A stretch of DNA of 64,000 nt, from contig CDPCPM010000160.1 of the NCBI GenBank assembly GCA_976551045.1, positions 992,001 to 1,056,000 of the forward strand, in the 5' to 3' direction. Positions within the stretch are counted from its first letter, which is position 1, and every line of letters starts with the position of its first letter. A model generated the notes under the pieces. The model did no database searches. It was given only the letters and a program-made list of their open reading frames with translations, and had not been told where the DNA came from. Source of the stretch: Glaucostegus cemiculus (Eukaryota). A program made the translations under genes and the position numbers. Positions 1 to 64,000 of the stretch are shown piece by piece.

Positions 1-2299
1 GAACAAGTAATGTTGTGGGTAATTCCATGGAGATCATGACTTAATACTTGGTGTTAAATGTCCTCAGCCATTTCTAACAATCAGTGAGCGAGGGAGTAAA
101 TGATCCGTCAATGATTGAGAAAACTAAAGAAGCATAATTCTGGATCATGGCGCCATCTATCAACTTTCCAGGGTGGAATAAAACCCACATTGCTTTCACA
201 TGTTCGGTTTAAAATGTAACCAAGATGCCATGCATAGTTTGGAAAGTTTGCAATCTCAATCGGAAAACAAATAACCTGAATGACCTCACTTCCACTCCTG
301 TCCTTGGTTTTGGAAATAATGAATAAGTGTTGACTGCCTGTGGCTGTTACAGTCAGGCAATGTTTGGAATGTGAGATCACATTTTCCTCTTTCATTGGCA
401 GATTACTATATCCGGCACACGCATCATCTGTTTGGCCACAACACTCAAGGTACGTGATATATTTCATTCTCTTTCTCTCTTTACACTATCGTTCCTAATG
501 CCCAGTGAGGGTATCTGTAAAGTTCTGGTGGTTCTCTGACCCCTTGCGGCCAGCAGCAGCACAAGAGCAATCATAATACATGAATCATTTAAACCCACAT
601 CCAGGCATTCCTGCGCACCTGGCGCGCCGATCATTTTGCAATCACAAAGCTGAGAAACTATTCGGGTGTAAGGACAAAGCAATGGAACGCAGGACATGTA
701 ACAACCTGTCTAATGGGAGGATATTCTGGCCAGACCACGCACCAAGTTCCACTGCGTCATAACAGTCAGAGCCCCGACAGGAATCCATTCATCCAATCAT
801 CTCCGTTCCTGCTGACAAAGAACTACTCAGTCTCGCCCCGTTTCACAGTTCACAAACCTACGGACCTGTGTCGGCCCCTGAGATCCAGCCTCATCACTGC
901 GTGTAATATGCTCACATATTCGTCAAAAGTCCGTCTCCGTCGCAAGGTGTCGCAAGGTACCATAATGTGTAGGTCAGCGGTGGTTTCGGGGGGCGGGGAG
1001 TGGTGGGAATGTGGGGACAATAGAATTGGGTGAATGAAAATAGGTGCTTGGTGTTCAGCACAGACGAGCTAGGCCGAAGGGCCTGTTTCCGTGCTGCATG
1101 ACTCCATGGCTCTAACCCCCGCCAAGCTCCTGCCTCAATCCATCCAGCTGAATTTTCTACGAATAGAACAAAATCTTTCAGTGAGCATTTGATTATTCTA
1201 ACACAGCGGCCATTTCTGTGGGTCCGAAAGCAAGATTAACCTCCTTAATCTTACTTCACAGTGAAACTTCTGCAATTCCTCCCAATTCTTGTTTGCAACA
1301 TCCAGTGTTGTCACGTCATTCCTGCTCCGTGAGGGCCAGAGCTGTACACTGTGTTCCTTCAGTACACTAACTGGTGAATTGCTCAGGTCTGGTGTGACTT
1401 TCCCGCTCACACATTCGATGTCACAGCGTCATGGAGTTCTGCAGAAACAGGCCATGTTCTGGCCAAAATCTGAAAATCTCTAGTGTGCTTTCAGAACCAA
1501 TTCCTCCACCTCCCCTCTGCCATCTATGGACATGCCCTCCAGGTCCATTCGATCCCAGTTAACAGGAAACACGTAACAGAGATGAGATCTGGGTGAAACG
1601 GCCGAATCATGGCGAAAACAAAGAACTGGCTGACCGAGAAATTGCACCACACCGTTATTTCCAGCGAGAACCAACGTACGTATGACGTTGTTTATAAGTC
1701 GAATAAAGAGCTAGAGCATCAACAGGCAGATTATCCGAACAGTGTAGTTGGGTTACACGATGCTACCGGGCTCAGACGGACACTGAGCGTCTCTGAACGG
1801 GATACCCCACGATACAATCAGGCGTCTGCACTAACGAGGAAATGTGGCCCTTGAGTGGATAGACGCTGAAGATACGGTGGTGTGTCGGTCCCAGGGGACT
1901 ATGAACGGACTGATGACTGGCAGTGCCCAAGGGAGAGAACAGGGTAACATAAAACAGATGCTGCGAAACTAAATTACGAACAGAAAATGCAGGTAATACT
2001 CAGCAGATCAGGCAGCAAGGAGGGTTTACAGGTTTCTGATTATTCGTCAGAACCATAAAGTCAGATACAAGCCTCACGTCAAGAGACCAGGGGTGGAAAC
2101 GACCAAAGTGTATGTCTGTGATAGGGCGGAGATCACGGTTGCCTGGGTGACACGAAGCTTTTGGTGCTTTCTTAGAGTGGAAGGTGAACGGTTGCTGATC
2201 TCTCTGGAGAAGGGTAATCGGAGGAAAGTATTTGAGAACAAAGGAGAGAGGGGCAAGAATAAATATTTCCCCATAGAAGACAGTGGTCCATTGGACTAA

Positions 2300-3360
2300 C
2301 TCTCGCTGTATGTCGGTGACTAGCAGTGTTCTGCAGGGATCCGAACAGATCTTCTCTAAAAGACGTACGGGTAGGTTAATTTGGGGGTTTAAATTGGGCG
2401 GAGCGGACTCGTTGGGCCGAAAGGGCCTGTTACCACGCTGTAAATAAAAAGTAAAAGAAAAAAAATAAAATTCTGCTGTTTGTGATATTTATAAATGACC
2501 TGGATGAAAATGTAGGTGGGTGGATTAGTAAGTTTGCAGACGATACGAAGACTGGTGGTGCTGTTGTTAGCGTAGAAGACTACAAAGGATACCGAGGGAT
2601 ATGGATCAGATACGGGTGGAGAAATGGAGATGGTATTTAACCTGCTTAAATGTGAAGTGTTGCGCTTTCGTAGATCAAACGTAGTTCCCTGTTTGTGGCA
2701 AGACACATAACAGTGTTGCTATGCAGATGGATCTTGTGGTCCAAGTCCATAGCTCCCTGAATGTGGCTGCACAGGTTGATAATTTGGAAGAGAAAGCGAA
2801 TTGCATGCCAGACTTTATTCGTCGAGTTATTGAGTTCAGGGGTTGGGAAATAATGCTGCAGGTTTGTAATACTCCACGCATCTGCAGTGTTGCGTTCAAT
2901 TCTGGTCACCTCGTAAGAGGAAGAAAGTGGAGGCTTTGGAGAGGGTTTACCAGGGTGCTGTCTGGATTAGAGGGCATGTGCTATAGGGAGAGGTCGGACA
3001 GAACTGAATTGCTTTCTCTGCGGCGGAGGCTGAAATGAGAACTGATAGACAGTATATGTTACCCAGGGTTGAAATATCTAGAGTGCATACATTTAAGGTG
3101 ATGGGGAGTAAGGTCAAAGGACATGTGAGAGGCACATTTTCTACCCACCTCTGTGTTGGGTACCCTGAATGCTGCGCCAGCAGTGGTGGTGCAGGCAAAT
3201 ACGATAGAGGACTTCAAGAGGCCCTTAGAAATACACATGAATGCACAGAAAACGGAGGGATATGGAAATTGTTGAGTTGGCCATGTGATTCAATCTCTTC
3301 GGTACAACATTGAGGGCCGATGCGCCTGTTCCTGTGCTGTACTGTTTGTATGTTCTACAC
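2300..3360 (+). mobile_element. Decayed CR1-clade LINE 3' fragment with a nested SINE 3' half (about 2355-2470)
   Basis: Encodes INDLDENVGGWISKFADDT (RT core) at about 2490-2550, then typical CR1 3' sequence ending GGGCCGA..GCCTGTTCCTGTGCTGTACTG. Confidence 0.85.
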
Positions 3361-5113
3361 TGGAACTGTAAGATAGAGGAGAAATTGGGGCGAGAATCTC
3401 TGAAATGAAAGGGAATTCTGTAAGCAATTCTGTGGAGAGAGAGAGAAACTGGATTTCGCCTGAAATCGGAACTGACCTGTACTGCCACAAACAGGCAGGC
3501 TGTTTATCTGAAATTTTTGAATACGTTATTGATTCCCCGTGCGGAAGTAAAGGGTGAAGAAACCGTGACTGACTGTAACTGTACATATAACTGATAGAAA
3601 ACTCCCTCGGAAGCAAGAGCACAAAAGCTACTGACTCATGGTGAGGTGATAATTACTGTGCTCGGAACATTGGATATAGACCAGGTATGCTAGACAATAA
3701 AAGTGCTGGGTGCAATAATCAATGAGTGAGAAGCTTGCTCTAAACAATGAGGGTGATACCTGTCTTTGAATCTCTTGATTATAAACCAATTATGTTGGAC
3801 AATATGTACGATGTCTGTCTTTGGATCTCCGAGGCCTGACCGAAATTTGCGGCGCCGCATTCATTATGTGTGCATGGCAATACCTGTATAAATTTCCGTC
3901 TGATCCTTTGTACGAAAGAGTCCCCGGGAAGCAATTCTCACGAGTGCTAAAGAGACCTCTCCTCAGCGGTGTACTTCTAATACACGCGTTTTATTGAATC
4001 AACCTGGTGGCACTGTGTTACTTTGCCGCAGACAGAAGTGGGAACGAAAACGGGACGACACCCGGGGTCTGCAATGAGCAGAGGCGGCTAGTGAGGTTCC
4101 ACGGAGGGATTGTACTGTTTTGTTAGGTATTGGGTGTGATTGGCAAACACTCTCAGGTCGGCCCGGGGGCGCTACTGCCACGGAGCTGTCAGGGAGAGCT
4201 CCCTAAAGCTCTGAGTGTCTTCTCTGATGCCTGTGTATTGGAGGAAGTCGGACAACCCCTAGTTCCAGACGAACCTACTTTTCCCTGTTCGAAGAGTAGT
4301 TCAAGTCAGCAGACCTTGAACCTGGGGTTCATCTGCACTGGATAAACTAACGAAGTAATGAGAAGCAGACACGATGAGATATGGCAGAGATCGACTCAGG
4401 ATCCCGCAATGATGCAGAGACCAGGACACGAGAGTGCTGGTGATCCGGACCTCCCGCGGGACAGCTTTGAAGACTCGTGTGCGATTGTGGGTTTCAGGGG
4501 TGAGTTGGTCACAGACCTCAATGAGGGGCTAACTTTGAGAGCGGGACCCTCAAATTGCACTGTTTCCATGGTACCGAGGCCATGAAAACCCGGAACATCA
4601 CCGAGTCTCTGTGAATTTTCAGCTCAATGAGATAGAAACACTCTCCTGGGACTAACATCGGCGATTCGCCCAAGGGACGTCACTGAGCCCACCGCTAAAT
4701 TTCGCAGAAATGTAGCGGGTCTTCGGACCGAAATCACGTTGAAAGCAGGAGAGCGTAGGACCAAGTGTAACTGGCTGAGGTTCCCTGTTGTTCTCATTTT
4801 AGATATGGCACAGTCACAGAGAACAGAGAGAGCAGCAGTAAGTGAAGAGGGATCGGCCGGGTTCTCACGGCGCGGGGTTCCGCACCCACAGGAACCCTCT
4901 CCCCGAATCCGAACGGCCGGCCGATACCTGTCCGGAAGGGACCCCAAACTGAATCGAATCCTATCCATTATATGTAATTTCTCGTTCGGGAAGAGTGCAT
5001 TCTCCAACAATTGAGTTGGGTAGAAAAGGTTAAATATATTCATTCACCACAGTAATAAAATGAAAATATAAGTCCGGAAATAAATGACTAAACAAGACCA
5101 ATGTCTCACTCAC

Positions 5114-5431
5114 CAAGGACCCGCAGAGTGATGGTCGCTGAAGCTGAAGAGCCGCTATTCGTAAGCACGGTCAGACGATACTCCCCGCTGTCCGAGGTGT
5201 TCACCGACTTCAACAGGAGCGACCCGTTGGAGGTGAATACCTCAGCCCGTGATTGGTACCCACTACCATAGAGCACACTTTCACCGGTCCACTGGGCGAC
5301 TGTTTTCCCATTGAAAAACAAGTTCCCACCGGTGATCTCGGCCGACGGCCGCACTGAGAAGAAGGCATTTCCTCCGTCGGTCACATTGATCCGGCTCTGT
5401 TCTGCGTTGATGGGAAAAGCCTGAGACTCAC
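5114..5431 (-). CDS. Gene A exon 2, cysteine-less IgV-like CEACAM N domain (GESQAFPINAEQ...NGSLLLKSVNTSDSGEYRLTV...ITLRVL)
   Basis: 318 nt, acceptor CTTCCTCAG and donor G|GTGAGT. NGSLL and DSGxY motifs with no Cys are typical of CEACAM N domains. Confidence 0.9.
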
Positions 5432-5601
5432 CTGAGGAAGAGAAAATCGCGTGAGGGTAAAGCAAAAGAAGCGGATGGACTCCAGAATCTGCACTTAGCT
5501 CAAAAATTAGATCGTCTTTTGAAAGCTCATCCGCTTTTCCACAACTACCCGTTGCTGTGGTGATTCCCTGTTTACGGTCCTTCCGAGAGAGTGACCCTCA
5601 C

Positions 5602-5653
5602 CCGCAGGTATGAAGAGACAAAGAACGAGCGCGGTGAGCGGCAGACCCGCCAT
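5602..5653 (-). CDS. Gene A exon 1, signal peptide MAGLPLTALVLCLFIPA(G)
   Basis: ATG at 5653-5651, 52 nt, hydrophobic leader, phase-1 donor G|GTGAGG; paralogous to 10668-10719. Confidence 0.88.
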
Positions 5654-5749
5654 CCCAAGAGAGTAGCGTCTGTGTCTGCAACACTCGGAGACTGAGCCGC
5701 GCTTCCTGGTCTCCGGGCCACATCACTGGAGTCAGTCGTCAGAAGCGGC

Positions 5750-5765
5750 ACAGCTGATTGGACCG
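5750..5765 (-). promoter_or_regulatory. CCAAT box upstream of gene A
   Basis: GCTGATTGG on + (CCAATCAGC on -) about 105 nt upstream of the ATG; the same motif sits at the equivalent position in gene B. Confidence 0.5.
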
Positions 5766-5974
5766 ACTGCTGCCTGCCTGCGGAGTAGGCAGAGAACGAA
5801 GAAAAGTAAAACTGAGCAGGACCATTCGGCCCCTCGTACATTTTCCATCATGCTGTACCATCACATGTGACCTTTTGTCAGCACCACTTCCCTGCACTAA
5901 ACTCTAAAGGAGAGGAGAAGGGGTATCAACTTCTTTTTCCAGGGTAGAAATGTCTGATGCCAGAGGGCACGGGT

Positions 5975-6320
5975 TTATAGAACATAGAACATAGAAAATC
6001 TGCAGCACAATTCAGCCCTTTCGGCCCACAAAGCTGTGCTGAACATGTCCGTGCACTAGAAATTACTGGGCATTCCATAGACCTCTATTTTACTAAGCTC
6101 CATGTACCTATCTAACAGTCTCTTGAATGACCCTATCGTATCCGCCTCCACCACCGTTGTCGGCAGCCCATTCCACGCACTCACCACTCTCTGAGTAAAA
6201 CATTTACCCCTGACATCTCCTCTATATCTGCTCCCAAGCACCTTAAACCTATGTCCTCTTGTGGCCACAATTTCAGCCCTGGGGAAAAGCCTCTAACTAT
6301 CTACCCGATCAATACCTCTC
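5975..6320 (-). mobile_element. CR1-clade LINE 3' end, inserted antisense inside another CR1 3' fragment (about 5900-5975 and 6320-6590, +)
   Basis: TRGHRFKV...FTQRVVSAWNGLP C-terminal ORF2 motif and (ATAGAAC)n tail repeat. Confidence 0.85.
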
Positions 6321-7244
6321 TATGGTGAAAGGGGGACGTTTGAAGGAGACGTAGGAGGCAAGTGGGTGGGTGGGTGTCTGGAACGGGCTACCGGCGGTGC
6401 AAGCAGTTACAACAGTAAATTTTCAGCAGCATTTGGGCTGGCAACTGAGCATTCAGAGAATGGAGGGATATGGACCATCCGCATGCAGATGAGATTATTT
6501 TAAATTGACACCCTGGCAGGCACAAACAAGGTGGGCTGAAGGGCCTGGTCCTGTGCTGTACTGTTCTATGTCCTACATTCTATGTTCTATTTTTTGCCGC
6601 TTGATTCTTTACGATCAAGAAATCCTCTTCTTGATCCCTCAGAGACTGACTCACTGTAACCATCCTTGGAATGTTCGAAATATGTTCACCAACGTCTGGT
6701 TGGATGAACAATTTTATCCTCGTCTCCACACTCGTGCAGTCATAGATCTGAAACGACTTTTAATCTCACACACAAAAATAAAATTTCAACTCTCTGTCGT
6801 TCTGGTTTGTTTTCAATAATAGTCAGCCCACGCGGGAATATTACACATTCTAGTGCTCTAATTATGTGTAAAAGCCCTATGCAGGACCTTGTCAACTATG
6901 TTCTGTCGGAGCAAATACATCGTATCATCTGGTTCGTCCTTAAATATTCTGCTGGTAACAATCTGGAAAAAAATCAGATTTGTCAAGCATGCTTTCTGTC
7001 CCATGAATCTATTTTGACACTGACCTACCGTGGTATTATTTTCTCAGTGTTAATGAGAGACTCTTGAAACTCCCCAGACCTTAATGCCAGTCTAACCTCT
7101 CCTGATCTCTCTTTTTTGTTCTCTTCCTCCTTTCTGATATAGCAATGTTACCTTTCCTACTTTCCAATCTGTGGGGATTTTTCTGAACTCTGAGGAATTT
7201 AGGATAAGGACAACCCATGTGCCCACTTCCTCCATTGTCATCGT

Positions 7245-7540
7245 GAGGCGGTCAGTGTAACGTTATTACAGCGCTAGCGACCCGGGTTCAATTTCAGCCG
7301 CTGAAGAGTTTGTACGTTCTCCCCGTGTCTTCGTGGGTTTCCTCCGGGTGCTCCGGCTTCCTCCCACATTCCAAAAGACGTACATGTTAGGAGTTGAGGG
7401 CATACTATGTTGGCTCCGGAAGCGTGGCGACACTTGCTGGCTACCCAGCACATTCTCAGCAACGCAAAAAGACGCATTTCATTACTTGTTTCGATGTACA
7501 TGTGACTAATAAATAAATATCTTTTCTTATCTCTTTTAAA
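7245..7540 (+). mobile_element. tRNA-derived V-SINE (HE1-like)
   Basis: B-box-like GGTTCAATT, V-SINE core GAGTTTGTACGTTCTCCCCGTGTC..GTGGGTTTCCTCCGGGTGCTCCGG..CCTCCCACA, simple-repeat tail. Confidence 0.85.
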
Positions 7541-8824
7541 ACATCCGGTTCCATGCACCAGATCCTGAAAATAAACTTTTAAATTAACTAATGTTCATTT
7601 CTTTTAGATCCTGTTTTTTTTTTCTCCACACCTGTTCCCCACCACAGTGTGGATTGTTCTTCCTCCTTCCCTGAAGACACACGACAATATTCGCTTACCT
7701 CCTCGGCCATTTCCTTATTCTTATATATAGTTTAGTGCTTCCGTCTGCAAAACACCGGCGATTAACTCTTGCTGTTCCTTTTCACGTTTACCTTTGGAGA
7801 AATTCCTTCGGTAGGACTCGTAGGTGAATGCAGATTATGTGGATTGGGAATCTACCGAACAATAATGGGAGAGGGATTTTCCATTTTCACTGCCATGTCT
7901 CTCTAAGCGGGACATGGGAACGCTCTAAGTAAATGAGTTCTGGTTCAATCCTCCACCTCTATTTTCACCCTCTTCCATCTCTATGACAGCTGCCCTTTCT
8001 CTGCTTTATTTCCCAACATCTACATTCCCAAATACCCAATCTGTCAATATCGTCAGTTTGCTTCTACTTCTTTCAGTTCTGTGGACTGAGGTTGTTGTTT
8101 TGGACGGTTGCGCCCACTGAAATGTGGGGAATACATTAGCCTTTGATGCCGTCCATTCAACCAGACGTCAGACCCTGATCTTCCACACTGTCTCATCTCT
8201 CGGTCCTCAATGCCCCCCTCCCCATTGAATACCTGATTCCAGAAGGATTAACAGGGCGGGCGGGTACGGAGAGGTTATTTCCTCTGCGCTGTGGGGTGTG
8301 AAACAAGGGGAGGCTGTCTCAGGATAAAAGCTGTCCATATAATACAGTGATTAGGATGCTTTTATTCTCCAGAGGACTGTGAACCTTTGACATTCTGACC
8401 CAGGATGCAGCGAATATTCAGTCTCAGAGTGCAAAGTTTTTAGATAGGGTAAGTCTTGATTATGGACTCTTAAAGATTCCGGAGATTGCAGGCGACGTGC
8501 GATATCGGACATGACCCGTCTGAAAGGCGGAGCCGGCTAGAAGATTCGGGTGGTCTGCAGTTACCCACATGACCCCAGGTCCACGGATGCCAAACCACCC
8601 ACTTGTAGTAACAGGCCTACGCCTGTGCTCTGCGCTGTTGCACTTTCGACCACACATTTGAAAGCAGCTGTTACAGTGTTGGTAACAGGTGTGCAGTTGT
8701 GCCCCTCCATAGAAATGCTGACCTGCTGAATGTCTGAGCAGTGGAGCATCCTGACACGGGACTACCCTTCCCTAGATATTTGAAAGTTAATGTAGACTTT
8801 AAAGGAGGAGGCATCAAAATTGTT

Positions 8825-9065
8825 ATTAATTTATTTATTGGTATTGGTATTGGATTATTATTGTCACGTACCGAGGTACAGTGAAAAGCTTGTCTTCCAA
8901 ACCAATCGTACAGGTCAACTCATTACACAGTGCAGTTACATTGAGTTAAAAGAGTGCATTGGTGTAGTACAGGTAAAAAATAATGGCAGTACAGAGTAAA
9001 GTGTCACAGGTACAGAGAAAGAGCAGTGCAATAAGGTGCAAGGTCGCACCAAGTTAGATCGTGAA
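8825..9065. repeat. Interspersed repeat, related to an inverted copy at about 57380-57650
   Basis: TTATTATTGTCACGTACCGAGGTA...CATTACACAGTGCA...GTAGTACAGGTAAAA matches the reverse complement of 57500-57645. Confidence 0.65.
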
Positions 9066-10321
9066 GAATATATAACATGATTTTCCTTTGCATTTCGGGG
9101 ATGCTCTAATTATATCATCCACATAGAAAGATGGTGCAGGGAACAGACATTTGCAGGTTCCGAACCTTGGGTCAACTGTTGATAAATCGCTGACAAAGGG
9201 AGAAGCTCAGAACACCAGGGAAATGCGCTGTTCCGTGGCTTCTTTCACCTTCATTTCCAGAATCCAGAGTCCGAGACGAATAACAAAGATCTCCTTCAGA
9301 TTGTTATAGGATTCTAACGGCCATTAAACGGCCACGGTCTCAACAACTCAACCTTAAGTTTCTGCTGATACATTAAAGAACATTTCCTTTGTAGAAAGAA
9401 AGGTGAAGTGTTAATGCTGGTGTTCAAGAGGATTTGGATGCACATGTGTGGGGTACACGGGTGTTTAACACGAAGCTATAATGTGCACCGAGGACAAAGG
9501 CTATGGTATCCTTTATGACAAACACTTTGGAGACTCAATGTACGAAATTCTGTTGAAACTGCCCAGGATTTTGGGAGAAAGTGGACATGATGTCCAACGT
9601 ACAGTCCACCAAAGATAGGACAGACATGCCTTGAGGTTTCCCGCAGACCGATGACCAATTAGGATGTGCAGAGTCTGAGAGTCCTCAAAGAGAGGTAAAT
9701 GAATGCTGAGAGTCATTGGCAGAGGAGATGCTGAAAATGTTGATGCCACTTTCCTCTTTCCCATATTCGAAACCCAGGACTCGAATAATGGGTCATCATT
9801 AAGATTGGGAAACACTGGAACAGAACGCGTGTTTCATCCACTCCACTCCGCTCGGCAGTAAGATCACGGCTAATCTGATCTTGGTCACACCTGAATTCCA
9901 GTCGGTCCCCCATCAGTCGCAACCCCGGATGTTCAAATACATGTCTGTCTCGGCTGTGAATATTGTACACTCAATGACCCCACCTTCAGAGCTCTCCGGA
10001 TAGAGAAGTCAAAAGGTTCACCACCCTCGTTGAGTACAAACACCTCCTCGTCTGCATGTTAATTGCGTGACCACTTACTCTGAAATTCTTCCCCGTGCGA
10101 TATATCCTCGCTCGGATCCTCTGTGACAGCACAAACTATCCAAACCCCACTCCAGATTTTACAAAAATAGAATAAAGTCAAAATAGTTTGGGAGCAGGAT
10201 TTTTATTCCCAGCTTTCTTTCGACGTGGAGGTCAGGAACACGAGCGGCAAACGGGAAGCAGAGATGGGAACGTGGTCAAAGTCCGGGAGGAGGGTGATGT
10301 TTGTCTGAGCATGATTCTATC

Positions 10322-10357
10322 TGCGTGCGTGCGTGCGTTCGTGCGTTCGTGCGTGTG

Positions 10358-10440
<83 letters not shown>

Positions 10441-10475
10441 GTTTGTATGTGCATCTGTATCGGTGTTTGTGTGTG
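10322..10475. repeat. Compound microsatellite (GCGT)n-(GT)n-(GTCT)n
   Basis: Directly visible. Confidence 0.97.
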
Positions 10476-10544
10476 TCTTTCTCTGTTTCTGTTGCTGACA
10501 GTTTGCAAGTGATTTTGATTCGCTGGAAATTCTTTGCTGTCAGC

Positions 10545-10569
10545 TGGGCGGGGACCGGGCCAATCAGCG
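10545..10569 (+). promoter_or_regulatory. GC box plus CCAAT box upstream of gene B
   Basis: GGGCGGGG followed by GGCCAATCAGC about 105-120 nt upstream of ATG 10668; no obvious TATA box. Confidence 0.55.
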
Positions 10570-10667
10570 CTGCCGCCTCTAACGACCGACTCCAGTGAAG
10601 TGGCCTGGAGTTCAGGAAGCGCGGCTCAGTCTCCCAGTGTAACAGACACAGACGCTGCTCTCTTGAG

Positions 10668-10719
10668 ATGGCGGGGCTTCCGCTCACCGCGCTCGCTCTT
10701 TGTCTCTTCATATCTGCGG
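10668..10719 (+). CDS. Gene B exon 1, signal peptide MAGLPLTALALCLFISA(G)
   Basis: GAGATGG start context, 52 nt, donor G|GTGAGG. Confidence 0.9.
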
Positions 10720-10889
10720 GTGAGGGTCAGTCTCTCGGAGGGACCGTTAACAGGGAATCACCACAGCGGCGGATGGCTGTGGAAAAGCAGATGAGCTTCC
10801 CAGAGACGATCTAATTATTGAGCTAAGTGCAGATTCCGGAGTCTCTCCGCTTCTTTCGCTTTTCCCTCATACGAATTTCTCTTCCTCAG

Positions 10890-11207
10890 GTGAGTCTCAG
10901 GCTTTTACCATCAACGTAGAACACAGCGAGATCAATGCGAAAGACGGAGAAAATGTGTTCTTTTCAGTGCGACCGTCGGGCGAGATCAACGGTGGGAACT
11001 GGTTTTTCAATGGGAAAACAGTCGTCCAGTGGACCGGTGGAAGTGTGATCTATGGTAGTGGGTACCAATCACGGGCTGAGGTATTCACCTCCAACGGGTC
11101 GCTCCTGCTGAAGTCGGTGAACACCTCGGACAGCGGGGAATATCGTCTGACCGTGCTTACGAATAGCGGCTCTTCAGCTTCAGCGATCATCACTCTGCGG
11201 GTCCTTG
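10890..11207 (+). CDS. Gene B exon 2, IgV-like N domain (GESQAFTINVEHSEINAKDGENVFFSV...GNWFFNG...DSGEYRLTV...ITLRVL)
   Basis: 318 nt, AG at 10888-10889, GT at 11208; no Cys, conserved W, NGSLL and DSGEY. Confidence 0.92.
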
Positions 11208-14200
11208 GTGAGTGAGTCGTTGGTCTGGTTCAATCATTTATTTGTGACTGCTGCTTTCATTTTATGTTGGTGGTGAATGAATCTAATTTAATCTTTCCTG
11301 TCCAACTCACTTGTCCTTACACTGTAAGCGGGCAGCAGCTTACAGGCTGTTACACGCTGGCGTACAATTTGCTGAAGGAGGTATTCTTCCGATCGGGAAT
11401 TTGTAACGAAAGAATAAGGTCAATCTGCCTTCGATTCAGTTTGGGATTCCTCCCGGAAAGGCATCGGCCGTCTGGTAAACTACAGGCAGAGGATGCATGT
11501 GGGGTGGGACCGGCGCCGTGTTTCTCTGCCTCAGCTTCCCTTTCACCTCACTCTTCCCTCGCATGTTAAAGCCAGTTTTTACCACACTGAAAAGGAACTG
11601 CACTGTGATCCGGGAGTATTTCCAATGTCCCGAGTTTTCCAGACAGAGTCTGTGGAGAGAAAATAAGCAGAATGACGGTTTCAGGTCGATGCCATTTCAT
11701 CAGATAATTGAGTTGAGAGATCAATAATATCCCATCAGACCAGGGTCTTTCCTTCTGCCAGTGATCGGCGCTCCCGGATCGTCCTGAAAGGAAAGACTTA
11801 GGCCCTATTGCAAGAAACGGCGGAACTTCCAGGACTTATGCCCTGCATCACCACCAGACAAGGTGGATTTGGTCTAACGACTTGGGCTTGGGTCTAGAAA
11901 CTATTATTTATCACATAGGGGTTAATGCACACTGCTTCTAGAGCAGGGTCAGTGGTTCCAAAGATTTAAAGTGCTCTACGGGAAGTTTTACTCCAATGAC
12001 CTGTACCCGATGCAAGTACAAATGATACGTTAGCAAAACACAATGCGTTTTCATACAGGTTGTTCTAATTCACAAAGCGTATTTCTGTTGCTTTGAACTA
12101 ACGGCGTGGAATGGAGATTTCAGTGGCTCCATCGTCGGGAAAGCTGTTGTTAACACTTGAGCGCGGGACTGTTATGTGCTTTACATTTTAACTGTCTGTA
12201 TCTTACCTTTCGCCTTCCCAATACATGTTCAGAATTCAGTGCAGAATGTGCTATTCCTTGACAAATCTGTAGGTGAATTTCCTGATTATTAAAGTGAATA
12301 TTTGTATCCTTTGCACACCCTTTCAGTGTCGCTACTTCATCCACCTGACAAAACAAACAGAAATACTAGGGTGCATTAGCAATACAGACTGGGGTTCAAA
12401 ACTTGTCCATACATTTCATCGTTGTTTGGAGCTAAAGATAAGGGATCAAGACATCCACCCTGCCCAGACTTCAAAGTTATGTTTGTGGTAAATGATTCCC
12501 ATATTATGTGAGTTACCTGTTCCACCAGCGTAACATTTCTCAACAGAGTCATATAGTCATACAGCACGGAAACAGGCCCTTCGGCCCACTGACTACTACC
12601 CCACCATCAAGCACCCATTTTTACAAATCCTGCACCGATCCCATTTTATTCTCTACATTCCCATCAACTTCCCCCAGACTCGACTGCTCATCCGACACAC
12701 TGGGGACAAATTCCAGTTGACATTTAGCGAACCACTTTTTGCGGAAACCCAGCAATGAATACAGACGTTTATTGATTGGGGACAGGGAATCCATTCCAGT
12801 TCTTTTGTATAAACAGGAAATACTTTGGGCTTTCCTCCGTGACGCGGTCCAGACGACAGATCTCCCTGCTGATAGGTCAAAGCTTTCAGAAGCCCTGAAA
12901 CAACGAGACACCGCACATAATGCCTTTGTTTCAATTTTCTCACCCTTGGTTTGTAAACATAAACAGTAAAACAGATTAGGACATAATCAGAATTGTACGG
13001 ACACAATTATACATTAATCGTAGTTGCTGTCTCTGCCGTCACCTCTGCACGTGTTAGTTTGATTAATTACGTTGCAAATGGGTAGGAGCCGGCTTCATGG
13101 TATTTAGGAAGTTTTTTCTAGGGGTCGCAATAGCAGGTGTGATCCCCTCCATTCCAACAAGTTGCAGCTGGCTGTAATATTGATGCGGAAAGTCAGTCAG
13201 AGTAAGTATGACGTAGCCCGTCAGATGACGTGGCAGCAACGGAAACGAACCTTGGCAATACCTTTGGAAAGCAAATGTGCACCTGCTGTGTTAATATAAT
13301 ATTTAAAATCTAAGCAACTGGTTGCGTTTAGATAGTTTCTATAATGTTATAAATTATGTTCTGGTGCCACACTGGAGTTTTATAAAACAGAATTTGGTTC
13401 CAGGATAATTTGAGGCAGATGGCAGACAGTTTGGGCCAAGGAGGAAGATTTGAATGGGAGGAAAATGGCGAGGGGGTGGATATGGAAGGAGAGAATCAAT
13501 GCGGACGGGGTTACAACAGAAATTAAAAACTAGATGCATGAAAGGAAAGGAATAAACTCCGTTCGTGTGTTGGCGGCTGTAGCTTTAAATCGCGAAGTGA
13601 AACTTGTCCATTCACAGCTCGTCGCAATTCCCAAGTTTAGACATGTGTGGCAATGGACGGGGGAAGAGGTCCTGGGATTTACCTGGATCCCTCATGTTTT
13701 ATCTCCTTTGAGGGTGAGAAACATTGGGAAGACACTCGTAAGTGAGTGACTGGAGACAGAACAGTGAAATCTCTGGTCACTACGTTAAGCAATAGATGTT
13801 CTCCAGAGAGAGAGCCAAGTCACCAATTACACTCCCAGCAAAGGCCCGCAGGCAACTCGCACATCCATGACCCACGGCCAGACACAACACAATGCCCTTT
13901 CCAACGGCCGGGGCCAGCAGTGCGAGGCCCGTCGTTTAAGGCGACAATCTCATCTACTCTCTGCATTTAAATGAAACTCCGTCAAACCTCACAGAAAAAG
14001 ACCACTCGGCCCAGCAATCCATGTCTGATCCAACACGAATCCAATTTAATCCTCCTCATATTCCCAGCAATTCCTTCACGATTGTAGCACTCGGCTTAGC
14101 AGCAGGGAAATTTAGAGCAGCTAATTACCCGAGTGGAGGAGGAAGAATGGAGGAGCAGGTCATTGTTTACCTGGAGAGAGACAATGGGGATCTGGGTGTC

Positions 14201-14559
14201 CTACTGCATGAAGCACTGGGAGGTTATTGTGGAGGTAGATAAGGTTCAATGTTGTCTTCATTGCAAAGGCGATGAATATGGATCGCTACAGCTGTATCGA
14301 TAATGGGTGAGATCACAGCTGGACTGCATATAGGCCCTCTCTCTGTGCCTATCTGTCTTGCTGAATGTTGTCCTGGAGAGAGTGAGCGGGGTGCACCCTG
14401 CTCCACTACCGAACAAGAGAAAAATGACTCCTCATTGTGCAAGAGATATATTTTGCGTCATGCTCCGGTTATGGCTCAGAAACAGACGGAGCCCCGATAT
14501 TGTAGAGAACAGACAGGTGACTGGATCTGAAACCATCGACGAAGCAGGAAGAAAGGTCA

Positions 14560-15700
14560 GCTCTATAGAAAAAAAATGGATGGGAGATGCAAGCTTAACA
14601 GTTTAGAAATTGAACGGTGTTGCAGCTCAGAGTGACATTTGTGCCTGTGTACACAAATCAAAGAAGGTTAACGTGCATGTTCTCCAAACAATTAAGATGT
14701 AAATATTTAGCCCCTCCGTAACTGATACAACACATAAATCCCCTGTCCTTTATTGCAAAAAGGTCTCAGTATGAATGATGCCATGTTCCAACTATATCGA
14801 GCCCTGATGAGACAGCATTAGGGGTATGGAGTTACCTACAAGTAGGGACAGGGTTTCAGAATAAGAGATCACAATTTTAAGCCTGAGATAAGGAGAACTT
14901 CATGGCATTAGTTCTCCGAAATTTACTATTTATGTTAATGATACGAGGACGGGTTAATTCTCAGGTACTTTTTGTTGATCGTTGACACTAAAATAGGAGA
15001 AGGCACGTTCACATGAGGATATTGTGACCCAGCAACACTATGTGAACAGATTGATTCAGTGGGCAAAACCCGGTCACATAGAGTTCAATGTAGGGAAGTG
15101 TGACGTCGTGCACTTCAGTGAGTGGAATCCAAGGGCAGACTATTAACTGCATGGAAAGAGACTGCAAATGAGTGATGTACGAAGGATCCCAACGGTGCTT
15201 TGCAAGAATCACAAGGAATTGGCAGGCAGCTGCAGCAAGTAGTTACAGAGGCAACTAGTTTATTGGCATTTATTGCGGTGGGATTCAGAAATATGGAGGT
15301 TTGTTCCAGTTCTGCACGGTGTTGCTGAGGCCACTTCTGGAATATTGTGCAGTTTTTTCCACTTACCAAAGAAAGGATACAATCGAGTTGGAGCGAGTCC
15401 AAAGGTAATTCCCAGCCTAATTTATCGGTTGAGATGATTGTCCATTTCGAGAGACTCAACAGGTTGGGTCTGTATTCTCTAGAATGTGGAAGAATTAGGT
15501 TCTTCACTGAGGGCTGGGGACTTCTTGACTTCTCTACCCTAGAGAGCTGCAGAAGCGGAAATGTGGATCTTATTCCAAGCCACCATTCCCAGACAATGAA
15601 AATGCAAGAGAATCGAGCAGTATGGCGAGAGGGTGGGAAATTAGAGTGAGGACAAAACGGGATCAGCTATGATCTTATTGGTTGGCGGAACGGGCTTTTT
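14560..15700 (+). mobile_element. Decayed CR1-clade LINE fragments
   Basis: Remnants of DTKIG, EFNVGKCDV.HF, LAFIA.G and RP.LEYC motifs. Confidence 0.7.
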
Positions 15701-16061
15701 TAATTGGTCGCATGTGGCCCCTGCATCGAGCTCCTGAACAGTTCCTGATGTTTTCTCTTCGTTAACTAATTACTAATGTGCAATCTCAGTGCACTATTTT
15801 GCGTGTGTTCAATAACTCGTTTCAGATGTCAGTTGCTTCTTTTTGTTCAGATGACTCGTTTAATTCCGCTTTTCTTGTCAGAAATCTCTCATTTTCTCAA
15901 CCTGACACGACACACAAACTACATATTCCACGTCTTGCATTCATAAATCAAAAAGAAACAGAACTAAGATTCGCAAATACCAAATGATGCGCTGATTACC
16001 ACTATCACGCTCCTCTGCATCATATAACACCAGTGATCGTTACTCTCCTATATTTTGACAG

Positions 16062-16337
16062 AAGCCATTTCTAAGCCCACCATCTCAGCCAATAACACTC
16101 ATCCCGCAGAGCACAACGACGCAGTTGCTCTAACGTGCAATGCCACGGGGTCACCAACCTCATTTGAGTGGTTTCATCGAAATGAAACAATTCGCTCCGG
16201 TGATAGGACCGCCCTGACTCATGGCAATAAAACCCTCGTCATATCGGGAGTGTTGCGGACTGATGGAAAATTTGTGTGCCGAGTGTCTGATGCTTACAAT
16301 GAAAAGAGAAGTGATCCATATAATCTGAATGTTGCCT
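16062..16337 (+). CDS. Gene B exon 3, IgC2-like A1 domain (EAISKPTIS...LTC...W...FVC...SDPYNLNVA)
   Basis: 276 nt, acceptor TTTTGACAG, donor T|GTAAGT; CEACAM A-domain pattern KPxIxxNNxxPxExxDAVALTC. Confidence 0.9.
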
Positions 16338-16968
16338 GTAAGTGTAAAAACAAACTCCGCAAGCACTCGTTAATTATTACCAAACCTACGGAAAGCACGG
16401 GAAGGGAAGTTCTTCACTTTCTGTTTGTTTGATCTGATTCAGATATCTGACACGAAATTTGTAAAAACGTACATGGCGTCATGGTTACATGTTAAACCGT
16501 GCACGTCTGAGCAATGTAGGTTTGGTAATGCCTGGGGAAGCTGATTGATAGGACGATGATCAAGGATTATGTTTCTTTGATTCCCTATCAATCACCTTGC
16601 CCAGGACAGAGTATCCTTGGAAATGCTTTTGTTGGGTACGTCAAACAAAGCTTTGTATCCACAACTCCAAGAAATTAGCGATTACAGCAGGTCGCTGTTG
16701 AAACAGACAATTTCAATAAGCAAAATTTGCAATGCAAAGTGTACAAAGAATCAAATTCGAAAGATGGGATTAATGTTGAAGAAAGCTTTGTTATCCATGA
16801 AATATTTAGGCTTTAGATTCGTTGCAAATTTAGTTTAGTTCAATTCTATGCATTGCACAGATGGTAAATTGCATGAGTGTACTGGCTTAATGGGGCGTGG
16901 GTCGCTCGTAGTTCGGTCGCACTCCGAGTTTTGCGTCATATTTGAACCAACCAATGCATTTATTTTAG

Positions 16969-17233
16969 ATGGACCGGAATCTCTAATCATATCAATCAGC
17001 CCAGAGCTTGCTTTATATCCTGCGGGATCAAATGTAACTTTTTCCTGTTCCGCTGTTTCAAACCCCGCTGCTCAGTTTCAGTGGAATCGCGATAATTCAA
17101 CACATATGAAAAGCGGGAATCAGCTAATCATTGCAGACCTGTCCTTGAATCACACTGGCAATCACACTTGCAAAGCTTTCAACTCGATAACACAGAAATC
17201 CAAGTGTGACAACAAGGTTCATTGTTGTTATAG
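16969..17233 (+). CDS. Gene B exon 4, IgC2-like B1 domain, frameshifted near its 3' end (265 nt instead of 264)
   Basis: GPESLIISISP...GSNVTFSCSAVSNPAAQFQW...TC; one extra base around 17196-17203 relative to paralogous exon 23596-23859; donor G|GTAGGT. Confidence 0.8.
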
Positions 17234-17879
17234 GTAGGTGGAGAAGAAGGTGAGGGCTTCCTCCTTTCTTGTGGTGGCTTTTGTGGTGTTAGCTGCAGGA
17301 TTAGCAGAAGATGTAGAAGAAATTGTGCGACATTGCGTCTGTTGGCGTTGTTGCTAAAATCTGCCATTCTTGTTTTTAAGTGTTGATTTCAGTTGTGAAG
17401 TTTTAGTTCATTTGCATTTTGTTCTATTTCTTCCTGTTCTCTTTGTAAAAACGTGGACGTTTGTGTCAGGCAACTGATCTTCGCACTCAGACCTGAAGTT
17501 AAGAAGCAACTTACGTAGTTAATTTTATGAACTTCATTGTGGGGAAATGGGATCTTAGCGCCAACGTTTGAGACAAAAGAGAAGCAATGAACTCGTGGCA
17601 GGATTGTGTCCAATTCTGATCGGGCCACGGCTGGATCAATGTGGACATTTATGGTCTCTGCACAACAGGAAGAATCTGACACCTACGGAGAAGATGCAAG
17701 AGGTCTGACGCGGCCGCTGTCTGGTCCAGAAATTTATCATTCCAAGAATATCGGGCTGTAGTTGCTTTCTTTGAAGCAATACAGTCAATACAGCTGCATA
17801 AAATTATGTACCGTATTGTTGTTAACGAAATCGTGCCCCATGTGCATCCTGTGAAGCCTTTCCGCACTCGTGCGGATAA

Positions 17880-18900
17880 ACTCTACCTGTCATCTTTCTG
17901 CCCATGTCTGTAACTGATCTATATTTTGCCTTATCCTTTGACAACCTTCTTCACAGTTCACAATTCGGGAATTTGTTTAGTCTCCAAACCTACTGATCAG
18001 CCCGTCTACTTTTTCGTCCAAGTCACTTCTCCAACAGGGTTCCAATACGGACCCCGCGCAAAACCACTGGTCACAGACCTCCAGCCAGAACAAACCCCCT
18101 CCACCACTTCCCTCTGTCTTCTATGGCCAAGAAAATGTTGAATCGATTCTATGAAGTCCCGGTGGACCCCGAGGGCCTTAATCTTCTGGATCGCGTTGCC
18201 TTGTCTAATGCCTCACGGAAACCCATGCAGGCAACATCCACTACCCTACCCTCATCGATGGTCTTCGCCACCTCCTCAAAGAACTTAATCAACTTCGGAA
18301 GGTTATGACCAGCTCTGCACAAATCCTAGCTGACACTGCCCAAACGACTCATGCTCTTCCAAATGCCAATAAAACATTTGCCTAAAATTCTTTTCAAAGA
18401 GCTTCCCTCCAATTGATCCGAGTCTCACTGATCTATCATTTCCCCTACTGTCGCCTAATGCACTTTTCAAACAAGGGGACAACTTTAGTTACTCTCCAGC
18501 CCTCTGGGACCTCGCCTGGGGTGAGAGTGGACACGAAAGTATAAGTCAGCGCCCCAGTAGTCTACACTGTCGCCTCTCTTAATAACCTGGGATGGATACC
18601 ATCAGGGCCTGGGGACATCTGCATGAATGTTCTTCGAGAGACTCAACACCACCTCGTTGGTCACATGAACATGCCCTGGAAACTTCGCATAGCCCTCCCT
18701 GATCTCACTGTCCTCCACGCCCTTCTCCTGATCCCAAGTACTCATGTAGTACCTCACACTCTTCCTCTGGTTGCAGGCTCAGATTCATTCCGTTGTCCAG
18801 AAGTTCTCCTACCATCTCCTGGGCTACTTTATTCTTAATGTATGTACAAAGGGACAAAGGATTTTCAAAAATCCTATGTTAAAAAGGATATTTCGTGGTA
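17880..18900 (-). mobile_element. Decayed CR1-clade LINE ORF2 (RT region) fragment
   Basis: Minus strand gives LIKFFEEVAKTIDEGRVVDVACMGF..ALDK and SPGPDGI.P-type motifs. Confidence 0.8.
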
Positions 18901-21526
18901 ATTTTTGGCCTAGTTCCCTGTTTCAGTTCTTTCTTGCTTTCCTTTTATTCCTTAAGGGCCCTGTCTGATTTCAGAGGCTTGTTGAATATTCCAGGCTATT
19001 TTACGACAGTTGAGCGTACAATGACCAAACAACAGTGCTAACAGACCAAGCAAGCTCCGCACACTGGCGAAGCAGCATTGGTTTGACGTGTTACGAGCCA
19101 CTCCAGCCACGCTACGTCCTCGGGACTTCAAGGTGAGAGCGGCAGAAGTTGGCGAAAGACGAGATCCAGAAAGGCAGTAGAAACTTGGCTCAGCATCCTT
19201 CATATTTAACATAGAAGAGTATAGCACAAGAACCGTTCCGCCCGCGAAGTTGTGCCGAACTAAAATACACAGGGTGGTAAAAAGCTGATTGTTAAAGGCA
19301 GTGAATCAGTTCTGGGATATCACAAAAGGAGATTATCGGGGCCGAATTCCCAGATAACGACCATCAAAGGATTTCGCCTCGATGAGACATTTCAAACTGA
19401 AAATGGATGTTTTCAAGTCAATGTCAGTGTTTAGGAACTAATATATGAAATAGTGATTGAAGCTGAAATCAGTTACCTGATAAAAATGAATGCTCTTTAA
19501 AATTTGGAAAGTACACTTTCTGTTGGAGATGGTGATCCCAGTCCTCTGGAAAACACGGATCCCAAGTAAATCCGACCACTCAGCCCTGTTGATCCGAAGC
19601 CACTGCTGGATGCGTCCGTGTTTCTGGGTTTCGACCAGGAGGTCGGATGCGGTCGCCGCTAATCAGCGGGTTCCAGACTTCCGCGGCCCCAACGCGCGCG
19701 ACCGAAGTCACAACCGCCTGGAGCTGCGGGAAATACCTCGGCAAACCTCTGTTGCAAATCAACCCCACAAGTGATGCACCCATCCTGTCAATGTGCCGAT
19801 ATTATCTAAGACACAGCCATGTTCAGAGTGTACTAGACATCCCATGTTACATGGGACGAGCACTGAGCTCTCAGAACTGCAAAGCTCAGGAAGCTCTGTT
19901 AAGATCTTGTGCTTCAAAATCCCCGTCTCTGGCCTCGTATCCGTGTGCGCATATCAGCAGTGACTTCCGCAGTCGCTGCAACATGCCTTCGGCCACAGTG
20001 AACACTAACTGGTCGTTGGTAGATAAGGCGGAGGCGTGAGCGTGGCTGATGTTTGCCCGTGACCAGTGCGTCTAGAGCCAGGGGCCGCAATAACAGTACA
20101 GAGATGAGGAAATGTTTCATCAGGTCACAGTGAGGCACAGTACGGAGACGGGACCTTCAGCACACTGTTCCTTCAATAACCCATTTACGTCCCACTCCAC
20201 TCCCATCAGCTCCCTCCAGAATCTACCAGCGGCAGTTTACAGTTGCCAATTCATCTCTCAGCCCGCACAATTTTGGGAGGAACCCGGACACAGGCGGAAC
20301 TTGCAACCCCAAAACACAGCAAACTGCGAAGGTCAGGATTGGACTCGGGTCTCTGGAGCTGTGAGGGTACCCATATCCGTGCCGAAGATAGTGAGGCTTT
20401 GATACTCCCGACACGTGTGGCCTGGAGTCTCAGTCGCTGAATATATTCAAGAGAGTTTGCTGGGATTTTGGGCGTAAATTTGAAAGACCCGACATGATCT
20501 TATGGCAAAGCAGGATCGACGGGCCGAATAGCCTGCACGTACTTCTACTTCTTCTGCCGTAGTCCTCCGTAAAACATCCATCAACTCATTTGACACATTG
20601 CTCGCTATCCTGACGGGGCGAAATTAATTTAATTCCATCTCACGTCAAGTCTTCGGGATCACAACCCCTGTCTCCCGATAATTAGTCATGGACAAAAGTT
20701 AGAGAGGTTTCACACAATCACTCTCACACCATCTCCCGTATCTTCCCAACGCAAAATACGAAACGTAACCGATCACCCGAACGCTTTACTGCATTGTATT
20801 CATTTATGTTCACTTTCAATGCATTTACCTTTTCCTTTACAACTGACTCGTTTCAGTTGTCCAGAACTAATTAGACTGGGACCAGCGGGGCCAGTTCTGG
20901 GACCCACATTGACGGGATTGGAGATTGTCTTCCGAGAAGGGCCGATTGCATTTATCAGGTTAATACGGGGATTGCAGGGGTTCAATACTGTGGAGAGTTT
21001 CCACACACCAGGACTGAATCTCGGGGAATGCAAGCTGAATCGTGTTTTGGGTTCAAGGAATAAAATGATTCCCGCTGCTTGACAGTCTGAGACCGGTGGT
21101 TAGAATCTGGAATTAAACCCTGGTTTCGGCAATGGGGTTTGGGAACGCTTCTACATACACACAGGAGGGAAATAATTGGGGTTTCTCGCAAGCGAAGTGC
21201 AGTAGATGCCTTTCAGCAAAGCTGGGAAAGGTTGAAGATTGTAGAAAATGAATGTTAAGATGCAGAGAGAAGTGAGGGAAGGGAGATGAGAGAAAAGGGG
21301 AAGAGCTGCGATCTGGAGTGCAGGGAGGTGCAGGCGAAATAAAAGTTTCCCCGTGTTTCCTTCTCCACCTCCGCTGACTGGTCGTTGAGTATTTCATTCA
21401 TTCTCTGGGTTCACCTCAGATTCCGCATCTCCAGTGTTACGCTTTCTATAAGACGTGTATTCTCTCGGGGATATAATTGCTGCGCATTACGTTACAAGTA
21501 ATTTACTATCTGATGTGTTTTAACAG

Positions 21527-21802
21527 AACCTGTATCTAAGCCCGTTATCACATCCAATGACACCGACCCCGAAGAATACAATGACACTGTTAGTTTGACG
21601 TGCCACGCAAGAGGGACGGATGTTTCGTATCTGTGGTTTATGAACAATAAGACAGTTAACGCTGGCGGTAGGATTACCCTGAGTTCCAACAACAGCGCCT
21701 TGACTATCTCTGGGGTGCTGAGATCGGTCGAGGAATTCACCTGCGTTGCGTACAACTTGATGAATAAAAACACCAGCGATCCATTTCTACTGAACGTTCG
21801 CT
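21527..21802 (+). CDS. Gene B exon 5, A2 domain (EPVSKPVITSNDTDPEEYNDTVSLTC...FTC...SDPFLLNVR)
   Basis: 276 nt, acceptor TTTTAACAG, donor T|GTAAGT, open frame with C-W-C Ig core. Confidence 0.92.
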
Positions 21803-23595
21803 GTAAGTGCAACTGTGGTGGCCCGTTTGATCTCACTGACGTTTAACATTTCATTGTCCTATACAATGTATCATAACTCTGAGAGCTTGTACTGGATTTC
21901 ACTGGCATGAGGTTCGATGGAACAAAGTTAACCAATAATCCCATTGGTCTATGGGCAGCGGGGGTATATACTACCGCTCCTCTTCAGAGTCAGTTTAAAA
22001 TTTGTATCTATCTAACCAAACATCACGACCCATTGTCCATGGATCCCAGTCCAGCTGAGCTTCTCCCATTTTCTTTAACATCCCTGGGTCTCCTTTCCCT
22101 GCCCCAGTATGAATGAGCTTTAGTCGGTATGGAAACAATCTCTATTCCAGCCCACAAGCCTTCCGGCAACAGAAATACAACCTCTGCTCAATGGAACCTG
22201 TCGGCAAAACACAAGTGCATTGTCAAACTGACTTAGCAAATTAGCTGACCAAATGTTGCTGTGCTTAGAAATGATATAACGTCAATTTCACCCTCGTCTA
22301 CTTATCAAACTGAACATATGGAGATGGCGTCCGTTATTTTTCCCTTGGGGTCCAATTGTTGCAGTGATGCGTCGCATTCCTACATGGTACCGTAAACCAG
22401 CGAATCTTCGCTATCCTGATATTTCCACCGCAATTTCTGCGATCAGCCAGAGTTTACCGTTTCGTAACTAGTGGTATTGAACTGGGTTTGGTGTAGTTGA
22501 GGTTAAGAGGGGAAATTTGGATCATGTTGTCCCCAGAGAGGGTTTGAATTTCAAGGGTATGTATGTGCATTGTGGAGCGATGCTCTGCGATACTGAGAAT
22601 ATCACATCAATATTTAGTTAGGTATGAAATTATGTTCAAATTTTTTTAGCTTCAGTCTGATTGTTTCTCACATTTAATTGACCTCTGACCTCCACGCGAC
22701 CCTCGGCTCTATCAGCGTGGGCTTCTCAGCTGGGAAGTTCCAGGGGAAACAAGGGTTCGACAAGGAATTCTGGCATTGCCACTGACGTCTGAATCTCTTG
22801 ATGACGTGTTTAAGAAATTTCGTCCTAGTAGCCTTTGATTGGAGACTTCAGCTGAGAGTCAACCTAGCTGGTTGGTCTGGATTCACACCGAAGCCCAGAC
22901 CGGGTAATGCAGCGGATTTCGTTTCCGGGGGGACAGGGGGAAACGAGCTATGATTTTACCGCGGTCCGGTAGTTACCTGATTAACATTGGTGAGACTATT
23001 TTTGATGCACCAAAAGATGTCTCATGCCCGTCTCTATCAGTGACATAAAAGAGTTCGGCGTGGAACAATTATAGTGGTCACCTCACATCCCTTGGTATCT
23101 CGAGGGAAATTTAGGAGACACCGCAGGAACGGGCTGAGCGGTGTCAATTGTTATGCACGACCCAGAAGAGAACATCTCTGCTTCACGCTGGCGTATCATG
23201 GGAGGATGAAAAAAGAAAATGTTAGCCCTGTTTCCTTCGCAGCTGAGTCTCTCCAAGCAGCCGAGCATCTACCATGACCCAACATTACCCTCCCCTATCA
23301 AAGTTGCATCGTTCACTGTCCTCAGGCAGACGCCACAACAGGAATAATATCCAGATGACCGTAAACTTGTCTGGTAGAGCGGTTGGCACCACCGTTTGTG
23401 CAGGTGACCATCATCTGCTGGAAGGAGATTGTTTCCATACCGATTTCTTCTGAGGTGTGACTCGGTGGGAGCGGGTAGAATTAGTGTGGCAGTGGCTTCT
23501 CTCTGTTCAGTCGTTGTAGTGGCCAAGTGCCGGGATGGAGATCTGCTTTGGAGTCCTGGATGAAATTCTGCAAACGGACTGTGCATTTGTTTTAG

Positions 23596-23859
23596 ATGGA
23601 CCGGAAAATCTAACCATTTCCATCAGCCCAGACCTTGCTGCGTACGGTATGAGGTCAAACGTGAATTTTTCCTGTTCGGCTGTTTCGAACCCCGCTCCTG
23701 CATTTCAGTGGTATTTCAATGGTTCATCTCTTCAGACAAGTGGACGGCGCCTGAACCTTGTTGACTTATCCCTGAATGACACTGGCAGTTACACATGTGA
23801 GGCGTTTAACAATTTAACCAAAAGGTCGAGCTCAACAACACGAAACCTTGTCGTTTTAG
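23596..23859 (+). CDS. Gene B exon 6, B2 domain (GPENLTISISP...FSCSAVSNPAPAFQWYFNG...DTGSYTCEAFN...)
   Basis: 264 nt, acceptor TTTTAG, donor G|GTATGT. Confidence 0.92.
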
Positions 23860-25573
23860 GTATGTATTATGTCGAGGGGTGGTGGACGTTTCCGATTTCT
23901 GTATGTAAAAACAGATATATTGCATTGTTGTTAAACTATCAGCATCTGGTATGGTGTAGCCTGGTTTTGAGTGTGTTATTAGTAAGGTATTAGTATGCAC
24001 TCTTGGGCTTGGAGCGCTCGTTCATAAGATAATACCAAATAGGTCGAAGTTTGGTATGTGAGATAACAACTTTAATTGGCTCATCAACATCGATACTAAC
24101 ACTGTACTTTCTTTAACTAACTGTAAACAAAAGTTATATTAATGGGTTTGGAAAGTCGTGTGCGCGTCAGCAATTCTTCTCTGCGCTAACCTTTGTTTAT
24201 CCGTCATCATTCTCAATGCCAAATGCCCCTTGCCTGAATTTAATTGATTCGTACTTCCTTCTCCGTGTGGAACGCAAATTCCATTCCGTTGACATTGCAC
24301 CCTGGTTGGTTTTCATCTGTGGGACGGGGAACGTCCCTTGTTTAGTGCGTTACGGAATGTTTAAATGACCTGTTGGCTATTTGCGATCAAATGCATTGAG
24401 TACAAGTGGAAACTCTTCCTTTTGGTAGCGGTTCAAGGACAAGAGCGCTGTAGTAAAGTCTGGACACCTTAGACAAACGAAAGGGAGGGGAAAGTGGGTG
24501 GGCAGATGGGTTGAAACATATTCTACACCTGCGTGTTGATCACCATAGCTCGCTGCCGACACTGACAACGAGTTGAGGTTCGGACTGAGCAGAAGTAATA
24601 GCGACCAGGGAGTTCAGAATAAAATTGACACCGTCTGGAGAAATAATCAGTTGATGGGCCAGAGAGAGAGTGGGGAAGGGGGAGACTGGGTCATTCTTCT
24701 GGGGATTGATCACTCCATTGTAACTGCATTGTGAACCTGCACTTTCTCCTGATACCTTAAAATCTGGAACATCCTCGTTGAGTCCATTCACCACTGACAT
24801 TTTCGCACCCGCCTGTTCAAAGTGAGCCGCACACCGCAGAGAGGTCTGTCAGTTTTCGCGGGCGCAGGTGGGGCGAAGCAATGACAAGCACCACCTCTGG
24901 TCCCGGGGGCGCCGTCTCTGCCGACGTACTGTAGGTGCGCTGCACTGCCGTAACCACTGTCTTTTTCCTCGGGACGATATCTGGATCCCTTCGGTCCCCT
25001 ATTTCGTGTCCTGTCCATCCCGCCGAGTGGGAGATCAGATGGGGATTGTACGTTGGTGAATATTTTACTGGACACATGAAGCTTGGGTTATTGACACTGA
25101 GGCTGGAATCCGTATCCCATATGGTTACAACTCAGTTAAGTAAACTGATCGGAAATTAACCCGTCGCCATGGAGGTAACAACGAAATTACCAGATTCACA
25201 AGCCGAACAATGAAGAAATTCTGCTATTCTGACCCAGTCTGGCCTACAGGTGACTCCAAACACTCTGCTGAGCCTTGTCTGCTTGCCACGTTCTGGGAGT
25301 AGGTAGGCGTGGACAACAGGTGGCGGGATTGTCAGTGAGGTATTCAGACGATTGAATCAAGGTCGGAACTGCTTCTCTCCAGCGCGGTAACTGAATCTCC
25401 ACGCTTGCAGCAACACACGTTGTCTCGAATATTTTCAATCTTCTCCGTTCTTATCCTACAGAATACCACATCGCAGCTCTGGTGCATCGTTCATTTAAAC
25501 CGAATCCTTTTTTTCCCTCCAGACTCTCACGTTCAATTCTTGGGCACTAACCAACACCCTGTGTTTTCAACAG

Positions 25574-25849
25574 AACCTGTTTCCGAACCCAGTATTACAG
25601 CCAATGCCACCATCCTCATAGAGTACAATGACACCGTGGAACTAACATGCTTCGCAACAGGCACGGCGGTCTCTTATCTGTGGCTTGACGACAATAGCGC
25701 GATAGTTCCTGGTGGCAGGTTTGAACTGGGCGCCGATAACAGCACACTCACTAGTTCTGAAGTGTTACGAACAGATGGACCGTTCACCTGCATCGCATAC
25801 AACTCGATTAGCGAAAAGTCAAGCGAGCCGTTTGATCTCGAAGTTTACT
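25574..25849 (+). CDS. Gene B exon 7, A3 domain (EPVSEPSITAN...LTCFATG...DGPFTC...FDLEVY)
   Basis: 276 nt, acceptor TTTTCAACAG, donor T|GTAAGT. Confidence 0.92.
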
Positions 25850-27389
25850 GTAAGTGTCCCTCGAGATCAGTAGTTGCACCGTTTATTACCAGTCCTGCTG
25901 GGCACCAGGTTCTGGGAGAGGGGTGTTGCACTTGGGGATGGTGGGACAGTGATGACTTCATTGGACTAACACTCAAAGTACTGGGCAGTTAGATGACAGA
26001 CGTGTCCGGATCTACCTCGGCAGCTGGTGAATTTAAATTCACACCTGGAACTTCAAAATTAAAGACCAATGCCAGTAACGGTGACCAATAAACTACAGCG
26101 TTGTGGGAAAAAATCTGGGTCACTGATGTACTTCAGGGGAAGGAAATGCTCCAGATAACCCGGTCTGTTCTGTATGTGTCTCCAGACCCAACGATCAGGC
26201 TGACTCCTTACCAGCCCCACAGTTCAGAGGCAATTTGGGCTGTATATTACACGTTGGCACTGCTGGTGACGGCCACCTCCAGTAAACCAATGAGATAAGA
26301 AATCTCCTGGTGAGATTCCTGAACAATGAGGTCAGGCAGAGGCCCCGCCTGGTACACCAGGGACAATTTGTACCGCTATCATCGATCAAAAGTGCTTCAC
26401 TTTTAATAAGTACAGAGCAGGACTTGTAATAACATTTGCATTGAGTGGCGTGGACAACGTTGTGTCCCGTCTACTTTTCCTTTTGCTCCCTGTTAATTTA
26501 TGAGCTCCTTTCGACCCCATGCAATCAAATACATTAATTCTGTTTCAACACTAAGATTCTGATCCTTCTGTGGAACGATAAGTTCACGGATGCTTTTATA
26601 GACAAGGGGTACGAGGGTAGTCATTGATATTCTGGTCCAGTGCAGAATCAGCCAGGAACTCTGAAAATAATTCGACTCCCATGGAGTTGGGAACGATTTC
26701 AGGGCGAGGAAGTGCCAGAGCTAGTGGGGGACTGTCACCCTCCTGACGAAGGTGCAGAGAATCAAGAAGGTAGAAAGAGCCAGAGATCCATCACTGTGGA
26801 TGTGTGGGGGAAGTTACGGCCTCCCCGATCGATGGGTTGCCACAATCCCCAGTGGGTGTAACCTGAGTGGTCGAAGTTTACTTCCTAACATACACGCTGT
26901 TACACACTGGGTTTGGGACCGGTACTGAGACCCACCTTCACAGCAGGACTGGAATATAAGAAATTGGAATTTGAAAGCATTTGCACGCCCAAGTCGCACT
27001 GGGTCTTATTCCGCATTTGTTACAGTTTTTCCTAAGGTCGTCCAAGTTTTGATGTGCTGAGTGGCCTCATCCTAATAAGGGATTTTCTGTTCAGTAAACC
27101 ACCCAAAAGCCGCCAACCCCAGAAGTTACAAGGCGAGGTGTTCTGTGGAACTCTGTATTCCAGGTTAGAGAGGTGGAGACAGGTTCTGGGATGTGAGGCA
27201 TCTGTTTAACTACAGGTATATTTGACTTACTGCGTGTGGTTTATACACCAGTCCGCTCACCCGTGTGTAGGGATGGTGTTAGTGTGCACTCTCTGTGGTG
27301 GTGGGCTGCTCTCCCTCTCCTGCTCTGCTTTGTTTCTGCTTTCACTGTTCATGTAATTTACTGCCGTCGGTTTTGTGCGTTTGTTTTAG

Positions 27390-27650
27390 ACGGACCGGAT
27401 CGTCCAAATATCACTACAAACCCTGACTCACCTCCTTACCTGGCTGGAAGCACCGTCACTTTAACATGTTCCGCAGGGTCCAGGCCAGTCGCTAACCTGG
27501 ATTGGTATCTGAACGGTGACTTTCTACAAACTGGGCAGCAACTTATCCTTGACAATATTTCAGTGAGCAAGACGGGGAACTACACTTGTCAGGCATTTAA
27601 CAATTTTACAGAAAAGTACAGTGCCTCAACTCCAGAAATAACAGTGCTCG
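27390..27650 (+). CDS. Gene B exon 8, B3 domain (GPDRPNITTNP...LTCSAGSRP...WYLNG...TGNYTCQAFN)
   Basis: 261 nt, acceptor TTTTAG, donor G|GTATGT. Confidence 0.92.
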
Positions 27651-29019
27651 GTATGTAATACATTTCTCATTTTTTCTACCGACGAGAACACAGGGTGATG
27701 GTGGACACTCGGTTGTTGGACTAAGTGGCTGAAATTGTACAGATTATCAATTCAGTGTATTAATGTTGCATGCTGAACAACAAGGGTATTGATTAAGCAA
27801 CATCAGACTGCTTCATTAATTTGATAATCATGCATTTGTCCATATTGGTCCTCAGAAGTGGACATCCGCCTTCCAAGCCGGTACATGACTCCAGACACAC
27901 CAGCCTTGTGAACGCTTCACTGGCGCCAGTTTGAGTAGGAGGGGACAGTGCAATGGAGGGGCATTCGGAGACGAGCAATAAATGCCAATCATGTCCATAT
28001 CCAGTGAAGAAGGTTACAAGTAACATTCCAGGAGCCTCCAGTCTGGTTTAACCAGATCTTAGACACCTGCTGTACAAGTCAAGCCACCTCAGCAGTAACC
28101 CACACTGTATATACAGACCCGAAATCTCCATTGTCCATTATCCTCCTGTCTGACCCTGCGTGTTCCTCCAGTTTTCCAGCATCTGCAGTCTCTTGTGTTT
28201 CCATATCTACAGGCGGTTGCCCCGACTGCAATGCGGAAAGTTGCTAGTTCACTCCATGTGAATTCAGAGTGAATGCACTCAATTCTTTTGGCAAGTTGCA
28301 CCACTACTTCTTGGTCCCTCTTCCAACATCTTCCAAAGTTGAACTTGTTGCTCCTACACAATCCTCGGCTCTGCTGCCCGGGTCCTTTAAGGGTTACACA
28401 GAGACATACCTCGCTGCTTCAGCCGCCAGTCTCCTCTGTCGACAGTCCTCACGAGATGTCTCGGCTTGGCCAAGTCACCAGGGCAGCACTCCGTTTTCGA
28501 GAGACGGCCTGGCTTCACCACCACAATCCCGAAGAATGTCGGAATTAAAACAAACTAACTCCCATGGTACACCTGGAGACCGCACGGCCCATTTTCCCGT
28601 GCGAGCTCTTTGTAGAGTAATCCATCTCAGTCCCATTACTTACACTTCTCCTGCAGGCTATTCTCCAGCCAGTGCCGCCCAGATTAATTTCAGAGTCCAG
28701 AGTGACTCTATTTCTTGTTGGAGTGGCTCGTCATGCCCATTTAATACTAATTCCCTGCTTTAAAAGCATCCCTTACATTCTCATTGTATCGTGGTTGGTG
28801 CTTCTCTGGTCTCGGAGCTGTGATTCAGCAACAGCACCAGCTACGCCACTGTGACCCTCACCCCTCGCCACCACGCAATTTTTAAACCCATTCAAGTGAC
28901 AGTACCTTAGTACTTTTACGTTTTGTTGAGGCTTTTTTAGAATTGTTCAGAATTTCAGACTTGGCACATTATTGACGAAGATTAGGCACTCTGTACCTAT
29001 CAAGCAAACATTTGCCAAC

Positions 29020-29270
29020 CTAATATGAGAGAGAGAAATTTTACCCAGAGAGTGGTTGGTGCATGCAATGCGCTGCCTGGGGCGCTGGTGGAGGCAGGTG
29101 CATTGGTCAAATTCAAGCGATTACTAGATAAGCATTATGGAGGAGTTTAAAATAGAGGGATATGTCGGAGTAAGGTGTTAGATAGTATTAGGCGAGGTTT
29201 AAAGGTCGGAACAACATTGTGGGACGAAGGGCCTGTGTTGTGCTGCGCTGTTCTATGTTCAGTGTTCTAA
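29020..29270 (+). mobile_element. CR1-clade LINE 3' end
   Basis: TTTACCCAGAGAGTGGTTGGTGCATG.AATGCGCTGCC and a GAAGGGCCTGT...TGTTCTATGTTC tail. Confidence 0.8.
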
Positions 29271-31587
29271 TGAAAGATTATTTCATTTCCATTTCCCTGA
29301 AACCCACCTGTGGAAATGTGCCAGATCAAATGTTCCCCAAATTTGGGGCAACAGGAATAATCAACTTTCCTAACAAAGAACGGTGCAAAGCTTGTTGGAG
29401 TGATCAGATTACAAGATTTGCCGTCATTGACTCATATCTCTTGTTTACGGAAATCCATTTTCACCCAATACTTCCTCTATAAAGTTTTCGGTTAACTCAT
29501 GTCGAGGTAACACAAAACAATGCATCCACGTATTTTAGCGGCGGGTCTCTTTTTTTAAATTATTTAAACGAATTCCTTGTTGAAGAAAATCTTCCCCTTG
29601 CTAAGATATATAAGATCACGATAGGTTTGTTATTTAACTGCTCGATTACTTGCAGAGCTTCCATGCATTTAGTTCATTTGGCTGTCGCTGGCGACCTTAG
29701 TCCTTACTCTATAACCCACAATAGCATTCGGAAGGCGACGTTCAGCTGTTTTCTTAAACCACTGAGTCTTCTCATGCACTTGTAACGAACAAGTAACAGG
29801 CTGCATACATTAGCTGACTGTTGAACGCCACCACTGTACCAAACACATTCAGCGGGAACTATTTTACAAGGTGTTTATTGTGGCAACAAAAGCGGGTCAG
29901 AGGCTGTGAATCCTATGGTGAGTGATTCACTTCCCAACACGCCAAGTGTCTCCACAATCTACAAGGCACAAGTCAGTGGTGTGACGGGGCGTTGTTGCCG
30001 CCCCAGCAACACACGAGAATCTTCACACTATCCAGAACCAAGCAGCCCGCTCGATCAAAGCCCAAACCTCCCCTGGACAGTCAATCCCTCCACCACCTGC
30101 GCCAGTGGCTGCAGTGTGCACCAACTTCAAATTGCCCTGCCGTTACCCGCCCAGACTAGCCTGACAGCGGCTCACCCAGAACGCTACCTCGTCCACCGCT
30201 AATGACAATGGCAGAGAGTACAGGGGTACACCACCACCTGCAGATTACCCAGATTTGGAAAAACATTTCAGTGACTTCTCTGTCACTGGGTGAAAGCAAA
30301 AGATTCTCACCACCGCCTTCTCGGGAGAGTGAGTGCAGAACCATAATGCCAGTACCAGTAAGTGAATAAGTAAACATCTGGAAGAGATATAAAATGGACT
30401 CCATACCTATCATCCCTGCTTTCCAAACTGTTTAATTAGCAAGACACAGTTAACACTTTGGGATGGGAGAAGCAAGCTGTGCTGAAATTCTTTCTGATTC
30501 TTTGAATTTCTTGACTACAAAGAGCTATGAAGAGTTAGTCAGTGACTGTGCAAACGGCTGTGGCAGGCGGAGCTTTGGACTATGGGGGGGTGGGGTGCAG
30601 AGTCATCAGGAACAGGCAGGAAAGTGGAACTGACGCCAATAACAACTCGGTCATGATATTATGAGAGGTTAGAAGAGTCGAACGGTCGACACCTGCTGTG
30701 TTACACGTGTTCCACCGAGCTAATAATTGAAAGAAGGTATAAATAATAACGGAATTTAAATCTCCAACAACAAATCTTTCTCACTGAAGTCTCGTTTTAG
30801 GCTTGTCGACAGGTTGTCATTTCAGGCTGACCTCTTAGAATTAAATATTAACTTGAGATGTTTCTGATATTTACCACTTGTATTTTGAGGGCATTGTAGG
30901 TCTCCCTTAGTGCGCGTTATCTCTGCTAATGCGTAACTGGCAGATGAATATCTAATCTCTGCGACATTACCTGTGGGTTTCAACGTTTGGTTTTACCTTA
31001 ACGCCTCACAAGTAAATATCCTAGTACACCCGTGCCTATACATTTAAGGGAAGGGGTATGAGATGTGGAGGGGAATAAGGGACATTTACTTTCACCCGGA
31101 AGTACTGATTGAGGAGGTGTAGGGGGTGCACACCAATTTCACAGAACTTCACAAATATTTAGCAAAGCAATTGGAATGCCAGGACATAGAAGGCTGTGAA
31201 CTTGGCACTGGAAATTGGGATTATTACGGATAGATAACAGATTGCCGGCATGAACTTTGCAAGCCGAAAGAGTCTGTTTCCATTCTCTGTGACTCTGTAT
31301 CTCTCGGACCGGACTGATGCAGTCCTGTGGATTTTGTCACAATGGACTTTAACCTGTGTGTTTTTATTTTTTTTAAAGTCTCCTTATGAGAAAAGCAGAG
31401 ACGGAGTATAATGCCAAAGATGATGAACTGCAAATCCCCGGTCAGTTGTCTTTAATGAGAATTCTCACATCTGGGGAGGGTGAGGAGTGGAGTTGTGACA
31501 ACGAATCCAAGGATGAGGAGCTTCAATGGCGGAATCTCTGGGATCGTTCACCTTGTGTTTAACATACGGAAGGATGTATATAGTGAT

Positions 31588-31745
31588 AGAGAGGGTGGGT
31601 GAGAGGAGAGCAGAGCAGAGGAGAGCAGAGAAGAGGAGAGGAGAGCAGAGAGAGGAGAGAGAGGGGAGAGATGTGAGAAAGAAGGGAAGAGAGATATGAT
31701 AGAGTGGAGAGAAGGGAAGCAAAGAGAGCGGGGAAGAGAGAGAGC
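31588..31745. repeat. GA-rich low-complexity polypurine tract
   Basis: Degenerate GAGAG/GCAGA repeats directly visible. Confidence 0.85.
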
Positions 31746-31999
31746 AGTTGTTCACAGTGACGGACCGGACAACACGGAATACTGGCAAAAGAGCAAAGTT
31801 ATAAACCTGTAATTTTAAGCAAAGACAGCTCCTAAAAACTGATTCTGTGTTCTGTTCTGTGCATCCGCAACTGTCTTTGTTGTTCTTACAAATAACTATT
31901 GATTGATTATCGTGTTACAAGAGTTTACTTTTAACCAGTACAGATTTGGCTTTCTTGATCACAGACTTTACCTTTCTCAGCGGTCAAACATTGCCTTGT

Positions 32000-33340
32000 C
32001 AATAAATCGCAAGCACATCATCAACAGGTGGTGTTCTGCCATTCGGCCCCTCGAGCACCCTCTGATACTCAATGATGTTATCGCTGCTCCGTGATCCCCA
32101 AACCCTTAACTCCCATTTCGCCGAATACACCTCCGTCTATGCCGGGTTAGAACACATAATGTCTGATCCCCACAGCTCCCTAGAATTTTCTCCACATCTC
32201 CGGTTGAAGATAGAGACCCCATAATTCCGAACCTTGCTCCCCAGCTGTACAATTTCCCCAGAAGGGGAACTATCTTCTCGACAGCTGTATTACTCTGGTG
32301 TGTTTGATATCAGATCAAACTGAAATTTAAAATTACAATGCTAACACAGACCATCAGACAAATAGGAGAATATGCAGGCCACTCGGCCTCTATAAACTAA
32401 CCCGGCATTCGAATCGATGCAGCTGATCATTGTTGGCCTCTGCTCCAGTTCTCAGCCACTTCGCCATAACCATCTAGTCCTCGATCGTTCAAATATTTAT
32501 CAATCTCCACCTTAAATTTATCCAGTGATCCGGCATCCACCACGCTCGGAAATAGAATCCAAGAGAATCACTGCACTCTGAGAGAAGACATTTCCCTTTA
32601 CCCACGTTTTAAATAACCGGGCCTTTATAATGTAACTGTGCTGGCTTGTTCATGAGTCTCCCTCTGGTAGAAACATCTTAGCATCGGACATAGAACAGGC
32701 GCTTCGGCCCACTCTATCTGTGCTGAACATGTGCCAAATTAAACTGATTCCATCTGCCTGCACATGATCCACACCCCTCCATTCCCTTACTGTTTATATC
32801 TCTTGGACACCAATATGGTGTCGCTTCCATCACCAGCCCTGACCGCTCCTTCCAGTCACCCACCACTCTGTGATAAAAACTGAGCCCACAATCTCCTTTG
32901 AACTTTCCCCCTCTGCCCAAGGATGTGCCCTCTTGAATCCAGAGTGTAACCTGTCAAGCAGACTTAGGATCTTATATGATGAAATAAGAACACCTCCATT
33001 CTTCTGAGCACCAATGAATACAAACCCAAACTCTCCAGGTTATGGTGAGGCTCAGGCTGAGGATTAGGGTTCCGGTTAGGTTTAGGGTCAGGGCCATGCA
33101 TTGTGTAGGGTTCCGGTTGTCTTAATAGAAAAACCCACACCCCAGGAATGAGCCTGGTGAATCTGCTTTGGGCCTCCTCCAATGCTACTATATCGGGGGG
33201 TTTAGGTAAGGGGACGATATCTGTGTACAATATTCCAGATGTGACCTCTCCAGAATCCTGTACAACTGTAACAGGACCCTCCAATTCATCAATTCCAATT
33301 CCTTTGCAGTGAAGGCCAAGGTGCCGGTGACAACGATGTC
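32000..33340 (-). mobile_element. Cluster of decayed CR1-like 3' fragments
   Basis: Repeated GCCATTCGGCCC/GCTTCGGCCCA tail motifs, and ALEEAQSRFTRLIPG on the minus strand. Confidence 0.7.
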
Positions 33341-33421
33341 TTGGTGAACAGGGGGCCTTGATGATGGGAGGATACTGCGTTAAAAGGTGTAACTCCATTT
33401 CGCCTTTACTTGTATTTACAG

Positions 33422-33697
33422 AACCCGTGTCTAATGTCAATGTAGCACGCAACAATTTAAGTCCCGTGGAAATCAACGATACAGTTGTACTCATTTGTGA
33501 CGCGCAGGGTACTATTCAGAGACGAACATGGTTGAAAAATAACCTACCCATCCAGGAAAATGACAGAATATATACATCTTCAGATAAAGCAAATCTGACC
33601 ATAACCCGTGTTAACAGAACTGACACCGCAACATATAACTGTACCGTAAGCAATGATTACAACAGCGGCAGTGCAGCAATCTACATGCAAGTTAACT
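33422..33697 (+). CDS. Gene B exon 9, A4 domain (EPVSNVNV...LICDAQG...WLKNN...DTATYNCTVSN...MQVN)
   Basis: 276 nt, acceptor TTTACAG, donor T|GTAAGT. Confidence 0.92.
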
Positions 33698-33784
33698 GTA
33701 AGTTGGCAGACTGCTCAAAACATTAGCTTGCGTTTGATATTATTCATTACAGAATCCGCATACTTTCTTGATTTCTGTTTGCAG

Positions 33785-34042
33785 ATGGACCGGAAAACGT
33801 TAGAATTCTGCCGCAGGGACCCGTTGAGGCAGATATTGGTTCACGTCTTACATTAACTTGTTCTGCCCAGTCAGTCCCCAGTGGTGAATATAAATGGTAC
33901 AATCGGACAAATCATCTACAGACAGGGCAGCAGTACACCATCGAGCCAGGAAGGTCGGTTGACAGTGGGAATTATACTTGTGAGGTTTATAACAACGTAA
34001 CCATGAAACGCAGCAGCCGCACCGTCGAAGTACTCGCACGGA
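33785..34042 (+). CDS. Gene B exon 10, B4 domain (GPENVRILPQGPVEADIGSRLTLTCSAQSVPSGEYKWYN...DSGNYTCEVYN...VEVLAR)
   Basis: 258 nt, follows an 87-nt intron, acceptor TTTGCAG, donor A|GTAAGT; not in the ORF track. Confidence 0.9.
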
Positions 34043-37000
34043 GTAAGTACATTTTCTCTCTGTATTTGACTGAGATTGTCTTCATAAAGATCTCAGCAGG
34101 TGAATTTTCAGAACCTCCCGGTCTCCTCCTCTGTCTGACTTGCTAATCAGAAGGACAATGATTCGGTGTTCTTGGAAACTTTAAATGTGGAAACAATTAT
34201 CAGCCAAGACAAAGGGTTTAAAGGGATTCACTTATTAGCGATGAACACGTTATTTTAAATTCCTTGGATACGGCTACAACGGATGAGGTTACCTTCCAGC
34301 TTTGACAAAGCTTTGGTAACTCAAGAACAAGTGAAACTCTGGGTGAACTTAATGGAGAGTTGTTTTCACTGCTTCGATGATTGTTAGCAGGACCACTGGA
34401 AACGGTTCTACACCATGACAGTTTCGGTTGACAGCACTGCTTTTGTTGACGGGCAGATTCTGGAGTTTTGAGTTGATGGAATGTTTCTCAGCACCCAGAA
34501 ACTCGGGCAGTACTAACTGAACATCAGGAAGCGCGGACGGTAATAAACCTGTGTGTGTAAGATTCCACAGCTGGAGATACGGAAAACAGCAATGCTTGAG
34601 CCAATTCTGACAATTTAAGTAACAGAATGTTCTGGAATGAAGTCAGAAAATTCAGTAGGTCGAGGAGTGCCCGCGGATAGAGAAACTGCGTCACTGTTTC
34701 AGGTTGCAGATACTGACCCGGGGCAGAGAGTTGGAGAAATCAGTAACGGCGGCCTCTAAATTGAAATGGACCGTCACTGGAGACGGAGGGAAAATACACT
34801 GTGGGATTCCTCGACCAGTTCTTGCCCAGGGTCTTCGACTTGAATCGTTAACTCTTTCCCTCTGCACTGATGCTCCCTGACCGGTTGAGTGGTTCCAGGA
34901 TTTCCGCTTTTCATTTAAGTTTTCCCCCAGCATCTACAGTTTTCTGTTTCCCATTTTCATCGAGATCAGATCAATAAACCGGTGAGGAAACGTTACCCTT
35001 TGTCTTTAAGCAAACTGCCGGACGCGGGGTCCGCGTGTTCATGTGCTTACGGACTCTGTCTCGGCAGGGCATAGTGAGAGGCCAGTTGGAAGTGCACATG
35101 AATGCAGTAATAGCGACTGTTTTCCATGAAGGCAAACCGGTTTTCTGGGAGGATGCCTTGGTGTGTGCAGAATGGATTCACTTTGGAGCTTCAGGGAAAA
35201 AAAGAGATATTGAGTAGGAAAGCCATGAAATTATGCTAATCATTCCTAATACCGTGCTTGGGGTGCAAGTATTGTCTGCTGTCCCGTGTGCCACGCCAGG
35301 GAGGATGTGAATGTCTCAGAACCTGCAGAGGAGATCTGTTGGTGTGCACCCGGAGGTCAGGGATTTCAATTCCATGGATATAGGGGAGTAGCAGGGACTA
35401 TTCCCCTCGGAACAAAGCAGACTGAGGGGCGACTTCTTAAGGAGTAGATGAAGCCGTCTGCTTTTGTTAAACAATAAATGCGGTCGAGTTGTGCGGAAGA
35501 GCTATATAGTGCATGACTTGGAACTCACTGCCCACAAGTGCTGTAGAGGAGCAGACAATTATTGATTCTGAAAGGAAATGGTGTCGGCCCTTGACTGAGA
35601 TAATCTTGCAGCACACCGGATAGATCGGGACAATCTTACAGGTTGGCTCACTCTCTAGACAGCAAGCATGAACTGATGGGCCGACTGGCACTTCCCCTCA
35701 CGCACTGAGTTTATGACTTGTGCAGACGTCAGTGGGGACATGGAAATTACCCTAGAAACGGCAAACGTTGAAAATATGAAATAAAGTGCCGGAAAACTAT
35801 TATCTCAGGAAGCACCTGCGGAAAGAGAAACGCTTAACTTCAACTGTTCCCCTCTCCACTGGTGTCCTTCCTAACAAGCTGGTATTCTCCAATATTTCTG
35901 TTTTCATTTCCCCGGACTCTGTAGCTCCCAGGGTCCGCGGTTCACGGGACAACAAATTCAAATGTAAGCTTTAAAAAGTTAGGTGAAACTGATGAAAACA
36001 TTCATCAGTCACGCAATCATTGACATTTCCGGTCCGTTTCTCTCTGTGCAAATTATGACAAACCTTCTCGGTGTTTTTGCGGAAGGTTCTGTAACTACGT
36101 CAGATGAAGAGCTTTCCCCGCTGTGTTTTTCATTCTTTTCATTTATTGCGGAATTCTTGGGGGTCTCAGTTTACTCGAGCGGCTTTGAAATGGTAATTGG
36201 ACAATATCTAAAAAGAAAGTGCATTCCCCTCGCTGCAATTCGAATTAGAGTTTGTTGTCCAATGGGATAAAGTGCCCATTCAAATGGTCTTGAAGGTCAC
36301 TCAGCTCAAGGGACATTCTGACCATCTGGGCGAAGTCCGGATCCAACAACGACTCGATAAGGAATGCCGCAAAATGCAGTAGAACCTAATTTCTCCTGAA
36401 AGGTTATCAGGAAAATTGATGCATTTTGGGGGGAGATCCGTGCAATGGTTCTGATCCAGATGGATTTATGAAGAATTTTATTTCCAATTCAGTTCTCGAT
36501 TTTTCTGCTACTCCTGGGCATGAAGCATGACAGGAGGTTTCACCTCGCGGTGGCCACGGAGTGCACGCCTCCACCGACACTGGAGACAGCAACAATGAGA
36601 AATCACTTCAGGCCCATTATTTCATCAACAAGTGTTGTTGTCTGTAATTCTTCACTTGTGTTGCGCAAAGGTATCGCACGGACTCGGCAGGCATATGCTT
36701 CAGAAATCTTTATTGTAGCATGATATGATGGAGAGCCAGACTCCTAAAAGCAGAGTTCCAGCACGCCCAAGAAATTACAACCTTTATTTCTATTGCAGCA
36801 GTAGGTAACTACAAACACCCAAGAACAAAAAGCAGAAGTGAATAGCAGAAATAAATGGCGGAAGTGAGAAACCATGGTTTCAGCCTCAGTCTGGCACACA
36901 TAAGGAACAAAGTATAATTAGATTGCCGCATCCTATGTGGCGGACACACAAAAAAACATCACCATACATAGAGAGTTGTTTGGCTATCGGCAGAGCAAAG

Positions 37001-37417
37001 GTTAATGCTCTAGCTCACCATGTGCAGAAATTCGAGCACATTCTCAACTGTCTTTAACATTTCTCCCGCAACGTATTTTACTCTCCGCCCCATTTAAACC
37101 TTCCTCGACAATAAACCGTGCGACCCACACACAAGCGGGGTGGACGCTGGACAGCACACCCGTCTTCAGGAAGCAACGCCTAACATTTCTCAATTAACAG
37201 CAAGAGAAACGGAAAGACTGATTAGCTGATATCTGTTCCCAGAATTGTTTTGGGCAATTTGCAAACTATTATTTTCTGCCATTTATTTTCTGATGTTTAA
37301 AGCTCAACAATGAGCTTGAGGTACCACAAACAATCAAACTTGCACGGATATTGACTCTGTTCACTTAGTTCCTTTCCAATGCATCACGTCTCCTTATTTC
37401 CTCAATTCCATTTTCAG

Positions 37418-37544
37418 TTCGCAATGTTCACACTCCCGGAGGTTTGTCAGCTGCGGCGATAGCCGGGATTGTGATTGGCGTTGTTGCTGGAATTGCCATT
37501 GTGGGTGCATTCGCTGCCTGGTTTATCAAGAAATATGCAAGCAG
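37418..37544 (+). CDS. Gene B exon 11, transmembrane domain (IRNVHTPGGLSAAAIAGIVIGVVAGIAIVGAFAAWFIKKYAS)
   Basis: Polypyrimidine tract + CAG, 127 nt, phase 1 in and phase 2 out (AG|GTATAT); CEACAM1-like AIAGIVIGVVA and basic stop-transfer residues. Confidence 0.92.
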
Positions 37545-38799
37545 GTATATATGTTTCATTAAATCTTTACCTTCATGTTGATTATACTCCCTAAGACCTG
37601 ACGTCCTGAAGTAACCAATGATTTGTTGCAGAACGATTTGCGTGTACTCTATCCTGTCAGCCGACGGTGTGCGTATTTCTCCCGAACCTTCCATACTTGT
37701 TCGATTTACAGCTGCTCTTTAAATCTGCTCCTCTGTTTGACGGTTAGTCATTCAACCTCACTGCCGTGCAGTAGCAATCAAGCAATCAAGCACATTCTTC
37801 CATGACAGAAGGGGCATTCGGCCCATTTCTTTCCCCATTATTTGTGAATGGACTGCTTCACACATACACGGCAGGGGGACAGCAGCAAACACAGGTCGCT
37901 GGATCTGCACGTCAGCACTGACTGCTATTCCACTATGCTGAAATTGTTCGACGCAGAGCCCTGTATTATTAATCCGACTTCTCTTGTTGAAATGCCACCA
38001 TCCGAACAAGAGAAACTGAAGCTGGAGAATATCACAGCCCCTCGAGCCAATTATGCTCTACAATTTGATTGTTGATTTGATCTTGGCCTCAGTTCAACAT
38101 ATCCCCCATTCTCAAAAGCCCTTCACTCCGCATTGCACCAAGGATTTTTCTCTCTCGGCCGTGAGTATGTTCAATGCTTCCAAATCCACAGAATGACAGA
38201 AGCCAAAGATTCACCGCCATTCATTACTCCTCCACACATTCTGATACAGGTGAAACCTTCTTCTGAAACATGCCCCCATGTTCAGGAGAAGTTCACTGTG
38301 GGAAACAACAACTTACCCGTCCATACCTCCTCAAAAAGAGGATTCAGGTTCAGAGACGGTGAGAGCTAACTTGAGCTGACTGAAGAAATCTGTCCAATGA
38401 CCATGAATAGCAAAATCATCCCATAGTCCAAGCTGATTCACACCTATCCATCTAGAAGGCGAGAGTGCGTCACTATCTTGTGTTATCTCCACGAATCTCA
38501 GAGACCATATGTGGAAAGATAAACGTATCGACTTAATATTCTTTCTTCAGAAATATCGTTATCTGAACATAAATAGGCCGAATATTACAATGGGAATGTG
38601 ATTGTTTCTACTTGCGGTTTGATTGACACCTCTGTGCCCAGAGCAGATAATTTGATATCTCTGTTTCAACGTCCTGTTCCCTACTGTCAAGGTGCAACAA
38701 TAAATGTGATTTCTGTCGGAATTCCCGTTCACTGAATTAGTCTATTGACCAATCTTTTATTTTCAGAATTCATATTTTGATCCGTGTTTGCTTACTTAG

Positions 38800-38849
38800 G
38801 ATGAAAGTTGCGGAGATACATCACGGGAGAGGAAAACCAGGAGTAAACA
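38800..38849 (+). CDS. Gene B exon 12, cytoplasmic exon C1 (RMKVAEIHHGRGKPGVN)
   Basis: Acceptor CTTACTTAG, donor A|GTGAGT, 50 nt; bridges phase 2 to phase 1 as required; positional equivalent in gene C (53059-53114). Confidence 0.7.
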
Positions 38850-38859
38850 GTGAGTAGAA

Positions 38860-39410
38860 AGCGTTTTCACAGCTGTCAGTATAAGACGTTGGTTGGGCCA
38901 CACTTGGAATATTGTGTGCTGTTCTGTTCACCGCAGTATGGAACGTATGTGGTTGAGTGGGGAAGAGATTCGCCAGGATGTGGCCTGGAATGGAGGACTT
39001 TAGTTCCAAGGGGAGGTTATACGCTGGGATAGTTGTCCGTGGAGTACAGGTGGCTGAAGCTAACCTTTCCAGTTTCACATAATCATGAGGTATATACTCA
39101 CTGACCTTTCCGAACGTAGATGAACGTGGATCAAGAGTAAATATGTGAGAAGGAAAATACTGAAAGGAGAAAAGAGAGGCACGTTTGTCATACAAACTGT
39201 GGTGGGTGATTGGAACTGGCTGCCAGAGGAGGTGGTTGAAATAGGTATAATCACAGCGTTCACAAAGCATTTTCATAGGTGTACGTATAGGAAAGGTAAA
39301 GAGGGATAGGATCCAAATGCAGGAACTTAGGATCAAAGTGGATGCGCATTTCTGTCGGCATGGTTTCGTCGGGCCAAATGGCCTGTTTCGCGGCTGTAAT
39401 ACTCTATCAC
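38860..39410 (+). mobile_element. CR1-clade LINE 3' fragment directly after gene B exon C1
   Basis: YKTLVGPHLEYCVLF.SP motif, WNWLPEEVV, and tail GGGCCAAATGGCCTGTTTC. Confidence 0.82.
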
Positions 39411-40020
39411 TTCATGTGACAGGAAATACAAAGGATGTTGCTGCGCAGATCCGTGGACCTCACAGAGATACTCGTATAATTCTTAGAGTCAAAACTGTGA
39501 AAGAGGCAGTCGGAATCATGAGGTGTCCTCGGATGGCTTAAACGGCTGCTGAGACGGTTATATTCCAGTGAGAAGAAGTGGCGTCAGGGGAGGTGACTGA
39601 GGGGGAATATTTCTGTATAGAGTTGCTACTGTCTGGAAAGTTGCTCCATTTTTCAGTTTGGTCGCCCGTCAGTCTTCAAGGTTGCAAGACTCTGAAGCGG
39701 AATTGAGTAGCGGTTGAGTTTGCCCGGTGAGGTCCATCTTCTGCATAACTAAAATGTACAATGCTTGACCTGGCTGTGCACTGAACTGGATCGGTGCCAA
39801 CTTCTCAAGGATAACAAGGATCTGCAAATCCTGCCACCGAGAAGGAGAAGAACAGGATCAGACCTTAAGTTGGTCAAATCTACAGGGCTTGTGCGAAAGG
39901 GGCGGAACTTATGAAATTGGTGTGATGCGCTTCCAATGTATCCAACAGGCGTTCCTCCGTAGGTGAAAACTAATATTGAATCTGTTTGCTCTGATAAATA
40001 AACGTGTTGTATTCCCACAG

Positions 40021-40085
40021 ACACCTTGGCTACGGATGTTGCAGACTCGGCACAGACGTATGAAAATATACCAAGGAATCAAAAG
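40021..40085 (+). CDS. Gene B exon 13, cytoplasmic exon C2 (NTLATDVADSAQTYENIPRNQK)
   Basis: Acceptor TTCCCACAG, donor AAG|GTTAGT, 65 nt; clear paralog at 52558-52622. Confidence 0.88.
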
Positions 40086-40754
40086 GTTAGTACAAGTGCA
40101 TCATGATGATGTTCCAATCAACATCATTTTTATATACATAACGTAGAATGTTGATGTAGAACATAAAAATAATTCCTCCTACAGCAGTTGTGGATTGGGG
40201 TCAGCAGACTGGGGTCCTTAGGAATATACATCTATAAAACTTGCATTCTTCCTTTTCATGTTCGAATTCACTCTCGTACCTCAGAACAATCTTTAACACA
40301 CGTTTGGATAAGGAACACGCAGGAATAGGAAGCCTTAAGAGGGCTCTGGGCCAAATGCGGGCAGTCAGGACATGATCGTTGGCTCCTTGGTCAGGATGGA
40401 CCAGTTGGGCCGAATGACCCGTCTCCATGCAGTAGGATTGTATCGCTCCGTGACTCTATGAATCGTTGGGAATGGTCATGATCAGGTGTAGCTCGCCAAC
40501 TGACTTCACTATCGAACTATCGTAACACTGGACTCTCTAATAATTTGGTTAATGACACTTTGTGGGTCCACATCTGTGAGCGAATTGCGAAACAAACTCT
40601 ATCTGTGTGTAGACTAGGTTTTCGGTACAAAGTTGTTTAAAGCAGCAATGGATGTGAACACTGCTTCCTTTAGGTTTCATTGGGAGGAGAGATAATGACA
40701 TTCTCTGTCTTGTCGGTTGATTCATTCGGTATTTTATTACTTTCCCATCAACAG

Positions 40755-40793
40755 AGTAGCGCTCACCCGACCGATGAAAACTCCACTTACATG
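40755..40793 (+). CDS. Gene B exon 14, cytoplasmic exon C3 (SSAHPTDENSTYM), first half of ITAM-like motif
   Basis: Acceptor CAACAG, donor ATG|GTAAGG, 39 nt, phase 0/0; paralog at 49616-49657. Confidence 0.88.
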
Positions 40794-41106
40794 GTAAGGG
40801 AATTGTGTTTTATTCTTTTGAGGTAAATACTTCTATTTTCACCGTTTCGAACCAAACCCAAACGTAAACCACTCTATCACGGGAACCCCCTTTAACACAT
40901 GGCAAGTTCACAGCTGATCCTATCTCCCACGTACACTTTCCGGCCCGATCCCCATGTACGCCGATTCACGCACTGTCCGAGAGCCTATCGGTCTCAGCGT
41001 GGAACACTCTCAACGTCTTCTCTATGATCTTATTATACACGTCTGTCAATGTCTGCTTCTGCTAATATTTGTTTGCGAATCATAACGACCTGTTCATGTT
41101 CAACAG

Positions 41107-41157
41107 GGACTGGTGTTGGAAGATCGATCACTTTACAGCGACCTAAGGAGGAATTAG
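41107..41157 (+). CDS. Gene B exon 15, cytoplasmic exon C4 (GLVLEDRSLYSDLRRN*), second half of ITAM-like motif and stop
   Basis: Acceptor TTCAACAG, TAG at 41155-41157; paralog at 49249-49320. Confidence 0.88.
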   Translation, partial: GLVLEDRSLYSDLRRN

Positions 41158-42299
41158 CGCAGAAAGTTTGTGAAGCGATACAAAATGTTGTTTAAAAAGG
41201 AAAAAATTGCATTCTTATTTCTGTCTTTGAAACATGGACTATAGAATGGACAGAAACCTGCCACAAGTTCCCTGCGACTATTATATGACAGACATCATAC
41301 AGTGTGGGCTGGAGACAGGTGCAGAGAGACAATGAACATTAGTGGAACAACTTTACTGAACCGGTCGCTGTGTAAAACTTACAACTTGACAGGAAATATG
41401 CACTTTCAGGACACCTGAGAAAGTTACGGAGCTTCCGTCGTGTTTACCTCCATCAGTTAAAACTCCACATACGTTCCGACTGAGAACCAGAACACCACAC
41501 CTGTGATGCAGAGGGATCGGTTGGTTTATGAATCGCGAGGATAACAAGACAACAAACCAAGGAAGTTTCCGCATCATAATGCCTCTATCATGTTTCCATT
41601 ACAACCGTTCTCCGTGTCACCCTCGGTTCTTCCAGTCTGTCTCGCTGTCATATCCCCTTCCAACCCTCGCCTGGTTGCCACTCACATTTCCCCCACATCA
41701 TTCCCGTACAAAGTGGATCCTCTCCCTTCTTGATGCAGATCATAGACTGGTCCGTCCTTGACCGCTTCCGCCGTCCACTTCCATAAACGAAACGAAGCGT
41801 CGAATTCAAATTGTTGGCGAACCAGACTCTGTGTTTCCATTGGCCAGGATCCTCTTAGAGCCGCTCATGTGTTGCCGCTACGCAGTCATTCCGGGTATAA
41901 TGACCCCATATTTTCTGTGTTTCCGAGGAAAAGATCGCACTCTCAGCGAAATCTGATGCAGCGTGAGTGATAATTTATTCAACACAACATCAACAGATAT
42001 TTTACTGCACAGTGTCCAGCCTCGCCTGTCTGGGCGCAGTGTTCTGACGTCTTTCTCGACAGCAATGAGAACTTGCTTTCATTACTCAGAACCATTGGAT
42101 GCTGGAACTTCCATCCTTTCTGTGTCCACCTTCCGACAAATGAGAAGACTGGAAATTCTGCTGCCATCCTCACTTCACCCTCAATGGGAGACACAGAGAA
42201 AAATGCGAATGTGAATGTCGCGTTTCCGTAAACGAAACTGGAAAGCACAACAACGAGTTCGCATGCCACAGGAAGTAAAGAGTTATTAATATAAGAAAA

Positions 42300-44180
42300 T
42301 ATGAATATAAGCAGTAGGGACAGGAAAAGGACATATGCCCTCATGACCCTTCTCCGCCATTCAATAAGATCGTGACTGATCTGGCCATGGTCTCAGCTTC
42401 ACCTACCTGCCATTTCCCCATAACCCTTAATTCCCCTACTGTGCAAAAATCTATCTAACTATGCCTTAAATATATTTGATGAGCTCGTCCCTCTGAATCC
42501 CACAGATTCTCTACTCTCGAGGAAAGCAGCTTCTCCTCACATCCGCCTTGAATTTACTCCCCCGAATCTTGAGGCTATGCCCTATAGTTCATGTCTCACA
42601 TATCAGTGGAAAAAAACTTCCTGACTGAGCACTCTTATCTCTCCCTTTCATAATATGTTTCTTTCAGATGCCTTCTTATTCTTCTGAATTCCAGGGAGTA
42701 TAGTTCGAGGCAATTCAATATCTCCTGACAGGCTGAGCCACTCAACTCGGGATCACTCCAGTGAAACTCCTGTGCACCGCCTCCAATGCCAGCAGATCTT
42801 TTCTCAACCACGGGGAGTAGAACTGCACGGAATATTCCAGGTGCCGCCTGACCAGTCCCGTGCAGAGTTCCTCCCTGCTCTTAAATGCAAACCCTCTTGC
42901 AATGAAAGCCAACATTCGATTTGCTATCTTCAAAATGTGTTAGAACTGCAAATCAACCTTTTGCAATTCATGCAATCACGTCCCCTTGCCCAAAGGCATT
43001 TTGCAATATTTCACCATTAATTAATAACCTGGTATTCTTCTTTTTCATCCTAAGTGGCTGACATCGCATTTACCAACATTGTACAACATCTGTCAGACCC
43101 TTGCCGACTCACTTCACCTATCGAGAACTTTCATTTCCTTATTGCTTGCTTAGTGGTTTTTTGTTGCTATGTAACGTTTTCATAAACTTCCAGTTTCCCA
43201 CTACTCTTGGAGACTTTGTATGCACGAGATTTCAGCTTGATGCCTTCTTTAATTACCTCAGTTTCTCAAGACTGGCTCCCACCCTCCCCCTTAACTGTCC
43301 TTGCCTTTAACGGGAATATACTTCGGTTCAGCACCATAAAATATCTCTTTGAAAGTCTTTCACTATTCCTCAATTATCCCATCATACAGCCTGCGTTTCC
43401 AGTCCTTGCTCATTCCGTTGTAGTCTCCCTTGTTCGGGGAAAATACAACGGTTTATGATTCAACTGGGGCACTCTCCAGTTCTATGTGAAATTCACTCAT
43501 GCAATGATCATTCTTTCCAAGAGAGTCCCAGACAACGTCGTTAATTTCAACAGGCTGAATGCACAGGAGCAGATCAAAGACAGCATTATTCCTCGTAGGT
43601 TCAATAACATGCTGTTCAAGGAAGCTCTTATGCATGCATTTTATGACGTCCTCCTAAATACTGCCTCGACCAAAATGATTCGCCCAATCTATGTGGAATT
43701 TAATGTCCCCATAGACACTTGCCGTTCCATTCTGACATGAATGAGATATTTCTCAATTTATTGCCTGTGCCACTGTCATGTTATTACTCAGTAGCCGAAA
43801 CACCACCGGCACCAGCGATTATTATCCTTTACTATTCCTAACTCTTCGCAGATGGACTCAATATTCTGCTCCGTTGATTTCATGGCGTCTCTCACTATCG
43901 GCCTGATCTCATTCTTATTTAAAAGCGCAAACCTACTTCCCTTTCAGATAAAGTGCCCTGACTCTCATTGTATTTTTTTATAATCCAGTAAATCCTTGTG
44001 TCCTTTGCATTTGAATTTACTGTACTCCACTCTCACTTTTCCCTTTACTAACTTTTCCTCTGGTCTCTCCTTTACTTCCCGCTTTCCTTATGCATGGATT
44101 CCCATCCCCCTGCCATATTAGTTTCAAACCGCCCCAAGAGCACTCGCAAATAATCCCCCGAGGATATTGATCCCCTCCGG
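42300..44180 (-). mobile_element. Internally deleted CR1-clade LINE (endonuclease to 3' tail remnants)
   Basis: ANRMLAFIARG...LVRRHLEYSVQF and FLEQHVIEPTRNNAVFDL...LGKNDH motifs. Confidence 0.88.
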
Positions 44181-45959
44181 GAATAAGTTGGCTTGTGTTT
44201 TGTACTTAGGTGCAAGGGGTCGATGCAATGAAGGCAACGTGATAAATGAACACAGGTACGTATTTGTATGACAACCTGGGCACTCTGAAACCTGGTCTAT
44301 TGATGAGCAGGTGGAGAACCACAGCATTGTTGGTGACAGGTTTCCGACAAGGTGGAGAAACAGGTGTTGGAATAAAAACGTGCTCATTATGAAATGGCAA
44401 GGTGCAGTATTTGACAGGCGAGTCCCTCGGCGGAGCGCTGTAAATGTTCGAGTTGCACAGGACTCAACAGCAGGTTCCTCTCACGGTTACAATACATGCG
44501 TCACTCCATTTGTATCATTAATATTAATTGCAAATAGCTGAGGCATTGGGTGTCACCCACGTACTGATGGGCGGACATCGGGCCGAGACGTTAAATCTTT
44601 CTCACTGCACACATACTGCCTGACAGGCCGAACATTCCCCCATATAGCTGACCCGTTTTCATTTATATTCCACAGTACTACCAATGTACAGTTTAGGGAC
44701 ACTGCTCTGTGCTAACTGGCTGAGTAATCCGTTCATTTTCCTGGATCTCAGACTCAGGTCCTTTACCAAGATCCACATTAGACAAAAGTATCCTCTGGTG
44801 TATTTGAAAAATGTTCACACATCGCTTACCTCTCTTCAGTTTGTACCTTTCTCAACTGCCTTTCCCATGAGAAAATAAAGCAAATAAACAATTTGTATCG
44901 GCTTGCAACGTGTTTGTCAAGTAATTATTTATTTCATCTATCCCAAAATTGTAATAAATATAACCTTCAATTGGCTCCTATATTCAGTTTTCCTCCACAT
45001 TTAAACGAACGGAATTTAGCATCCGTTGGAATGCAGACCGTTCAACGGGATATTCAAGAAGTGTTTGTGATTTCCTCCTTCCCCTCGCGTCGAAGTCCAA
45101 TCCACTTTGTGTTCAGGTCATGTCACGAGACAATGACATGAGGAAGCCATTAACTTTGCCCAGAGATTTGACAGACGACAAAATGAGATGTGCGTGAGGT
45201 CTTGTCCGAGTGAGTTGTAAAGATATCTGAAAGCTTTAGTGCTCCACACCTCGGGACAAGTAACCACCACTTGGTAATTAACTCATTAAGTAGCTTTGAC
45301 GCAAACATGAACATTGGTTGAGTTCAATCAACTAATCTCTGTGAGGGGAGAACGACAGCTGACTGGTCCATGCGCCCTGTCGACTCTTTACGAAGACTAA
45401 AGAGGATCACAAGCGGCACCGGGCTCATGACTGATTCCCCGGAATCTGCTTCCAACCCCTCCTTCGAATCATTTTTTACCCAAATGCACAATGTGCTAAA
45501 TCGAAGTGGAACAGAAGCATGTGAGAGTATAAGAAATAGAATCACGATTTGGCCACGTTGCCAATCCTGGTTGTTCCACTATTCAGCGAGCTCGTGGCTG
45601 ATCGTTCAAAGGTGCCAGTCTTGACCAGACCTGCACACACCCAATTCCCCCAAAATCCTATTTCTCTGCCTTCCTTCTAAACCACCTGCTCCTCACCCAC
45701 ACCCACTTCCCTCTCACTTCCTTCCCTTCACCGTTCCCGTCTGCAAATCCCACCTTCCTTATTTGGTTCCATGCTCCATTTTCCTTTTCTGTGAGGTGAC
45801 ATTATTTACAACCATTTCTGGCCTCTACCGATCACCTCATAGCCTCCGTCGCCATCTCTACCCTTCTATCTCCGAGCAGATCCCATCTGCCAATGACCCC
45901 TTCATACCTGGATCCACCGATCACATGCCAGCTCCTGCCTCAGTCCTTCTCCTCTTCAT

Positions 45960-47245
45960 TCTTTTTCAATCTTTTTTATTGATAACAAATCAATACAGAT
46001 TAAGATATATAACAACAATGTTTACACATGTATTATAGAAATATCAAGTAACTATCGTAGGTAATCTTAAAGAAAGCAATAAAGTTTGATACATATATAA
46101 AAGAAAGTTCCAACTCTCTCGGTTCATAAGTGTAGTGTAAAAGATAGAAAAGAAAAAGCTTTGTTATATAATTTTAAAAAAACACCAAATCAATTTTAAA
46201 AATCATAATATATAGAGTAAATTAAACCGAAAATGAATTTAAAAAAGAACAAATAAATAAAACTAGAAAAAAAAAAAACTGGGCTAAAATTTTCAATAGA
46301 AATAGAACAATATGATGTCGTCAGCTCCGTTTCTCTAAATTTAAAAAAAAAGTTAGAAAAGCGGAAACTGCATCATATGAAAGTATTGAATAAATGGACT
46401 CCAAATAGCTTCAAATTTAAGCGAAGAATCAACAGTACCACTCCTATTTTTTTCCAAATTAAGACATGATATAGTTTGGGAAAACCATTGAAAGGTGATA
46501 GGGGATATTGGATCCTTCCATTTAAGCAGAATGGCTCGTTTGGCCATCAATGTAACAAAAGCAACCATACGATTAGCAGAAGCAGGTAAATGGCCAGACT
46601 TTATCCATGGTAATCCAAAACCTGCAGTAATAGCGTGAGGTTGTAAATCGATCTTCATACATCTGAAATAATATTAAAAATGTCTTTCCAATATTTTTCC
46701 AAATAAGGACAGGACCAAAACATATGCGACAAAGAAGCCACGTTCGATTTGCATCTGTCACATGCAGGGTTTATACGGTCATAAAAACGAGCTAGCTTAT
46801 CTTTGGACATATATGCCCTGTGCACAACTTTAAACTGTATCAATGAGGATATATTAACTAAATGAAGAATTTTCTTCCAAGACTCTATAGATATAGACAT
46901 CTGGAGTTCACTTTCCCCATCATTTTTAATGTGACCGTAATGTGAATGTGACCGTATTTTCATAATTAAATCATAAACTATTGCTGCCAAGCCCTTCTGA
47001 TGGGGATTAAAACCTAAAATTTTATCAATGATTTCGTCTTTATAAAGAAACGGAAAGGAGGGTATAGTAGCGTTTAAAAAAATTTAATCTGCAAATATCG
47101 AACAAAATGTGATCTAGGTAAATTAAATTTATTATACAGCTGTTCAAAAGATGCAGAACAGTTACCAGTGAATAGATCACGAAAGCATACTATTCCCTTC
47201 CTTTTCCATAAGGAAAAATCTGTATCCGGTCTGGATGGTTGAAAA
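45960..47245 (-). mobile_element. 5'-truncated L1/Tx1-clade LINE (ORF2 C-terminus + 3' UTR)
   Basis: LIQFKVVHRAY...CDRC...LSHMFWSC..L..YW zinc-knuckle region, AKRAILLKWK, AATAAA with A-rich tail near 45960-45980, CCTTCTCCTC repeated on both flanks. Confidence 0.88.
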
Positions 47246-49248
47246 ACCTTCTCCTCACCTCTTCATCCCAGCTATCCCAACTCTGCTCTATCAGTCCAGT
47301 AGGACCTCTTCCTCTACCGTACGGCTCCATTATCTACTCAGTTGATGTGTGTGGAAGAATAGCACTTGGACAACATGCCAAATCGAAACATGGAAAATCT
47401 TTTAATTGTTTTACAGAGAAGCATTGACACATGGGAGCAGCACATTTACGAAACACGTAAAGTGAACGGAGATATGGGATGTATCGGTATTCTGCAAATA
47501 ATAAATGACGTCATGGTTTCATTAAATTGGACGGTTGCCAAACGAACTGAATCAGAGTATCTGCAAGCAGACCATAGACCGAGCTATTTGGCCCAGCGAT
47601 CAGGAACCTAAACTGGCGACAAGCACTTGATTGGATGCGTTTAAAGGCGTTTGGAATAAAACACACAATGCGGGAGATAGTCAATAGGTCAGGCAGTATC
47701 TCAGGAGGCATACCGAGATTATGATTCAGCTGGAGATAGTTTCATCAAAACCCGGTGACGTGTTCATATGAATGACTGAACTGAGGAGACACTGGCACCA
47801 GAAGGAAGGAGTGCGCTTTGCGCAATCCCATCCTCAATATCCCTCTTATTTATGCAAACACCTGATGATTATTGCAATTTGCTCTGTTACACTGAGCCCA
47901 CTTTTAACCCAAGATCATTATTTCTGTCTCCTCTGAAACCTGCAACCATGGTAGCAATGTTCTATTTCTGCCCGTGGGTTTTCCTTGTTTTACTTGAGGC
48001 CAGGGTTAGATAATGCCATATGTGTATTTGGCTCCTCATCCATCCTCTTTGGTTCCTGGACTCCTTACTTTGCAGTATTAAGGACTGAAAAACCACGTTT
48101 CTTTGCTCCTAATTTTACCAAAACCCAAGGTTAACGCGTCACTCCTGTCCATTGGAAGGTTGATCTCTGACTTCCCGGACAATTGCCCCTCCACTACGTC
48201 TACGTCAACTTTTGCCTTCCTGCCACAGGCTGAGGGCGGGACAGTGACATAGGGTAGAAGACAGGTTCGAGGCAGCTGTGATTGTGGGATCAGGCGCAGA
48301 GGATGTGATTCCCATCGTGAATGTTCACGATCTCTCGGTCAGCTGGATGTCCCCCAGAAAAATCTGCTGATGTGTTGTTCAACCCTAAAGCAACTCTCTC
48401 CTGCCGAAGGGGAAGTTCGGGACTGTAAGCCGCACATTATTGTCACCTGAGACGGGGAAGTCAAAGTCACCTGACCGCATGCAAAGCTACAGTCCGGTCC
48501 AGGCTAGAGCAAAACCGAAGCCAAGCTGACGACTTCAGAGCGACACTCTGCCATGGTTTCGGGACTGTGCGAGGGAACTGGTCAGAGACGGACCAATCAG
48601 TAATCTGGGTTAAGAGTTTCGAAGATCACATTGTATGGCAAAGTTGAGGGGGGAAATGTGGGTGGATGCGGGAAGAGTGTCTATTAGTTTATTTCCATGG
48701 GTTGTAGGGGAGTGGGGTCAGGTGAGGGAATCAAGGCAATATGACACCACAAACTCATAATCCTCAAGGATGTCTCCGTCCTGGGGATGTGCAACTGGGG
48801 AAGGATATCAGGGCGACATGCACAACAGTTGTTAGGGAAACGTGAGAGACGTATTGCACAGCGGTATCTTCCTCCATCGGTTGTCCTTCTGCCGTCACCA
48901 TTCACCAGCCAGCAATCCTCTTCTCGTCACCAACGACCTCATCTGTGTGAACAACATAGAGTTCAAGTTTATATTAACCATCTAAATTTTACCAACTTTT
49001 GTCGTCAACTGTTTTACCCAGCCACTTCATTTGTTTAATAATGCCACTGGTTCACTAACGATGATCCCGTAAAGGATCATTGACTCCCTCCATGTCCCCG
49101 CCTACCTGCAAGCCGAAAATCCTACATATTATACATCAGTTAATCATAGGCAACATGTTAGCGAGCACAACCCGGCCCCGCGTCTGTTACACAATGGCGA
49201 AACATGGAGAACTAATGGATGCGCTTCCTTTTCAAATAACATATTGGA

Positions 49249-49320
49249 TCACTTGTCAAATGATGTTCCCACATACCTCTTCAGGTCGCTGTAAACGGAT
49301 CGATCTTCCAGCTTCAGTCC
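49249..49320 (-). CDS. Gene C cytoplasmic exon C4 (GLKLEDRSVYSDLKRYVGTSFDK*)
   Basis: Acceptor TTTAACAG; TGA at 49251-49249 if the internal AG|GTATGT is not used as a donor. Confidence 0.82.
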   Translation of the reverse strand, partial: GLKLEDRSVYSDLKRYVGTSFDK

Positions 49321-49615
49321 CTGTTAAACGTGAATAAATCTCCATGATTCACAACACATTGCAACAGAATCCGTCATTGACAAAAAATAAGTTAAAGATC
49401 GTTAAAAAATACCTCGCGAGTATTTAACACTTGGACACTGAATGGAATTGAGGGACATGGGGACCAGGGCTGAAAGCGCATCTGAGACACACAGTTATGA
49501 CATTAAATGGCGGAGGAGCCTCAAGGAGTCGAATTACTGACACTTCCTTGTGTTTCTTGGTGGGTGAAATGGAAGCATTTCCTTCAAGAAGGAATGAACA
49601 AAGAAGTTCTCTTAC

Positions 49616-49657
49616 CATGTAAGTGGAGTTTCCATCTGGTGCATTCGTACTTATATT
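49616..49657 (-). CDS. Gene C cytoplasmic exon C3 (NISTNAPDGNSTYM)
   Basis: Acceptor TCTCTATCCAG, donor ATG|GTAAGA, 42 nt. Confidence 0.88.
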
Positions 49658-49884
49658 CTGGATAGAGAAAAAATATATATATTTGGCAATAACACAAAAA
49701 ATTCAATGATCTCTCCCCACACACATGTACTCCGAGATCAATGTTCACATTCTTTACTCAATAATGCACTGTTCGCTTGTTCTGAACTCCGCCTGATTTT
49801 AACACAGAGTGATAGCGAAATATTGTCTCTGAGATGGTGAAAACCTCTCAAGGCAATTACACCATTCGTGAGGCTCTAGTACTT

Positions 49885-52085
49885 CATATGAACACAAGAA
49901 ATAAGGGCAGGAGTAGGCCATTTGGCCCATCGGCCCTGCTCCGCCAATCAATAACGTTGTGACTTATCCGGCCGTGGACTCAGCTCCACCCACCTACCTG
50001 TCCCCCATAACCCTGAATTCCCCCCAGCATACACAAATCTACCGAACTGCGTCTCACAGATGTTTGAAGAGACAGCCTCTACTGTTTCCCTTGGCAGATA
50101 ATTCTACAGATTCAGTACTTTCTGGGAAAAACAGTCTTCCCTCATCTCCATCCTAAATATATTCCACGAATATTGAGGTTATGCGTTATCGCCAATTCCA
50201 TGCACACTTTTATTATAGATAAGTCTTTACTTCGACACCTTATTGAACACCTTCTGGGAATTAAAGTACACAACATCCATCTGTCCCCTATATCCGCTAC
50301 GCTCATTATATCCTCAAAGAACTCCAGGAAGTTTGTCAAACAGGACATTCACTTCCTGAAACCATGCTAATGCAAACGCTCTTATTCATATGTCTCGTTG
50401 TTTCTTCATTGGAGTTAGCTTCAAGCATTTTCCTGACTACAGGTGTCAAGCCAACTGCCATATAGTTGCCAGCCGTTTGCTCACATACTTTTTAAACCAT
50501 GCGCCGAGACCTGCCCAAAGTCCAGAAATTTTGGTAAATTCTCACAACCCCGTCTACTATCACTTCCGCAATTTCTTTCAGTTCCCCGGGATACATCCCA
50601 TCAGGACCATAGTTCCTATCTGCCTTTCGGACCACGAGTTTACTTATCACTAACTCTTTACTGACAGTGAATGTATCGAGGCCCACCCCTCCCATCGCAT
50701 CCATAACAGCATTCTTTGCCATGTTAGACGTCTCCTCCAGCGTGACGACAGACCTGAAATAGCGATCCTAGGTCTTGGCCATTTCCACATTACCCAAAAT
50801 TAATTCCCCCTTCTGTCGTTTCGAGGAACCAACGTTCATTTTAGCCACCATTTACCGCTTTGTATAAATACAAAACCATTTACAATCTGTACCTGTATTT
50901 TGTGCCAGTTTTCTTTCATAATCTATCTTCGTTTCCTTATTGCTTGCTCGGTGGTTCTTTGCGACTTTTTAAAGATTACCCAATCTTCCAGTATTCCACT
51001 GCAGTTGGCGACTCTGTCTGCGTGAGCATTTAGCTAATGGCTTCCTTTATTTGCTCTGTTATCCAAGGCTGTCTCTCCGCACGCTCATTGTCGTTGCCTT
51101 TAACTGCAATATCGACTCCCTCGACCAACTAGATGTGCCCAGTCCATGTGGAAGTTAAGTCCTCGAGGACAAATGCCGTTGCATGCTAACATGCATCAGA
51201 TATTTCTTGGTTTATTACCTGTGCCACTGTCATCTTATCATTCCGTGGCCTACAGACAACTCCCACCAGTGCTTTTTTCCGGGAACCAGTCCTAACCTCC
51301 ACCCAGATGAACACAATACTCTAATCATTTGATTTCATACCGTTTCTGACGATCGGACTGACCTCATGCTTAACTGAGAGCGCTACCCTACCTTCCTAAA
51401 CTTTCTGCCTATCCGGCCGTATTATGTGAGTGCCTTGCATATTTAATCCCCAAACATCTCTACCCTACCACTACATTTCTGTAATGGCAATTAAATCAAA
51501 CCCCTTTCTACTGGTTTGTGCCACTTCACTGACCTAGGTTCGAATACTGTGGGCATTGACATAAAGTGACTTTTAGATTCTAACAAGCTTGGTGCCCTTT
51601 GCATTTGAATTTTCTCTATTCCACGTTTACTTTTCTAACATTTGCTTTACTCTCTGCATTGCTTCCCTCTGTCGTTCTGCATTGATTGCCATCCACCTGA
51701 CATATAACTTCAAACCCTCTGCAACATCGCGAGCAAGGACATTAACCCCAGTCCTGGCAAGATGAAGATCATTCGGTTTATTCAGGTCCCACTTTCCAAC
51801 AAACCGGTTCTAATGCCTCAGGTAATCTAAAACCCTCCCCACTGCACAACTGATCAAGCCACATATTTATCTAAACGGTGCTGAATGGCCTACCCTGATC
51901 AGTCACTGGCACTGATAGAAATCCTGACGTTATTACCTTCGAGGTCCTACTTTTTAACATAACTCCTTGCTCGCTAAATTCGGGTTTTAAGAAATAATCT
52001 CGGTTTATCCCTATATTGTTGGGACCTATGTGCACCATGACGGTGATATAGTGGTTGTTTCTGTCGACCAACTCGTCTTCGTAAC
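49885..52085 (-). mobile_element. Internally deleted CR1-clade LINE including ORF1 (esterase-like) remnant
   Basis: SCLTNFLEFFE, GPDGMYP..LKEIA, and VHIGPNNIG...LKSRTSKVITSG motifs. Confidence 0.85.
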
Positions 52086-52557
52086 CATTCATCATAACGC
52101 ACGAATTTAGATCTGTCTGTGGAAGTAGGGGCTTGAATTTTAAGTAATATCTAAAACATGTATGACAAATTGTGGCCTAAAGTGATGGCAATCATGTACT
52201 GTTGCTTGTAATAAACACTGAGCAGGCCTACAACTGATCTCAGAATGAAATCTGCCACCTTTGTCCAGCCTTTCCTCCCCTTGTAACTCCAGCTCCACCC
52301 ATATTATTGCCATTCGGATGACTCTACAGATCAAGATCAATGTCAATCACCGGCCGACAACAATTGCGGGCGTTGTCATGAACGCTACTCCCCCGTAAAC
52401 GGAGAAGTTTAAGAAGTCCGACATAGGACTCGGGAAAGGAAAGCTAATGCATGCAGTTCAGAGCTGCCAAATACAAAACTACTCTCATGGCTGCGATGCA
52501 ACATCGCCTCTCCTTAAAACAACACCTGAAGCCACGAATATAATGCCAGGTACCAAC

Positions 52558-52622
52558 CTGTTCATTCCTTGGGAAATTTTCATAGGTCTGCAATGCGTTC
52601 ACGGTGTTTGTGGCCAAGGTGC
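52558..52622 (-). CDS. Gene C cytoplasmic exon C2 (STLATNTVNALQTYENFPRNEQ)
   Basis: Acceptor TTTCCATAG, donor CAG|GTTGGT, 65 nt as in gene B. Confidence 0.88.
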
Positions 52623-53058
52623 CTATGGAAATAAAACACATGCAGTCACAGCAGCGAAAAGCATCAGGAGAAGTTATTCAGCACAGAGGAAATCTATCCG
52701 GCTCCATTCATGGGACCAGCTATCAAATTAGGTTCATGACCTCTCCTGGCTATGAGCAAATGAACATTCGTCCAGTAACTGAGATCATATTATGATGAAA
52801 ATAAAGAGAGATTCGCTTTGCATAAACTCGTATTCACCTTCCACACTCACATTCTGGTATTGAGTTGAAAAGTTCAACTTATTTAACCGGACAAAACGTT
52901 TAACATAACAGCGGAATTAGTGACCGTTCATTAAGATGCAAATATCCAGCTTCAGTACCGGGTGACACACAGTTCATCAGATCAATTCCCAGAGCCAGAG
53001 GAAATGTTAATCTTTCCATGGGTGCAGTAACAGAGCGGATGAAAAGGAGTTCACTCAC

Positions 53059-53114
53059 TCTTTCCTCCTGAAGTGATGCTCGTGCCATATTTTGCCTGGG
53101 GCGGACCTTTCACC
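53059..53114 (-). CDS. Gene C cytoplasmic exon C1 (RVKGPPQAKYGTSITSGGK)
   Basis: Acceptor TTTATTCAG, donor A|GTGAGT, 56 nt, phase 2 to 1. Confidence 0.72.
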
Positions 53115-54796
53115 CTGAATAAACATGAAGAGGTCAAAGGTGAATTCTGCAGGAAGTTATTTCCTTGGACTGACACACCGAGTGAGAACTGCTTCTGAAA
53201 TCGCATTTACTGGCAGTCGAGTAATTCCTTGCAGCTGTTCCAGCTATCCGATTTACCCACTTTACCCACTTCTCAATTGTAACTCGAGTATGGATTAATA
53301 AACTCATGATTTGCGGACTGAGGTTAGTTGTTATCGACAGGGTAAAAGAGAGTCATTAATACCCAGGAAAGACACATCAGTGCAGGCGCCAGATGTCCTC
53401 CACTGCACGGCTCTATTTCTATTCCTCAGACTTCTACATATGTCCCCACAATATATATATTTATCCAGCTTCCTCAGCTACCACATTGGACGCACTTTCA
53501 AAGCATCTGCAGGGAGATCGTTAAATCTTTCAACAATGCGCCTTGCAGAAACAAAAGCATTTCTTCGACAAGTACCCTGTTGCGTTTATTTTCTAATTGT
53601 GACTTTAATCCTCGACTCTTTTGCCAAGGTCACCAACCTCCCACTCTCCACATTATCCACCTTCCACATCAGTTTTTGTGCTTCGCTCAAGTCTCCACTC
53701 AGCCTATCCTTCTCCAAGGAAAACAGTCCCAGTCTCTCCAACCTATCCCTGATCCCAGGAACCACTTTCCTCTATCTGTTCTGGGCTCTCGCTGAAGTTC
53801 TCAGCTGCTTACTGTAATGTGGTGACCAGAAGTAAAAATTAACTCATGTATCTTACAATACGGACAAGTTTTCTTTTCTGTTTTATATATCTTCCATCCT
53901 ATAATACTCCTTGCGTATGTGGATAAAGACAGGAATTGCTTCTGCCTTCTTAACTAATATAAGAGGGAAACCACTGCATATTACGCCTCGGTGGTGTCTA
54001 ACCTGACCCAACAACATCGAATTCTATAACTTCAGGTAACCACTCCCCTCTGTCAATCTTTAACCTTCTGCGACCGGCCCCTCCAGTCCATCTATTTCCC
54101 CTCCTCCTCCCTCTCAATCTGCCCTTCACCAACGTATTCCTCCTTCGGTTTTCCCTCCCTAACACCTTCCCTTTAATCTGTGGACCACTGCCCTCTCCTA
54201 TCAGATGACATCTGGTTCAGTCCTTTCCCACTTCCATCTAACACCTCCCAGTTCCTGAAACCCATTCTCATTCTACCCTGCCCTCACCTGCCAATCATCT
54301 ACTCTCTTGGATAGACCTATCACCAGCCAGCTCTTGCTCAAACATTTCCCCAACATATTTATACTGGCTACGTCCCCGCTTTCCTTCCAGGCCTCTGGAA
54401 AGGTCACGACCTGAAACGTCAACACATCGCCAGCCTGCTCATGCCCCACCAACTCCCCCATCTTTTTATACTGCCTACCTCCCCACTTTCTTTCGCGTCC
54501 TCTGGAAAGGTCTCGACCCGAAAAGTCATCTCTACGTTTCCGTCCACAGGTGCTGCCTCCCCGTTGAGTTCCCCCAGCTACTTTGTCTGTAACTTCCTCC
54601 ATTAACCTCCAACATCGGAAATTCGCGTTCATGGTGTCAACGTCCCTTTGGAGCCACAGGCGTCATTTTATTTTATCTGTTAATACTGTTATGTGGTGGG
54701 ACACATTGTTCAGGCTGTAATTTCGATACAAATTCTGCCTGAATACTCTTCCCATAATTTAAGGTAGAAACAATATTCGGAAGAAAACACATTTAC

Positions 54797-54908
54797 CTGC
54801 CAGTTTTCCTTGCGATGAACCAACCACTGATTCCGCTGATCAAACCCACACCAAGTGGACCAAGAACGATGCCCGCGATGGCGCCAGGGCCGAGGGTACA
54901 ACTGGCAT
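54797..54908 (-). CDS. Gene C transmembrane exon (DASCTLGPGAIAGIVLGPLGVGLISGISGWFIARKTG)
   Basis: 112 nt, acceptor CTTAACAG, phase-2 donor AG|GTAAAT; PGAIAGIV motif as in CEACAM1. Confidence 0.9.
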
Positions 54909-55563
54909 CTGTTAAGGGTGCTACCACACACAAGAAAGATCTATTTTATATCCGAAAAACAAATTCCTTACAGTAACAATGTGCATTTACATGGCGAACA
55001 ACTCTTTAATATTAATTTATCATCGTATATTTGAAATCGTATTTTGTGTATCAGAATGAAAGTGCAGGGAAGCTGGAGATACTATAGGAGACCAACACGC
55101 TGAACTGTGCTCGGAGTAAACCTAAGCCTCTCCTCTGTGATCAGTAGAAACAGCAAAGGCTCAGTAAACAGAACATCCAACAGTCTTTGTTCTGATGGCT
55201 GAGCTCACCCTCTCCTGTATCATTGCAACAAGCATAGCCCTCCCGTACTGTCACTTGTCTGGTTTGACCTGTCCCTGAAAGTCCACCAACGTTTTCGTCA
55301 AACAGGAATGTCACGTTCTCTGGTCTGGCCGTAAGTGGAGAGATTAAATCAATGTGGTTCTGGCGAATGGTGAAGTCTTTTTACATTCTCTCCACAACAT
55401 TCATCGTTCCTGACAACATTAAGAAGTCTCATAGCTGATCTTTCTAACTGATTATCCTTTTGGAAATGCGACGGGAGGACGAGAGTGGGATGTTCGGGAA
55501 ACAAAATGTCTGGGTCTTTAATCAGCGGGTGTGAATGGAACAAGCACAGAAACATTCACTCAC

Positions 55564-55821
55564 CTTGTGTGGTAACCTCAACAGTAAGCTTACTACTCCT
55601 ATTGGTTACGCGGTTAATAACCAGACATGTATAATTCCCACTGTTAACCGAGCTCCCTGACACAAGGGTGAGCTCCTGCCCTGTCTGGAGAGTAATGTTC
55701 CCGTTGTACCATGCGTATTCACCACAGGAGACTGACAGAGCAAAGCAAGTTAATGTCAGATTTGTTCCAAGATTTGCAACAACTGGAGACTGCGGCAGAA
55801 TTCTGACCTTCTCAGGACCAT
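55564..55821 (-). CDS. Gene C B-domain exon, paralog of B4 (GPEKVRILPQSPVVANLGTNLTLTCFALSVSCGEYAWYNG...NSGNYTCLVIN...VEVTTQ)
   Basis: 258 nt, follows an 81-nt intron, acceptor TTTTGTAG, donor G|GTGAGT. Confidence 0.9.
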
Positions 55822-55902
55822 CTACAAAACGAGAATACGTGTCGATTCTGTGTTCAGTAATATCAGATACAAACTAACGTTGTTGTTTGCCTGCATACTC
55901 AC

Positions 55903-56178
55903 AGTAAACATTCAAGTAGTTCTCTCCAGCGCCACTGTTGAAACTGTTGCTGACGACGCACTTGTATGTCCCTGCATCATTTCTGTTCACACTAATTATG
56001 GTTAGTTCAGAATTGTCGGCGGATGTGAATATTCTACTATTTTCCTGTATGGGTTGGTTATTTTTCAACCATGTCCGTTTCTGAACAGTGCCCCAGGCGT
56101 GACAGGTCAGTGCTACGGCATCGACGTTTTCCACTGGAGTAGAATCGTTGTTGAAGACAGTCACGTCAGACACGGCCT
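55903..56178 (-). CDS. Gene C A-domain exon, paralog of A4 (EAVSDVTV...ALTCHAWG...WLKNN...DAGTYKCVVSN...LNVY)
   Basis: 276 nt, acceptor TTTACAG, donor T|GTGAGT. Confidence 0.92.
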
Positions 56179-58357
56179 CTGTAAATAAAGTTGAAATGGA
56201 ATTTGTGTTACACTGTTGTCTTAACCACAACCTGTTCGTAAGAGGTGGGTATCGCCAACTCAAGACCATAACCAATCCTGGAATTCTGTCCAATTTGATT
56301 CAATATCCAACCAGATATTAGACTAAGCAGAACTCGAGTACAGTGTTTAAATATTGGCTACTGTCTGTTCAAGAGAGACAGACGTTTACTTGGTTATAGA
56401 TTGCTGGTCCTGGTCAACATTCAAAAATAAACAGGCAGCTCCCTTACTATGTTTGGACTCGCCTTATTAGTCCTATCAAAATGTATCACCTTACAGATGT
56501 CGGGATTAAATTCTATTAGCCGCTGCACATCACAGTTTACCAACTCATCAATAACAACATCTCACCCGCCTAATCTCCCACTTCTCAAAACAGCTAATGT
56601 CCAACATTTTGGATATAGCAGAAAGGTTCAAAACATTAATCCCTGTGGTGCATCGCTGGTCACAGACACCTAATCACAAACATTGCCCATAACGTACCCC
56701 GTGCCTTCTATCAACAAACGACATTTTTAAAGCATTGATAAAAAGTAAACCACATGCAAATTTATTCCATGTCCCGATGGCCCTATTGGAGGCAGTAATT
56801 TGTAAAGGCAAAATAATTCAGACAGTAGGTTTCAACGGACATATTATATTATAGAGATAAATCCAACTGGGAATTTCATTTGGAATGAAATCATGAAGAA
56901 CACTGGTGCAAGGTTCGAAAGTGTTGATTGCATTCACTATAGAGTGCAGTAAGAATCCCCACAGCATTAAAACCAGTGGTGGGTAACGCGTCTTCAGACT
57001 GGAGTTAATGCCATTTCCACCGTCAAACCCAACGAAAGAGTCTCTTGCTCCTGCCGATCAAGCTGTGGCTCCTGATTCACACATCCCATTCCAAATAAAG
57101 GCAAGGATACGATCCATGATTGTCGAGCTAAGTAATTGATGAAGCACAGTTATCACTTCGCATCGATACAAACCATCAAATGAGCTATAGCACAGAGCAT
57201 AGAAATAGTCCTTTCAGACTAAACAATCCGTGCTAGTCTCTAAACTCGCCCTAACTGTCTTCGTCCAAACGTCTCGGTGTAATGAAGGACTCCCATCGTC
57301 CTCAATGCTTTTCAACCTCTAAGTAAATGCCACGACCGGTGAAACCATCCTCACAAATCAGGCTCAAGGACGGCTTTTACCCTCTCCTGCAGGACTATTC
57401 AATGGTCCCCGAGCACAATAAGATGGACTCCTGACCTCAAAATCTTCCTCGTTATGACCTTGCACGTTATTGTCTCCCTGCACTGCACTTTCTATGTAGC
57501 TGTTGCACTTTATTCTGCATTCCGTTATTGTTTTTACTTGTACTGCCTCGATGCATTGTGTAATGAATTGATCTCTACAAACAGAATGCAAGGGAGGTTC
57601 AGCAGTTTACCTCGGTACTTGAGACAATAATAATAAACCAATAAACCACCACTTGCGGCACAGTTCTCTCCGGGCATGCAACATACTGACAATCCTCAAT
57701 TTCCCGTTGAGTTTCCTGCTGACTCTGCTGCTGACCGTGCCCAGATTATCTCCTCTCGAGAGGAGGGGGATTCATTCTCTCTACGTCCATTCCTTTCACC
57801 ATGTTAAATATTACAAGACGTCAACCTGGAACAGTAACGGTTTCTCTCTGCGCTTGGATGCCCGACGCGCTCTGCTTCTTGTGATCAGACAACTTATTTA
57901 AAAGACGCCCCTCGACCTGCTATTCACACCAGACAAGCGACCCATCCTTTTGCTGTAGCTCAGAACAGTTTGTTTGATCAAATCTATGTCCTCCGGCGAA
58001 GTAAATATAACGAGGCTTAGGACGAGAGTGAGGCGTCCATTTTTGGTTGTCCTGAGAGGCCAAACGAACAACTGCACTCATCGTTTCTCGGCCTCCGTCA
58101 CTGATCGGCTTTGTGATTTTCATTTGACGATGCACGAGCTGTAAGACGTTTGAGACTGTAACTTGATCAGCCAAACAAAACAAAAACAATTCCGAGTTGC
58201 ATTTTCTCAATCAACACACTCGTTCTTCAACATGCAGAATTCTGGATCGTTATACTGAATCGGTAGTCTGATCGGGTTCGGACGATTAGTTCAATCACAC
58301 TGTGCACCATCACTGTTCAACACGGGACGAGAGAAAGGGGAGAAACGGATGACCTAC

Positions 58358-58618
58358 CAAGCACAATGATTTGCATGGTTGAGGCGTTGTACCTTCCTGT
58401 CACATGGTTATAGGCCTCACAAGTGTAATTCCCTGTGTCCCACACAGAAATACTGTCAAGGATGAGCTCTTGCCCAGTTTGTAGATAGGCATCGTTCAGA
58501 TACCAGTCCAGATCAGCAACTGGACTCGACTGTGCAAAACATGCTGACGTGATGGTGCTTCCGGCAATGTGAAGAGCGGAGTCAGGGTTAGTGGTGATAT
58601 ATGGACGATCCGGTCCGT
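58358..58618 (-). CDS. Gene C B-domain exon, paralog of B3 (GPDRPYITTNPDSALHIAGSTITSACFAQSSPVADLDWYLND...DTGNYTCEAYN...MQIIVL)
   Basis: 261 nt, acceptor TTTGTTTTAG, donor G|GTAGGT; not in the ORF track. Confidence 0.9.
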
Positions 58619-58988
58619 CTAAAACAAACGCACAAAATGGTTTGTGGTAAACTGCACGAATGGGAAATACAACACCGAAGCAGAGAGAGAGAGGAACAGG
58701 AGCCCATCACCACAGAGAGTGCACACCAGCATGGTTTCTATTCGTGCAAACCGAGCCCGAGTTTTATGGTCACCGTTACCGAGACTGGGATTTTCATCTT
58801 GAAGAACCCGATTTCAACAAAGTTCCTAAGGGAGATTCGGACAAGTCTCCCATTCTCCTTACAGTAGTTCTGGCGTTGGTCTCAAGAGGGCATCACTGTG
58901 CTACTGTCCCACATTCCCTCTCTTGCAACCCCGTGCCCAGCAGGACTGGTGTTACACTGTGGAACAATTGATCTCTAGGGACACTTAC

Positions 58989-59261
58989 AGTAAATATTGA
59001 GATAAAACGGGTCGCTTGTCATTCCGCTGATCAAGTTGTCTGCGCGGCAGGTGAACGGTCCATCTGCCCGGAACACTCGAGGAACAGTGAGTGTGCTGTT
59101 ATCGGCGCTCAGTTCAAACCTGCCACCTGGAATTATCGCGCCATTGTCTTCAAGCCACACATAAGAGACATCCGTGCCTGTTGCGATACATGTCAATATC
59201 ACGGTGTGGTACTCTACCACGCTGGTGTCAGTGGATTGAATAATGGCTTTGGAAACAGGCT
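58989..59261 (-). CDS. Gene C A-domain exon, paralog of gene B A3 (EPVSKAIIQSTD...LTCIATG...DGPFTC...SDPFYLNIY)
   Basis: 273 nt, acceptor TTCCACAG, donor T|GTAAGT. Confidence 0.92.
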
Positions 59262-59554
59262 CTGTGGAACTCATTAGCTGAGTTAGTGCACAAGATCTGA
59301 AGACGCAAATCTAGAAGATTTTGGATTCTGTTTCAAATCTGAAAGATGAATTTGCACGTTGACTGATCTATAATGCAGAATCAGAAAGCATTAAAATATT
59401 TATGTTAGACCGAGAGCGACATATCCGTTGAGCTAGGTATTGCGATGCAGTTACTGCGCTGGAGACAGGTCACATCTTTCTTCACCCAGTGACCTGAATA
59501 TTATTTTAATTCACTCCCCCGATGAGGTGCCAATAGTCCCAGAGTCACAGTGTT

Positions 59555-60390
59555 ATGCACCTCTACGTAAGCATGCCCTTCCTCCCAAAGCGTCCATGCC
59601 GACCAGGTTGTATGGCAGAGGCTTTCCCATTAGTCTTCGAAACGTCTTCAGAGCTTTGTAATTGTACCCACCTCCACCACCTCAACTGACAATTTGTTCC
59701 ACAGACCAGCCAGTCTCTGAGTGAAAATGCTGTCCTTCAGTTCCTTTACAAATCTTTCCACTCTCACCTTAAACCGATGTCGTTAACTTGTAGACTCCCC
59801 TACCCTGCAGACCACCCACCTCACCAACAACCCTCCTGGTTTTATATATGTCTATAAAGTCACACCACAAGTCTCCCGGGCTCCACGGTAAAGGTCTCAG
59901 ACTATCCAGCTTCCTGACTGAAGGCCTTCCCATACCGGTGATCTCCTGAAAATCCTTTCTGTACCCCTTCCAGCTAAAGGACACCCTTCCTATAGCTGGG
60001 CGACCGCAACTAGACATAGTATTCCAGGTACGTTCTCATCAATGACTTGTAAAATTGTAGAATCACGTTCCAACTTTCAGCACTGACCGATAAAAGAAAG
60101 ATCGACAAGCGCCTTTTTCACTAACCTGTCTGCCAGTTTCAGGGACTATGTAGACGTTCACCTTGGTCTCGCTGTTCTCCAACACTGTCCAGGACCTGAA
60201 ATTCACTGTGCAAGTCATGCCTGTTTAAATTACCAAAATGCAACACAGTGCATTTGAGTTCAATTCCATCTGCCTTTCCTCGGCCGATTACTCCGGCTCA
60301 TCAGAATCCTGTTGTAATCCAAGATAACTTCCTTCACTGTCCACATCACCAACTTCTGTGTCATCCGCAAATTTACTAATCACCCCCATA
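59555..60390 (-). mobile_element. Decayed CR1-clade LINE 3' fragment
   Basis: ISKFADDT encoded at about 60358-60381 on the minus strand, plus CR1 3' tail. Confidence 0.8.
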
Positions 60391-61084
60391 ACAGCTCTTT
60401 CTATCTCTGTTAGAAAGCAGAGCCGCTGTTCACCTCACATTCGCTCTCCGCACTCGCACCTGCTGACCTCCTGCATTTGTCTCACAGATAAAGTCTGCAG
60501 GCATGCCAGACAATCGCTGCCGAGGACGCCAATCCAAACCGGATGAACTACTCCAACAGCGAGCGATGGATCTTGGTGGCAGCGCTCGGAGAACTGCCGA
60601 ATTCTCTCAGACTGCACACAAACCATAGGACCGATTGAACCTCAGTTATCATCTTTGCCAGAAGTCAGTGTGGAGGGAAGTATACCGTGCCCACGGCACG
60701 TCAGCAAAGACTGCACCCAGAGGCAGAAGTGGGGCTTGACATTGCATCGCTCCACCCGAAGCACTCTACCAACTGCGCATGCGCAAATTGACAAACATCT
60801 CTGCTGTGAGCACCTCACTTTGAACAGTCGGATGCAGTTGTCGGGAGTGAATGGCTTCAAGAACAAATTCCAGTTGTTAATTCATCAGAAGATAAATCAT
60901 TCCTAGAGCTGCTGCAGTTCACTTGTTGGGCATTCGGTGCTTCAACATTTGCTCACTAAACAAAAATGTTTCGGTCAGTCCCCTTCCCGACACCTTCTTC
61001 AGAATTTCTGTCCATGCCTTTGGAAGCCCGAAGTGACCCTATTTCCATCCCCCAATTTTTAATTCAATGTCTCACCCAAACATA

Positions 61085-63480
61085 CAACAGAGAACAGTAT
61101 AGCACATGAACTGGCGGAACCAATTAAACTAATCTTTAAAAGTCCAAATAAATTGGGCCCTTCCTGCTTGCACAATGTCCATATCCCTCAATTCTCTGCA
61201 CATCCATATGCCTGTCTAAGATCATCTTAAACGTCTCTGTCGTATCTGCCTCCACTGCCGCCTCTGGCAGCGCATTGCAGGCACACACTCCACCGTCCGC
61301 CACCAACTCTCTCTGCGTAAAATCGTACCCCGCATATCTCATTTGAACTTACACCCTCACCTGAAATACGTGCCCTCTAGAATTAGATATTCCAACCCTG
61401 GGGAATATGATACCAGCTGTCTCAATGACTATTCCTCTCATAATGTTGTAAACCTCCATCAGGTCTCCCCTCAGCCTGCGCCGCTCCAGAGGAAAAAACC
61501 CAAATTTGTCCAACATCTCCTTATATAATCTAATCCAAGAAGTGTCCTGATGAACCTCTTCTGCACCCTCTCAAAAGTCTTCATATCCTTCCCGTAATAG
61601 GGCGATCAGAGTTGAATGCAATACTCCATTTGCGGCCTAAACAGAGTTTAATAAAATGCAACATAGCTCTCTGACCCTTGAACACAGCGCCTCGTCTAAG
61701 AAAGGCAATTATGCCGTACGTCTTCTTTATGACCAGATGAACATGCGTAGACATTGTCAGGAAGCTTTGCACTTGGATTCCAAGGTCCCTCAGTTAATAG
61801 CACTACCATTCACTGCGAATTGCCCTTTTACATTTTATCTTCCAAAGTCCAGCACCTCACCATTGGCCGAATTTCACTGAATCTACAATTTCTCCGCCCA
61901 GATCTACAATTGATCTTTATCCCACTGTATCCTTTGGCAACATTCTGCGCTATCCACAATGTCACCAATGTTATTGTATCACTGTGAATTTACTAATCCA
62001 TCTATCCAGGATTTAATCCAAGATATATCATCTGTGAAGGACAGCAGCGGTCACGGAACTCCATACAGAATCAGTCCCATATACCACTGCCTGCTGTCTT
62101 ATCTGTGCAAGTCAATTCTGAATCCAAACGGCCAAGTCAACGAGGATCCCACGCATCTCAATATTCTGGATAAGCCGATCATGTGAAACAATGACAAACG
62201 CCTCACTAAAATCCATATAGACAACATCAACAGCCCTAGCCTCATCAATCACTTTCGTCCCATACTCAGAAAACACAAATTAGTAAGACCCGACTTGACC
62301 GGCTCAAAACCATGCTGACTATCCCGAATTAGGCCATGGTTTTCCAAATTCTCATAGATCCTGTCCTTAAGAATCCTCTCCAACAACTGCCCTGCCGGTG
62401 ACGTGAGACTCACCGGTCTGTAATTACCAGGATTTTCCATCGTTCCCTGCTAAAAACAATCGGAAAACATTATCTACTTGCCAGTCCTCCGGGACCTTGC
62501 CTGTAGCAGGAAAGGACACGAAGATCTTGGACAAGAGTCACGCAATATCATCTCTTGACTCTCTCAATAAACTGGGGTATGAACCATCAGGTGTTGTGGA
62601 CACCCACCTTAATTTGCTTCAAGCAACCCAACATTAACTCCTCCTTAATCTCAATATTCCGTCACATATTAGCGCGCTCCACACTGATATCACTATCATC
62701 CACGTCCTCCTCCTTGCTAAATACCGAAGCAAAGTACTCACTTACCACTGTGATGCTGTTCCTCATTAATAGTGCCCCCCACACAGGCACACACACAATT
62801 CTTTTAGTCTCTGCAATGGCCACATCATCATACTTCCATGTATTGATCCATGCTCCATTTTAAGCACCTTTACCCCTTACACTCCAAGCCTTAAAATAAG
62901 CACACTTCATTCCGTCCGTATCATCTTGTCTATTGCCATGATCCTGCATGTCCTTCTTAACAGAGTTACTGGTTGTGACACTTTCCTCTCAGTCCACCAC
63001 TTTCTTACCTGCTACTATGATTTCCATCGCCCCGCCAAACAAGTTTAAATACAACCACGTAGCACTTCAGAACCTCCCGGCCAGTATATTGGTTCCCCTC
63101 CAGTCAATGTGCAACGCATTCCACTTCTGCAGGTTGCCCCTGCCAAAGGTAAGTTTCCAATGACCCAAAAACCTGAAACCCTTCCCGCTGCATCTTCATC
63201 CACACACACATCTGGTCTATCTTTCAATACCTGCCCTGAGTAGCAGGTGACAGCTCGAGTAATCCAGAGATCACTGCCTTCGAGGGTCTGCTCTTCACCT
63301 TCTTTAGCAACTCTATACACACTCTAAGCAGGACCTCTTCCCTCTTTCTTACGACTTCAATGATGTCAATGTGCAACATGACATCAGGCTGCTCACTCTC
63401 TTGCTTGAGAATGTACTAGAGCGCTCAAGGGACATCCTTCATCCTGGCACCTGGGAGGCGTTCCTTTTCAAGCCACAAAA
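61085..63480 (-). mobile_element. CR1-clade LINE remnant, about 2.4 kb
   Basis: NPGNYRPVSLTS..GQLLERILKDRI..L...GLIRDSQHGF motif and CR1 3' end near 61100. Confidence 0.88.
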
Positions 63481-64000
63481 TCTCTTGTCTGTCAACTATC
63501 ACAATTGGACTTCACCCTCCCGCTGAGCCTCAGAGCCGGCCACAGCACCACTGACCTGGCTGCTGTGGAACGCGGAAAAGATGGACTTTCACGCCGGAGA
63601 GTTGAAAATCGACATGGGGGAGTGTCAGCGAAATGGCGTTCAGCATTCCACATGAAGAAAGAAGTGCAGATCAGTTCAATTCAGGCAAGGGTCACTTGGC
63701 AATGAGAATGATGATGGAAAATCACAGGTCAGCCCAGAGGAGAATTGCTAACGCACACGTGATTGATCCAAACCCATCAGCATAACATTTTCTTACCGGC
63801 AATGAAACAAAGTACAATGTAAGTATCGATGTTGTTCAACCAATTAAAGTTGTTATCTCACACAACAAACAAACACATATTGGATATCGTCACAGGAATT
63901 TGCGTTGCAAGCCAAACAGCGTATACTAATAACTCGAGGATACTTTACTCAGCACTAGGCTAGACCATACCAGATAGTGTATCAACAAAAACGATATCTC

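Follow-up and report, generated by a model that had tools for sequence, protein, structure and literature searches.

Gene conversion of the kind considered here is already known from dog CEACAM1/CEACAM28, from Xenopus and from SIGLEC11/SIGLEC16. Between the dog genes, an ITIM and an ITAM gene, the reports describe one 2,332-bp tract of 99% identity (PMC2110893, PMC2832619). SIGLEC11 and SIGLEC16(P) lie head-to-head about 9 kb apart, and their upstream region and V-set exon are reported to have been converted repeatedly per lineage (PMC5701461). In cartilaginous fishes, the CEACAM literature searched reported only single EST homologs. No precedent was found in the literature searched for a repeated head-to-head layout or for a cartilaginous-fish setting.

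The window analysed here is a 64,000-nucleotide stretch of DNA from the ray Glaucostegus cemiculus. Two CEACAM-like genes, A and B, have their 5' ends in it and form one head-to-head unit. The features are listed below in window positions unless a contig is named.

G000:C160:974061-991289, minus strand: other exons of gene A, left of the window
4866-5104, minus: start of gene A intron 2, homologous to B 11217-11520 (69-78%, with indels); unconverted reference
5105-5348, minus: gene A side of the putative recent conversion tract; its core, 5105-5272, has 3 mismatches over 168 nt
5114-5431, minus: N exon of gene A, with an open frame for an IgV domain without cysteines
5432-5601, minus: 170-nt intron 1 of gene A, 88% identical to that of B against a family baseline of 81-82%
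5602-5653, minus: coding part (52 nt, phase 1) of the gene A leader exon
5654-5765, minus: gene A proximal promoter and 5'UTR, CCAAT box at -108 from the ATG; 5' limit of A-B homology
10322-10476, plus: microsatellite (GCGT)n/(GT)n/(CTGT)n adjoining the B promoter on its upstream side
10556-10667, plus: gene B proximal promoter and 5'UTR, CCAAT box at -108
10668-10719, plus: gene B leader exon, coding part
10720-10889, plus: gene B intron 1, 170 nt
10890-11207, plus: N exon of gene B, with an open frame for an IgV domain without cysteines
10973-11216, plus: gene B side of the putative recent conversion tract; core 11049-11216, permutation p 1e-4
11217-11520, plus: start of gene B intron 2
16062-16337, plus: gene B exon A1
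16969-17233, plus: gene B exon B1, 265 nt, with a frameshift found in 1 of 20 B1 exons
21527-21802 and 23596-23859, plus: gene B IgC exons A2 and B2, open
25574-25849 and 27390-27650, plus: gene B IgC exons A3 and B3, open
33422-33697 and 33785-34042, plus: gene B IgC exons A4 and B4, open
37418-37544, plus: gene B transmembrane exon
38800-38849, 40021-40085, 40755-40793 and 41107-41157, plus: four cytoplasmic exons of gene B, ITAM-type tail
49249-59261, minus: 3' exons of gene C (A3 to ITAM tail), the minus gene of the next unit

The CEACAM N-terminal domain is IgV-like and lacks the usual disulfide cysteines. The N domains of A and B contained no cysteines, and the exon order and phases were those of CEACAM genes (leader, N, alternating A and B IgC exons, transmembrane and short cytoplasmic exons). 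Of 28 protein matches, 24 had been named CEACAM automatically and 2 PSG, all in rays, and 2 were otherwise named; the best match (73%) was from sawfish. CEACAM6 was second of 4 weak matches among PDB sequences. Profile matches of the N domain were weak (V-set and I-set, the V-set ones below the cut-off), and its predicted structure was an IgV fold (pLDDT 85). Since PD-L1 and MOG were level with CEACAM N domains in Foldseek, the fold alone is not discriminating. The assembly search for the synteny markers LIPE, CNFN, TMEM145 and TOMM40 gave no match for PLAC8/CNFN and placed LIPE-, TMEM145- and porin-family matches on contigs other than that of the array, with contig order not derivable.

A and B are part of a 1.4-Mb array of 15 head-to-head CEACAM-like units, spaced 3.8-7.3 kb from ATG to ATG, along which plus and minus genes alternate. 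They are members of two old gene classes, minus and plus. Intron 2 and the membrane-proximal domains separate plus from minus genes, in other ray species too, and the sawfish carries both classes. A (GT)n run was present in 15 of 15 plus genes and in 0 of 14 minus genes examined. Because the layout recurs in 15 units and the classes are older than the sawfish split, A and B are not a recent local duplication; the head-to-head duplication of the preliminary description stands as an inverted pair but not as a recent local event. The units are mosaics of unequal crossover, so head-to-head partners have been reshuffled. Some units show 99.9-100% identity along more than 14 kb, and some of these could be false duplications. 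The 3' exons of gene C are 100% identical to those of gene A (offset 67,188). A shared bidirectional core promoter for A and B was not favoured, since each has its own CCAAT box, 4.8 kb from the other.

Genes A and B carry one frameshift each if every exon is used. With automatic exon boundaries, a lesion was flagged in each of the 17 minus genes lying from 850 kb to 2,000 kb; in 4 of them, A included, the damage was confined to the A2/B2 module. The idea that all minus genes are pseudogene donors was not adopted: without A2 and B2, gene A has an open frame of 598 aa, and a sawfish minus-class protein model joins N directly to A3.

The inverted match between A and B was confirmed and covers 4866-5765 (minus) and 10556-11520 (plus). 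It was returned by blastn as 5007-5765 against 10556-11314 (88.8% over 760 nt) and 4866-4958 against 11430-11520 (74%). Its true start is the CCAAT box (5765/10556), not 5790/10540 as first given; upstream of this box the genes are unrelated (35%). Identity is 87% in the promoter and 5'UTR, 92% in the leader, 88% in intron 1, and 88% and 98% in the 5' and 3' halves of the N exon. It then falls to 78% in the first 107 nt of intron 2 and to 69%, with indels, in the next stretch. Each N exon is 318 nt long and bounded by AG and GT. As described before, the two exons have 22 differences, of which 3 (at 11108, 11140 and 11187) fall within the last 52 codons, and similarity drops past the donor. The drop is sharp at 11216/11217, 9 nt beyond the donor (3/168 against about 21/107 differences, Fisher p 4e-7).

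The preliminary description had assigned promoter, leader and N exon to one tract, which was not borne out: the recent A-B tract extends only over about 10973-11216. Intron 1 and the 5'UTR are indeed alike, but promoter, leader and intron 1 are no closer than the family baseline. Among 16 plus genes, B ranks only 13th in likeness to A in the promoter and 10th in the leader, which places this likeness in an older, array-wide layer; for promoter, leader and intron 1 alike, it is apparently a record of older mixing across the array. The near-identical part corresponds to codons 54-105, predicted strands D-G. On the usual ligand face, 4 residue differences between A and B persist in strands C, C' and C'', so that the predicted binding face is only partly homogenised.

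Comparisons across the array strongly support conversion between the two strand classes. The mean identity between plus and minus genes equalled that within classes in intron 1 and the N exon (82.0 and 81.4 against 80-82), whereas in intron 2 it was 66-70 against 77-79. The class signal was lost only inside the 5' block proposed for mixing, which starts at the CCAAT box and ends 9 nt beyond the N exon; 27 class-diagnostic columns lay in 11267-11507 and at most one, a gap column, before 11267. The intron-2 tree is explained by 1 change of strand; for the N-exon tree, 8 are needed. Plus-class monophyly was rejected by AU tests for the N exon (p 1e-53) and intron 1 (p 2e-60); support for the class split in intron 2 was modest (74/89 in one tree, 38/87 in another). 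In 6 of 9 lineage-level units the partner lineage had the closest opposite-class N exon (permutation p 5e-5, with lineages grouped after the trees had been seen), and in the other 3 the partner ranked 2, 5 and 6. The bias persisted without A/B (p 3.5e-4) and was not significant in intron 2 (partner first in 3 of 9 units, p 0.20). The pair M1498/P1503 showed an independent tract (97% in N, support 100/100).

The preliminary description had proposed testing whether, in related species, N exons cluster by species and downstream exons by gene. Within the genome and between species, the outcome was largely as it expected. The membrane-proximal domains did group by class (100/98 and 99/97). Clustering of N domains by species was seen for a sawfish pair: in this domain the sawfish ITSM protein shared 90% identity with a minus-class ITAM protein of sawfish, against 63% with J, its ortholog by tail. 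It was not seen for sawfish P0007, which fell with A, B, D and J (98/88). Together, the array shows what is expected of non-allelic conversion: a bounded tract, trees incongruent with those of the flanks, and synonymous and intron sites included.

A Sawyer-type permutation test recovered the A-B tract at 10973-11216 (p 1e-4). In 11049-11216, A-B was the closest of 190 lineage pairs (1.8%, median 19%), and it was also the closest of seven comparisons among A, B and related genes. A-B (3/168) was not significantly closer than A-C (7/168; p 0.34), and C-B and E-B differed at 8/168 each. In the 3' half of the N exon, quartets gave only 1-3 sites that A and B alone share. These data moderately support a last conversion event that joined A and B specifically. 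The transfer was most likely gene conversion; a short double crossover would look alike. On the sequences compared, non-allelic gene conversion has probably mixed the 5' block of A and B more than once, and the most recent tract likely passed between A and B themselves, spanning the last ~240 nt of the N exon. A divergence step between A and its near copy C was considered as a reciprocal footprint of the tract and rejected: divergence rises from 0-0.1% to 2-5% already at about window position 2000, lasts through 8200 and increases only mildly in the 5' block (4-8%), which identifies a crossover breakpoint.

Alternatively, the partners in conversion may have been ancestral genes or copies that are not neighbours (the A/C/E lineage and the B/H/J lineage); H/J, C and E would then have changed further, leaving A and B with the shared state. 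Of 13 B-J differences in the 3' half, B matches A at 12, and several of the J states are uncommon family-wide, fitting fast change on the J branch; C-B and E-B also gave significant tracts, and the mosaic units point to reshuffled partners. We consider this unlikely, given that none of the seven comparisons gave a closer pair than A-B, that the 3'-half tree unites A and B (87/30, weak), and that the partner bias remains when A/B are left out.

Purifying selection without conversion, keeping the promoter and predicted ligand-binding exon alike in two old paralogs, is largely refuted and in our estimate very improbable. The CCAAT box and leader are conserved across the family, and codons 54-83, low in amino-acid entropy, are the most conserved part of the N domain family-wide, so constraint adds to the A-B likeness there. 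However, synonymous sites and non-coding intron 1 are affected, N exons compared with A or B gave dN/dS of 0.76-1.47 (16 comparisons), and trees within the block reject the class split. The synonymous step was not significant inside the N exon alone (2/43 against 4/36, p 0.40) and was significant between the whole N exon and the IgC exons (6/79 against 121/372, p 2e-6); A-B synonymous divergence was 0.07 in N, 0.12-0.52 in six IgC exons and 0.74 in the transmembrane exon. The earlier preference for gene conversion over selection is thus upheld by synonymous sites, intron 1 and trees. A single recent inverted duplication that joined a copied promoter, leader and N exon to another gene body would explain the abrupt homology start at the CCAAT box, but has hardly any probability left in view of the layered identity (88% then 98%), the diverged yet homologous intron 2 past the block, the head-to-head layout in 15 units, and the presence of both classes in sawfish. 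An assembly or polishing artefact between near-identical inverted copies, conceivable in an array with possibly false duplications, is just as implausible, as A and B differ at 3 core and 22 exon sites and other pairs show the pattern too, as do proteins from ray species whose genomes were assembled independently. Of 7 sequencing runs listed, all with a share of 0.07 or less, none was an RNA run; 4 of them consisted of contigs from related sequences, and no read set of this individual was found.

Under the favoured reading of repeated conversion, inverted arms 5 kb apart could fold back on one chromatid, and repair would copy a short tract without deleting a gene. Same-strand units would swap long blocks via unequal crossover.

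ITAM-type tails are recognised by their motif consensus. Both A and B have such tails (YxxL-x7-YxxL, with YENI/F before it), so they do not form an inhibitory/activating pair, and this interpretation was rejected. Gene J, at the array end, was the sole ITSM-type (CEACAM1-like) gene found, with a 971-aa open frame, a first cytoplasmic exon of 53 nt and TxYxxV/L motifs (TEYAAV and TDYATL). The N exons nearest to J were those of H (99.7%), B (91.5%), A (90.3%), C (89.9%) and E (89.6%), the rest being at 83% or below. H has an N domain identical to that of J, an ITAM-type last exon and damaged extra IgC exons. J with H, B, A, C and E combines opposing tail motifs with closely similar N domains; at the protein level A/B and J are 82-83% identical, below the closest known decoy pairs.

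Since the 5' end of B resembles the lineage of J, the two routes together would spread J-like N domains. Conversion and unequal crossover may tentatively be credited with spreading them to activating receptors, as proposed for paired CEACAM decoys. A two-step relay in rays is conceivable to a similar degree: the CEACAM1-like ITSM gene would pass its 5' end to same-strand ITAM genes via unequal crossover, and each head-to-head unit would hand N-exon tracts to the inverted partner, the N domains of inhibitory and activating receptors perhaps re-converging separately in this ray, sawfish and stingray. If the conversion reading is true, the CEACAM receptor/decoy pattern of mammals, frogs and reptiles would extend to cartilaginous fishes, and if the relay is true, so would pathogen-decoy CEACAM evolution. 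With 15 replicated units on one contig, conversion bias toward the inverted neighbour, usually assumed from one or two pairs, becomes measurable.

As reported for dog CEACAM1/28, the upstream flank, leader, intron 1, N exon and intron 2 start are homogenised and A-type exons are less alike; A/B differ in their 660-nt layered block (88% then 98%), two ITAM genes and repeated head-to-head unit. SIGLEC11/16 share the head-to-head arrangement, repeated conversion of the V-set exon together with the region upstream, a damaged partner that can serve as donor and a simple repeat at the 5' boundary (PMC5701461). They belong to a different family and are described as a single inhibitory/activating pair with no array, for which ligand binding and expression were tested (PMC5701461). 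The Xenopus and reptile ceacam genes, as reported, resemble the ray array in that N exons were converted between genes of opposite orientation, that many ITAM relatives accompany one or few ITIM/ITSM genes, and that N dN/dS is near or above 1 (PMC5112662, PMC13278318). Orientation is described as mostly common within Xenopus subclusters, in contrast to the alternating strands, 15 units and adjacent-partner conversion bias of the ray array.

Self-blastn of the window gave an inverted match between the minus-strand CEACAM-like gene A and the plus-strand CEACAM-like gene B that lies head to head with it (5007-5765 against 10556-11314, 88.8% identity over 760 nt). A second inverted match (4866-4958 against 11430-11520) reached 74%. 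The longer match includes the first, cysteine-free IgV exon (N exon) of each gene:

5114-5431, minus strand, N exon of gene A (318 nt)
10890-11207, plus strand, N exon of gene B (318 nt)

Of the 22 sites at which the two N exons differed, three fell within the last 52 codons, the same figures as in the preliminary description. A-B identity was 87% in the promoter and 5' UTR, 92% in the leader, 88% in intron 1, and 88% and 98% in the 5' and 3' halves of the N exon. It fell to 78% and then 69% in intron 2, and to 35% upstream of the CCAAT box. A (GT)n-type microsatellite (window 10322-10476) was located immediately upstream of the gene B promoter, close to the 5' limit of the shared block; each of 15 plus genes had such a repeat immediately before its promoter, and none of 14 minus genes did.

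The genome contained 39 matches to the gene B N exon, which without exception lay in the interval 619-2,004 kb of contig CDPCPM010000160.1 (C160). Mapping of C160 522-2,086 kb showed repeated head-to-head units, each made up of one minus and one plus gene, with start codons 3.8-7.3 kb apart in 15 pairs (5,015 nt for A-B). For the conversion tests, 35 of the 39 matches were taken (at least 77% identity over >300 nt); the promoter tree alone leaves out five rows in which no promoter could be aligned. Mean identity between the plus and minus classes resembled that within them in intron 1 (82.0% against 80.7% and 81.9%) and the N exon (81.4% against 79.9% and 81.7%), whereas in intron 2 it was 69.7% and 65.8% between and 77-79% within classes. 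A scan from 10556 found 27 class-diagnostic columns in 11267-11507 and a single one, a gap column, before that. The intron-2 tree required one strand change (support 74/89, or 38/87 on a slightly different cut) and the N-exon tree eight, and AU tests rejected plus-class monophyly for the N exon (p 1e-53) and intron 1 (p 2e-60). At synonymous sites A and B diverged by 0.07 in the N exon; six IgC exons gave 0.12-0.52 and the transmembrane exon 0.74 (synonymous differences, N exon vs IgC exons: 6/79 vs 121/372, p 2e-6). The dN/dS ratio was 0.76-1.47 for N exons in 16 comparisons and 0.35-0.79 for IgC exons in 15 of 16. Purifying selection as the cause of the A-B likeness cannot explain this pattern of identity, trees, synonymous sites and dN/dS, and the earlier preference for gene conversion was upheld by it. 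Synonymous divergence was also far lower in two A-type IgC exons than in B2, B3, A4 and B4 (0.35-0.52), which may point to an older conversion of these two exons as well:

21527-21802, plus strand, gene B exon A2 (A-B synonymous divergence 0.175)
25574-25849, plus strand, gene B exon A3 (0.117)

A Sawyer-type permutation placed an A-B tract at 10973-11216 (p 1e-4). In its core, 11049-11216, A and B differed at three of 168 nt, less than any other of the 190 lineage pairs (median 19%), and this divergence differed from that in the 5' half of the N exon (p 6e-4) and in the promoter-leader-intron 1 block (p 6e-5). The single tract over promoter, leader and N exon that had been proposed was therefore retained only for the 3' part of the N exon (10973-11216): in likeness to A, B ranked just 13th of 16 plus genes in the promoter and 10th in the leader. 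Quartets kept class-type sites, seven in the promoter and 12 in intron 1. From these low ranks and kept sites we infer that the 5' part is an older layer. On the structure model, the core corresponds to strands D-G; in strands C, C' and C'', A and B still differ at four residues. We hold with moderate confidence that the latest conversion event joined A and B themselves. In the core, A and C (the minus gene of the next unit) differed at 7/168 sites (p 0.34 against A-B), C-B and E-B (E, a further array gene) at 8/168, and B and J (the ITSM-type gene at the array end) at 13/168 (p 0.018); one to three quartet sites in the 3' half were exclusive to A and B.

With near copies pooled into nine plus lineages, a grouping made after the trees were seen, the partner lineage had the most similar N exon in six of the nine units (permutation p 5e-5; p 3.5e-4 without A/B); partner N exons ranked 2, 5 and 6 in the remaining three. 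The bias was weak in intron 1 (p 0.04) and not significant in intron 2 (3 of 9 units, p 0.20). In the pair M1498/P1503 an independent tract was seen, with identities of 96% in intron 1, 97% in the N exon and 71% in intron 2.

Long same-strand blocks were exchanged between units. A's side differed from the next unit by 0-0.1% over 14 kb, then by 2-5%; B differed from array genes H and J by 2-5% over ~9,500-16,000 (N exon 7-9%), and from array gene D by 0.5-1.9% from ~26,000 up to 42,000. Adjacent units C160:962048-1000208 and 1029236-1067369 (window from 37236), 67,188 nt apart, were 99.3% identical over 38 kb, reflecting either a very recent or a false duplication. Among the near-identical units there could be false duplications; these would alter the counts, but not the conversion and partner-bias tests. 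In four units (C160:1230068, 1374062, 1719967, 1860521) the spacer has been lost; there the minus gene is missing its promoter and the greater part of its leader, and the plus gene its leader and N exon. With automatic boundaries, lesions were flagged in 17/17 minus-class genes (C160:850736-1997705), in four of them only in the A2/B2 module, and 7/13 full plus genes had none. A row of leader+N-exon genes that are less closely related (35-50% protein identity) lay at C160:672200-723584 and 484851-606610; several have no nearby IgC exons, and they are possibly single-domain CEACAMs.

Both N exons of the pair code for predicted cysteine-free IgV domains. All 28 protein matches were from rays, with automatic CEACAM names in 24 and PSG names in two; the best was a sawfish protein (73%). 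A fold search placed CEACAM N domains level in rank with other IgV domains and was thus not CEACAM-specific, and among the synteny markers LIPE-, TMEM145- and porin-family hits were on other contigs and PLAC8/CNFN gave no hit. The assignment to the CEACAM family is thus based on the exon structure, the absence of cysteines and the nearest proteins. Gene B has the exon order L-N-A1-B1-A2-B2-A3-B3-A4-B4-TM (L, leader; TM, transmembrane exon) plus four cytoplasmic exons, its tail ending YENI...YMGLVLEDRSLYSDL; gene A has L-N-A2-B2-A3-B3-A4-B4-TM and the tail YENF...YMGLKLEDRSVYSDL. We take both tails to match the ITAM consensus. Gene A has a frameshift in B2, common to four other minus copies. 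In gene B the frame is broken at the end of exon B1 (window 16969-17233), where one extra base, present in 1/20 B1 exons, is either a recent mutation or an assembly error. Gene A without A2+B2 is open for 598 aa, and gene B is open without A1+B1; these shorter layouts occur in sawfish protein models. A and C share a predicted transmembrane segment, GIVLGPLGVG, with a proline where relatives carry leucine:

54797-54920, minus strand, transmembrane exon of gene C (GIVLGPLGVG, also in that of gene A)

Cross-species trees comprised 10 genes of the G. cemiculus genome and 20 database proteins, with long branches near the root flagged by the tree tool. The membrane-proximal tree split the classes across species, joining the plus class to sawfish P0007 and P0031 (100/98) and the minus class to sawfish and stingray proteins (99/97), so the expected clustering of downstream exons by gene class was found. 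Clustering of N exons by species was found in part. A, B and J grouped together (99/88). Sawfish ITSM protein P0031 grouped with the sawfish minus-class ITAM protein P0064 (92/82), its N identity being 90% to P0064 and 63% to J. The ITSM protein of stingray fell among minus-class proteins of its own species (93/94), but sawfish P0007 sat with A, B, D and J (98/88).

J is the last plus gene (C160:2003699-2062761). Its open frame spans 971 aa, its first cytoplasmic exon is 53 nt long, and its tail carries the motifs TEYAAV and TDYATL. In the available text of the sources, a 53-bp first cytoplasmic exon is ascribed to CEACAM1 (PMC13278318) and, in dog, also occurs in an ITAM gene (PMC2110893). 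In the region of C160 examined, J alone had an ITSM-type tail, against 38 ITAM-type last exons. The N exons nearest to that of J were those of H (99.7%), B (91.5%), A (90.3%), C (89.9%) and E (89.6%), with others at most 83%. Judged from sequence, J and the ITAM genes with similar N exons would fit paired-receptor logic. Units G/H (C160:1624000-1650000) and I/J (1989616-2011000) were ~99.7% identical up to exon B1, despite which H has an ITAM-type and J an ITSM-type tail. H is a recent chimera, a predicted activating gene with the N domain of the predicted inhibitory gene J.

The analyses demonstrate that the two classes are old, that the 5' block is mixed and ends sharply on its 3' side, and that a recent tract lies in the 3' part of the N exon; partner bias and the mosaic make-up of units are demonstrated too. 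Inverted arms may pair by fold-back, as proposed in the accessible parts of PMC5112662 and PMC13278318, which would yield short conversions with no gene loss. Unequal crossover would shift long same-strand blocks between units, and selection may favour J-like ITAM receptors. The A-B feature is real, and conversion, a known mechanism, is well supported for it. In the open-access main texts searched, we found nothing on a CEACAM array, paired receptors or conversion in a ray or shark, nor a description of the repeated head-to-head layout; for cartilaginous fishes, the available portions of PMC3628338 and PMC4079198 give only little skate ESTs. As far as the accessible text of the sources goes, dog CEACAM1 and CEACAM28 have a converted 5' block of 2,332 bp in common (PMC2110893, PMC2832619), paired ceacams of Xenopus show N-exon conversion between opposite-strand genes (PMC5112662), and SIGLEC11/16 lie head to head and underwent repeated conversion (PMC5701461). 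The (GT)n microsatellite by the block edge of the ray array recalls the SIGLEC11/16 case described there, where a (GAAT)n tract lies at the boundary.

Follow-up and report, generated by a model that had tools for sequence, protein, structure and literature searches.

Predicted CEACAM-family receptor genes with a two-exon ITAM tail in the ray Glaucostegus cemiculus

The window, by which we mean the whole 64-kb stretch of DNA analysed here, contains a gene on the plus strand (gene B, 10668-41157) that consists of a leader, an N exon, four IgC A/B pairs, a transmembrane exon and four cytoplasmic exons, a second gene on the minus strand (gene C) with a tail of the same kind, and the leader and N exon of a third gene (gene A) placed head to head with gene B. 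The features are as follows.

10668-10719, plus strand: gene B leader exon
10890-11207, plus strand: gene B N exon, a cysteine-free IgV domain (0 Cys)
16062-16337 and 16969-17233, plus strand: gene B IgC exons A1 and B1
21527-21802 and 23596-23859, plus strand: gene B IgC exons A2 and B2
25574-25849 and 27390-27650, plus strand: gene B IgC exons A3 and B3
33422-33697 and 33785-34042, plus strand: gene B IgC exons A4 and B4
37418-37544, plus strand: gene B transmembrane exon, phase 1-2, hydrophobic core uncharged
38800-38849, plus strand: gene B exon C1, 50 nt, phase 2-1
40021-40085, plus strand: gene B exon C2, 65 nt, phase 1-0, carries YEN
40755-40793, plus strand: gene B exon C3, 39 nt, phase 0-0, cag acceptor, ATG followed by a gtaagg donor, ends in Y-x of the first ITAM module
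40794-41106, plus strand: gene B C3-C4 intron, 313 nt, phase 0, GT-AG, inside the first YxxL
41107-41157, plus strand: gene B exon C4, 51 nt, cag acceptor, x-L of the first module, 7-residue spacer, YSDL, and TAG by read-on
58989-59261 (A), 58358-58618 (B), 55903-56178 (A) and 55564-55821 (B), minus strand: gene C IgC exons
54797-54920, minus strand: gene C transmembrane exon
53059-53114, minus strand: gene C exon C1, 56 nt, phase 2-1
52558-52622, minus strand: gene C exon C2, 65 nt, carries YEN
49616-49657, minus strand: gene C exon C3, 42 nt, phase 0-0, ends in Y-x
49249-49320, minus strand: gene C exon C4 to the read-on stop, with a GT donor following base 49277
5653 (leader) and 5114-5431 (N exon), minus strand: gene A, head to head with gene B

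The alternating A and B IgC exons of gene B are all of phase 1, an Ig domain was found in 14 of the 14 candidate exons scanned in the window, and the four tail exons of gene B (50, 65, 39 and 51 nt) follow the transmembrane exon with intron phases of 2, 1, 0 and 0 and with GT-AG sites. Gene C has the order A-B-A-B-TM plus tail, likewise with phases 2, 1, 0 and 0 and GT-AG sites, and its frame is open throughout the part that lies in the window; its leader and N exon were searched for in the 64 kb and not found. Gene A is related to gene B over the whole 5' region, since 5007-5765 (minus) and 10556-11314 (plus) are 89% identical over 760 bp comprising 5' flank, leader, intron 1 and N exon, and the two N domains are 86% identical. 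Further gene A exons were looked for in 1-5100 and none was found, the tail of this gene lying outside the window. The differences between the N exons of A and B are unevenly spread, the first 162 nt containing 19 and the final 156 nt 3 (intron 1 differs at 21 of 170 positions), and the near identity of the 3' halves suggests that partial gene conversion may have occurred between them. Positive selection between the two N exons was also considered and is unsupported (pN = pS = 0.07). In addition, there are decayed repeat copies at 42299-44130 and 49886-51716, which are 70-75% alike, and remnants of ORFs at 46353-47083 and 59500-62800, which look like pieces of LINE retrotransposons, and none of the markers LIPE, BCL3, CNFN and PAFAH1B3 was recognised among the ORFs of the window.

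Central to this analysis is the ITAM of the cytoplasmic tail, which in gene B is divided between exons C3 and C4 and which in the joined frame reads YMGL-x7-YSDL with the intron between Y-M and G-L. A first-pass annotation had placed a phase-0 intron inside the first YxxL of gene B, and both its exon borders and the YxxL-x7-YxxL frame are confirmed. The matching layout that it had claimed for gene C was indeed recovered when the window was compared with itself, as a second copy of the split ITAM on the minus strand (49616-49657 and from 49320) with an intron of 295 nt. As predicted from the genomic DNA, the two-exon layout with its border inside the first tyrosine module is therefore present in both genes; both furthermore satisfy the classical spacing YxxL/I-x6-8-YxxL/I with an x7 spacer, and both carry in exon C2 a YEN (YxN) motif, 20 (B) and 21 (C) residues before the first ITAM tyrosine. 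It should be mentioned that a lone copy of such a motif would be weak evidence, since a relaxed form of the pattern (Yx ahead of a GTRAG donor, followed at a distance of at most 2 kb by an acceptor and x[LI]x6-8Yxx[LI]) occurred at least once in 66 of 200 order-2 Markov resamples of the window. The window itself holds two, against a mean of 0.365 in the resamples, 7 of which reached that number (7/200). What supports the predicted split ITAM is the paralogous copy, together with gene models of orthologues whose joined tail is of the same kind.

The tails of B and C are identical at 47 of 108 residues, and exon by exon the amino-acid identity is 5/18 in C1, 12/21 in C2, 7/14 in C3 and 12/15 in C4, with DNA identities of 61% (C1), 64% (C3) and 83% (C4). 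The earlier observation that the two ITAM exons are better conserved between the genes than C1 is therefore clear for C4, whereas for C3 as a whole the difference is only modest. In the tail exons pN is below pS, on few sites. In the ectodomain, exons A3/B3 of gene B (25532-27800, plus) and the first A/B pair of gene C (58203-59301, minus) are 78-81% identical, the later pair 70-72% and the transmembrane exon 57%.

Much closer matches to either tail are found in Pristis, where model P0005 (XP_051901533.1) is identical to tail B at 87 of 108 residues (81%) and model P0031 (XP_051901461.1) to tail C at 99 of 110 (90%). Exon C3 of gene B matches residues 559-574 of P0005, and C4 matches the same model at 14 of 15 residues. 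Judged by these alignments P0005 and P0031 are the orthologues of genes B and C, respectively, and since both matches far exceed the B-C identity given above, both genes have been kept since before the Pristis split, and the ray from which the window derives is a near relative of the sawfish. The joined ITAM tail is thus already contained in the automatic annotation of Pristis, where both models are named 'CEACAM1-like' after the inhibitory CEACAM1 even though the tail is of the ITAM type.

In one respect the reading of gene B is less straightforward, since exon B1 (16969-17233, 265 nt) breaks the frame near its 3' end and carries H instead of the Y of the YxC motif. With all exons included the first stop falls at codon 308, and leaving out B1 alone does not rescue the gene, since a stop then arises at 216; the gene is open only if A1 and B1 are skipped together (770 residues) or if A1-B2 are skipped (590 residues). 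Furthermore, position 41151 in exon C4, where the Pristis P0005 model has a donor, reads GA in gene B, whereas gene C keeps GT. It could thus be argued that gene B is a recent pseudogene, or encodes a secreted truncated form, that its tail exons are leftovers and that only gene C makes an ITAM receptor. We find this unlikely, however, since the other 14 exons of gene B are all open, since the 590-residue frame is 82% identical to P0005, whose exon set is just that, and since pN is below pS between the tail exons of B and C, on few sites. The break in B1 could moreover be an assembly error or the mark of a decayed, skipped exon pair as well as of a young pseudogene. The altered donor at 41151 has a further consequence, namely that the tail of gene B stops at 41157 and is not joined to a candidate fifth cytoplasmic exon at 42668-42728 (plus), so that it consists of four exons, whereas P0005 is modelled with five cytoplasmic exons and without A1-B2. 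This candidate exon has a good acceptor and matches the last 20 residues of P0005 at 80%. As a separate observation, exons A2 and B2 of gene B (21527-23859), which are without counterpart in the Pristis orthologue model, are 77% and 71% identical to a Mobula birostris protein with a different, ITSM-type tail (P0088), and B1 is 74% identical to it, the likeness of A2/B2 hinting at a possible exchange of exons between activating and inhibitory genes.

The ITAM tail is by no means confined to Pristis and Glaucostegus, but is found in computed gene models (XP_/UniRef), predicted rather than experimentally proven in their splicing, of 12 chondrichthyan species, namely seven rays (Pristis, Narcine, two Mobula species, Hemitrygon, Hypanus and Rhinoraja), four sharks (Scyliorhinus, Pristiophorus, Heterodontus and Carcharodon) and the chimaera Callorhinchus. 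The N domain of gene B matches 28 proteins, all 28 from rays, of which 26 are named CEACAM- or PSG-like and 13 carry the ITAM tail, the best match being 73% identical (Pristis pectinata). A profile search added 143 new proteins, among which 42 have a transmembrane segment and a short tail and 12 of these 42 an ITAM, while a word search with the tail alone returned four proteins, all from rays. The three tail tyrosines are invariant in an alignment of 12 ray sequences, and YEN is located 19-24 residues upstream of the ITAM in the 15 tails that were looked at. In a set of 200 proteins, many of them isoforms or unrelated multi-Ig proteins, 37 show the YxN-plus-ITAM pattern, and the facts that six of the 200 diverge directly after Y-x and that three are without the C3 segment imply identical exon borders in other species. 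The chimaera protein P0185 (Callorhinchus milii) has an additional upstream YxxL seven residues from YENI, and its tail may therefore hold two ITAM-like units. A model from Mobula birostris that is named as a NACHT/LRR protein (P0025) has a CEACAM N domain 60% identical to the query, the fusion being either genuine or a product of the annotation.

A related question is whether such a tail is activating at all. The receptors might be spliced as read here while the tail serves mainly as an endocytic or an inhibitory/switch module, with two SxYxxL motifs recruiting phosphatases or with Yxx-phi sorting signals, or while the proteins mediate epithelial adhesion and not uptake. Indeed both modules of B and C also match the loose ITIM consensus SxYxxL ([ILVS]xYxx[LV]), and the residue at -3 of the first tyrosine is N in both genes, with acids at -4/-5. 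This fits the consensus D/E/NxxY described in PMC4536121 but fails the stricter D/ExxY of PMC2832619, and an acidic D/E at this position is found in just three of the 15 relatives inspected; furthermore, many motifs of this kind are termed endocytic or ITAM-like in the CEACAM literature, as in PMC2832619 and PMC13278318. Against this stand the spacer of seven residues in 15 of 15 tails inspected from 12 species, although these tails were selected for the pattern, the two-exon split, which is described as a hallmark of the ITAM in PMC4536121, and the fact that rays also possess a distinct ITSM-type relative whose tail is unrelated. A mainly endocytic, inhibitory or adhesive tail seems to us unlikely.

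Concerning the family to which the genes belong, the predicted IgV model of the gene B N domain has a pLDDT of 94, and the V-set match of the domain is below the cut-off. CEACAM N domains are IgV domains without a disulfide, and the N exon of gene B is free of cysteine. When a profile of 12 ray proteins was compared with the PDB, the top three matches were CEA and CEACAM1, over stretches spanning the N and A domains, and CEACAM1 of elephant and of tree shrew is among the 150 best matches that the same profile retrieves. The first two cytoplasmic introns of B and C have phases 2 and 1, and C1, with its 50 or 56 nt, leaves the same remainder on division by three as the 53-nt Cyt1 exon of CEACAMs (PMC2110893). 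That the genes belong instead to another IgV-plus-IgC family of the CD2/SLAM kind and have acquired their tail by convergence is very improbable, since, although the lone N domain matches CD48, CD2 and CEACAM8 in the PDB at similar weak E-values that do not separate CEACAM from CD2/SLAM, and although the fold search with its model gives generic IgV domains (PD-L1 and others within 1 Z unit, and no CEACAM in the best 50 rows), the profile ranks CEA and CEACAM1 first over two domains, the A/B exons alternate in phase 1, C1 has the CEACAM-like remainder and the second cytoplasmic exon carries YxN. From their predicted structure genes B and C are thus most probably CEACAM-family, ITAM-type receptors of a ray, each of the three alternatives (endocytic or inhibitory use, a pseudogenised gene B, a non-CEACAM family) being less likely than this reading.

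The ray CEACAMs with the unrelated tail, which bears TxYxxI/V (ITSM-type) motifs (P0020, P0076, P0088), are of further interest with respect to pairing. The ITSM-type N domain of Mobula hypostoma is identical at 94 of 105 residues (90%) to an ITAM-type N domain of the same species, but at just 68 of 105 to the ITSM-type N domain of Hemitrygon, whereas over their final 90 residues the ITSM-type proteins of the two species agree at 74 positions. This likeness, seen in P0076, P0022 and P0020, resembles the signature of paired receptors and stands out clearly in just a single lineage. In the N-domain tree, which is mostly unresolved, with three of 21 inner branches starred and two selected rows without N domain left out, a starred branch (99/97) joins the two Mobula ITSM-type and two M. 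hypostoma ITAM-type N domains. The Hemitrygon ITSM-type N domain has a best match within its own species of 77%, slightly above the 73% found with Hypanus. In Mobula and in Hemitrygon the two types of gene lie on different contigs, and in Glaucostegus no inhibitory partner gene is visible within the 64-kb window. No description of paired CEACAM receptors in cartilaginous fishes was found among the titles and abstract openings of the open literature covered. In Xenopus, according to PMC5112662, paired receptors have converted N exons in opposite orientation.

It was initially pointed out that the position of the intron matches that in FCER1G and DAP12. The two-exon split is indeed common to them, but the likeness is uninformative, since the classical ITAM is according to PMC4536121 in every case spread over two exons, the border lying within the first module (D/E/NxxYxxL/I-x7-YxxL/I) and the match is hence a general property of ITAMs, and since a phase-0 split of the first YxxL is moreover typical of CEACAM ITAMs, as described for dog, opossum and Xenopus (PMC2110893, PMC2832619, PMC5112662). 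In other respects the genes differ from these molecules, since FCER1G, TYROBP, CD3 and CD79 are signalling subunits with an acidic transmembrane residue (PMC4536121), whereas B and C encode Ig receptors in which such adaptor-type features (an acidic transmembrane residue, a short ectodomain) are absent and a multi-Ig ectodomain is joined to an uncharged membrane span and an ITAM of its own. That neither transmembrane segment has a charged residue had been noted from the start and holds for the hydrophobic cores of both genes, and together with the intrinsic ITAM it supports the accompanying proposal that signalling would be independent of an adaptor.

The closest published likeness is found in the marsupial ITAM-type CEACAM1-related genes and CEACAM20, which are described in PMC2832619 as having four cytoplasmic exons, a YxxL-x7-Yxx(L/I) motif with a phase-0 split and a YxN motif in exon 2, all as in B and C, although the marsupial motif is ExxY where the ray genes have NxxY. 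The group 1 ITAM Ceacams of Xenopus (PMC5112662), described in frogs only, share the phase-0 split and the YxN motif, and the N domains most similar to the Xenopus Ceacam ones are, as the same paper reports, found in cartilaginous and in bony fish. Reptiles have three exons and an extra tyrosine motif 17-21 residues before the ITAM (PMC13278318). Cartilaginous-fish CEACAMs have been reported by way of skate ESTs (PMC3628338, PMC4079198), and PMC3628338 shows ITAMs in teleost homologues, while its abstract speaks of an ITAM-bearing architecture from cartilaginous fish to humans. No description of ITAM CEACAM tails of sharks or rays was found among the titles and abstract openings of the open literature covered. 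The split ITAM itself is already textbook knowledge for CEACAMs, and what the present analysis adds is the occurrence of ITAM-type CEACAM genes in a ray and the wider taxonomic reach of the tail.

As to function, we consider it likely that B and C encode activating ITAM-type CEACAM receptors, that is type-I membrane proteins acting in the manner of CEACAM3 and CEACAM4. The sequence itself provides the IgV N domain (in B), the IgC A and B domains, the uncharged transmembrane segment and four tail exons with YEN and the split ITAM. Human CEACAM3 and CEACAM4 are N-domain-only receptors. They serve as the functional model here in that an ITAM or ITAM-like tail is intrinsic to the CEACAM (PMC7026191), with the differences that CEACAM3 ends in YxxM and is largely a one-tyrosine receptor, whereas gene B encodes as many as eight IgC domains together with the extra YEN. 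By analogy with these two proteins, the receptor would be clustered on a phagocyte by a multivalent ligand (probably a microbial adhesin to which an inhibitory CEACAM1-like relative binds as well), Src-family kinases would then phosphorylate the tail of the receptor, and the phosphorylated ITAM would recruit tandem SH2 domains of the Syk/ZAP70 type together with single-SH2 effectors. The phosphorylated YEN would recruit an adaptor of the Grb2 type, in line with the YxN specificity given in PMC2832619, and the outcome would be uptake and killing without FcR-gamma or DAP12. It should be noted that CEACAM3 recruits Syk while Syk is dispensable for uptake (PMC7026191), and absent Syk binding alone would hence leave an activating role possible.

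The presence of the ITAM tail in ray, shark and chimaera suggests that the activating CEACAM-type receptor may be very old. More tentatively, and with rather less than even confidence, we propose that the activating tail, with its YxN exon and two-exon ITAM, and pairing by N-domain conversion with an ITSM-type CEACAM were both already present in the last common ancestor of jawed vertebrates. If so, the ITAM tails of marsupials, CEACAM20, Xenopus and reptiles would have been inherited from one ancient set of exons and not acquired independently, whereas PMC2832619 suggests that the marsupial cytoplasmic exons were acquired independently of the eutherian ones. Sharks and rays would likewise be engaged in a decoy arms race with microbes of the CEACAM1/CEACAM3 type. 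Given a single origin in jawed vertebrates, such an arms race would be more than 400 million years old. With a complete activating tail now traced through rays, sharks and a chimaera, and with a signature of paired receptors in Mobula, both the age of the activating CEACAMs and the question of a single or a repeated origin of the mammalian tails become testable, and many of the shark and ray genes annotated as 'CEACAM1-like' are by their predicted tails genes of the activating type.
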